33,261 nt of DNA, from contig CAZQXY010000003.1 of assembly GCA_964597455.1 (NCBI GenBank), forward strand, positions 1-33,261, given 5' to 3'. The first letter of the stretch is position 1. The number at the start of each line of letters is the position of its first letter. Positions 1 through 33,261 of the stretch are shown here, piece after piece. Origin of the DNA: an uncultured Desulfovibrionaceae bacterium. Lineage in GTDB: Bacteria; Bacillota; Dethiobacteria; DTU022; UBA8154. The notes beneath the pieces were generated by a model. It ran no database searches. It was not told where the DNA came from and worked only from the letters and a program-made list of their open reading frames with translations. The position numbers were made by a program, and so were the translations under genes.

Positions 1-608
1 AGGGCATCTACAAGTTTACCTATGTAACCGGTACCTCTCAAGATAAGCCCTTTCATATCTCCTGGTTGAGTTACCGGCTTCGATGTGGTAAGAATATTGT
101 TTACAGGAGAAGTATGCAGCGTAAGCATATGAATATCTTCCCATTCTTTAGGCATAAACTCTTTATAAAAATCTGCTGCAACGTGGTTTGCCACCCAGGC
201 ATTGGGGAATCCCAGGGGGAGATCAAGCACTTCGGTTACCGGAAACCTGCCAAAGGTATATCCGAGGTTTGAAAAGCCCATGTCCGCAATCCCTTCCACC
301 ACACCGTCATACATTTTATCAGCGCCAAGCAGCATGCCGCCCGGATAATATTCTATTTCCACTGCGCCCCCGGTTAACTCCCTTACATCGTCCGCAAATT
401 CCTGACCGATCACCCCCGGACCGCTTTCCCCGGGAAAATAATTTGCAAATCTTAAAGTCACCTTCTCCTGGCTAACGTCTGCCTCCGGTTTTGCTACCGA
501 TTCTGATCCTGTTTCAGGTCCAGGAGATGCAGGCTGTTCTCCTGAAGAACAACCTATTATTAAAGTGAGCATGAGAACGAGCGCTAATAACCAGCAATAC
601 CTTTTCAT
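1..608 (-). CDS. TRAP-type (DctP-family) solute-binding lipoprotein; the C-terminal part runs off the window
   Basis: Absent from the ORF track because it is open to position 1. Reverse-complement translation from the ATG at 608-606 reads MKRYCWLLALVLMLTLIIGCSSGEQ..., a signal peptide with an LIIGC lipobox. It continues ...VTLRFANYFPGESGPG...GRFPVTEVLDLPLGF...MKGLILRGTGY, which resembles DctP-type binding proteins. Confidence 0.7.
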   Translation of the reverse strand, partial: MKRYCWLLALVLMLTLIIGCSSGEQPASPGPETGSESVAKPEADVSQEKVTLRFANYFPGESGPGVIGQEFADDVRELTGGAVEIEYYPGGMLLGADKMYDGVVEGIADMGFSNLGYTFGRFPVTEVLDLPLGFPNAWVANHVAADFYKEFMPKEWEDIHMLTLHTSPVNNILTTSKPVTQPGDMKGLILRGTGYIGKLVDA

Positions 609-949
609 AATTAACAGTCGACCTCCATGTTATTGAATTTAACAACATTCATAATTTGCAAACTCCAACAAATAGTAAGACTAATTACAGGCTATCCGCC
701 CCCTTTCTATAAAAATAGACAAAACCCCCTTATCCTTTATCCGCCACATTTTTATATTATCCCATATTTCATCCAGTCCGTCAATAGAACATTCCAATGT
801 TTTCAACTAATAAAATATGTTTTACTCGCATCAACAAAGTATCTTTTAATTATATTGCGAATTATTAAACGACAGCTTCCCCACTTACCCTAAAAAAACC
901 CTTTACACTCGGCAATCAGGCCCCTGGGGTTATCCTTTAAGGTATTGTG

Positions 950-2671
950 CTACTCTATTGAAAGCAGGTAATAATAAAGAGGCTGACCGCCGTACTGCAA
1001 CTCTACCTCGAGAAAGGAATACTGTTCACCGAGTCGATCTGCAATTGCCCTGGCATCTCTGCCGGTGACATCCCGGCCATAAAACAGGGTCAGGACTTCA
1101 TCCTCCTCAGTCAATATTGACTTGATCAGCTCAGTTAGTGCCCCATTTATTGTACTCCCGCTGACCAGTAGATTACCGTTGCTGATGCCGATTATATCCC
1201 CCTTGTTTACGCTGATATTATTGACTGTTGCATTACGGGTGGCAAAAGTAATTTCACCAGTTTTTACCTGTATTGCCCGCTCACATATCCGGCGATAATT
1301 TTCTGCAAGTGTTTTTTTCTTATCCAGAGCAAGCAAAGCGGCAATACCCTGGGGTATACTCCTGGTATCAACAACCATGACTTCCTTATCTACCAATTCG
1401 GCAGCCTGCTGAGCAGAAAGTCTTATATTGCTGTTATTGGGAAGGACAATAATCTTTTCATTCGGCACATCTATAATAGCATCTACAATCTCCTTAACCG
1501 AAGGATTCATACTTTGGCCTCCGGAGATAATTTTATCTGTCCCGAGGCTGTTAAAAATAGCGGTGAGCCCTTCGCCGGAAGATACCGTTACCATACCAAT
1601 AGCAGCTTTTAAGTCCGGCTCTAACCCCTTTTTTATTGCATAACCGGTAGGTGCTTTATTAAGGCTTTCCTTCTTACCGGAGCTCCAATGGGTTTCCTTA
1701 TATTGATCAATCATATTTTCAATTTTAATGTCGTGAATACTGCCCTGTTCCAGGCATTTTTCCAGTATATTTCCAGGGTGTGCAGTGTGAATATGAACCT
1801 TTATCAACTCACCCCCGCCGGCAACAATGAGGGAATCACCGCATAACTCAAGAGATTTGCGTACCTCCTGCGAAGAAATGCCCTCTCCTTTAATGAGCAG
1901 TTCAGTGCAGTAGGGATAATTTGGATTGAATTCCTCCAAATTACGATTAATTCCATCTGCATCTTCTATTTTAACGGGCATCTCCAGAACCGGGATAGTT
2001 TCCTCAAGAATGTAAGATGCGCCCTCCTTTTCGGCGGTGCGTTTCAAAGTACTATGCAGGCACCCTTCAAGAAAAACGATCAATCCAAGCCCTCCGGCAT
2101 CAACCACCCCGGCTTCCTTTAATACAGGGAGAAGTTCAGGAGTCTGTTCAAGTGCTTTTCGCCCGCTATCAATAGCAATACGCAGCAAGCCGGAAAAATC
2201 CAGCGGGGTTTGCATCGCCCCCCGGCTGCCTTTGGCGATTTCTCTGGCTACCGTTAAAATCGTTCCTTCGACCGGGTTGCTAACAGCATTATAAGCATAG
2301 ACAATACCATACTGAAAAGCTTTTCCCAGCTCTGCAAGGCTGGCCTCGTCTTTACCGGCAAGTCCCCGGGCAATACCTCTGAACAGTTGAGATAGTATTA
2401 CCCCGGAATTACCCCTCGCTCCCATAAGCGAGCTGCGGGCAGTAATACCGGCAACTTCACCGATTGAATCAGAAGCTACCCCTTGGAGATCTTTCGCAGC
2501 AGCCGTCATAGTCAAACACATATTAGTACCGGTATCCCCATCCGGAACCGGATAGACATTCAGCTCATTAATAGATTCTTTATATAATTCAAAGTAATTG
2601 CAGGCTTCGAGGATCATATGGCGTAAATCATTGCCATCAAGAAATACATTCCCTTGTCTGGTTTTTGTCAT
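950..2671 (-). CDS. fakA: DAK2-domain protein of the YloV/FakA family (putative fatty-acid kinase ATP-binding subunit)
   Basis: Track ORF 950..2680. N-terminal Dak2 motif ...VYPVPDGDTGTNM.... It lies directly downstream of a DegV gene, the FakB-FakA arrangement. Preferred start is the ATG at 2671 (MTKTRQ...), 8 nt after GGAG. The track start at 2680 is a GTG inside the spacer. Confidence 0.8.
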   Translation of the reverse strand: MTKTRQGNVFLDGNDLRHMILEACNYFELYKESINELNVYPVPDGDTGTNMCLTMTAAAKDLQGVASDSIGEVAGITARSSLMGARGNSGVILSQLFRGIARGLAGKDEASLAELGKAFQYGIVYAYNAVSNPVEGTILTVAREIAKGSRGAMQTPLDFSGLLRIAIDSGRKALEQTPELLPVLKEAGVVDAGGLGLIVFLEGCLHSTLKRTAEKEGASYILEETIPVLEMPVKIEDADGINRNLEEFNPNYPYCTELLIKGEGISSQEVRKSLELCGDSLIVAGGGELIKVHIHTAHPGNILEKCLEQGSIHDIKIENMIDQYKETHWSSGKKESLNKAPTGYAIKKGLEPDLKAAIGMVTVSSGEGLTAIFNSLGTDKIISGGQSMNPSVKEIVDAIIDVPNEKIIVLPNNSNIRLSAQQAAELVDKEVMVVDTRSIPQGIAALLALDKKKTLAENYRRICERAIQVKTGEITFATRNATVNNISVNKGDIIGISNGNLLVSGSTINGALTELIKSILTEEDEVLTLFYGRDVTGRDARAIADRLGEQYSFLEVELQYGGQPLYYYLLSIE

Positions 2672-2700
2672 TGTGTACACTCCACATATTTTGTTATTAT

Positions 2701-3537
2701 TTAATGCTGCATATAAGCCAAACCTAAGACACCTGGCCCGGTATGAGTGCCTATTACGGGACTTAGTTCGTATTTTTCTACCTTCATACTCGGAAAACGC
2801 TCTGCCAAAAACTCCTCCATCATTTGGAGATGTACTGGAGAAGTCTCGGCAATTAAAATAGCTACCTGCAGCCCTTCCGCATTAGACGGCAACTCATCCA
2901 CTATTCTTCGCAAAGCTTTTTTCATCGTCCGTACCTTATCGAATACATCAACTTTTCCCCCGTTGAAATACAACACCGGCTTAATATTTAATAATGTTCC
3001 CAGCAGCGCCTGGGCGCCTCCGATACGGCCGCCTTTCCTTAAATATTCCAGAGTGTCTGGAACAAAGAGGATATGCGTTTTACTTTTTAATTTTTCCAGT
3101 GACGCAACGACCTCTTCCCGCGTTTTCCCCTCCTCAATAGCCCTCGCCGCATACAAGACCATCATGGCCATTCCGGCAGAAGTAAATTGGGAATCCACAA
3201 CGGAAATACGCGCCGGGTCTACCATTCTGGCAGCAGAATTTGCACTTTCAACCGTACCGCTGATACCCGCTGAAATATGAATACTGATTATTTCTTTTCC
3301 TTCTTTTATCAACTTTTCATAGACCTTTATAAAATCCCCCGGAGAAGGTTGTGATGTAAAAGGTAATTTTGAAGAGCTCCTCATCTTTTTAAAAAAAAGA
3401 GCATTACCAATAGATCCGTCTTCAAGAACCTCGTCCGGGAAATTTACATAAAGGGGCACTACTTCGATCCCGTGCTTCTCAATTTTTTCTTGAGGTATAT
3501 ATCCCGTTGAATCTGTTACCAAAGCAATCTGCACCAT
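2701..3537 (-). CDS. DegV-family fatty-acid-binding protein (FakB-like)
   Basis: 278 aa. Starts MVQIALVTDSTGYIP..., typical of DegV. AGGAGGAATAAT precedes the ATG. Only 20 nt separate it from the downstream DAK2 gene. Confidence 0.85.
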   Translation of the reverse strand: MVQIALVTDSTGYIPQEKIEKHGIEVVPLYVNFPDEVLEDGSIGNALFFKKMRSSSKLPFTSQPSPGDFIKVYEKLIKEGKEIISIHISAGISGTVESANSAARMVDPARISVVDSQFTSAGMAMMVLYAARAIEEGKTREEVVASLEKLKSKTHILFVPDTLEYLRKGGRIGGAQALLGTLLNIKPVLYFNGGKVDVFDKVRTMKKALRRIVDELPSNAEGLQVAILIAETSPVHLQMMEEFLAERFPSMKVEKYELSPVIGTHTGPGVLGLAYMQH

Positions 3538-3610
3538 AATTATTCCTCCTTAGCACCCGCCAAACAATAATAACGTTATTCTTTTTTCTGGGAGGGAATT
3601 CCTTCTTGCA

Positions 3611-4003
3611 TCATATTTTATCTTTTTTCCTATAAACCATTCCTTGAAAAATAGCAATCAGTTCGTTGTTATCATCGGTGATGTTAATTGCATAACTCGC
3701 AAGTTTCGGGTTAATTGATACCTCTTGTCCCTCGGCAAACAGGGTCCCGCCGGTAGCAGCTTTTATATATGATATGTTTGCGTTAATAGCCACAGAAATA
3801 TTTCCATGCGAATTTGATGCAAGTGCAAAAACCAGATCTGCAAGTGCAAAAATTGCCCCGCCATGAACAATGCCAAAGCTATTCAAATGGTGTTTTTTAA
3901 TATCCATTTTTGCTTTGGCTTTTCCTTCAGAAACTTCTAATAACTCAACACCAACATGATTGGAAAATTTATCCTCCTCGAAAAAACGTATCATATTTTC
4001 CAT
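3611..4003 (-). CDS. paaI: PaaI/YbgC-like hotdog-fold acyl-CoA thioesterase
   Basis: 130 aa with ...NSFGIVHGGAIFALADLVFA..., the PaaI-type hotdog motif. It lies immediately downstream of the phenylacetate-CoA ligase gene. Confidence 0.7.
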   Translation of the reverse strand: MENMIRFFEEDKFSNHVGVELLEVSEGKAKAKMDIKKHHLNSFGIVHGGAIFALADLVFALASNSHGNISVAINANISYIKAATGGTLFAEGQEVSINPKLASYAINITDDNNELIAIFQGMVYRKKDKI

Positions 4004-4195
4004 ATAACCAACCTTCTTTTATAAAATAGCTCTCATGCATAGGATGGCCGGTCAAACAATATCGACCGGCCAAAAAAGCAAATAAACAACTCCCGGTTAA
4101 ATAATTAACTGGTTATTATTATTCAACAATTATATTAGATAAACCTGCTAATTGAAAAAATTTTACTAGAAAAGTAGGCCTTAGAGTTAATTATT

Positions 4196-5515
4196 TCACT
4201 TTTTCCTCAGGTCTTTGAAGCGCTTTGCCTTAACTTCATAACGCGGCAGGGTACCAAAACCATGATACTCTATTTTGTATGCCAGATTGGTCTTCAACCG
4301 GAGCTGTCTGACCAGTTCCTGCTGTACCAATTCCTGGACGGCTTCGGCCCCCGGCGCCAACTCAACTTTAAGAGTAATAACATCGGTATCACCTTTTTTA
4401 CTGACGATCAGCTCATACTCATCGCCCAGCTCAGGCATGGCCCGAACCACTTCTTCCACAGATACAGGGCTGAATAATACCCCTTTAACTTTCGTAATAT
4501 GATCCACACGTCCGTGTATACCGCCCTTCAATACCCTGAAAGTCCGTCCACAGGCACAGGGTTCCCCCCACATACCCACATCTTTGGAATCAAATCTTAT
4601 ACAGGGTTGAGCCTCACGATCAAATGCGGTAATAATAATTTTACCGGGCTTGTTGGGTTCCTCAATTGGTTCGCCGCTTTCAATATCGACCAGTTCCACC
4701 AGATAAAAGGCTTCATTTGCATGTATGCCACCCGGCTGCGATGAGCACTCGTAAGCCCACCCACCAATTTCCGTAGCTCCGACATGATCATATACCTTTG
4801 CACCCCATGCTTCTTCCATGCGCTTTTTTGTAGCCGGTACACTTGCTCCGGGTTCTCCGGCACAAAGAATTTTCGTAATTCCCAAATCGTTGGGATCAAT
4901 TTTAAGTTTATTACGGCAGGTTTCGGCCATGCTTAAGACATAAGTAGGGGTAGCCATTAAAGCGGTAGCTTTCAGCTCCTTGATTTTAAGCAGCCTTTCT
5001 TCGGTGTTGAGTATGCCTCCGGGAATAACCTCACATCCAATTTTCTCACATGCATAATGGCCTGCCCAATAAGCCACAAATACATTATAGCCAAAAGGAA
5101 TAAAGACGCGGTCTGTGTTTCTAAAACCCTGGGCCCAGAGAATATATGACCAACATTCACTCCACCAATCCCAATCCTGCCAGGTATCAGGCTGGTATAC
5201 GGGTTGACCGGTGGTACCGCTGGTCTGGTGGTATTCTGTAACCTTTTCCAAAGGAACACAAAGACTGTCTCCATAAGGATAAGGTTCCTTCGCCTGGGCT
5301 GTGCGATAATCTTCTTTTTGTAACGTTGGTACTTTAATAATATCTTCCCATGTTTTTAGATCTTCCGGTTCGAAGCCGGCTGCATCGTAAAGACGACGGT
5401 ATAATCTGGAGTTTTCATAACCCCAATTTACTACCCGTTTGAATTTCTTAAATTGGAAATCTCTTAGTTCGTCCCTTGAAAGTGTCTCCAAAACAGGGTT
5501 CCAGTATTTATCCAT
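4196..5515 (-). CDS. paaK: Phenylacetate-CoA ligase family protein (PaaK / coenzyme F390 synthetase-like)
   Basis: Track ORF 4196..5527. Motifs: HQTSGTTGQPVYQP (adenylation P-loop), GEPGAS, and a C-terminal ACT-like tail. Length of about 440 aa is typical of PaaK. Start most likely the ATG at 5515 (MDKYWNPV...). The TTG at 5527 abuts the GAGGAG Shine-Dalgarno (SD). Confidence 0.85.
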   Translation of the reverse strand: MDKYWNPVLETLSRDELRDFQFKKFKRVVNWGYENSRLYRRLYDAAGFEPEDLKTWEDIIKVPTLQKEDYRTAQAKEPYPYGDSLCVPLEKVTEYHQTSGTTGQPVYQPDTWQDWDWWSECWSYILWAQGFRNTDRVFIPFGYNVFVAYWAGHYACEKIGCEVIPGGILNTEERLLKIKELKATALMATPTYVLSMAETCRNKLKIDPNDLGITKILCAGEPGASVPATKKRMEEAWGAKVYDHVGATEIGGWAYECSSQPGGIHANEAFYLVELVDIESGEPIEEPNKPGKIIITAFDREAQPCIRFDSKDVGMWGEPCACGRTFRVLKGGIHGRVDHITKVKGVLFSPVSVEEVVRAMPELGDEYELIVSKKGDTDVITLKVELAPGAEAVQELVQQELVRQLRLKTNLAYKIEYHGFGTLPRYEVKAKRFKDLRKK

Positions 5516-5603
5516 GCCTTTTAGCAACTCCTCTCAATTATCCGGGTTCCTGCTCCTATAAAAATAGGTAATGAAAAAAATCAAATAACTCTTTTAAATA
5601 AAG

Positions 5604-5666
5604 GGACAATTCTTTTTAGGACAATTCTTTTTAGGACAATTCTTTTTAGGACAATTCTTTTTAGGA
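5604..5666. repeat. Perfect tandem direct repeat, 4 x 15 bp (GGACAATTCTTTTTA) plus a partial fifth unit (GGA)
   Basis: Read directly. The GG dinucleotides fall at 5604, 5619, 5634, 5649 and 5664. The array lies between the Zn-ADH stop (5749) and the paaK start (5515), just upstream of a possible TTGATT -35 box for paaK. Confidence 0.95.
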
Positions 5667-5667
5667 A

Positions 5668-5702
5668 ATATGCCGGCCGATTAATCGACCGGCATATTTT
5701 TT
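5668..5702. terminator. GC-rich hairpin (ATATGCCGG-N12-CCGGCATAT) with a T-run on the plus-strand side; probable transcript end or insulator after the crotonase-ADH operon
   Basis: 9-bp outer stem, extendable through CGAT/ATCG with one mismatch. TTTTT(T) follows on the plus strand. On the minus strand, where the upstream gene lies, only a short UUU follows, so function as a minus-strand terminator is uncertain. Confidence 0.45.
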
Positions 5703-5748
5703 GTTGCTGCATAGTATTGCTGGAAATCTTGCCTTTAAAAAAGTTACT

Positions 5749-6816
5749 CTAGAAATCCGGAATTAACACTACCCGCTTCATTAACTTACCGGAGTGAGAA
5801 TCTTTAAAAGCATCTTCAATTTGACTCATCGGGCGAAATTCAATAAACGGTTCGATCTGAATTTTTCCCTCAAGAACCATTTTTAATACATCATTATAAT
5901 ACTTGGGCAGGCAGCCCCAGGTTCCAATAATTTCTGCATCGAAGGCCATCAATCGGGATAACATATATTCCACCTTTTTCATACCGTAACCGACTATAAC
6001 CATTTTTCCAACAAATGACAGCAACTCAAGCCCAATCTCCTGCCCTGCCGGAGAACCGGTGCATTCAAAAATTTTCCACCCGTACCCCGGAAGTTTCTTT
6101 TCTTTACTGTAAGCTCTGAATTCATCTCTGATTTCTTTTGTGCTTTTATCAAGAGTACTGAGCGCATAAGTAGCGCCATAATTTAATGAACGCTCTAACT
6201 TCTCCTTATTCCTGGCAATGGCTATTACTTCTTTGGCTCCCATGGCTGCGGCAATCTGCGTCATATATACTCCAATGCCGCCGGTAGCACCGATAACTAC
6301 AACATGATCCCCTTCCTGAATATCACCGCGAATAGCAGCCTGATAAGGTGATGTTATGGCATCAGCAACCACTGCGAAATTCTCCAGGGCCATCCCCTTA
6401 CGGTCTTCAACAAAACAAAGGTCTGCAGAAGGTACAGGAATATGAGTGGCAAAACCGCCGTATATGCCCATGCTGTTGCCGGGCATTTTTTGTTTCAGGC
6501 AACGGTTGCCCCGTCCCGATGCACAGATTTCGCAATTATTGCAAGGCATTACCGCCGGGATGATTACTTCTTTACCAATTAATTTTTCATCGCCTGCTAC
6601 AATGCGACCACTAACTTCATGGCCCAGTGTAAGCGGGGGCTTGTTTACAGTCGGCACCCCATCATAGAAATAACCGACATCAGTATGACATACCCCGCAT
6701 CCTGCCACTTCTACCAGAACCTCTCCAGGTTGCAGCTCCGGTACATCAATACTGGTTTTCTCCAACTTGCCGGGTTCGACCATTTGCCAGGTTTGAATTT
6801 TTTCCGGTACAGCCAT
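5749..6816 (-). CDS. Zn-dependent medium-chain alcohol/hydroxyacyl dehydrogenase (MDR family)
   Basis: Track ORF 5749..6870. Motifs: GCGVCHTD (catalytic Zn), CNNCEICASGRGNRC (structural Zn) and VIGATGGIG (NAD fold). Preferred start is the ATG at 6816 (MAVPEK...), preceded by AAGGAGGTAATCATA. The longer track start would overlap the crotonase gene. Confidence 0.85.
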   Translation of the reverse strand: MAVPEKIQTWQMVEPGKLEKTSIDVPELQPGEVLVEVAGCGVCHTDVGYFYDGVPTVNKPPLTLGHEVSGRIVAGDEKLIGKEVIIPAVMPCNNCEICASGRGNRCLKQKMPGNSMGIYGGFATHIPVPSADLCFVEDRKGMALENFAVVADAITSPYQAAIRGDIQEGDHVVVIGATGGIGVYMTQIAAAMGAKEVIAIARNKEKLERSLNYGATYALSTLDKSTKEIRDEFRAYSKEKKLPGYGWKIFECTGSPAGQEIGLELLSFVGKMVIVGYGMKKVEYMLSRLMAFDAEIIGTWGCLPKYYNDVLKMVLEGKIQIEPFIEFRPMSQIEDAFKDSHSGKLMKRVVLIPDF

Positions 6817-6854
6817 TATGATTACCTCCTTGTTTTCTGTAAAAAATCGGATTG

Positions 6855-7619
6855 CTATTTTCCTTTCCACACAGGTTTGCGTTTTTCCGTAAAGGCATTT
6901 AACCCTTCCACAGCGTCTTCGGTTTGCATAAGCTCATTCAGGTAAATATCATCAATAGCTTTTATCCCATCCTTAAAGCTCTTCCTCTGCCCGGCCAGCG
7001 CCGCCTTTTTGGTCAGCGCTAAAACCACAGGACTTTGCACTGCAAATTTCTTTAAAAACTCACTGCAACCATTGGCGAAATCATCGGCAGGAACAACCTT
7101 ATTCACCAGGCCCATCTGCTCGGCACGTGCGGCACTGATAACCTCCCCGCTTAACAGGAGCTCCAATGCTCTGGGCCAGGAAGTCAATTTCGGCAAAAGG
7201 TAACAGGCAATTGGAGGTAAAACACCGACGTTAATCTCCGGCTGCCCCAGTTTGGCCTTTTCTGAGGCCACTACCAGGTCACAGGCAAGAACGAGCTCGT
7301 ATCCGCCACCCAGAGCAGCACCATTTACCAGACCAACGATTGGTTTTTCTACCTCAAACATGGCAATAAAAAGCCTGTCGAATACATCGATCATTTGTCC
7401 TACCTTGTCCGGAGTATGGTCGGCCACGTCCACGCCGGCGGAAAAGGCTTTTCCTTCCGCATCCAAAACAACTATTGAGCCGGATTCCCCCTGCGCCCAA
7501 TTAAACGCCTTTACCATCTCTTCCATCATGGCAATGGTTAAAACGTTCAGTGGAGGACGGTTCAAAGTAATACGCACTATTCCGCCCTCGTTTTTCGTTT
7601 TCAGATATTCATAAGACAA
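6855..7619 (-). CDS. Enoyl-CoA hydratase/isomerase (crotonase) family protein
   Basis: Track ORF 6855..7664. Motifs: GKAFSAGVDV (oxyanion hole), GAALGGGYELVLACD, GQPEINVGV, and C-terminal EDAVEGLNAFTEKRKPVW. The TTG at 7619 has GGGGGG 6 nt upstream. The ATG at 7664 has its SD directly abutting, so the start is ambiguous. Confidence 0.85.
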   Translation of the reverse strand: MSYEYLKTKNEGGIVRITLNRPPLNVLTIAMMEEMVKAFNWAQGESGSIVVLDAEGKAFSAGVDVADHTPDKVGQMIDVFDRLFIAMFEVEKPIVGLVNGAALGGGYELVLACDLVVASEKAKLGQPEINVGVLPPIACYLLPKLTSWPRALELLLSGEVISAARAEQMGLVNKVVPADDFANGCSEFLKKFAVQSPVVLALTKKAALAGQRKSFKDGIKAIDDIYLNELMQTEDAVEGLNAFTEKRKPVWKGK

Positions 7620-7968
7620 ATAAATCCCCCCTTTTCTTACAAGATAAACCCGTTGTTCAACCATTCCTTCTGTTTTAACTAGAGTAAAAATATCCTCAAA
7701 TCAAATAAGTATTATCTTGCCTAAGCAATTGATATGTTATACTGATACTAAAGGCATCTATAATAGTAGATAAAAATTGATAAACAGTATTAATGGTCAT
7801 ACAAAAGCAACAGAAATATCTCACCTCCTTTACCCGTTATCCAGGTATCCGGTATCCAGGGACAATATCCTTATAATTTTTAAAATACCTTCCGAATCCC
7901 CCTTTCTTACTTCACTAACAGATTATAGATTATATTATAAAACATTCCTTCCAACCGTTTGATTGGCC

Positions 7969-8000
7969 ATATTATATTATAATTAGCCATAATATAATAT
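7969..8000. promoter_or_regulatory. Perfect 12-bp inverted repeat ATATTATATTAT-N8-ATAATATAATAT in the 480-bp region upstream of the crotonase-ADH operon; candidate operator
   Basis: Read directly: left arm 7969-7980, right arm 7989-8000, exact reverse complements. The all-A/T composition raises the chance expectation. Confidence 0.35.
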
Positions 8001-8145
8001 ATCATATCATAGATGAAAAATAAAATCTACACCCAAGCTATCACAGGTTATAGCAATAATCCCGACCACGGATAGTCAAAACAAGAGCCCCTATCTTAAC
8101 GGTATTATTATTATTAACTGCTCATCCCCACATGTAAATATAATT

Positions 8146-8886
8146 TTATGCATTCGGTTCAGCGCTATTTCTGTTCATTAACTTTTTAAAAAAAGAGTTA
8201 ACCAGTTTCTGGTATTCGGTAGGCGTCATAGTTTCTTCGGAAATTTTTTGCATCGTTGCAGAGGATATTAGTCCGTTTACTGCAAATTCTTCCCCTGCTT
8301 TTTTAACAAGCTCGTATTTTTCAAGATAAGCGTCACGAACAAAACCCAGAGAACTGGCAGGCACAAGAATCTCTCCCCCCAAATCCCAGGCGAAGTTTTT
8401 GCATATTGCCGTAAAATGATTGCGGATTTGATCAAAATTATCCCTTTCGGAAAAACCACAGGTAGAGACAAGCAACGCTGTTTGCTCGCGGGGCTTAAAC
8501 CTCCGGTGGCGGCAGTGTCCTTCCTTATCGTTTACTATGAAGGGGTCGAACATGGAAAAGCACCTATCCAGGACTGCTTTTACCGGAGTGCTAAAACCGA
8601 ATACATAAACAGGGCTGGCCAGGATTATTACATCTGCATCTTCAATTTCCGGCTTGAGAAGTTTCATATCATCTTCAACAGCACACTGTCCGGGAGTTTT
8701 AAACCAGCATGCCATGCAGGCTTTACAATAATGAATATTCATTTTATACGGATAGAATATTTTGAAATCGGCAGGATTAATTCCCTCTATGAATAGGTTC
8801 AAGATCTTTTCAGTAAATGATTTTTTATCTGGAAAACCGGATCTCGGCGAACCGCTTATAGCTACTACTTTTTTGGAAAACGTCAT
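8146..8886 (-). CDS. Flavodoxin-fold NADPH-dependent FMN reductase-like protein with an ISF-type cysteine cluster (iron-sulfur flavoprotein)
   Basis: Track ORF 8146..8895. N-terminus KVVAISGSPRSG is the FMN-reductase fold signature. The compact motif C-KA-C-MA-C-WFKTPGQ-C (CX2CX2CX7C) matches iron-sulfur flavoproteins. Preferred start is the ATG at 8886, 9 nt after GGAGGGGG. Confidence 0.7.
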   Translation of the reverse strand: MTFSKKVVAISGSPRSGFPDKKSFTEKILNLFIEGINPADFKIFYPYKMNIHYCKACMACWFKTPGQCAVEDDMKLLKPEIEDADVIILASPVYVFGFSTPVKAVLDRCFSMFDPFIVNDKEGHCRHRRFKPREQTALLVSTCGFSERDNFDQIRNHFTAICKNFAWDLGGEILVPASSLGFVRDAYLEKYELVKKAGEEFAVNGLISSATMQKISEETMTPTEYQKLVNSFFKKLMNRNSAEPNA

Positions 8887-9365
8887 AAGAAACATCCCCC
8901 TCCATTGATATTTCTTAATTTATACTATACCTTTTGTTTTGTATATCTTCTCTAAAAAGAGACTGTTTCCTGCTAAAAAAAATATCAAACCAAATTATTA
9001 ATATTTGCTACAATAATATTTAAATTAGAGAATTGAAACTTTTTAAACTTTTTATAGAAGTCGAATATTTTAGGCAGGAAATAAAAAATTATTGTTGAAG
9101 TAATTAATAATTAATAATAGTAAAAAGCTTTACCGGATTAATGTACCGCCATAGGAAATGCATTCTGATAGGGAGGTGTATACTGCTATCTTTTAATAAT
9201 TATAAGTAGGATGGTATGACGGTTATTGTTTTTATTGTCAGTTTCATTAATGTGTTGTGCACATAAAGTAAAACAGCAGCATGGGTGCCTCTATCAAGCC
9301 TTAATGATGGGGGTGTCTTTATGTGTTAATGAATTCCCAATTATTGAGAAGGAGGAAAATAAATC

Positions 9366-10952
9366 ATGACCGTCAGTAAATGGATGCATGCTGGAACAGT
9401 CTTAAAGATGAATGCCTCAAATTATCCTGATAAATTAGGCTGCCAGGATAAATTCAAGAGTTTTACCTTTAAAGAATGGAATGAACGGGCTTGCAGGCTG
9501 ACCAACGCATTATCGGAAGCGGGTGTCGGTTACGGTGAGCGGGTGGCCATACTCGCTTATAACCGCGTAGAATGGATGGAAATGTACGCCGGGTGCGCAA
9601 AGGGCGGGCAGATAGCCGTTCCGATTATGTTTCGGCTGGCTCCGGTTGATATTGAATATATCATCAACCACTCCGCAAGCAAAATAATTATTGTTGAAGA
9701 GCCTTTTATAGAAAGCATTAACAGCATACGGGATAAGCTTAAATCAATACCCCGGGATAATTTTATTTTCCTGGGAGAGGGAAAGGCTCCGGAAGGTTAT
9801 ATCCATTATAACGATTTTCTTAACCGGGGCAAACCTGCGGAACCGGATGTGATCGTAGACGCTAATGATCCGTGGACCATTATGTATACCTCCGGAACAA
9901 CAGGTAAACCAAAAGGAGTCGTAAGAAACCACGAAAGTTTTCTCGGGCAGTATTTCCTTAGTAATATGAGTATGGGCGTAAGACCGACAGATAAATCCAT
10001 GCTGGTAATGCCGATGTGTCATGTTAATTCCATCTATTATTCATTCGCCTATACTTACGTCACAGCGCCCATCATGGTGTATAATATGATAAGTTTTGAC
10101 GCTGAGGATCTTTTAAAAACAATATCTGATTATAAAATCACGTTCACCTCTCTGGTCCCGACCCATTATATTATGATCCTTGCGTTGCCTGATGAAATCA
10201 AACAAAAGTATGATGTTTCCAATGTCCGGCAGCTGCTTATATCCTCTGCTCCGGCAAGGAAGGACTTAAAGTTGGCCATTATGGACTACTTTAAATCGGT
10301 AGAGCTCTGGGAGGCCTATGGCTCTACAGAAGCGGCTCTTATAACGCTTTTGCGGCCGGAAGACCAGTTAACTCATCTTGGTTCGATAGGGAAAGAGATT
10401 TTTGGCATTGACAGAATTAAACTGCTTGATGAAGATGGAAATGAGGTACCGCAGGGAGAGGTAGGAGAACTATATTCCAGGTCCCCCGGAACATTCCAAA
10501 GGTACTGGGACGACCCTGAAAAAACCAAAGAGGTATTCCTCGGGGAATGGTGCACCGCAGGTGATATGGCTAAGAAAGATGAAAGTGGCTATTATTATCT
10601 GGTGGATAGAAAGAAAAACATGATTATTACAGGAGGCGAAAATGTTTATCCTTCTGAGGTGGAAAACGTCATTGGGGCACATCCGGCAGTGAAAGATGTA
10701 GCGGTAATCGGAGTCCCGGATGAAAAATGGGGCGAATCGGTTAACGCAATTATTATTTTACACCAGAATTACCAGCCTGGAGAAGAAATGAAGAAAGAAA
10801 TAATGGAATTTACTAAAGGCAAGGTGGCAGGTTTTAAACGCCCCAAAGATATCCATTTTATTTCCGATGAGGAAATGCCGCGAACGGGCACAGGCAAAAT
10901 ACTGCATCGCGTCTTGCGGGAACAGTTTGGCAAATGGAGCGATATGAATTAA
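9366..10952 (+). CDS. AMP-forming acyl-CoA/aryl-CoA ligase (adenylate-forming class I)
   Basis: 528 aa. Motifs: YTSGTTGKPKGV, EAYGSTE, GDMAKKDESGYYYLVDRKKNMIITGGENVYPSEVE, and a C-terminal catalytic Lys in TGTGKI. AAGGAGG lies 10 nt upstream. This is the only plus-strand gene. Confidence 0.85.
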   Translation: MTVSKWMHAGTVLKMNASNYPDKLGCQDKFKSFTFKEWNERACRLTNALSEAGVGYGERVAILAYNRVEWMEMYAGCAKGGQIAVPIMFRLAPVDIEYIINHSASKIIIVEEPFIESINSIRDKLKSIPRDNFIFLGEGKAPEGYIHYNDFLNRGKPAEPDVIVDANDPWTIMYTSGTTGKPKGVVRNHESFLGQYFLSNMSMGVRPTDKSMLVMPMCHVNSIYYSFAYTYVTAPIMVYNMISFDAEDLLKTISDYKITFTSLVPTHYIMILALPDEIKQKYDVSNVRQLLISSAPARKDLKLAIMDYFKSVELWEAYGSTEAALITLLRPEDQLTHLGSIGKEIFGIDRIKLLDEDGNEVPQGEVGELYSRSPGTFQRYWDDPEKTKEVFLGEWCTAGDMAKKDESGYYYLVDRKKNMIITGGENVYPSEVENVIGAHPAVKDVAVIGVPDEKWGESVNAIIILHQNYQPGEEMKKEIMEFTKGKVAGFKRPKDIHFISDEEMPRTGTGKILHRVLREQFGKWSDMN

Positions 10953-11006
10953 GTAAGTTTTTAAGTATGTTTTAATCATTTTTATTTTTATAATAACAGA
11001 AATATT

Positions 11007-11042
11007 ATGACTCTACCGGGCGCAAAAATCCGGTAGAGTCAT
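11007..11042. terminator. Bidirectional hairpin between the two convergent CoA-ligase genes
   Basis: 13-bp perfect stem ATGACTCTACCGG/CCGGTAGAGTCAT with a 10-nt loop. It sits 55 nt after the plus-strand stop and 74 nt after the minus-strand stop. The flanking U-tracts are weak. Confidence 0.55.
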
Positions 11043-11115
11043 ATTGTACGCTGATGCTTTGTCTTTCATTTGCCAAGGCACAGCTAATATTTATTAAATT
11101 TAACAGGTTCTGCAA

Positions 11116-12696
11116 TTAACCGGCGCTTGATTGTGAAGGGTCAATATATTTTTTGCGCATTAAGGGCTTGTTAATTTTTCCTGTTACGTTGCGCAAGACA
11201 CTATCAAAGACAATTTTCTCAGGCCATTTATACTTGGCCAACCCCTGCTGTGAACAAAATTCAACGACTTCTTTTTCGGTCATCGTTTCCCCGGGGTATA
11301 ACTGAACTATCGCCATGGTTATTTCCACCAGTCTTTCATGAGGGTAACCTATTACGGCTACATCAGCAATTTTTGAATTTCTGCGCAGCACATCTTCAAT
11401 CTCAACCGGGAATATGTTTTCTCCCCCTCTGATAATGAGATCTTTCTTTCTGTCCGCAATATAAATATAGCCGTCCTCATCCATTTTAACCAGGTCACCG
11501 GTGTAGAGCCAGCCATCAACAAGCGTTTTAGCTGTCATTTCAGGGTTTCTAAAGTATTCTTTCATGTTTCTTGGGCCTTTTAGGAGCAGCTCACCTACTT
11601 CACCAACAGGAACATCCTTTCCGTATTCATCAACTACTCTCGTTTCAACATTATAAGTACCTTTGCCAATTGAACCGGGTCTGTCTAATACATCTTCGTC
11701 GTACAAGTTTAATGTGCCTCCGCCACCGCCTTCAGTGATGCCATAAATATTGCCTGTTTTAAAGGGAATAAACTCTCTCATGTCTTTATACAGTGAAGAA
11801 GGTACAGGTTGCGCTCCGATTACAATACCTCCGATTACATGGGAAAAGTCGTATTCGCCCATATCAATCGCACCTTTTTTAACGGCATTTACCGTGTCGG
11901 ACATGGTGGGCACCGTAACCCAACCATGGGTAACTTTCTCCTGATAAATGGTATCCAATAAATAGCGCGGGTCATTTAATTCTAAAAGAATAACAATCTT
12001 GCCACCGGCCAGGTAGGAGGGAAATGAGAGAAAAAAGCTCCCGCTATGATAAAAGGGGTGGGGCGCCAGATAAACCGTCTCGTGGCCTTCACCATAGGTT
12101 AGCGCATCGCCAATACCTATTTGGTAAAGAGTATCGTGTGCCTGGCAAACAGGCTTAGGGGGTCCGGTTGTCCCGGAGGTAAACATCAACTCTGCCGGGT
12201 CCCCCCAGTCGGTATCAACGATAATATCCTCGGAAGAAGAGCTTTCCATTATCTCGTTATATGAAACCATATTATCCGGGATATTCTCACCAAGACAAAT
12301 ATAAGAACTGACGCTGCTTAGTTCACCTTCTATGGGTTGAACCTTGGGAAGAAAGCCTTCTCCAAAAATAAAAACCTTTGGATTGCAGGCATCCGCTGCA
12401 TATTTGATATCCGTGGGAGCAAACCGGAAATTCAAAGGTACGGCAACAGCGCCTACCCTTAAAATAGCATGATAAGTTACAATCCATTCCATGCTGTTCA
12501 TTTGCAAATGAAGGATATAATCACCCTTTTGCACACCGAGTTTATTTTTCAAATAATTGGCAACTTTATTGGTTTGTTCGTTAAATTCTTTCCAGGTTAA
12601 AGAACGCCTCAATTTTTTTGATGGTGTGAGCTCAATAAGAAACTCCTGCTGCGGGTACTTCTTCGCATTTATGATACCGTAATAAGCAAAATTCAT
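11116..12696 (-). CDS. AMP-forming acyl-CoA/aryl-CoA ligase, last gene of the 2-hydroxyacid/ior operon
   Basis: 526 aa. Motifs: FTSGTTGPPKPV (P-loop variant), YGITEGGGGGT, GDLVKMDEDGYIYIADRKKDLIIRGGENIFPVEIE, VTGKINK. AGGAGG lies upstream of the ATG at 12696. Confidence 0.85.
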   Translation of the reverse strand: MNFAYYGIINAKKYPQQEFLIELTPSKKLRRSLTWKEFNEQTNKVANYLKNKLGVQKGDYILHLQMNSMEWIVTYHAILRVGAVAVPLNFRFAPTDIKYAADACNPKVFIFGEGFLPKVQPIEGELSSVSSYICLGENIPDNMVSYNEIMESSSSEDIIVDTDWGDPAELMFTSGTTGPPKPVCQAHDTLYQIGIGDALTYGEGHETVYLAPHPFYHSGSFFLSFPSYLAGGKIVILLELNDPRYLLDTIYQEKVTHGWVTVPTMSDTVNAVKKGAIDMGEYDFSHVIGGIVIGAQPVPSSLYKDMREFIPFKTGNIYGITEGGGGGTLNLYDEDVLDRPGSIGKGTYNVETRVVDEYGKDVPVGEVGELLLKGPRNMKEYFRNPEMTAKTLVDGWLYTGDLVKMDEDGYIYIADRKKDLIIRGGENIFPVEIEDVLRRNSKIADVAVIGYPHERLVEITMAIVQLYPGETMTEKEVVEFCSQQGLAKYKWPEKIVFDSVLRNVTGKINKPLMRKKYIDPSQSSAG

Positions 12697-12765
12697 CTGA
12701 TAATCGCCTCCTAGATTGCTAATTTATTTAATTCTCAACTTTCATAATTCTCAGAGCCGGATGGC

Positions 12766-12834
12766 GACAGCGCTGCAGAGGAGCTCAGGCTCAAATGCTC
12801 CGGTACTTTCCCTGAGCACCAACTGCAAGCTGTC
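12766..12834 (-). other. GC-rich imperfect long hairpin in the iorB-ligase intergenic spacer (candidate structured RNA or processing/attenuation element)
   Basis: The minus-strand RNA reads GACAGC-UUGCAG-uuggu-GCUCAGG-[21 nt]-CCUGAGC-uccu-CUGCAG-c-GCUGUC. That gives three nested helices of about 19 bp in total. The element is about 60% GC in an otherwise AT-rich spacer, and no U-tract follows it. Confidence 0.35.
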
Positions 12835-12871
12835 AACCCGCTATCTGGAAAATACGCGGCTTATAAATTAA

Positions 12872-13459
12872 TCAAGCCGTTTGCATTTGTCTGCCTGCCT
12901 CAAAGGCTTTAATGTTTAAATCCACAAACTTGTCGGGCACCATACGCTTAATAACATTAAGCCAGGCGCTCTCTTCACCGCCAACCAGGCTGGAAAGGAC
13001 ACCGAGCAGAACTACACCAACAACTGCCGGATTGCCGAGTTCTTTGGCTTTTTCGGTAGCATTAACCCAAAACACTCTGGAAGCAGCACTCTTTAGCAGG
13101 GAATCCAGATCCTCTTCCCGGGGGTAACTGGCTTTCCCCAGGTTTACAGACGGAGGCGGAATGCGATAACGATTTACGATAATAGCAGCATCTTTATTAA
13201 TAAAAGCCGGCCATCTTCCCGCTTCGAGCATTTCAAAACCAAGCAGGTAATCCACATCTCCCTGAATGGCCACAGGTGCATAGACCTTATCCCCCCAACG
13301 TACATGGCTTTCCACTGTACCGCCACGCTGGGCCATCCCATGAACTTCCGCCTTCTTAACATCATAACCCAACTCCAGGCCCACTTCCGCCAGAATATTG
13401 CTGGCCAGAATAGTACCCTGTCCGCCAACACCGGCCATCAAGAAATCAATTTTTTCCAA
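12872..13459 (-). CDS. iorB: Indolepyruvate/arylpyruvate:ferredoxin oxidoreductase, beta subunit
   Basis: 195 aa. Starts ...MAGVGGQGTILASNILAE..., the pyruvate/ketoisovalerate oxidoreductase gamma-type domain. It lies immediately downstream of iorA. Confidence 0.85.
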   Translation of the reverse strand: MEKIDFLMAGVGGQGTILASNILAEVGLELGYDVKKAEVHGMAQRGGTVESHVRWGDKVYAPVAIQGDVDYLLGFEMLEAGRWPAFINKDAAIIVNRYRIPPPSVNLGKASYPREEDLDSLLKSAASRVFWVNATEKAKELGNPAVVGVVLLGVLSSLVGGEESAWLNVIKRMVPDKFVDLNIKAFEAGRQMQTA

Positions 13460-13498
13460 CTGCCAGCCTCCTCTCTTATCAGATCATCTTGTTGTTTA

Positions 13499-15259
13499 TT
13501 ATACTTCCTGAACGATAGCCTCTACAGGACAAACCTGAACGCAAAGTCCACAGCCGTTGCAAAGCAATGGATCTATACTTACATTATCCTCTTCCTGCAT
13601 GAGAGGCGAACACCCCAGATCCAGGCAGGTCCCACAGTTGGTGCACTCATCAGCATTTACCTGGGGAGGGGTACGTTTTTCCTTAGTGTAAAGGACGCAA
13701 GGCCGCTTGGAGATAATTACCGAAGGCTTTCCGTTATTAAGGTGATCTTCCAGTACCCCCTCGAATTTCTCCAGGTCATACGGATCAACCACATCTACCA
13801 GATTATAACCTATGCTGCGCACCAGTTTTTCCAGATCTACCGCATTGGTTGTTTTTTTCTGCAAGGTAATACCTGTTCCCGGATGTTGCTGGTGTCCTGT
13901 CATGGCCGTTACACTATTATCTGCAATAATAGTTGTAACATTGCTCTCATTGTAGAGCACATTTATCAGGGGATGAATACCCGAATGGAAAAAAGTAGAA
14001 TCACCGATGACGGCTACAATACGGTCCTTTACCCCTGCTTTTGCCACCCCATGAGCCACTCCGATACTTGCCCCCATACATCCGCACGTATGCATCGCGC
14101 TAAGGGGGGGCGCAAAGCCTAGGGTATAACATCCGATATCACCGAGCACTAAAACGCCGGCCTCCCTGAGAACATGGAACATACCGCGATGGCCGCAACC
14201 CGGGCAGAGCATTGGCGGCCGTACAGGAAGCTCGACAGCGGGGGCAGTTGCCGCTGCTTCCGCTTCAACCGCCGGCGCATCAATCAGCCCCGCGTCAAGA
14301 GCGCACTGATGGATCAAGAAAGGGCTAAATTCACCGATCATGGGGAAAATATCCTTTCCTTTTACTTCTATCCCCAATAAACGGAGATGCTCTTCAAAAA
14401 AGGGATCCAGTTCCTCAATTACTACCACGGTTTTTACCCTGGAAGCAAATTCTTTAATGAGTTTTTGCGGCAGGGGATAAACCATGCCCAGCTTGAGAAA
14501 GGTAGCGTTTGGAAAGACCTCACGCGCATACTGGTAAACTGAGCCGGCTGCAACAATCCCCAGGGAATCATCTCCCGGTTCAATGCGGTTAATGTCAAGC
14601 GTCTCAGCATAATCGGCCAGTTTAATAATCTTCTCCTCTATCACTGGATGACGGTGACGGGCATTGGCAGGAACCATCACACATTTTAAAGGAGCACGTT
14701 CATAATACGGAAGGTCCTCCGGAGGCGGCGGAGGGCCGTTTTCCGAGATCTCTACCGGCGAAGAAGAATGAGAGATCCGCGTAACGGTCCGTACCATAAC
14801 CGGCGTATCAAAGGCCTCGCTCATTTCCAGCGCAATACCCATAAACTGCTTACATTCCTCGCTGTCGGACGGCTCGAGCATTGGAAGCTTAGCAAATTTG
14901 GCATAGTTTCGATTGTCCTGTTCGTTTTGGGAACTGTGCATGCCCGGGTCATCCGAACAGGCGATAACAAGCCCTCCTTTCAACCCGGTATAGACGGCAT
15001 AAAAAAGTGAATCGGCAGCAACGTTAAGCCCCACATGCTTCATTGCAACCATAGCCCTGCTGCCTGCATATGCTGCGCCAATACCCACGTCCATAGCAAC
15101 TTTCTCGTTAGGGGCCCACTCGGCTAAAACCCCCGGGTACCTGGCGAAGTTTTCCATTATCTCTGTGCTGGGCGTCCCCGGATAGGCGGCCCCTACCCGT
15201 ACCCCGCTGAGATAAGCACCATAGGCCAGGGCCTCATTTCCTGTCATTAGTTTTTTCAA
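13499..15259 (-). CDS. iorA: Indolepyruvate/arylpyruvate:ferredoxin oxidoreductase, alpha subunit
   Basis: 586 aa. N-terminus KKLMTGNEALAYGAY...YPGTPSTEI. TPP motif IGDSTFFHSG...N. Two C-terminal ferredoxin-type clusters (CTNCGTC..., CNGCGLCVQVCP). TTG start, 9 nt after AGGAGG. Confidence 0.9.
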   Translation of the reverse strand: MKKLMTGNEALAYGAYLSGVRVGAAYPGTPSTEIMENFARYPGVLAEWAPNEKVAMDVGIGAAYAGSRAMVAMKHVGLNVAADSLFYAVYTGLKGGLVIACSDDPGMHSSQNEQDNRNYAKFAKLPMLEPSDSEECKQFMGIALEMSEAFDTPVMVRTVTRISHSSSPVEISENGPPPPPEDLPYYERAPLKCVMVPANARHRHPVIEEKIIKLADYAETLDINRIEPGDDSLGIVAAGSVYQYAREVFPNATFLKLGMVYPLPQKLIKEFASRVKTVVVIEELDPFFEEHLRLLGIEVKGKDIFPMIGEFSPFLIHQCALDAGLIDAPAVEAEAAATAPAVELPVRPPMLCPGCGHRGMFHVLREAGVLVLGDIGCYTLGFAPPLSAMHTCGCMGASIGVAHGVAKAGVKDRIVAVIGDSTFFHSGIHPLINVLYNESNVTTIIADNSVTAMTGHQQHPGTGITLQKKTTNAVDLEKLVRSIGYNLVDVVDPYDLEKFEGVLEDHLNNGKPSVIISKRPCVLYTKEKRTPPQVNADECTNCGTCLDLGCSPLMQEEDNVSIDPLLCNGCGLCVQVCPVEAIVQEV

Positions 15260-15294
15260 TGTTTTATTCCTCCTTTCTTCTAGCTACTGGAATT

Positions 15295-16503
15295 TCATTG
15301 GGATGATGAAGCCAATTGTTCAAAAAATGGTTCCAACCTGGCGAGAAATTGGGCCTCAGAGAAAAAGCGCAAATCGGACATATCAGCATCAAAAACCACC
15401 CCCGGAAGGCCGGTTCTCTCGCTTAAAACGCTGCGTTTGTCATAAAGGCCCAGGGAGGTCGATTTACAGCTGCGGTTTGAGAAAAGCACAAAACCGTCAA
15501 CACCGTACTTTTGGAAAAAATTCATTTTCAACTGCAATCTGTATTCAAAAGAACGGTTGACAAACCCCGCAGTATAGTTTTCCGCCAGGCTTTCAAGTGG
15601 GCGCTTTAGATCAAAAGAATAAGCCCACGAATGGGTATATTGAGAAACAGCTACCAGAGAATTATGGTCTGCAAACAGCTCGGAAAACCAGCGCAATTTT
15701 GGCCAGAGGGGTATATGGTCAAAATAGATTTTATAGCGTTCGCCGGGTATGGCAGTTATTCCTTCTTTTATTCTCCCATCAACCTCCTCCTTGAGCGCCT
15801 GGTAATATTCTACCGCCTCACGTGTGCCACGCATGGTAACAATAGGGGCCATGTGAAAACAGGCATCAAAAAAGCCGAAAGGAGCGGGTTTCATGGCAGC
15901 GGTATCAAGAATCTCATTCCAAAGCCTGCAGGCCTCATTGGCATAATGCAGTACCTCGATTAAACGATCATAATCGAAGGGTTCTGCCGTAATTTTTTCC
16001 ACAAAGGCGATCATCTCCTTGAGCTGATCTACATAATAACCGGTAACAAGCTCTTCGGGCTGATCCAGTATCTGGGGTGCATCGACCAGAAAATAAGGTA
16101 CATTATAATACCTGCCGGCTACTTCAAACCACTTCGCCAGGGAGCCGCACTGGGTATTGCAGCAAAATGTTACATCCGGCTGAAGAATTTCCCCGACCGG
16201 GTGCTCATCAGCATAGGCATCACCGATACCGCAGCGGGCATAACCACAAAGGTCGTGGGCATACCCTTTGGCTTCTGCATAAAGGGAGAGCTTATCCGCT
16301 ACCTTCCTTGCTGAAGCCAGCGCACCAAAGTTTTCCGGGTAATAGGGGAAAACCCCCGCCGCGTAGAGTATCTCTACCGGAAAGATTGCAGTCACCCAGG
16401 CGACTGGAATGCGTTTTTCTTTTGCATCAGCTCCTTTGGCATAATAATCTTGCATGATCTTTTTCATCCGGGCAGCTGTTTTAAAGACCTTTTTCTCAGA
16501 CAT
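15295..16503 (-). CDS. 2-hydroxyacyl-CoA dehydratase / benzoyl-CoA reductase family catalytic subunit (HgdA/FldB/BcrB-like)
   Basis: Track ORF 15295..16587. Preferred start is the ATG at 16503 (MSEKKVFK...), with GGGGGTGA 6 nt upstream. Family features: ...PVAWVTAIFPVEILYAAGVFPYYPEN..., DLCGYARCG, and a conserved C-terminal Cys (RSCKS). Confidence 0.8.
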   Translation of the reverse strand: MSEKKVFKTAARMKKIMQDYYAKGADAKEKRIPVAWVTAIFPVEILYAAGVFPYYPENFGALASARKVADKLSLYAEAKGYAHDLCGYARCGIGDAYADEHPVGEILQPDVTFCCNTQCGSLAKWFEVAGRYYNVPYFLVDAPQILDQPEELVTGYYVDQLKEMIAFVEKITAEPFDYDRLIEVLHYANEACRLWNEILDTAAMKPAPFGFFDACFHMAPIVTMRGTREAVEYYQALKEEVDGRIKEGITAIPGERYKIYFDHIPLWPKLRWFSELFADHNSLVAVSQYTHSWAYSFDLKRPLESLAENYTAGFVNRSFEYRLQLKMNFFQKYGVDGFVLFSNRSCKSTSLGLYDKRSVLSERTGLPGVVFDADMSDLRFFSEAQFLARLEPFFEQLASSSQ

Positions 16504-17644
16504 TGCTTTCACCCCCAACCATTTCCATGAATGCATGTATTCTCGTCTGCAACTGACCCAGTGAAGTATCTCCGAACTCGGTTTCAATACGCAGGGAGGG
16601 AATCCCCGCCTGCTCTAATGCCTGTAGATTATCATAGTAATCATAGTTCTCAGGTTCACAGTATTTCAGGTGTAAAAAAAGCACCCCCTGAACCTTTTTC
16701 TGCTGTGCTGCTTTTACAAGGTTATACCGCCGCGGGGCCGACGGTACATCATAACCGGCAAAAGGTGTTTTCTTTAGCTGGCGGTTAGCCAGAGACTCCC
16801 AGGGGGATGCATCGGTATCTTCAACATCGGCTTCGATATAACGAAAACCGTTTTTAAGATCATCTCCTACGACAGTCACACCACTTTCATCCAGGTAATC
16901 CAGTACCTCCGGGGGATTGATGAATGTACCGGAAATATATAGTTTTGTTTTATTGTTACTAACCGGAGGTTTTGTTTTTTCTTCCAGCGTTGCTACCAGC
17001 TCGCTTAAAAAGCGGTTTAGTTTTTCCCTTTCAATTACCATAGATGCCCCAAGCACAGCGTAAAGGTCTTTATTGCTGATAGCCTCCGGATTATGCTCAT
17101 GAATGCTATACAGCTTGCGCAACAAGCCCCTGTTGCTGTTGTAAAGCCGGATACTTTGTCTTAATTCTTCATCGGTGATCTCTTTTCCTCTGTACCCGCT
17201 CAGGTTGTGCGTTATTCTCTCCAGCTCCCCAAGGAGGTATTTTTTGGCGCTCGGGCGTTCAACTTGCCTTGGCAAGCGGAAGCTGTCCATATAGGGAAGC
17301 GGAGTGTTATGTTCCCAAATACCAGGAAGCAAACGGGTAGAATCACACGTGAGCGGAAAAATCACTCCATCCAAAAAATCAAGTTCGCCATTTATAGCCA
17401 GGGCCAACCCCTTACGGACATAAGAACACGCCCAGGTCTGCAGGTGGGCTTCTGCCTGCTCCATCCTGGCCCTACCGCCGCAAATACCAAAGGGGAAAAA
17501 ACCTGCCGCATGAATTAACTCCTCTGGAACGTCTGTCAGAAGAAAACCGATTGCTTTGCCGCCTGTTTTTTGTTTCCACTCCTTGACCTGCCGGCCGGGA
17601 TCCGCAAATGCTTTTTTTAGAACTCCTAATGCTTCTATGCTCAC
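16496..17644 (-). CDS. 2-hydroxyacyl-CoA dehydratase / benzoyl-CoA reductase family catalytic subunit (HgdB/FldC/BcrC-like)
   Basis: 382 aa. GTG start 6 nt after AAGGAGA. Family signatures: ...KAIGFLLTDVPEELIHAAGFFPF... and ...FLHLKYCEP.... The stop overlaps the next start by 8 nt (ATGTCTGA), which indicates translational coupling of a heterodimer. Confidence 0.8.
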   Translation of the reverse strand: MSIEALGVLKKAFADPGRQVKEWKQKTGGKAIGFLLTDVPEELIHAAGFFPFGICGGRARMEQAEAHLQTWACSYVRKGLALAINGELDFLDGVIFPLTCDSTRLLPGIWEHNTPLPYMDSFRLPRQVERPSAKKYLLGELERITHNLSGYRGKEITDEELRQSIRLYNSNRGLLRKLYSIHEHNPEAISNKDLYAVLGASMVIEREKLNRFLSELVATLEEKTKPPVSNNKTKLYISGTFINPPEVLDYLDESGVTVVGDDLKNGFRYIEADVEDTDASPWESLANRQLKKTPFAGYDVPSAPRRYNLVKAAQQKKVQGVLFLHLKYCEPENYDYYDNLQALEQAGIPSLRIETEFGDTSLGQLQTRIHAFMEMVGGESNV

Positions 17645-17728
17645 TTGCTATCTCCTTTCTGCAGCTAAAAGGTATTTACTTGTTCTCAGCATGCACCTTG
17701 GGACGATTACTGGAACTGCCTGCCCATA

Positions 17729-18727
17729 TCATTTGCGGTTGGATTCAAATTCTGGAGCAATATTACTTAATGGCTCTCCTTTCAAAAAGCGTTCGATATT
17801 ATCTACAAAAACACCGCCGAATCTCGCAGCATACATATCCGTCCAGCTGGAAACATGTGGGGTAATAAGAACATTAGGCGTTCCCCATAGTTCATCTTCC
17901 GGAGGCAAGTAAGAAGGCAGAGGGCTTTTAATCCACTGCGTATCGTTAGCAGCCCCGGCGATCCATCCCTCCCTCAAAGCCTTCATCAGGGCATCTTTAA
18001 CAACCAACGAACCGCGGGCACAATTGATCAGGTACGCCGTCTTTTTCATCAGTTTAAAACGGTCTTCATTCATCAAACCCAGAGTTTCGGGAGTCTCAGG
18101 ACAAGAGAGGACCAGAAAATCCGCCTGTTTAATTACTTCGTCCACCTGTTTATTCAAATACATCTCATCTACATTGGGGATGTCCATAATCAGAATATCG
18201 GTTCCAATCACGCGCATATCAAAGCCCTTGGCCCTTTTGGCAATCTGACGCCCAATTCCCCCGAGGCCAACTATCCCCAGCGTTTTTCCATAGAGTTCTT
18301 CACCGCGCACACGGACAAAATTTTTTTCTTTTTGATTATCCCAGATCTGATTATATTTTTTTGTTAAATTTAACATCAGGCCAAGAGTAAATTCCGCCAC
18401 CGGTATTCCCGACCCCCCGGGGAGATGCAGCAACGGAATATGTGCGGGCATTTGGCCCCACTTAATAAAGTGATCATAACCTGAACTAAATGTCATCACC
18501 CACTGCAGGTTTTTCATCTGCGGAATTTTTTCAACGATCATTCCTGTACCGATAATATGCGTATCTAATACATCATCACCAAGTGACGAGCCATCCTGGG
18601 ATAAACGGATACGAATTTCGCCGCTGGCGACTTTATCCGGGAAACGTTCTTTTATCAATTGTTCATACTCATCCGGAGCACCCAATCCGGGTTGTAAAAC
18701 AACCAGGATATTGAGAGGATTAAACAT
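17729..18727 (-). CDS. D-isomer-specific 2-hydroxyacid dehydrogenase (NAD-binding)
   Basis: Track ORF 17729..18745. Motifs: GIVGLGGIGRQIAKRA (GxGxxG), NCARG, and ITPHVSS (catalytic His). Preferred start is the ATG at 18727, after GGAGGTG plus 7 nt. Confidence 0.85.
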   Translation of the reverse strand: MFNPLNILVVLQPGLGAPDEYEQLIKERFPDKVASGEIRIRLSQDGSSLGDDVLDTHIIGTGMIVEKIPQMKNLQWVMTFSSGYDHFIKWGQMPAHIPLLHLPGGSGIPVAEFTLGLMLNLTKKYNQIWDNQKEKNFVRVRGEELYGKTLGIVGLGGIGRQIAKRAKGFDMRVIGTDILIMDIPNVDEMYLNKQVDEVIKQADFLVLSCPETPETLGLMNEDRFKLMKKTAYLINCARGSLVVKDALMKALREGWIAGAANDTQWIKSPLPSYLPPEDELWGTPNVLITPHVSSWTDMYAARFGGVFVDNIERFLKGEPLSNIAPEFESNRK

Positions 18728-19213
18728 AAAAAGACACCTCCACAAAATTAAAATTCATCTTCCGTTCAGGAAGCAACCCATGCTGCCGTATTACTTTTCA
18801 AAATTTAACAACAGGGCCAGATCACATTTCGCGCAGAGGCATCCGTACTACCATTCTTCAGCCTGAAAATGAATTTTTAAATAAACCCCTTTAAAAATTT
18901 AACGCCAAAAACCACAAGAATTAGTGCTGCATATAGAGATTAGAGTTAGTTTTAACAGTTATTACAGATCCTAATAAGTATACTATTTTATGTTTTGTTA
19001 ATTGCCTGACTTGTTAATAAATATACATCCCCTGCCTTTCCGATTCCATAATTCCTTGCCATTTATTTATCCTATAATAATACATATTCTATGCGGATGC
19101 GGTTTTTCCTGCAGAAAATATAAAAAAAAATAAAATATCCCTCTTTTTTGATTTAAGTATAATATCTGAAAATTTATAGCGTGGCACATTGCGCACAGTT
19201 GTATACTATACAT

Positions 19214-20041
19214 TTATATATTCAATATAATTGCGGCAGTACCACCCAGAATTCGTTCTTTCGCTTCTTCATTAAGGGGCAACTGTCTTAAATCATGAAT
19301 ATTTTGTTTAATATCCTTTACTCCGGGCCAGTCAGAACCAAATAATACCTTATGGCTAATTTTTTCTAACTCGGGGAAATAGTCCGGTAACTTTTTAGGA
19401 GGCAAACCTGCTATCTCCGTATAAACGTTTGTATGCAGTTTTGTTAAGAAAAAGGCTCTGTCATACCAGAACCCCCTGCCCCCATGGACAAGAATAATCT
19501 TCATCTTAGGAAAATCAATAGCCACATCATCAAGGTAAAGGGGATCTCCATACTTAAGCCTTGCCCCCTCAAAAACAGAAGAACCGGTATGAAACATAAC
19601 CGGAATTTGCAACTCCTCGGCCTGTGCATATAAAGGATACAATGAAGAGTCATTTGGATAAAAATGCTGATAAGTAGGATACATTTTTAATCCTCGAAAT
19701 CCCTTTTTTACCAAATGCTGCAGTTCAATTTCCATTCTAACGGTCGTGAAAGGGTTTATGCTGGCGAATGGGATTAGCATTTCCTGCCCCCTGCAGAACT
19801 CAAGCACATATTCGTTGGAACATATACCGGTTACTGCAGGACTAAGTTCTGCCAGGACGACTCCGTAATCAATGCCACTTACTTTTAAGTATTGCACGAA
19901 AAAATTCGGATCACAGTATGATGCATAAAATTCATCCCAATTCTTTCCCGCATGCATATTCCTAATCCAATTAAAAGTACTCTCCCCGTAATACTCATAA
20001 TGTATAGGGTGAAGATGAAAATCAATCACGGGAGCACCCAT
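19214..20041 (-). CDS. Amidohydrolase_2-type metal-dependent hydrolase/decarboxylase (TIM barrel)
   Basis: 275 aa. N-terminal metal motif IDFHLHP, then MFHTG, ILVHGG and GSDWP. This residue pattern matches the ACMSD/LigW/LigI-type amidohydrolase_2 superfamily. The substrate cannot be inferred. Confidence 0.7.
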   Translation of the reverse strand: MGAPVIDFHLHPIHYEYYGESTFNWIRNMHAGKNWDEFYASYCDPNFFVQYLKVSGIDYGVVLAELSPAVTGICSNEYVLEFCRGQEMLIPFASINPFTTVRMEIELQHLVKKGFRGLKMYPTYQHFYPNDSSLYPLYAQAEELQIPVMFHTGSSVFEGARLKYGDPLYLDDVAIDFPKMKIILVHGGRGFWYDRAFFLTKLHTNVYTEIAGLPPKKLPDYFPELEKISHKVLFGSDWPGVKDIKQNIHDLRQLPLNEEAKERILGGTAAIILNI

Positions 20042-20096
20042 TCGCCAAAACCCCTTTCATCTTAAAACCGCCGTACTCCACATTTGCTTAGCCGGA

Positions 20097-20507
20097 TCAC
20101 GCCGGTAAAAATTGATAGCTTAGCTGTCCATCAGGAAGAGAAATTGCCTCAGCTTTTACCTCCATACCAACTGTAATTTTTTCTTCAGGAGTATCCTTGC
20201 TTAAACGGCCAAAAACTTTAATGCCATTGAAATCCGCCAGTGCAAGAATATAGGGTACATCAGATTCGAAGCCGGTAGGGCCATAATTTACTTTAGTAAA
20301 GCTTATGATCCTCCCACTGCCTTCAACTTTAATCCACTCCATATCTCTCGCCAAACAAGAACTGCAATCTGCTTGCGGCGGAAAATAAACGCGGCCACAC
20401 GCGCGGCATTTGGTAGCACGGATTTCATTTTTGCTCAGATAGTCTACAAAAGCCTCTGTTTTTGTTTGAGATGTAAAGCTAACATATCCAAATTTTTCAA
20501 AACCCAT
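20097..20507 (-). CDS. DUF35 Zn-ribbon/OB-fold protein (thiolase-associated, BbsA-like)
   Basis: Track ORF 20097..20699 is over-extended into the thiolase gene. The real start is the ATG at 20507 (MGFEKFGY...), preceded by GGGAGGT plus 6 A. Zn ribbon CRACGRVYFPPQADCSSC is followed by an OB-fold segment. About 136 aa. Confidence 0.75.
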   Translation of the reverse strand: MGFEKFGYVSFTSQTKTEAFVDYLSKNEIRATKCRACGRVYFPPQADCSSCLARDMEWIKVEGSGRIISFTKVNYGPTGFESDVPYILALADFNGIKVFGRLSKDTPEEKITVGMEVKAEAISLPDGQLSYQFLPA

Positions 20508-20511
20508 TTTT

Positions 20512-21666
20512 TTACCTCCCAAAAATGGCCACATTGCCGTATATTCCAACGCCGCCAATATTATGCACCAGACCGATCTCTGCACCCGGTACTTGTATCT
20601 CACCGGCTTCACCGCGTAACTGCAATACAATGGTACGCACCTGTGAACCGCCGGTAGCTCCGATGGGATGGCCTTTAGACAGCAGGCCGCCGTCAACATT
20701 TACGGGAATCTTTCCTTCCAAATAAGTCTCCCCTTCCCGAATCAGCTCCGATCCTTTGCCGGGCTCAGCAAAACCAAGGTTCTCGTAAGCCATCATCTCA
20801 GCGATGGTAAAACAATCGTGAACCTCTGCCACATCAATATCCTGGGGGCCTAACCCTGCCATCTTGTAAGCCTCCTGGGCAGCCACACGGGCACAATTCA
20901 GGCCGTCTAACGCATCCCTGCCCGTCATCGTCAGGGAAGCTGTTCCCGACCCTGTCCCCAAAATCCACACCGGCTTTTTAGATATTTCCTTAGCTCTATC
21001 CGCGCTGGCCAGAATCATGCAGGAAGAGCCGTCCGCATTCGCACAACAATCAAATTTTTTTAACGGACTGGCAATGTATTCGGAATTTATACATTGTTCC
21101 AGGGTAAGCTGTTTGCGGTAGACTGCTTTTTCGTTAAGTGTACCATATTTGGTAGCCTTAACTCTAATTAACGCAAGATCCTCTTCCGCCGTGCCATACC
21201 GGGCAAAATGTGCGCGGGCATGCATCGCATAATAAGCAGGCATCATCGTCCCAAAAGGTGATTCCCACATAATATCCGCTCCACGCCCCATACGTTCCTG
21301 AGAATCTGCGGAAGTGATTTCAGACATCTTTTGAAAGCCCAGCACAACAACAATATCGTGTAACCCTGATTTAATCAATGCATAGGCAGCCCTTAAGCCG
21401 CTGGTGCTTGATGAACAAACTGATTCCATTGCGAAAGTAGGTTGTGGATTCAAACCCAGGTACTCCGCCATAAGACCGGCAGGACTGCGTTGTTTATCAT
21501 ACTCCGGCGCTGAGCAAATGATTGAAGCACCAACATCCCTGTTTGTTATGCCTGCATCTTTCATCGCTTCACTGTAAGCTTCAAAAGCTAATTCCCTGAT
21601 AGAACCTTCATAATTTCTCACGAAAGTACTCTGGCCTACTCCGATAACGGCCACATCTTTTGGCAT
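20512..21666 (-). CDS. SCP-x/thiolase-like protein (non-AtoB type; BbsB / archaeal thiolase-like)
   Basis: Track ORF 20512..21729. Preferred start is the ATG at 21666 (MPKDVAVIGVGQS...), after GGGGGAGGGAACAAT. Nucleophile Cys in ESVCSSSTSG. C-terminal GHPIGATG and NIGG. A 4-nt gap separates it from the DUF35 gene. Confidence 0.8.
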   Translation of the reverse strand: MPKDVAVIGVGQSTFVRNYEGSIRELAFEAYSEAMKDAGITNRDVGASIICSAPEYDKQRSPAGLMAEYLGLNPQPTFAMESVCSSSTSGLRAAYALIKSGLHDIVVVLGFQKMSEITSADSQERMGRGADIMWESPFGTMMPAYYAMHARAHFARYGTAEEDLALIRVKATKYGTLNEKAVYRKQLTLEQCINSEYIASPLKKFDCCANADGSSCMILASADRAKEISKKPVWILGTGSGTASLTMTGRDALDGLNCARVAAQEAYKMAGLGPQDIDVAEVHDCFTIAEMMAYENLGFAEPGKGSELIREGETYLEGKIPVNVDGGLLSKGHPIGATGGSQVRTIVLQLRGEAGEIQVPGAEIGLVHNIGGVGIYGNVAIFGR

Positions 21667-21698
21667 ATTGTTCCCTCCCCCAAAATGTATATATACCC

Positions 21699-22445
21699 CT
21701 AAGGCATAATCATCCCGCCATCGATACAAATCGTCTGGCCGGTTATAAAACTTGATTCATCCGAGGCTAAAAAGACAATCGTGGGCGCTATTTCCTCCGG
21801 TTTTGCAAAACGCCCCAGAGGAATACGTTCTAAGTATTTTTCCTTAAATTTTGGATCGTGCGCTATTTTTTGCGTCATATCGGTTTCAGCCATCGGTGAA
21901 ATTGTATTTACCCTTATCGAATACCTGGCCAGTTCTTTGGCGGCAGACTTTGATAATGCATAAATGCCTCCCTTGGCGGCGGTGTAGTTTGCCTGTCCTA
22001 CTGTACCGTTCAACCCGGCTGAAGAAGTGACGTTAATAATTGAACCGGACTTCTGCTCCATCATCGGCTTTGACACCGCTTGAATGCAGTAAAAGGTACC
22101 ACTGAGATTAATTCTGATGATATCTTCCCACTGCTCCTCCGTTGTATTCCACAGCATAACAGGCCTGCTTACGCCGGCATTGTTAAAGAGTGCGTCTATC
22201 CGGCCAAAATACTCTAGAGCTTCGTCAACCATTTCAAAAACTTGTGCCCTGTTACCGACATCTACCTGCTTCACAAATACCCGGCGGCCAAGATTTTTAA
22301 CCGCCTGCACCATGGGAGCATCAGGCTGGATGCTTCGGCTAACCAGTACAAGATCGGCGCCTTCCCTGGCCAGCGCCAAGGCTACCGACTCGCCGATACC
22401 TTTCCGCGCACCGGTTACAATAACAACCTTGTCTTTTAACCGCAT
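21699..22445 (-). CDS. Short-chain dehydrogenase/reductase (FabG / 3-hydroxyacyl-CoA dehydrogenase-like)
   Basis: 248 aa. Motifs: VTGARKGIG (TGxxxGIG), NNAG, and the catalytic YTAAK (YxxxK). Confidence 0.85.
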   Translation of the reverse strand: MRLKDKVVIVTGARKGIGESVALALAREGADLVLVSRSIQPDAPMVQAVKNLGRRVFVKQVDVGNRAQVFEMVDEALEYFGRIDALFNNAGVSRPVMLWNTTEEQWEDIIRINLSGTFYCIQAVSKPMMEQKSGSIINVTSSAGLNGTVGQANYTAAKGGIYALSKSAAKELARYSIRVNTISPMAETDMTQKIAHDPKFKEKYLERIPLGRFAKPEEIAPTIVFLASDESSFITGQTICIDGGMIMP

Positions 22446-22546
22446 GTAATCACCTCACATTATTATATTTTGTTTGCTATCTCAAACTATATTTTCGGCA
22501 AGGATTTGGGAAACTCCTTCTTTTGTTAATTAAAGTGTTATGAATA

Positions 22547-22576
22547 TAAAAAGAACACCAACCGGTGTTCTTTTTA
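22547..22576 (-). terminator. Rho-independent terminator of rpsB-tsf
   Basis: The minus strand reads AAAAAGAACACC-GGTT-GGTGTTCTTTTTAT, a 7-bp GC-containing stem extended by A/U pairs and followed by a U-run. It lies 20 nt after the tsf stop. Confidence 0.8.
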
Positions 22577-22594
22577 TATTTAGATCTAACCGCT

Positions 22595-23209
22595 TCAGGG
22601 AGTTTCTGAATAATCCAGACCCTCGCCCATTTCAAAACGCACAAACCGGCGTATAATAATATTTTCTCCAATTTTGCCGATTAGCTCTGTTAACAGATCT
22701 TTTATTGTTTTGTCCTGGTCCTTGATATACTCCTGCTCAAGAAGACAATTTTCAGTATAAAATTTCCCCATCCTGCCCGTTACAATTTTTTCTACAATCT
22801 TTTCAGGCTTCCCTTCAGCAAGTGCCTGTTTTGTCAAAATCTCCTTCTCTTTTTCCATTACCTCTGGCGGAACTTCTTCACGTTTGAGGTAAGCAGGATT
22901 TGTTGCAGCCACCTGCAGACAAATATCCTTGACAAAGGCCTTAAAATCTTCATTCCGCGCGACGAAATCCGTCTCACAGTTAACCTCTACCAGAACCCCA
23001 ACTTTACCTCCCAGGTGGACATAAGACTCAACCACACCCTGGGCGGCAATACGGCCTGCCCTTTTTGCCGCAATGGAAAGGCCTTTTTCGCGAAGTAACT
23101 CCTTCGCCTTTTCTTTATCTCCGCCGGCTTCGATAAGAGCTTTTTTACAATCCATCATACCTACACCGGTTAAAGCACGAAGTTCTTTTACCATTTCAGC
23201 ACTGATCAT
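22595..23209 (-). CDS. tsf: Translation elongation factor Ts (short form)
   Basis: 204 aa. Starts [25 protein letters not shown] (UBA-like N-domain), then ...[14 protein letters not shown].... Immediately downstream of rpsB. Confidence 0.95.
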
Positions 23210-23246
23210 CTTCTAATCCTCCTTGTAATATGAGCATAGTTGTATG

Positions 23247-24104
23247 CTATTCCCCTTCCGTTTCTGCTGCCTCCACGTTGGTCTTTTTTTCGTCATTCTC
23301 TTCGAGCTCTTCTTCATTTATTTGATCTATTTTACTTTCGGAAAAATTATCCTGCTCTTCAACTTTGGATAATTCATCTTGTTTTTTTTCTTCTTCAGCA
23401 GCTTCTTCCTGAGCAATCTGCAGACCTTGTTTACCTTCCAGTACCGCTTCGGCAATTTTTGAAGTAATTAATTTAACTGCCCTGATAGCATCATCATTGC
23501 CCGGGATAATATAATCGATCTCATCAGGATCACAATTTGTATCGACGATAGCTACAATCGGTATCTCCAATTTACGGGCTTCTGCAATTGCAATTCTTTC
23601 TTTTCTTGGATCAACAACAAATACCGCACCGGGCAGTTCTTGCATATCACGAATACCGCCTAAAAATTTAAGTAACTTGTCCTTTTCATGATTCAGCTTG
23701 ATAACTTCTTTTTTCGGCAACAAGGCAAAGCGGCCTTCTTCTTCCATTTGCTCCAGTTCAATCAGCCTTTTAATACGCTTACGTATTGTATTAAAATTCG
23801 TAAGCATACCGCCAAGCCAGCGTTGATTAACATACGGCATCTCACAGCGCGCTGCTTCAACTTCAATAGATTCTTGAGCCTGTTTTTTCGTCCCTACAAA
23901 AAGAATCTTTTCGCCCTGCATGGTTAATTTTTTTACAAAAGTATAAACACCTTCCATGAGACGAACTGTTTTTTGCAGATCAATGATATAGATACCGTTA
24001 CGCTCCGTAAAAATATATTCCCTCATTTTAGGATTCCAACGCCTTGTCTGGTGTCCAAAATGAACTCCAGCTTCCAACAACTGCTTCATTGTAACTACGG
24101 ACAT
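23247..24104 (-). CDS. rpsB: 30S ribosomal protein S2 with an acidic C-terminal extension of about 50 aa
   Basis: Starts [27 protein letters not shown]. The core runs to about ...AEAVLEGKQ. The tail reads [53 protein letters not shown]. Confidence 0.95.
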
Positions 24105-24212
24105 CTTAAATAGTTCCTCCCTTTGGTTAGCCTCCGCCTGATCATTATTATAGAGAACTCACCAGGAGCACCTCTCTACAATTTTCACGGCGTGTGTATT
24201 TTAACAATAAGT

Positions 24213-24241
24213 AGTATAACATAGCCGACAGGAAATAACAA
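24213..24241 (-). promoter_or_regulatory. Candidate sigma-A promoter of rpsB-tsf (TTGTTA-N17-TATACT)
   Basis: On the minus strand, TTGTTA (24241-24236) is followed by exactly 17 nt and then TATACT (24218-24213). This would give a leader of about 100 nt containing a TAGAGA...TCTCTA hairpin before AGGGAGGAAC and the ATG. Confidence 0.45.
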
Positions 24242-24254
24242 GTAACGGTAAAAA

Positions 24255-24686
24255 CTACTCCAGCCATACCCTGAGAGGGATAGAATAATATTCCGTCAGC
24301 GGAATCGATACTTTCCGCCCATTTAAATCAAAAAACAGCGAATTTAACAGATCACCCGTTATACTGTGGCTTAACTCATCGACAAACTCCTCTTCCTCCA
24401 GCGTATCAAGCAATTCGTAAACGTAATAGGCAACATCATTACGCAGGCCTTTTTCCAGTTCTCCAATAAACTGGTCCGGAAGCTCGACAGTATAGCCACC
24501 AATCTCCAGGTCACCGATGCTAATAAAATCCTCCTGCAGATACTTTTCCACTAAAAATGGAACTTCAGAGCGAACCTCTTGTAAAAAAACGGGAAACTCT
24601 TCTTGTGTCTGACGGTCTACTTCATAACTAATCACATTAAATATTTTTTCTTTGTTAAGATTAATATTAATGCCATTCGGATTCAA
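24255..24686 (-). CDS. Hypothetical protein; probably the C-terminal part of a longer N-terminally membrane-anchored protein interrupted at an A8 tract
   Basis: The track ORF starts at a TTG with no SD. The same frame stays open upstream and encodes a transmembrane helix (FSGSFFYFSCGAFIGILVSIVFITSAVY). A good start (GGTGA-N8-ATG at 24817) lies one frame away. See the corresponding finding. Confidence 0.5.
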   Translation of the reverse strand: MNPNGININLNKEKIFNVISYEVDRQTQEEFPVFLQEVRSEVPFLVEKYLQEDFISIGDLEIGGYTVELPDQFIGELEKGLRNDVAYYVYELLDTLEEEEFVDELSHSITGDLLNSLFFDLNGRKVSIPLTEYYSIPLRVWLE

Positions 24687-24892
24687 ATATACAGCGGAAG
24701 TAATAAAAACAATACTAACTAGAATCCCAATAAAGGCTCCGCAGCTGAAATAGAAAAAAGATCCTGAGAATAATCTCTTTTTTTTCTCATACTAATCTTT
24801 TTATTATTTAAATACATAAGATCACTCACCGCCTTCATATTATACTAGACTGCCCGGCAGTAGTTTATGCCTGAAGATTTCAAGTACAAAAA

Positions 24893-24920
24893 CATAAAAA
24901 AACAGCCTTTACGGCTGTTT
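24893..24920 (-). terminator. Rho-independent terminator after codY
   Basis: The minus strand reads AAACAGCC-GUAAA-GGCUGUUU followed by UUUUAUGUUUUU. It lies 25 nt after the codY stop. Confidence 0.8.
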
Positions 24921-24945
24921 CCAACTTAATACTGAGCACTAAATT

Positions 24946-25746
24946 CTATCTCTGGAATGGTTTTTTCTTCTTAGCCAGTTGTTCCAGCAGATAGGGGTTG
25001 AGTACTTTAATATAGGTGCCCTTCATACCAAGCGAACGCGATTCAATTACGCCTGCACTTTCAAACTTGCGTAGGGCATTTACGATAACTGATCTTGTTA
25101 TCCCCAACTGGTCTGCAATCTTACTGGCAACAAGGAGCCCTTCATCACTGTCCAGCTCTTCAAAGATATGCTCAACCGCTTCCAACTCAGAGTAAGAAAG
25201 CGTTCCGATTGCCAGCTGAACAACAGCTTTATTTCTGGCCTCTTCTTCAATTTTTTCGGCTCTGGAACGCAAAATTTCCATACCGATTACCGTAGCGCCG
25301 GTTTCAGCCAGGATTAAGTCTTCTGCGTTAAAGGTTTCGGCAAAACGGGCCAAAAGTAAAGTACCCAATCTTTTACCTCCGCCCATAATGGGTACAACCG
25401 TGACAATCTTATTTGTAAAGAGACAGTTTTCCGCCTCTACAAAAACACAGTCGTTTGTCTTCTGAGGCAAATTGACCCTTGTTTCGTCATCACGCAACAG
25501 AAAATTGTTATAACGTTCCGGGAAAAATCCTGTTTTAAGGACCCGGGTGACCATCAATTCACATTCGAACTCATCAACCAGGGCATAACCCAGTATTTTC
25601 CCTTCGCGATCCACAAGATATGAATTGGCGTGGATGACATTTTTTAATACTTCGGCTACTTCTACGAAATCTACCCTTTGACCAGCAGTTTTCTGAAGAA
25701 TTTTGTTGATACGGCGTGTCTTCTCTAACAAAGGAGAAGCTATCAC
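24946..25746 (-). CDS. codY: GTP/BCAA-sensing global transcriptional regulator CodY
   Basis: Track ORF 24946..25755. N-terminus ...[16 protein letters not shown]-like domain. C-terminal w[45 protein letters not shown]. Position after hslU is as in Bacillus/Clostridia. The GTG at 25746 has better SD spacing than the GTG at 25755, which lies within the SD. Confidence 0.9.
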
Positions 25747-25821
25747 TACTATCACCTCTTTTAGTTGTATTCAAGCTGGAATAATTTACATATTCCACTT
25801 TTTTATAAAGCTTTTCTGAAA

Positions 25822-27249
25822 TTATAAAATATATCTACTTAAATCTTTATTTTTAACAATATTTTTTAATTTATTCCTTACATATGCGCTATCTAGAACA
25901 ATTTTTTCTCCTTTTAGATCCGATCCTTCGTAAGAGATATCTTCCAGCAACTTTTCCATGATGGTATGCAGTCGTCTTGCGCCGATATTCTCCAAATCAT
26001 CATTTAGAAAGGATGCCGTATCAGCAATCTCCTCTACACCATCAGGTGAAAACATGACTATCACCCCCTCTGTCTCCAGCAATGCTGCATATTGCTTAAG
26101 CAAGGCATTCTCGGGATCGGTTAAAATTTTTTTCAAATCCTCTTTGGAGAGGCTTTGCAATTCAACTCTTATGGGAAACCTCCCCTGCAGTTCTGGAATA
26201 AGGTCTGAAGGTTTGGTGAAATGAAATGCTCCTGCCGCAATAAAAAGCATATAATCTGTTTTAACCGGTCCGTATTTTGTCATCACAGTAGAACCTTCAA
26301 CAATAGGAAGAATATCCCTCTGTACTCCTTCCCTGGATACATAATGTCCAGCATGAGAAGTATCATTACCTGCAATCTTATCGATCTCATCCAGAAACAC
26401 AATTCCACTCTGTTCGGACCTTTCTATCGCTTCACTGATAACCTCATCCATATCAATGAGTTTTTCCCCTTCTTCCTGCTGTAAAATCATCCTTGCCTGT
26501 TTCAAAGACACCCTTTTCTTTTTTTTCTTTGACGGGAGCAAATTTCCGAACATATCCCGGATATTTGTGCTCATCTCTTCCATGCCCAGGCCTGAAAAAA
26601 CTTCAAACATAGGAGCAGAGCGATCTTCTACATCAATTTCAACAATATAATCCTCAAATTCGCCCCTTTTAAGCCTTTGCAATGCGATCTTTCGTTCTTC
26701 TACGGCCCGGGTAATATCCTCACCATAATCATCTTGGTCTTTATTTAAGGGAAAATTTTTGTATTCCTCAGCAGTTTGAAACAACATATTTAACGGGTTG
26801 GATCCGGCTTTAGATCTTGAAGGTAAGGGAGCAATCAGATCCAGCAACCTTGCTTCCGCCATCTCAACTGCCTTAACCTCTACCATTTTCATTTTTTCAG
26901 ACTTTACAATTCTAATCGAGGTTTCGACGAGATCCCTTACAATGGAATCCACATCGCGGCCAACGTAACCGATTTCAGTGAATTTCGTAGCTTCAACCTT
27001 AATAAACGGAGCATTAACCAAACGCGCTATTCTTCGGGCAATTTCTGTTTTGCCCACTCCGGTTGGGCCAATCATGATAATGTTCTTCGGTATCACTTCA
27101 TCTTTTATATTATCTTTTAATTTTTTTCTTCTGTATCTATTGCGCAGTGCTACTGCTACACACTTTTTTGCTTCCTCTTGCCCGATAATATACTTATCCA
27201 GTTCCTGGACTATTCTCTTAGGTGTGAGTTCAGCTTCGTAATCCGCCAT
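25822..27249 (-). CDS. hslU: ATP-dependent protease ATPase subunit HslU (ClpY)
   Basis: 475 aa. Motifs: [17 protein letters not shown], Walker [14 protein letters not shown], Walker [11 protein letters not shown]. Confidence 0.95.
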
Positions 27250-27332
27250 TAATCTGCAATAACACCTCCGGTGAAGTTAAATACAAGGGTTCAAAATAAT
27301 ACAAAATTTAATTATATTGATGATCTGTTGAT

Positions 27333-27863
27333 TTAAATTTCTTCAACTGAAAGATGATCGTTTGTGTAGACACATATCTCCGAAGCTATTAAAAGAGACC
27401 TGCTTACTATTTCTCCTACAGGAAGCTCTGTATTTCTGAGAAGGGCCCTTGCCGCAGCAAGAGCAAAAGCCCCACCCGAACCGATAGCAGCAACTCCATC
27501 ATCAGGCTCAATCACTTCACCTGTGCCCGATATAAGGAGCAACCCATCTTTTGCCGCTACGATGAGCAAGGCTTCCAATTTCCTTAAATAACGATCCGTT
27601 CGCCATTCTTTTGCCAATTCCACAGCGGCCCGACGTAAGTTTCCATGATAGTTTTCCAATTGTTTTTCAAATTTTTCAAAAAGAGTAAGGGCATCCGCCA
27701 CTGAACCGGCGAAACCTCCGATAACTGTGTTGTTATATAGCCTTCTCACCTTCCGGGCTTGATGTTTGATAGCGATATTTCCGGATATTGTTACCTGTCC
27801 ATCCCCGGCAATAGCGACTCTCTCACCCTTTTTTACAGCTATAATTGTTGTAGCATGAAACAA
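27333..27863 (-). CDS. hslV: ATP-dependent protease subunit HslV (ClpQ)
   Basis: 176 aa. Starts [13 protein letters not shown]..., with the N-terminal Thr nucleophile context. Also [14 protein letters not shown]. Confidence 0.95.
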
Positions 27864-27917
27864 TAGATTTTTCTCCTTTAAATTTCCGAAATACAGAAAA
27901 TCTTTTTATAATTATAA

Positions 27918-28814
27918 TTATGCCCTTGGATGCGCTCTTTTATAAGTTCTTTTCAACTCTTCTTTCGTTATATGTGTATAGATCTGGGTTGTTGAGACAG
28001 AAACATGACCCAGTAATTCCTGAACAGCCCTCAGATCGGCTCCCGCGTTTAAAAGATGGCTGGCAAAAGAATGCCGTAATACATGAGGCGATAAATTACA
28101 ACTGCTGCTTATTTTCAACCCATATTTATGCACTAATCTCCCCACACTTCTTACCGACAACCTTTGTCCAAACCTGTTTAAAAACAATGCCGCATTCTTA
28201 TCTTTTTCTTGATTACGTTCTTCTAGAAAAGGACGGCTTTTAGTTAAATATATAGCAAGTGCCTGTAAGGCATAAGAACCGAGAGGCAGTATTCTTTCTT
28301 TAGAGCCTTTACCCTTTACTTTCAGATATCCATCTTCCGCATCAATAGAAGATAAATCTAAACCTGCCAATTCGCTAACTCTAATACCTGTCCCATAAAG
28401 AACCTCTAAAATAGCCTTGTCCCGGAGGCCTATATACGAATACCTCTCCGGTTTTTCCAACAAATCCAGCGCCTCATCCGCATAAAGAAACTTGGGAAGC
28501 TTCTTCTCCTTTTTGGGAATCGAAACAAGCTCCCAGGTATTGTTTTCTAAAAAACCCTGTCCTTTTAAAAACCTCAGGAATGATCTGATGGATGATACCT
28601 TCCTGGCAATAGTGCTGCGAGCATATTTCTGTTCTTTAAGAAGGGCTAAGTATTCACGCATGTTTAAATGACTTACCATTTTCAGGGCAAAGATATCGTT
28701 ACCTAGAAAGTCCAAAAACCCCCTGATATCCTTTTCATAGCTTTTCAGGGTCAATGGGGCAGAATTTTTCTCAATTTTCAAGGATTCTACAAAATCCTTT
28801 AGATATATGTTCAT
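27918..28814 (-). CDS. xerC: Tyrosine recombinase XerC (CodV-type chromosome dimer resolvase)
   Basis: 298 aa. Catalytic residues seen: ARKVSSIRSF (N-terminal SAM-like domain), GIRVSEL (Arg), HVLRHSFASHLL (HxxR), GHVSVSTTQIYTH (His and Tyr). It has the conserved position between trmFO and hslV. Confidence 0.85.
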   Translation of the reverse strand: MNIYLKDFVESLKIEKNSAPLTLKSYEKDIRGFLDFLGNDIFALKMVSHLNMREYLALLKEQKYARSTIARKVSSIRSFLRFLKGQGFLENNTWELVSIPKKEKKLPKFLYADEALDLLEKPERYSYIGLRDKAILEVLYGTGIRVSELAGLDLSSIDAEDGYLKVKGKGSKERILPLGSYALQALAIYLTKSRPFLEERNQEKDKNAALFLNRFGQRLSVRSVGRLVHKYGLKISSSCNLSPHVLRHSFASHLLNAGADLRAVQELLGHVSVSTTQIYTHITKEELKRTYKRAHPRA

Positions 28815-28853
28815 ACCTCAGTCCTTTCACTAATATTAGCATATTCAAATTTT

Positions 28854-30194
28854 TTATGCAAGCTGCTTATGGAATTTTTTTCGAAATCTCGACAAGATTT
28901 CCATACTGCGTTCTGCAAGTAACTGTTTTCTTTTTTGTTTTGCAATTTTAAATGATAATCCGGGCAAAAGTCCAAAATTTACATTCATCGGTTGAAAATT
29001 ATCCGGATCTGCAGTTGCAATATATTTTGTTAATCCCCCCAAAGACGTTTCTTCAGGGAAAATGAGCATTTGGTCCCCGTTCACCCGGCAACAGGCATTA
29101 ATACCCGCAATCAACCCGGTGGCTGCTGATTCAACATACCCTTCCACACCGGTTATCTGCCCGGCAAAGAAGATCCCCTGATAATCTCTCATCTCCAGGG
29201 TCGGATGAAGTAGCAGCGGAGAATTAATAAAAATATTCCTGTGCATCACACCATAGCGAACAAACTCTGTGTTTTCCAGTCCGGGTATCAAGGAGAAGAT
29301 TCGTTTTTGTTCCGGCCATTTTAAGCGCGTTTGAAACCCTACCATATTGTAAAGCGTTCCTTCCCTGTTGTCTCTTCTCAACTGTACTACAGCATATGGC
29401 TGTTCATCTGAAGACGGCAGTGAGATGCCTACCGGTTTTAACGGTCCGAATCTCAAGGTATCCTTTCCTCTTTTTGCCAGAACCTCAAGCGGCATGCATC
29501 CTTCAAAGAAGATCTCTTTTTCAAATACCTTCCTCTCAGCAATCTCACCCTTGATCAACTCGCTCCAAAACAACTCGTATTCTTTCTTATTCATTGGGCA
29601 GTTCAGATAATCTTCACCGCCCTTGTTATAGCGTGAAGAAAAAAAGACCTTTTTCATATTAATCGACTCATAAGTCAAAATAGGTGCGGCTGCATCAAAA
29701 AAATAAAGCTTCCCTAATCCGGTTAATCGTTCCAGTTCAGATGCCAGAGCGGGTGAAGTGAGAGGACCCGTAGCAATTATTACAGGCCTTTCCTTCGGCA
29801 ATTCTTTTAGCTCATCAAAATATATATCGACCAGCGGATGATCCTGTAAAGTCCGGGTAACAAGACGGGCAAATTCTTCCCTGTCTACCGCCAGAGCGCC
29901 ACCTGCAGGAATACGTGTTTCCAGGGCACACTTTATGATCAGCGAGTCAAGAAAACGCATCTCTTCTTTAAGCAATCCAACCGCATTATTTATTGAAATC
30001 GCCCGCAGAGAATTGCTGCAAACCAGTTCTGCAAAATATGCCCCCTGATGTGCAGGTGTCATTTTTTGTGGCCTCATTTCATAAAGCGACACCCTCACAC
30101 CTCGCTTTGCCAGCTGCCAGGCCGCCTCAGAGCCGGCCAACCCGGCCCCGATTACGATTACTCTATCCGCGATAAGGCATTCCTCCTCGGACAA
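28854..30194 (-). CDS. trmFO: Methylenetetrahydrofolate-tRNA-(uracil54-C5)-methyltransferase TrmFO (Gid)
   Basis: 446 aa. FAD fold VIVIGAGLAGSEAAWQLA, then ...LVCSNSLR..., GQITGVEGYVESAATG. TTG start 7 nt after the topA stop. Confidence 0.9.
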   Translation of the reverse strand: MSEEECLIADRVIVIGAGLAGSEAAWQLAKRGVRVSLYEMRPQKMTPAHQGAYFAELVCSNSLRAISINNAVGLLKEEMRFLDSLIIKCALETRIPAGGALAVDREEFARLVTRTLQDHPLVDIYFDELKELPKERPVIIATGPLTSPALASELERLTGLGKLYFFDAAAPILTYESINMKKVFFSSRYNKGGEDYLNCPMNKKEYELFWSELIKGEIAERKVFEKEIFFEGCMPLEVLAKRGKDTLRFGPLKPVGISLPSSDEQPYAVVQLRRDNREGTLYNMVGFQTRLKWPEQKRIFSLIPGLENTEFVRYGVMHRNIFINSPLLLHPTLEMRDYQGIFFAGQITGVEGYVESAATGLIAGINACCRVNGDQMLIFPEETSLGGLTKYIATADPDNFQPMNVNFGLLPGLSFKIAKQKRKQLLAERSMEILSRFRKKFHKQLA

Positions 30195-30203
30195 CCTGCT
30201 TTT

Positions 30204-32291
30204 TTATTGATTTTCCAGCTTTTTTTCTTGATAGTCGCATTCCCCATTTGCACAACGATATACCGTATAAGGTCCTTTATACTTTTTTTCTACCAAATAA
30301 TAACCACACTGAGGGCATTTTTTATCCAGGGGTTTATCCCATGATACAAACTTACACTCCGGATAATTACTGCAACCATAAAACAATCTCCCTTTTTTGC
30401 TTCTGCGTTCAACTATACTTCCGTTACAGAGAGGGCATTTTACCCCCGTTTCTTTTTTGGGTTGCATAGTATACCTGCATTCAGGGAAGCCGGGACATGC
30501 CAGAAACGGCCCATAGCGGCCGTGTTTTTTTACCAGTTTTCTTCCACAACGCGGGCATATTTCATCTGTTTCTTCATCCTGAATTTCTACCTTTTCCATC
30601 TCGCTCTTTGCTACTTGTAAGCGGCCTTTAAAAGGAATATAAAACTCGTTTAAAACTTTTAAGCGCGATTCTTCTCCCGACTCGACTTTGTCAAGTTTGT
30701 CTTCGAGCTGCGCCGTAAAACCTTCATCAATTACCTCGGGGAAATATTTTTTGAGTACATCTACGATAATAAAACCCAATTCGGTTGGCTTTAACAGCTT
30801 ATTCTCTTTTATTACATAACCTCTGCTCTGGATAGTATCAATAGTTGGAGAATAAGTGCTGGGCCTACCTATTCCCCTATTTTCCAAGGTTTTGACCAGA
30901 GATGCTTCAGTAAACCTGGGGGGAGGTTGGGTAAAATGCTGTTCCGGTGTTAAAGACACCGGCTCCAGCTTTTGTCCTTCTTTCAGCGGCGGAAGCTGTT
31001 TCTCCTTTTCTTTTTCCTCATCCTCCCCTTCAATATAAAGCACCATAAATCCCGGAAATTTAATGCTGGAACCGTTAGCTCTAAAAAGATAATCTCCGGC
31101 ACCGATATCAACTCTTACCTGCTCTATGGTTGCAGATTCCATCTGACTGGCCAAAAACCGCTCCCAGATTAACTTATAAAGCCTGTACTGATCTCTTTTC
31201 AAATATTTTTTGATTGTATCCGGACTCCTGGAGATAGACGTTGGCCGGATAGCCTCATGTGCCTCTTGCGCACCCTTCTTTGCAGAAAATTTCCTTGGTT
31301 TATCAGGCAAATAGTTTTGACCATATTTTTCATGTATATATTTTCCGGCCTCTTCCCGGGCAAGAGAAGAAACTGTCACAGCGTCTGTTCTGATATAAGT
31401 AATTAAGCCGACGGCTTCTCTCTTTTGACCGATGGCCAATCCCTCGTAAAGCTGCTGAGCAAGCATCATCGTTTTCTTCGTGGTGAAACCGAGCTTGCGT
31501 GAAGCTTCCTGCTGCAGAGTACTGGTTGTAAACGGCGGTGCGGGATTTCTCTTCCTTTCCTTAATTTGTATTTTAGTCACTTGATAGTTTACGCCCTCAA
31601 TCGCGGCTAAAATATCATTGACTTCTTCTTCACTTTTTAAATCTATCTTTTTGCCGTCTTTGCCGTAAAACTTTGCATTAAAGGTATTTTTCCCCTTAAA
31701 TTCTTTAAAAACACCTTCAATTGACCAGTATTCTTCCGGAATAAAGGATTCTATTTCTTTTTCACGATCACATATCAGCCGAACAGCCACAGACTGTACC
31801 CTTCCTGCACTAAGGCCTTTGCGTACATTTTCCCAAAGTAAAGGGCTGATCAGGTAGCCTACAAGTCTATCCAGAATACGCCTGGCCTGCTGGGCTTCGA
31901 TTCTATGGCGGTCTATGGGGCGCGGTTGTATAATAGCATTCTTAACAGCCTTTTTCGTTATTTCATGAAATTCAACCCGGCAAGGATAATCCTCTTTAAT
32001 ACCGAGAGAATTACATAAATGCCAGCTTATTGCTTCCCCCTCCCTGTCGGGGTCAGTTGCCAAAAAAACTTTTTCCGCTTTTTTACTTGCTTCTTTTAAT
32101 TCATTTAATATCTTACCTTTACCCCTGATTGTTATATACCTGGGATTAAAATCATTTTCGATATCTATCCCAAGACGACTTTTCGGCAAGTCTATCAGGT
32201 GGCCGATGGAAGCTTTCACCATATATTTACTTCCCAAAAATTTACTTATGGTCCGCGCTTTCGCTGGAGATTCTACAATTACCAGATTCAT
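30204..32291 (-). CDS. topA: DNA topoisomerase I
   Basis: 695 aa. Toprim MNLVIVESPAKA...DPDREGEAI. Active-site region ITYIRTD. Three C-terminal Zn ribbons: CPRCG...CPGFPEC, CPLCN...CSNYPEC, CPQCG...CANGEC. Confidence 0.95.
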   Translation of the reverse strand: MNLVIVESPAKARTISKFLGSKYMVKASIGHLIDLPKSRLGIDIENDFNPRYITIRGKGKILNELKEASKKAEKVFLATDPDREGEAISWHLCNSLGIKEDYPCRVEFHEITKKAVKNAIIQPRPIDRHRIEAQQARRILDRLVGYLISPLLWENVRKGLSAGRVQSVAVRLICDREKEIESFIPEEYWSIEGVFKEFKGKNTFNAKFYGKDGKKIDLKSEEEVNDILAAIEGVNYQVTKIQIKERKRNPAPPFTTSTLQQEASRKLGFTTKKTMMLAQQLYEGLAIGQKREAVGLITYIRTDAVTVSSLAREEAGKYIHEKYGQNYLPDKPRKFSAKKGAQEAHEAIRPTSISRSPDTIKKYLKRDQYRLYKLIWERFLASQMESATIEQVRVDIGAGDYLFRANGSSIKFPGFMVLYIEGEDEEKEKEKQLPPLKEGQKLEPVSLTPEQHFTQPPPRFTEASLVKTLENRGIGRPSTYSPTIDTIQSRGYVIKENKLLKPTELGFIIVDVLKKYFPEVIDEGFTAQLEDKLDKVESGEESRLKVLNEFYIPFKGRLQVAKSEMEKVEIQDEETDEICPRCGRKLVKKHGRYGPFLACPGFPECRYTMQPKKETGVKCPLCNGSIVERRSKKGRLFYGCSNYPECKFVSWDKPLDKKCPQCGYYLVEKKYKGPYTVYRCANGECDYQEKKLENQ

Positions 32292-32306
32292 TTCAGCACC
32301 TCCATC

Positions 32307-33261
32307 TCAATTCCTTACAAAATATTTCCCCGGCAGCTGCTTAATTATTCCTTTTAATTCCATATTGAGCAATAGGGTATTTACTGTAGAAACAGGCATT
32401 TTGCTTATTTTTACAATTTCTTCCAGGGCAAGGGGCTCATAGGGTATTGCTTCCATCAATTTAATTTCATCCACATTGAGCTGCCCCTGCTCAACCGCCT
32501 CTCCAAGAGTTTTGGCGTGAGAAATTGCGGCTTCATTTTCCGGGAAAAATTGCAACTCCTCCAGAATATCTTCGACCTTTTCTACAAGTTTTGCTCCCTC
32601 TTTAATAAGCTTATGACAGCCCCTGCTGTAAGGGCTCTTAATCCCACCCGGGACCGCAAATACTTCTCTGCCCTGTTCCAGAGCAAAGTCAGTTGTAATA
32701 AGGGCACCGCTTCTTTCTCCTGCTTCTACAACTATTGTTCCCGCCGACAGCCCGCTTATAATTCTATTTCTCCGGGGAAAATTTTGCGGAAAAGGTTCAC
32801 TGCGAGGGGGAAACTCACTGATTACTGCTCCTGATTTACAGATCTTTCCCATTAGAGTTCTGTTCTCGGGAGGATAGCAGATATCCAGACCGCAGCCCAG
32901 AACCGCCAGAGTATTCCCTCCGGCATCAAGAGCACCTTTGTGCGCCCAGGTATCAATGCCCCGCGCCATACCACTGACAACAGTAATATCATAGTTTGAC
33001 AAATCCGCAGCAAATTTATAAGCAACATCTTTTCCATATGCCGTATGGCGCCGGCTTCCCACAATCGCCAGACATGGAGCAGTCGAAACGTGGATATCCC
33101 CCAGATAATATAAAAGAGGCGGAACATCATATATTTCTTTTAAAAGACAGGGGTAATCATCTTCATCCCACATTACATATGAAAAACCTTTTAGTTCAAA
33201 TTCGGCCCACGCTCTATCCAAGTTTATACTGCTATGTTCTCTAACAACCTTTTCAGCCAGG
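32307..33261 (-). CDS. dprA: DNA-processing protein DprA (Smf); the N-terminus lies outside the window
   Basis: The track ORF starts at a TTG (33221), but the frame stays open to the window edge (...LAEKVVREHSSIN-LDRAWAEF...). Rossmann-like core AIVGSRRHTAYG...GMARGIDTWAH...LGCGLD. C-terminal winged-helix domain. Confidence 0.85.
   Translation of the reverse strand, partial: LAEKVVREHSSINLDRAWAEFELKGFSYVMWDEDDYPCLLKEIYDVPPLLYYLGDIHVSTAPCLAIVGSRRHTAYGKDVAYKFAADLSNYDITVVSGMARGIDTWAHKGALDAGGNTLAVLGCGLDICYPPENRTLMGKICKSGAVISEFPPRSEPFPQNFPRRNRIISGLSAGTIVVEAGERSGALITTDFALEQGREVFAVPGGIKSPYSRGCHKLIKEGAKLVEKVEDILEELQFFPENEAAISHAKTLGEAVEQGQLNVDEIKLMEAIPYEPLALEEIVKISKMPVSTVNTLLLNMELKGIIKQLPGKYFVRN

Follow-up and report, generated by a model that had tools for sequence, protein, structure and literature searches.

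Desulfococcus multivorans, which can also grow on phenyllactate, makes the proteins of two adjacent gene clusters specifically when phenylacetate or phenylpyruvate is the substrate (PMC5109826). Its cluster comprises IorA3B3, a phenylpyruvate reductase, a phenyllactate dehydratase with activator, two ligases of 518 and 526 aa, a TRAP transporter and Hbd/hydratase/thiolase (PMC5109826). The organism lacks PadB and PadEFGHI, and its path to benzoyl-CoA was left undecided by the authors; they detected more Ior with phenylpyruvate than with phenylacetate and read its presence on phenylacetate as gratuitous induction (PMC5109826). In 2026, a route from phenylpyruvate through phenyllactyl-CoA and cinnamoyl-CoA to benzoyl-CoA was put forward as a hypothesis (PMC13416013). 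Sulfate reducers have been suspected of using such a route, which has never been demonstrated. Reductive carboxylation by a ligase together with Ior is an accepted way of assimilating phenylacetate and indoleacetate (PMC6737245, PMC6827263).

The window analysed here is a 33,261-nt stretch from an uncultured Desulfovibrionaceae bacterium (GCA_964597455.1 CAZQXY010000003.1:1-33261), and the segment at issue spans 11116-22445. On its minus strand the gene order is SDR, SCP-x thiolase, DUF35 and Amidohydro_2 (operon B), then D-2-hydroxyacid dehydrogenase, HGD-D β and α, IorA, IorB and an AMP ligase (operon A). All operon genes of a preliminary description were recovered in place with strong Pfam matches (Table 1), as were the left-hand genes (second ligase, FMN_red/Fe-S flavoprotein, crotonase, Zn-ADH, PaaK-like ligase and 4HBT thioesterase), some under refined labels. 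The gene set recurs among 85 non-redundant loci, namely the window and 84 related loci; the synteny counts and statistics given below are drawn from related genomes that are not phylogenetically independent. The dehydratase, the co-conservation of the two operons and a benzoyl-CoA product stand from that description, but the full β-oxidation set and a wholly undescribed status do not, and a parallel Ior branch is the weaker reading. The D. multivorans cluster is comparable and the route had been hypothesised, so the combination is not entirely undescribed.

Table 1. Features of the window discussed in the text (coordinates from its first nucleotide)
Feature	Coordinates	Strand	Evidence
PaaI-like hotdog thioesterase, context	3611..4003	-	TIGR02286 102 bits, under cut-off 118.9
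PaaK-family ligase, context	4196..5527	-	TIGR02155 240 bits, under cut-off 646
Had (earlier "Zn-ADH"), context	5749..6870	-	TIGR03201 490.7 bits, cut-off 338.65
Dch-like crotonase (cyclohexa-1,5-diene-1-carbonyl-CoA hydratase position), context	6855..7664	-	Best NCBIfam TIGR03189 177 bits, under cut-off 292.5
Iron-sulfur flavoprotein-like FMN reductase, context; possible low-potential electron carrier	8146..8895	-	FMN_red E 4e-16, Cys-rich motif
LigB, FadD-type AMP-forming CoA ligase, candidate (R)-aryllactate-CoA ligase	9366..10952	+	AMP-binding E 5e-77
13-bp perfect inverted repeat, likely bidirectional terminator	11007..11042	.	ATGACTCTACCGG...CCGGTAGAGTCAT between convergent ligase genes
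LigA, FadD-type AMP-forming CoA ligase; candidate substrates arylacetate or cinnamate	11116..12696	-	AMP-binding E 6e-70
IorB	12872..13459	-	POR domain E 2e-38
IorA, indolepyruvate/arylpyruvate:ferredoxin oxidoreductase alpha subunit	13499..15259	-	TIGR03336 689.2 bits, cut-off 650.9
HGD-D alpha-like (HadB-like) subunit, presumed substrate-binding	15295..16503	-	PF06050 E 3.3e-70
HGD-D beta-like (HadC-like) subunit, 2-hydroxyacyl-CoA dehydratase	16496..17644	-	PF06050 E 1.8e-82
D-2-hydroxyacid dehydrogenase, candidate arylpyruvate reductase/(R)-aryllactate dehydrogenase	17729..18727	-	Pfam 2-Hacid_dh_C E 6.3e-53
Amidohydrolase_2 TIM-barrel metalloenzyme	19214..20041	-	PF04909 E 8e-33
DUF35 (zinc ribbon + OB fold), thiolase partner	20097..20507	-	zf-ChsH2 E 9.6e-13, OB_ChsH2_C E 4.1e-12
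SCP-x/archaeal-type thiolase, candidate benzoylacetyl-CoA thiolase	20512..21666	-	Thiolase_C_1 E 2.5e-43
SDR, candidate 3-hydroxy-3-arylpropionyl-CoA dehydrogenase (BbsCD-like role)	21699..22445	-	Pfam adh_short_C2 E 1.3e-66

The conserved gene set most likely yields benzoyl-CoA from phenylpyruvate and phenyllactate, and probably from phenylacetate too. Judged from sequence and gene order, the evidence leans towards a peripheral anaerobic aromatic module in which aryl-C3 2-oxo and 2-hydroxy acids and, via Ior, aryl-C2 acids would be converted to benzoyl-CoA or 4-hydroxybenzoyl-CoA along a linear route, with Ior carboxylating. An AMP-forming ligase (LigA or a PaaK-type enzyme) would first activate arylacetate, and IorAB would use reduced ferredoxin to convert arylacetyl-CoA and CO2 to arylpyruvate, exogenous phenylpyruvate or phenyllactate entering at this step or the next. 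The D-2-hydroxyacid dehydrogenase, which has a counterpart in D. multivorans labelled "putative phenylpyruvate reductase", would reduce arylpyruvate to (R)-aryllactate, and LigB would form (R)-aryllactyl-CoA; a ligase would be needed here because the thioester is carried onward, leaving no acyl-CoA product as CoA donor. The oxygen-sensitive HGD-D α/β [4Fe-4S] dehydratase, switched on by an ATP-dependent activator presumably encoded elsewhere in the genome, would then yield cinnamoyl-CoA by ketyl-radical dehydration. Upon hydration of the double bond, with Amidohydro_2 as a candidate enzyme, the SDR would oxidise the 3-hydroxy group and thiolase/DUF35 would release benzoyl-CoA and acetyl-CoA, the former being handed to the neighbouring Dch and Had of the ring-reduction pathway. 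The cost of two AMP-forming activations plus reduced ferredoxin counts against this linear route. Also against it are the higher level of Ior on phenylpyruvate in D. multivorans, the Pad genes reported in Desulfoscipio gibsoniae as well, and a window with no activator ATPase gene, no assignable side-chain hydratase and no dedicated regulator.

IorA is present in 57/85 loci, usually on the same strand as the HGD-D pair and directly adjoining it; the best equivalog match of IorB, at 226.9 bits, fell short of the cut-off (230). LigA orthologues (69%–96% identity) come after IorB in 33 loci, and PaaK-type ligases lie directly 3′ of IorB in D. gibsoniae and others. Orthologues of LigB (70%–94% identity) were found in 38 loci, in other architectures directly between the HADH and HGD-D genes; LigB is a conserved core member, though it lies outside the coordinates (11116-22445) given in the preliminary description. 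The loci encode transporters of carboxylate classes (TRAP, SSF, MFS) and share no recurrent aminotransferase. Together with the Ior/dehydratase gene string and the finding of two or more AMP-forming ligases at 29 of the 39 large Ior+ loci, this favours a place for Ior in a linear route.

The preliminary description proposed the same course from arylpyruvate via aryllactyl-CoA and cinnamoyl-CoA to benzoyl-CoA, with Ior in a parallel oxidative branch that forms arylacetyl-CoA and reduced ferredoxin. The arylacetate would be excreted or handled by PaaK/PaaI, and dehydratase activation and class II benzoyl-CoA reduction could both draw on the ferredoxin. Such a branch would run Ior in its textbook direction and agrees with the maximal abundance of IorA3B3 on phenylpyruvate in D. 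multivorans, with the PaaI-like and PaaY-like thioesterase-family genes nearby, and with an ADP-forming acyl-CoA synthetase (which would gain ATP from arylacetyl-CoA) that adjoins the Pelotomaculum cluster. We nevertheless consider it rather unlikely. AMP-forming ligases, multiple in most large Ior+ loci, would be futile in that direction, the ADP-forming synthetase was present in only one Ior+ locus, and Pad-type genes for onward arylacetyl-CoA catabolism do not recur among the loci. The PaaK-like gene of the window, the suggested partner of the branch, is below the PaaK cut-off, shares only 30%–35% identity with PaaK-type ligases inside related clusters, and sits with the Dch/Had genes. Furthermore, D. 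multivorans grows on phenylacetate and induces the β-oxidation genes of the cluster without PadB/PadEFGHI. A reversible Ior link that carboxylates arylacetyl-CoA is favoured over the parallel branch because the comparable D. multivorans cluster is induced by both phenylacetate and phenylpyruvate.

In a comparison with HadBC, class I benzoyl-CoA reductase (BCR) and double-cubane references, the HGD-D pair resembled HadBC, the 2-hydroxyisocaproyl-CoA dehydratase, more than it did BCR, although both subunits scored far under the HadB/HadC equivalog cut-offs. The α-like subunit aligned with HadB from end to end (3o3m_A, E 3.5e-59, vs 1.3e-37 for MbdO and 8.9e-35 for BzdO; 204 bits vs 133 and 124 for BCR subunits) and has three invariant cysteines (86, 119 and 346, numbered from the true start). 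The β-like subunit matched 3o3m_B (E 3.9e-50) and has three conserved cysteines (73, 100 and 329); its margin for HadC (206.6 bits) over the double-cubane (174.4) and BCR-C (169.3) models is slight. Translational coupling of the subunits was confirmed, the α ATG (16503-16501) and the β stop codon (16498-16496) overlapping in the sequence ATGTCTGA. A D-2-hydroxyacid dehydrogenase was found in 50/85 loci and is associated with IorA (Fisher p 1.5e-5, for loci that are not phylogenetically independent).

An activator ATPase is obligatory for such dehydratases, and the absence of its gene from the window had been overlooked. Twelve related loci have activator genes (TIGR00241, 265 bits) within the cluster or next to it, one order being HADH-LigB-activator-HGD-HGD-IorAB. 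It is improbable that the pair instead belongs to an ATP-driven, BCR-like reductase or dehydroxylase of aryl-CoA or enoyl-CoA, as a catalytic module working stoichiometrically with two ATPase subunits of BcrAD type. In two loci (L023 and L025), two different BcrAD_BadFG genes, of 257 and 291 aa, do precede the cluster, and two are also near the HGD-D pair in Desulfosporosinus; such pairs resemble BCR more than single homodimeric activators, and the β subunit scores nearly equally for BCR-C, double-cubane and HadC. However, the α subunit is clearly nearer HadB, a lone activator gene stands between LigB and HGD-D in several loci, and the D-2-hydroxyacid dehydrogenase and ligase that constantly accompany HGD-D fit the logic of a dehydratase.

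In operon B, the SDR translation displays TGxxxGIG and YxxxK motifs. SDR orthologues (≥45% identity) occur in 26/83 related loci, and SDR and AH2 are associated (Fisher p 6.5e-13, again for phylogenetically non-independent loci). The thiolase, whose true start is likely M22 of the listed ORF, exceeds the cut-off of NCBIfam PRK06064 (428.9 vs 420), contains the CSSS nucleophile, HDCF and GHP motifs, and matches PDB entries 7yvy, 6esq and BbsB 7pxp (E 1.9e-47). Its stop codon is 4 nt from the start of DUF35, the product of which has 136 aa in relatives and matches BbsA weakly (E 1e-8). The full hydratase/dehydrogenase/thiolase set described earlier is missing. The left-hand crotonase and Zn-ADH were rejected as side-chain enzymes, being Dch-like and Had of the lower benzoyl-CoA pathway; the crotonase is 70% identical to one beside Had and Oah in a related locus (L013) and only 33%–41% identical to side-chain crotonases. 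Amidohydro_2 could be the missing enoyl-CoA hydratase: it is directly upstream of HADH in 31/85 loci and anti-correlated with crotonase, and the Foldseek neighbours of its AF2 model (pLDDT 90.5) include LigJ hydratase, LigI-like lactonases and aromatic-acid decarboxylases. Homologues with 61%–64% identity in unrelated contexts count against a dedicated role.

Co-conservation of the two operons was borne out, operon B orthologues occurring with the IorA+HADH core in ~15/26 large loci; many MAGs of Dethiobacteria and "Syntrophomonadaceae" have operon B ahead of operon A, both facing the same way. Desulfotomaculia, Thermincola and other lineages show a second architecture in place of operon B, with genes for 3-hydroxyacyl-CoA dehydrogenase (3HCDH), crotonase (ECH), thiolase and DUF35 placed directly among those for HGD-D and IorAB; this supports the view that dehydratase, Ior and β-oxidation function together. 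A Stickland-type reductive branch, in which Acd/EtfAB and a recycling CoA-transferase, both encoded elsewhere, would convert the enoyl-CoA to arylpropionyl-CoA and operon B would be unrelated, is highly improbable, this second architecture being one argument against it. Reduction is the sole experimentally established fate of Fld, Had, Lcd and Hgd dehydratase products, and a FadE-type acyl-CoA dehydrogenase is near the cluster, but in only 4/85 loci. As described earlier, CoA-transferase, Acd and Etf are absent from the 33-kb window, as is a BcrAD_BadFG activator, and neither CoA-transferase nor Etf recurs across the 85 loci. Benzoyl-CoA pathway genes adjoin the cluster, and the lineages that carry it are aromatic degraders living by respiration or syntrophy, not by fermenting amino acids.

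A benzoyl-CoA product is backed by the adjacent Dch/Had, which mark the product and not a side-chain hydratase, by Oah passing its threshold in 11 loci, and by 4-hydroxybenzoyl-CoA reductase, whose α subunit gene adjoins the cluster in related loci (1142 bits vs cut-off 995). Together with an IorA that passes the aryl-specific equivalog threshold, these neighbours point to an aromatic substrate. Aliphatic or branched-chain 2-oxo acids (e.g., 2-oxoisocaproate to isocaprenoyl-CoA) are very doubtful substrates: the nearest solved structure is 2-hydroxyisocaproyl-CoA dehydratase and a 45%-identical Thermincola cluster pairs HGD-D with a Liv-type ABC transporter and a 2-oxoacid oxidoreductase other than Ior, but, besides IorA and the neighbours above, an XylR_N/V4R regulator in D. 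gibsoniae, a UbiD gene near the cluster in one other locus, and the response of the D. multivorans counterpart to phenylacetate and phenylpyruvate all oppose this. The FMN reductase is conserved in only 3–4 loci.

Every gene listed in the preliminary description was recovered at its position in the window (Pfam E values of 1e-12 to 1e-82), and the layout is collected in the table below. The translational coupling that it had proposed for the two subunits of the HGD-D family is real, because their reading frames overlap in ATGTCTGA, where the start codon of the alpha subunit overlaps the stop codon of the beta subunit. A second CoA ligase had been noted to the left, and this FadD-type gene, LigB, proved to be a conserved core member, although the limits drawn for the block left it out. 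Orthologues with 70%–94% identity occur in 38 loci, and in several lineages the gene lies between the D-2-hydroxyacid dehydrogenase (HADH) and HGD-D (HADH-LigB-activator-HGD-HGD-IorAB). The labels PaaK and PaaI could not be maintained, both genes scoring below the equivalog cut-offs (TIGR02155, 240 bits versus 646, and TIGR02286, 102 bits versus 118.9). As the PaaK-like gene is in addition only 30%–35% identical to the PaaK-type ligases within related clusters, its candidacy for the arylacetate ligase of the module is unsupported.

Genes of the window and their arrangement (coordinates in nucleotides; minus-strand genes are given from start to stop)
Feature	Coordinates	Strand	Location and remarks
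SDR	22445-21699	-	operon B
SCP-x/archaeal-type thiolase	~21666 (true start) to 20512	-	operon B
DUF35 protein	20507-20097	-	operon B; starts 4 nt past thiolase stop codon
Amidohydro_2 protein	20041-19214	-	operon B
D-2-hydroxyacid dehydrogenase (HADH)	18727-17729	-	operon A
HGD-D beta-like subunit	17644-16496	-	operon A
HGD-D alpha-like subunit	16503-15295	-	operon A
IorA	15259-13499	-	operon A
IorB	13459-12872	-	operon A
FadD-type AMP ligase LigA	12696-11116	-	operon A
FadD-type ligase LigB	9366-10952	+	left flank
Fe-S flavoprotein, crotonase, Zn-ADH, PaaK-family ligase, hotdog thioesterase, then degV, fakA			left flank, after LigB
tsf, rpsB, codY, hslUV, xerC, trmFO, topA, dprA			right flank; housekeeping

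Both HGD-D reading frames match PF06050 (E = 3e-70 and 2e-82) as two adjacent, distinct subunits, and among solved structures HadBC (PDB 3o3m) is the best match of both. The alpha subunit aligns with HadB (3o3m_A) over residues 1-396 with an E value of 3.5e-59 and 204 bits, compared with 1.3e-37 and 133 bits for MbdO and 8.9e-35 and 124 bits for BzdO; the beta subunit matches HadC (3o3m_B) at 3.9e-50 and BzdN at 2e-42. With HadBC as the characterised dehydratase compared, and with all scores far under the equivalog cut-offs (750 for HadB and 700 for HadC), the NCBIfam models ranked HadB (254 bits) over BCR-B (165) for the alpha subunit and, by a narrower margin, HadC (207) over double-cubane (174) and BCR-C (169) proteins for the beta subunit. 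Cys86, Cys119, and Cys346 of the alpha subunit are invariant across 76 homologues, and Cys73, Cys100, and Cys329 of the beta subunit are kept at 96%–100% across 72, which we take to be the [4Fe-4S] ligand pattern of the HadBC structure. The genes thus encode an alpha/beta pair that is closer to HadBC than to BCR or double-cubane proteins. Because HadBC ranks first among both structures and NCBIfam models and three cysteines are conserved per subunit, sequence comparison groups the pair, as a subfamily of its own, with the dehydratases among HGD-D proteins. The predicted enzyme fits the (R)-2-hydroxyacyl-CoA dehydratases, whereas the classical pathway does not fit; its partners, a family III CoA-transferase and Acd/EtfAB, are absent from the 33 kb window by Pfam, as the preliminary description had stated for the island.

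To our knowledge, no characterised dehydratase of this family works without an ATP-dependent activator. The parts list first drawn up is short of this ATPase, and no BcrAD_BadFG gene was found within the 33 kb window by Pfam or by tblastn with a related activator. Of 85 non-redundant loci, comprising the window and 84 related ones, 12 have an activator within the cluster or next to it (TIGR00241, 265 bits), and we infer that the one serving the dehydratase of the window is encoded elsewhere in the genome. The gene at 8146-8895, which separates the Dch/Had genes from LigB, codes for an FMN_red protein whose Cys-rich motif is of the iron-sulfur flavoprotein type, and this protein could carry low-potential electrons to the activator. 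Its gene stands between two crotonases in one related locus (L013) and is conserved in only 3–4 loci.

For the alpha subunit, 216 homologues reach E ≤1e-20, mostly from uncultured Bacillota, with Desulfoscipio gibsoniae, Desulfosporosinus, Pelotomaculum, and Thermincola among the named matches. One genome per species was scanned; of the 567 encoding stretches, the 80 best-scoring loci were retrieved, reading frames were called and clustered in all loci, and the recurrent clusters were named by Pfam and NCBIfam. The nearest loci belong to a Dethiobacteria MAG, which shares the codY context (92% identity), and to a Bacillota MAG from an anaerobic digester (91%). Across the 85 loci, which stem from related genomes and lack phylogenetic independence, IorA was present in 57, HADH in 50, thiolase in 44, Amidohydro_2 in 31, SDR in 30, DUF35 in 28, 3-hydroxyacyl-CoA dehydrogenase (3HCDH) in 20, and crotonase (ECH) in 19; orthologue-level tblastn gave similar counts. 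Two architectures were evident. The first, that of the window, reads [TRAP transporter] [RR< HK<] [methyltransferase] SDR, thiolase, DUF35, Amidohydro_2, HADH, HGD-beta, HGD-alpha, IorA, IorB, LigA>, <LigB. In the second, found in Desulfotomaculia-type loci, the β-oxidation genes are interleaved with those of the dehydratase and Ior: ligase(s), HGD-beta, HGD-alpha, 3HCDH, ECH, IorA, IorB, thiolase, DUF35, hexapeptide protein. This interleaving makes the strongest comparative case for joint action of the dehydratase, Ior, and β-oxidation enzymes. CoA-transferase, Etf, and aminotransferase are not among the annotated families that recur in at least three of the 85 loci; only 4 have a FadE-type acyl-CoA dehydrogenase.

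IorA passes the TIGR03336 equivalog (689.2 bits versus 650.9) and is adjoined by a POR-gamma-type beta subunit, IorB, whose best equivalog score is marginally under the cut-off (226.9 versus 230). The thiolase retains the catalytic Cys and the HDCF and GHP motifs in translation and has an adjacent DUF35 gene, as expected for the BbsAB type, and it is not an orthologue of BbsB (183 bits versus a cut-off of 750). Searches of the PDB with HADH and LigB returned generic glyoxylate reductase/PGDH and FadD-type matches, respectively, with no clue to the substrate.

The crotonase and Zn-ADH of the left flank had been counted toward a full hydratase/dehydrogenase set for the side chain and were rejected in this role. 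The Zn-ADH is Had (TIGR03201, 490.7 bits versus a cut-off of 338.65). The overlapping crotonase (6855-7664) has its best match in TIGR03189, at 177 bits versus a cut-off of 292.5, and is 70% identical to the L013 crotonase encoded beside Had and Oah, compared with 33%–41% to the side-chain crotonases of the second architecture. Being Dch-like and Had, the two enzymes probably belong to the lower benzoyl-CoA pathway and argue for benzoyl-CoA as the product. Oah is not encoded in the window and is adjacent in 11 related loci (TIGR03200, 560.8 bits versus 464), and the alpha subunit of 4-hydroxybenzoyl-CoA reductase adjoins the cluster in others (1142 bits versus 995); these adjacencies indicate phenyl and 4-hydroxyphenyl substrates.

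The window type is thus without a crotonase for the hydration of cinnamoyl-CoA. Amidohydro_2 is anti-correlated with crotonase, the two being found together in one locus, the window (Fisher p 0.001), and it co-occurs with the SDR (p 6.5e-13), as crotonase does with 3HCDH (p 1.6e-6). This pattern of co-occurrence suggests that Amidohydro_2 and SDR replace ECH and 3HCDH, and Amidohydro_2 might be a candidate enoyl-CoA hydratase in place of crotonase. The idea is not asserted, owing to structural ambiguity and to the unrelated contexts of homologues. The AF2 model has the TIM barrel of an amidohydrolase (pLDDT 90.5), with the LigJ hydratase, LigI-type lactonases, and aromatic-acid decarboxylases among the Foldseek neighbours; sequence search, AF2, and Foldseek together point to these enzymes and ACMSD but do not discriminate among them. 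The family is very large (>3400 matches), and the homologues with 61%–64% identity that were examined in Pelotomaculum thermopropionicum and in a Syntrophus MAG have unrelated neighbourhoods. The 64%-identical gene of P. thermopropionicum (AP009389; L092, 10001-16198) lies between serS and acd-etfBA-fixCX, and its surroundings contain neither HGD-D nor Ior genes. The exact protein of the window recurs on 11 contigs, one of them from an anaerobic-digester metagenome.

On balance, we lean toward a route in which arylpyruvate is the hub. It would be reduced by HADH to (R)-aryllactate, activated by LigB to the CoA ester, and dehydrated by the HGD-D enzyme to cinnamoyl-CoA; hydration, for which Amidohydro_2 is one candidate, oxidation by the SDR, and thiolysis by the thiolase/DUF35 pair would then yield acetyl-CoA and benzoyl-CoA, the latter entering a Dch/Had-type ring pathway. 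The ligases would replace a CoA-transferase because the thioester is carried through to benzoyl-CoA and the free acid is never released. Ior would join arylacetyl-CoA to the hub, preferably in the carboxylating direction. This direction is favoured by the gene string common to Ior and dehydratase, by the presence of PaaK-type ligases directly after IorB in D. gibsoniae and others, by carboxylate-type transporters, by the failure of Pad-type genes to recur in the loci, and by its fit to the data on Desulfococcus multivorans. At least two AMP-forming ligases are encoded in 29 of 39 large loci that contain Ior, which would be pointless if arylacetyl-CoA were the end product. In the preliminary description, Ior is read as a parallel oxidative branch; this alternative retains the same dehydratase and β-oxidation core and seems rather doubtful. 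The core itself, over both readings of Ior, is likely.

Alongside IorA3B3, the D. multivorans cluster Dmul_24730-24900 encodes a "putative phenylpyruvate reductase" and the alpha subunit of an "R-phenyllactate dehydratase" together with its activator (PMC5109826). FadD-type ligases of 518 and 526 aa, a TRAP transporter, a two-component system, and Hbd/hydratase/thiolase are encoded there as well, and the cluster adjoins bam/dch/oah genes (PMC5109826). Proteins of two adjacent gene clusters were formed specifically on phenylacetate and phenylpyruvate, phenyllactate is a growth substrate, and padB and padEFGHI are absent (PMC5109826). The authors called the conversion to benzoyl-CoA unclear and the formation of Ior on phenylacetate gratuitous, with the same behaviour in Desulfobacula toluolica, and assigned the β-oxidation enzymes to "phenylglyoxylate formation" (PMC5109826). 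The likeness of this module to that of the window is one of annotated gene content; the organism is a deltaproteobacterium, the gene order is another, the activator lies in the cluster, and a canonical Hbd and a FadB-like fusion are found where the window has SDR, Amidohydro_2, and DUF35.

Denitrifiers degrade phenylacetate via the Pad enzymes (PadJ, PadBCD, PadEFGHI). The presumed input, phenylacetate or phenylalanine, and the output, benzoyl-CoA, are alike in the two cases. In the Pad pathway, however, the α-carbon is oxidised by a membrane-bound molybdenum enzyme and phenylglyoxylate is then decarboxylated, whereas the route proposed here would first add one carbon and then remove two by β-oxidation; no Pad-type genes were found in the window. 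It is conceivable, if still short of probable, that strict anaerobes degrade arylacetates such as phenylacetate and 4-hydroxyphenylacetate by this Pad-independent C1 elongation, without molybdenum or quinone. IorAB would carboxylate arylacetyl-CoA to arylpyruvate, followed by reduction, activation by a second ligase, ketyl-radical dehydration of the 2-hydroxyacyl-CoA, and β-oxidation to benzoyl-CoA and acetyl-CoA. By our bookkeeping, it would have the same overall redox balance as the Pad route if acetyl-CoA is oxidised further, at the cost of a second ATP-to-AMP activation and one low-potential electron pair. Such a route would explain the growth of D. multivorans and D. toluolica on phenylacetate, and the conserved gene set offers a testable pathway for this gap in sulfate reducers that are without PadB and PadEFGHI (PMC5109826).

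That the HGD-D pair is instead a BCR-like reductase is very unlikely. The class I BCR models gave 130–169 bits versus cut-offs of 421–487, no ATPase genes are encoded in the window, and membership in class I benzoyl-CoA reductases (Bcr/Bzd/Mbd) was rejected, as the scores lie below cut-off and the four-subunit set is incomplete. What speaks for a reductase is that the beta subunit favours HadC by only a small margin and that a pair of distinct ATPase genes lies upstream in L023, L025, and Desulfosporosinus. In L023 (885-2567), L025, and L006 (5266-6931), two different BcrAD_BadFG genes, encoding ∼257 and ∼291 aa, stand side by side upstream of the cluster; they resemble a heterodimeric class I BCR module more than the single-gene homodimeric dehydratase activators.

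Among the dehydratase systems, that of Clostridium sporogenes (FldH/FldA/FldBC/FldI) shares a D-2-hydroxyacid dehydrogenase, a heterodimeric HGD-D [4Fe-4S] dehydratase converting aryllactyl-CoA to cinnamoyl-CoA, and an arylpyruvate hub common with a 2-oxoacid:ferredoxin oxidoreductase. The comparison with Fld is drawn from its description; a 55%-identical Pelotomaculum homologue is auto-annotated as "R-phenyllactate dehydratase subunit alpha." Fld employs a family III CoA-transferase and Acd/Etf reduction to arylpropionate, in contrast to the AMP-forming ligases, β-oxidation, and benzoyl-CoA genes found here, and, unlike Fld, the window does not hold its activator. HadBC/HadI of Clostridioides difficile, with HadA and LdhA, is the best structural match of both subunits end to end (3o3m) and differs in that here the beta gene precedes the alpha gene, the setting is aromatic and not leucine-related, a ligase stands in place of HadA, and AcdB/EtfBA are not found. 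A classical Stickland reductive branch with its partners encoded elsewhere is, given the neighbourhood evidence, highly improbable. The same evidence makes aliphatic instead of aromatic substrates equally hard to credit.

The later steps of the aryllactyl-CoA route find their counterpart in BbsAB/BbsCD of anaerobic toluene degradation, where an SCP-x thiolase, a DUF35 protein, and an SDR act on aryl 3-hydroxy/3-oxoacyl-CoA with release of benzoyl-CoA. BbsB matches the thiolase at 1.9e-47 (PDB), and the match of BbsA is weak. Equivalents of BbsEF, BbsG, and BbsH are not found here, and the expected substrate would be benzoylacetyl-CoA, not benzoylsuccinyl-CoA. Carboxylation by Ior is itself an accepted route in methanogens and rumen bacteria, in which phenylacetate and indoleacetate are reductively carboxylated by a ligase and Ior (PMC6737245; PMC6827263). 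There too an AMP-forming arylacetate ligase adjoins IorAB, but the product is transaminated to an amino acid and the pathway is anabolic, whereas a dehydrogenase, dehydratase, and β-oxidation would make it catabolic here.

A 2026 paper on a benzene-degrading sulfate reducer hypothesised the sequence from 2-oxo-3-phenylpropanoate via 2-hydroxyacyl-CoA and cinnamoyl-CoA to benzoyl-CoA and called Pad "the known" phenylacetyl-CoA pathway (PMC13416013). In the literature searched, this hypothesis and the D. multivorans proteogenomics were found, with no demonstration of the route. Already known, then, are the enzyme families, the gene combination, catalogued once in a deltaproteobacterium, and the hypothesised phenylpyruvate sequence. 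The novelty lies in the broad conservation in Bacillota, in two architectures, in a design that depends on ligases and has neither transferase nor Etf, in the SDR/Amidohydro_2/DUF35 variant, and in the argument for the module as an arylacetate-degrading pathway through Ior. Digesters, sediments, and guts all contain aromatic amino acids, together with the arylacetates, aryllactates, and arylpyruvates derived from them, as major intermediates. If the proposal is correct, radical 2-hydroxyacyl-CoA dehydratases would be extended beyond amino-acid (Stickland) fermentation with CoA-transferase and Acd/Etf to a respiratory or syntrophic role in complete oxidation with ligases and β-oxidation. For annotators of Bacillota MAGs, the signature is HADH, a ligase, the HGD-D pair, IorAB, and the thiolase/DUF35 pair.

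Between Amidohydro_2 and HADH lies an AT-rich non-coding gap of 486 bp (18728-19213; 472 bp in the related locus L003), which is presumably a promoter and regulatory region. No clear terminator was found in it, and an Rfam gathering scan of the whole window gave zero matches and thus no known riboswitch in the gap. A consensus scan for promoters and terminators showed no excess over shuffled sequence (37 versus 32.4 and 21 versus 15.7) and does not give operon boundaries. The G+C content is 0.46–0.50 across the Ior, HGD-D, and HADH genes (12000-18000) versus 0.39–0.43 in the flanks, which could reflect horizontal acquisition or the codon and amino-acid bias of Fe-S enzymes. The catabolic block starts ∼150 bp after tsf, a position common to close relatives (window, 19214-23209; L004, 468-4800; L070, 85-894). 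The usual Bacillota run rpsB-tsf-pyrH-frr is broken here, and pyrH and frr are not within the window. In one close relative, tsf is separated from SDR by two genes that the window is without, one for a group II intron maturase (GIIM) and one of the hexapeptide-repeat type.

Several related loci deviate in composition. In L005 (7250-8500) and L068 (Pelotomaculum), a malic-enzyme family gene takes the place of HADH directly 5′ of the HGD-D pair, with an ADP-forming acyl-CoA synthetase nearby. Two paralogous HADH-ligase-Ior-HGD clusters occur in single genomes (L021/L022, L008/L016, and L018/L070), which suggests substrate-specialised copies. L021 and L022 share one Dethiobacter alkaliphilus MAG contig, the former extending into thiolase, DUF35, 3HCDH, ECH, and 4-hydroxybenzoyl-CoA reductase and the latter into a TRAP transporter, a PaaK-type ligase, and a UbiD-family gene. 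N-terminal domains of the XylR_N/V4R type typically sense aromatic effectors. In D. gibsoniae (CP003273; L001, 5835-7709), whose genome paper does not mention the cluster, a regulator with XylR_N, V4R, and a PucR-type HTH lies directly 5′ of HADH-HGD-HGD-IorAB-PaaK-SSF-PaaK, and this locus with its putative aromatic sensor provides a tractable cultured system for the pathway.

Follow-up and report, generated by a model that had tools for sequence, protein, structure and literature searches.

How is a two-subunit enzyme of the dehydratase/benzoyl-CoA reductase (BCR) family set to work when the DNA around its genes encodes no activating ATPase? To our knowledge no family member functions without an ASKHA ATPase, and the question is raised by a contig (C3) of 33,261 nucleotides, analyzed here as a whole and referred to as the window, from a Dethiobacteria MAG that is 84% complete in 273 contigs; nothing lies beyond the contig's ends in the assembly. 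An earlier note on this DNA had described two overlapping subunit genes and no ATPase in 33 kb, and both observations hold. The gene pair reads as follows:

16496 to 17644, minus strand: putative beta subunit (HadC-like) of a HAD-type dehydratase, 382 aa, PF06050 278 bits
15295 to 16503, minus strand: putative alpha subunit (catalytic, HadB-like), 402 aa, PF06050 238 bits
16503 to 16496, minus strand: overlap ATGTCTGA, holding the alpha start codon and the beta stop codon, read directly in the sequence

Pfam HGD-D (PF06050) covers both reading frames end to end, placing two homologous HGD-D subunits side by side, as in HADs. The beta frame starts at a GTG with AGGAG just 5' of it, and the alpha ATG at 16503 shares the octamer ATGTCTGA with the beta TGA, an 8-nt overlap predicted to couple translation of the two subunits; the 430-aa TTG-started ORF of the mechanical ORF list is a 5' extension of the 402-aa alpha subunit. 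A six-frame PF01869 (BcrAD_BadFG) scan of the whole genome, the search that the earlier note had recommended, gave eight matches, none of them on C3, and a tblastn search of the window with six ATPase queries of various types returned noise only (E > 1). The matches lie on five other contigs (C273, C201, C7, C96 and C180), and the ASKHA ATPases of the genome include stand-alone and fused forms.

What the window lacks becomes apparent from comparison with its relatives, for which the following features serve as landmarks:

6855 to 7664, minus strand: Dch-like enoyl-CoA hydratase (dch-had entry: TIGR03201, 490.7 bits, cut-off 338.7)
5749 to 6870, minus strand: Had, partner of the Dch-like hydratase (dch-had)
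7665 to 8145: 481-bp spacer upstream of dch-had, empty here, the tandem ATPase site in sister genera

In related genera an activator gene pair is found 10-20 kb from the dehydratase pair, and in sister genera tandem ATPase genes stand directly upstream of dch-had, the second of them scoring 436 bits with the BzdQ equivalog model (cut-off 380). The syntenic site, framed by a PaaK-ACT-ACT-ECH-ZnADH gene order around dch-had, is intact but empty in the window, with no ATPase remnant in the spacer or elsewhere in the window, nor in the 2.6-kb gap that the congener G001 has at this position. Among 33 genomes of the family, 18 carry the pair with the tandem, four the pair only, none the tandem only and 11 neither (Fisher p = 7e-6 for co-occurrence, phylogeny not corrected for), and the four pair-only genomes are all four of the window's genus (G000-G003). 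The genus has lost the cognate tandem ATPase pair found at the syntenic site in sister genera, and the remaining question is consequently a smaller one, namely which ATPase now activates the pair. That the tandem ATPases serve the pair where both occur is suggested by family biochemistry, by the absence of any other HGD-D gene in G011 and by proximity in three Bacillota lineages; they also adjoin benzoyl-CoA-pathway genes, with bamBC-like genes in G011.

These observations bear directly on the possibility that the tandem genes are present but reside in unassembled or unbinned DNA, their absence being an assembly artefact. The MAG is incomplete and fragmented, congeners have an activase type missing from its assembly, and in G004 a contig-end cut was all that hid the tandem from the TIGR03192 search, so that an apparent lack of the BzdQ-type gene there had to be rejected. 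We nonetheless consider an artefact quite unlikely, with the BzdQ-type gene absent from all four genus genomes, including a 10-contig, 90%-complete assembly, and with the syntenic dch-had site itself lying on the window, free of any ATPase or remnant. Partial ATPase matches at contig ends of congeners were considered as the possible lost tandem and rejected, being of the DCCP-R type.

The dehydratase genes show no sign of decay after the loss. Two comparisons gave dN/dS values of 0.07-0.08 (alpha) and 0.10-0.12 (beta), similar to those of neighboring genes, and the pair is under purifying selection (dN/dS ~0.1), with no sign in these values of relaxed selection after tandem loss. A relic left decaying once its ATPases had gone, a reading to which the tandem loss itself and an alpha gene split into two ORFs in G003 would lend themselves, is therefore extremely improbable: the reading frames are intact in G000, G001 and G002, and a second intact paralogous pair is present (C233; G002:C237; G003:C3). 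The G003 split may moreover be an assembly error, as G003 and G011 come from one long-read MAG series (isolate names SBF912LR...) and iorA is in three pieces in G011.

A BzdP/BzdQ-like tandem in the sister genera invites the question of whether the pair is a reductase, and of the composite dehydratase/BCR label in the earlier note the first half stands and the second does not, as judged by structure scores, residue columns and maximum-likelihood (ML) trees. The cluster-ligating cysteines, whose conservation the note had proposed to check, are retained as three aligned residues in each subunit. In beta, Cys73, Cys100 and Cys329 align with BzdN Cys73/100/327, and Leu, Lys and Phe take the place of the other BzdN ligands at positions 36, 263 and 293, a pattern (L36, K263, F293) that is the same across all ~30 orthologs examined; three of the six [8Fe-9S] double-cubane cysteines of BzdN are kept (G024:C26 and BzdN, as positive controls, have six each), leaving the single-cubane state of a HAD beta subunit with the distal sub-cluster ligands gone, and the BzdN Arg53 counterpart is absent. 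The alpha counterparts of BzdO Cys95/128/380 are Cys86, Cys119 and Cys346; the YPEN motif retains its Glu, Leu occupies the BzdO His131 position, and Cys at 124 and Lys at 381 are as in HadB, BzdO Glu381 not being kept (residue list from PMC11971306). A HAD alpha subunit is expected to show this combination of three cysteines and the Glu in the absence of a catalytic His.

Among solved structures the closest for both subunits is HadBC, with alpha scoring 204 bits against HadB (3o3m_A), 133 against MbdO and 124 against BzdO, and beta 174 bits against HadC (3o3m_B), 149 against BzdN and 144 against MbdN. Scores fall short of the NCBIfam HadB and HadC equivalogs (NF052455 and NF052456; 254 vs. 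a cut-off of 750 and 206 vs. 700), of the class I BCR models (131-169 bits vs. cut-offs of 421-487) and of the DCCP model NF040772 (174 and 39 bits vs. 350), and the pair appears to form a subfamily apart from HadBC itself. In ML trees alpha falls outside the BzdO clade (100/100) and beta outside the BzdN clade (99/94), and a genuine Bzd-type four-gene cluster (G024:C26) falls inside the BzdNO clade with all diagnostic residues; the trees hold few characterized anchors and leave out HgdAB, FldBC, LcdAB and Thauera BcrBC, and the pair's clade is distinct in them with its sister relationships lacking resolution. Ring reduction in the same genome is probably covered by a BamB homolog (class II reductase; 950 bits to 4z3w_A).

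By its residues and scores, then, the pair is predicted to be a HAD-type dehydratase and not a BCR. The BzdQ, Had and Oah equivalog matches prompted a different reading, in which the pair would supply the catalytic part of a class I (Bzd-like) aryl-CoA reductase and the BzdPQ-like module would be encoded apart, and be missing in the genus. In its favor, the BzdQ cut-off is exceeded by the second ATPase of the tandem in sister genera, dch-had is the tandem's neighbor, and in G017 and G008, neither of which was found to have a BzdNO-like pair, the gene string of the pair includes a true Oah. The missing ligands and Arg53 of beta, the missing His131 and Glu381 of alpha, the tree positions and the BamB homologs make this very unlikely, as does the had-operon layout of single-activase orthologs; no heterodimeric BzdPQ/BcrAD module is found in G000-G003.

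The genes around the pair indicate what it may act upon:

17729 to 18745, minus strand: D-isomer-specific 2-hydroxyacid dehydrogenase (PF02826, 179 bits), 84 nt upstream of beta
13499 to 15259, minus strand: iorA, indolepyruvate:ferredoxin oxidoreductase (TIGR03336, 689 bits, cut-off 651; entry iorA plus iorB)
12872 to 13459, minus strand: iorB, indolepyruvate:ferredoxin oxidoreductase, with iorA spanning 12872-15259
11116 to 12696, minus strand: AMP-forming acyl-CoA ligase (PF00501)
9366 to 10952, plus strand: AMP-forming acyl-CoA ligase (PF00501)
8146 to 8895, minus strand: FMN_red iron-sulfur flavoprotein (PF03358) with the CX2CX2CX7C motif CKACMACWFKTPGQC
19214 to 22445, minus strand: SDR, thiolase, DUF35 and Amidohydro_2 module (Pfam, NCBIfam, conserved synteny; same gene string)

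The D-2-hydroxyacid dehydrogenase, which presumably supplies the (R)-2-hydroxy acid, precedes the pair in most of the ortholog loci too, and IorAB directly follows the pair in nearly all of them. The two ligases occupy the place of the CoA-transferase of clostridial had/fld operons, and the pathway context of a HAD is present in the form of this dehydrogenase and a CoA-activating enzyme, here a ligase and not a classical CoA-transferase. The gene island further contains beta-oxidation and benzoyl-CoA-pathway genes and no enoyl-CoA reductase/Etf branch, and the SDR/thiolase module presumably serves beta-oxidation of the enoyl-CoA product. We propose that this uncharacterized Bacillota subfamily, hard-wired to IorAB, the D-2-hydroxyacid dehydrogenase and AMP-forming CoA ligases, would comprise (R)-2-hydroxyacyl-CoA dehydratases whose subunits each hold a single [4Fe-4S]-type cluster, on a route leading from arylpyruvate via (R)-aryllactate and aryllactyl-CoA to arylacrylyl-CoA, which would then undergo beta-oxidation by the neighboring hydratase, dehydrogenase and thiolase toward benzoyl-CoA. 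A different, still ASKHA-dependent role, such as the reverse hydration or the reduction of another acyl-CoA, would sit well with the low HadB/HadC scores, with the distinct clade of unresolved sister relationships and with an island that has beta-oxidation and benzoyl-CoA-pathway genes in place of a reductive branch; the HadB-like active-site pattern and the recurrence across lineages of the dehydrogenase and CoA ligase directly before the pair speak for aryllactyl-CoA dehydration instead and render such a role unlikely.

Where, then, does the activating electron come from? An ATPase lies within 10 kb in five of 53 orthologous Bacillota loci, as a lone activase in some and as a BzdPQ-like tandem in others. 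Thermincola and SKS3 show the had-operon layout, 2HADH-ligase-activase-beta-alpha-IorAB with the activase overlapping beta, and tandem ATPases are found 1.6-1.9 kb from the pair in Desulfocucumis and Desulfosporosinus and ~9 kb from it in Desulfovirgula. All of the 12 further genomes checked that lack an adjacent ATPase carry a stand-alone one elsewhere, of the tandem type in six and of single types only in the other six, and a distal activator is usually the rule in the subfamily. With ATPases on other contigs of the genome and such a rule in place, the locus is essentially the ordinary split arrangement that the earlier note had named as the outcome that would dissolve the puzzle, and among the explanations offered there an activator in trans is the one that gains support.

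The best candidate for such a partner would be a 263-aa activase on C273, which scores 243 bits against MbdQ, 233 against HadI and 209 against HgdC, carries both cluster-Cys motifs and is shared by the four genomes of the genus. It adjoins its own, different HGD-D pair (with a 6-Cys beta), so that service to the window pair is an assumption, and since congeners carry activase types unseen in this 84%-complete assembly (DCCP-R-like and C147-type), the actual partner may be another protein; a separate DCCP-like gene is located on C177.

The earlier note had also entertained a different donor, and the CX2CX2CX7C motif that it ascribed to the flavoprotein is indeed there. According to such a scheme, the genus, having lost its BzdPQ-like ATPases, would run a HAD-type dehydratase with no dedicated ASKHA activator, on an ATP-independent electron from Ior-reduced ferredoxin or from the flavoprotein; both proteins are encoded nearby, and the pair is kept under selection although its cognate ATPases are gone. 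This is a highly improbable solution in view of no family member being known to operate without an ASKHA ATPase (PMC11971306), of the other activases in the same genome, of six other Bacillota genomes that likewise have the pair with single activases only, and of G010, where the flavoprotein and the tandem ATPases coexist in one gene string; the flavoprotein may be an electron carrier but no substitute for the ATPase.

Taken together, the pair is likely a HAD-type alpha/beta dehydratase that has lost its cognate tandem and is activated in trans by a non-cognate activase. One ATP-energized electron from an ASKHA [4Fe-4S] ATPase would start the enzyme, as in all HADs; these reuse a single activated electron (PMC11971306), and as that electron lasts for many turnovers, catalytic quantities of activator suffice and its gene may lie apart from those of the dehydratase. 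The ancestral partner in the family would have been the BzdP/BzdQ-like tandem beside dch-had, and with the dehydratase genes still under purifying selection another activase must now act in trans, for which a precedent exists in the routine use of Acidaminococcus fermentans hgdC with C. symbiosum hgdAB (PMC6767645).

The missing activator is mostly a matter of ordinary trans encoding, and what the comparison across genomes outlines is a widespread, uncharacterized HAD-type subfamily of Bacillota, IorAB-linked, with CoA ligases for CoA-transferase, set in a benzoyl-CoA island and usually having a distal activator, often a BzdP/BzdQ-like tandem and not a homodimeric HgdC-type one. Such tandems suggest that dehydratases, too, are served by heterodimeric "BCR-type" ATPases. 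BzdQ equivalog and HGD-D matches together can give false class I BCR calls in MAG surveys. Loss of the tandem with retention of the dehydratase amounts to a natural experiment on activator promiscuity, and an arylpyruvate-to-benzoyl-CoA route, if true, would let strict anaerobes feed aromatic amino acids via phenyllactate into the benzoyl-CoA pathway. In the literature on this operon type, on Dethiobacter dehydratases and on distal or heterodimeric HAD activators we found no description, the nearest being a phenyllactyl-CoA route to benzoyl-CoA that has been hypothesized for a benzene degrader.

Of the known systems, HadBC/HadI of Clostridioides difficile (PDB 3o3m, 4eht) comes closest to both subunits in structural-sequence comparison, sharing the three Cys per subunit, the Glu, a residue other than His at BzdO position 131 and the upstream D-2-hydroxyacid dehydrogenase, and in the Thermincola and SKS3 orthologs also the activase directly upstream of beta; the window differs in its sub-cut-off equivalog scores, its AMP-forming ligases for CoA-transferase, the IorAB fused into its operon, and its lack of both an acyl-CoA dehydrogenase/Etf reductive branch and a cis activator. 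To FldABC/FldI, the phenyllactate dehydratase of Clostridium sporogenes, the likeness would lie in the aryllactyl-CoA substrate class and in a connection with aromatic 2-oxo acids, as gene context and not sequence suggests. The CoA-transferase subunit FldA has no counterpart in the window, fldI reportedly adjoins the fld genes, and the downstream fate appears to be beta-oxidation to benzoyl-CoA, whereas the Fld system reduces to arylpropionate. DCCP of Carboxydothermus (with DCCP-R; PDB 6eno, 7yyl) is a distant homolog of beta (106 bits); it forms homodimers in which each subunit has six to seven Cys, unlike the heterodimer described here with its three aligned Cys each. BzdNOPQ, the class I benzoyl-CoA reductase of Aromatoleum (PDB 8s02), belongs to the same superfamily and has in its BzdP/BzdQ tandem the kind of ATPase that partners the pair in sister genera; the window pair differs in lacking the [8Fe-9S] ligands in beta and His131/Glu381 in alpha and in placing both subunits outside the clade, and it would use its ATPase catalytically rather than stoichiometrically.

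The window is one entire contig (C3) of a MAG comprising 273 contigs (2.1 Mb, 84% complete), and its nearest public records are Dethiobacteria/Bacillota MAGs. The earlier note's heterodimeric gene pair, joined by an 8-nt overlap and with no ATPase gene in the window, is borne out by the open reading frames, by HGD-D matches to both subunits, by a six-frame scan of the genome that places none of its eight PF01869 (BcrAD_BadFG) matches on C3, and by tblastn with six ATPases of different types as queries, which returned only noise in the window. The octamer ATGTCTGA, common to both ORFs, contains the start codon of alpha and the stop codon of beta, and the gene order is as follows:

After tsf, minus strand, in order: SDR, thiolase, DUF35, Amidohydro_2, D-2-hydroxyacid dehydrogenase (2HADH)
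16496-17644, minus strand: beta, 382-aa ORF, Pfam HGD-D end to end, 278 bits
15295-16503, minus strand: alpha, 402 aa with the ATG at 16503 as start, Pfam HGD-D over its full length, 238 bits
After alpha, minus strand: IorA (TIGR03336, 689 bits, above cut-off) and IorB
After IorB: two AMP ligases, the second of them on the plus strand
After the second ligase: FMN_red FeS flavoprotein
After the flavoprotein: enoyl-CoA hydratase, best match dienoyl-CoA hydratase (Dch)
After the hydratase: Zn-dehydrogenase, 6-hydroxycyclohex-1-ene-1-carbonyl-CoA dehydrogenase (Had) equivalog, TIGR03201 490.7 vs. cut-off 338.7
After the Zn-dehydrogenase: PaaK-like ligase, thioesterase, DegV, FakA

Within 5749-7664, Had exceeds its equivalog cut-off and the adjoining hydratase is only Dch-like (177 vs. 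292 bits).

Both subunits rank HadB/HadC first among NCBIfam models, followed by BcrB/C and BzdO/N, all far under cut-offs, and score highest, among solved structures, against HadB/HadC as well (alpha: HadB 204 bits, MbdO 133, BzdO 124; beta: HadC 174, BzdN 149, MbdN 144). In the 2025 BzdNO structure, BzdN ligates its [8Fe-9S] double cubane through Cys36/73/100/263/293/327 and BzdO, whose acid/base catalysts are Glu65 and His131, its [4Fe-4S] cluster through Cys95/128/380; 2-hydroxyacyl-CoA dehydratases (HADs) have lost the second sub-cluster from both subunits (PMC11971306). The alignment of cluster-ligating cysteines and the phylogeny of both subunits, as proposed earlier, were carried out: in the window and all orthologs examined, beta keeps only three of the six BzdN ligands (C73, C100, C327), the remaining three being replaced by Leu, Lys/Gln and Phe/Ser; the window's alpha keeps its three Cys ligands and the Glu, with Leu at position 131 and, matching HadB, Cys and Lys at positions 124 and 381. 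A control four-gene ATPase-ATPase-beta-alpha cluster from a Dethiobacter alkaliphilus MAG (G024:C26) retains all six Cys as well as Ser44, His131 and Glu381 and groups with BzdNO in ML trees, where the window clade falls outside that group (support 100/100 for alpha, 99/94 for beta). Were the pair instead a benzoyl-CoA reductase (BCR) module, it would fit the BzdQ equivalog of sister genera (436 bits vs. cut-off 380), the true Oah (575 vs. 464) within the pair's gene string in two genomes (G017, G008) and the tandem of adjoining BzdP/BzdQ-like ATPase genes immediately upstream of dch-had; but BamB has a strong homolog in the window's genome (950 bits to 4z3w_A), with a BamC-like ORF after it, and a further homolog in a sister genome (844 bits), so that ring reduction does not need the pair and we reject its BCR identity. 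Taking structure scores, diagnostic residues, ML trees and BamB together, we conclude that the pair is by prediction HAD-type: of the earlier "dehydratase/BCR" designation, the first half stands and the second falls.

The BamB homolog is a 660-aa tungsten-AOR-family protein on contig C78 (L146:613-2595, minus strand) and the next ORF (L146:93-635) encodes a Cys-rich, BamC-like protein of 180 aa, which together indicate a class II benzoyl-CoA reductase core in a Dethiobacteria MAG. In G011:C5 (L069, 6176-11527), a BamB-like gene (844 bits to 4z3w_A) is followed by genes for a Fer4 protein, tandem ATPases 1 and 2 (the second BzdQ-like) and TetR; placed immediately behind bamBC-like genes, such ASKHA ATPases might also serve a class II-type reductase. 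The Oah/BamA homolog of the window's genome, of variant type (363 bits vs. cut-off 464), lies on another contig (C54:5752-6909, L139), and Oah had no match in the three congeneric genomes. Two genera carry a 683-687-aa molybdopterin oxidoreductase beside the tandem and dch-had (L072, G010:C57, 3840-5891; L078, G021:C7, 603-2666).

A second HGD-D pair, on contig C273 (L011: 13-225, 243-1511, 1580-2371) and also at G003:C3:158-162 kb (L073), combines a beta bearing all six double-cubane Cys and Arg53, an alpha whose catalytic positions resemble neither HadB nor BzdO and its own single 263-aa activase, and its predicted architecture is BCR/DCCP-like. Order-level homologs with 42-44% alpha identity (L059, G034:C1, 9747-12178; L060, G038:C224, 9607-12051) join a HadB-like alpha to a six-Cys BzdN-like beta, look intermediate in cluster state between BCR and HAD, and have no ATPase within 9 kb.

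The recommended genome-wide search for BcrAD_BadFG ATPases gave matches on five contigs: a stand-alone 263-aa ATPase adjoining the C273 pair, one of 351 aa on C201, and fused or truncated multi-domain forms on C7 (1447 aa), C96 and C180. The C273 ATPase (MbdQ 243 bits, HadI 233, HgdC 209) holds the cluster-Cys motifs KCAAGTGRF and CTVFAESEV. Over 53 orthologous loci (62-92% alpha identity; Dethiobacteria, Peptococcaceae, Desulfosporosinus, Desulfotomaculum, Thermincola and others) the order beta-alpha-IorA-IorB is nearly invariant, and only five have an ATPase within 10 kb; the full operon, SDR-thiolase-DUF35-Amidohydro_2-2HADH-beta-alpha-IorAB-ligases, is kept across many genera of the family, almost never with an ATPase within 9-10 kb. 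Nearby ATPases are arranged as follows:

Thermincola and Bacillota SKS3: 2HADH-ligase-activase-beta-alpha-IorAB, activase overlapping beta
Desulfosporosinus UBA8488: tandem ATPase pair 1.9 kb upstream
Desulfocucumis: single ATPase gene, 1.6 kb downstream
Desulfovirgula: tandem ~9 kb downstream

Several other family genera encode the tandem (~261 and 292-316 aa) in the gene order PaaK-ATPase-ATPase-Dch-Had-(thioesterase)-DegV-FakA, which corresponds to window 950-7664; in G017 and G008 the tandem and the dehydratase share a contig, 18-20 kb apart. The ATPase tree contains two orthologous tandem clades common to the tandem-bearing lineages; in the 10-contig genome G011 the pair are the sole HGD-D genes and the tandem, on another contig, the sole stand-alone ATPases. 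Pair and tandem co-occur across the family (Fisher p = 7e-6 over 33 genomes, shared ancestry uncorrected):

Pair present, tandem present: 18/33
Pair present, tandem absent: 4/33, exactly the window's genus
Pair absent, tandem present: 0/33
Pair absent, tandem absent: 11/33

A stand-alone ATPase is encoded elsewhere in 12/12 further Bacillota genomes whose pair has no adjoining ATPase (tandem type in six, single types only in six). The missing activator is therefore largely resolved as distal encoding, the norm for the subfamily: the window indeed holds none, but this is not the oddity it had seemed. In each sister genome with a checked HGD-D inventory, the HAD-type pair is the sole unpartnered heterodimeric HGD-D candidate. 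TIGR03192, the NCBIfam BzdQ equivalog, exceeds its trusted cut-off in 23 genomes (17 Dethiobacteria, six other Bacillota), and such matches in a genome with a HAD-type pair are likely to lead to false "class I BCR" assignments when MAGs are surveyed.

Within the window's genus the tandem is absent from all four genomes, one a 10-contig assembly, and the syntenic site upstream of dch-had exists in the window but is empty. Two paralogous pairs are nevertheless retained, the window's and that of contig C233 (60% and 73% identity), and dN/dS between congeners (alpha 0.07-0.08, beta 0.10-0.12) is as low as that of neighbouring genes, which together argue that the enzyme is in use. The C233 beta/alpha (1-2056, minus strand) runs off the end of its contig; its counterparts in congeners belong to a second Ior-ligase cluster (L052, L063), there too without an ATPase. 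Alpha is two ORFs in G003 (L051/L131, G003:C7, 9755-11075) and iorA three in G011 (L053, G011:C9, 7511-9345); both MAGs come from the same long-read series (isolate names SBF912LR...), and the splits could equally well be indel errors of assembly or pseudogenes. The C273-type activase is common to all four genomes of the genus, and some have a DCCP-R-type activase and a third type as well. HADs need the ATPase merely to inject one electron, afterwards recycled (PMC11971306), and HgdAB is routinely paired with foreign activators (PMC6767645), so that trans service by a non-cognate activase is mechanistically unproblematic. Of residual interest is the loss of the cognate, BzdPQ-like tandem from this genus, whose dehydratase would have to depend on a different activase.

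We infer that arylpyruvate would be split between IorAB, yielding arylacetyl-CoA and reduced ferredoxin, and a 2HADH-ligase-HAD route to arylacrylyl-CoA; side-chain shortening by hydratase, dehydrogenase and thiolase-DUF35 would yield benzoyl-CoA, which would then enter the BamB/Dch/Had/Oah pathway. We found no description of this operon type in the literature, and a formally identical route has been put forward only as a hypothesis, for a benzene degrader (PMC13416013). The Thermincola and SKS3 loci share the layout of the had operon, with the difference that a ligase replaces the transferase.
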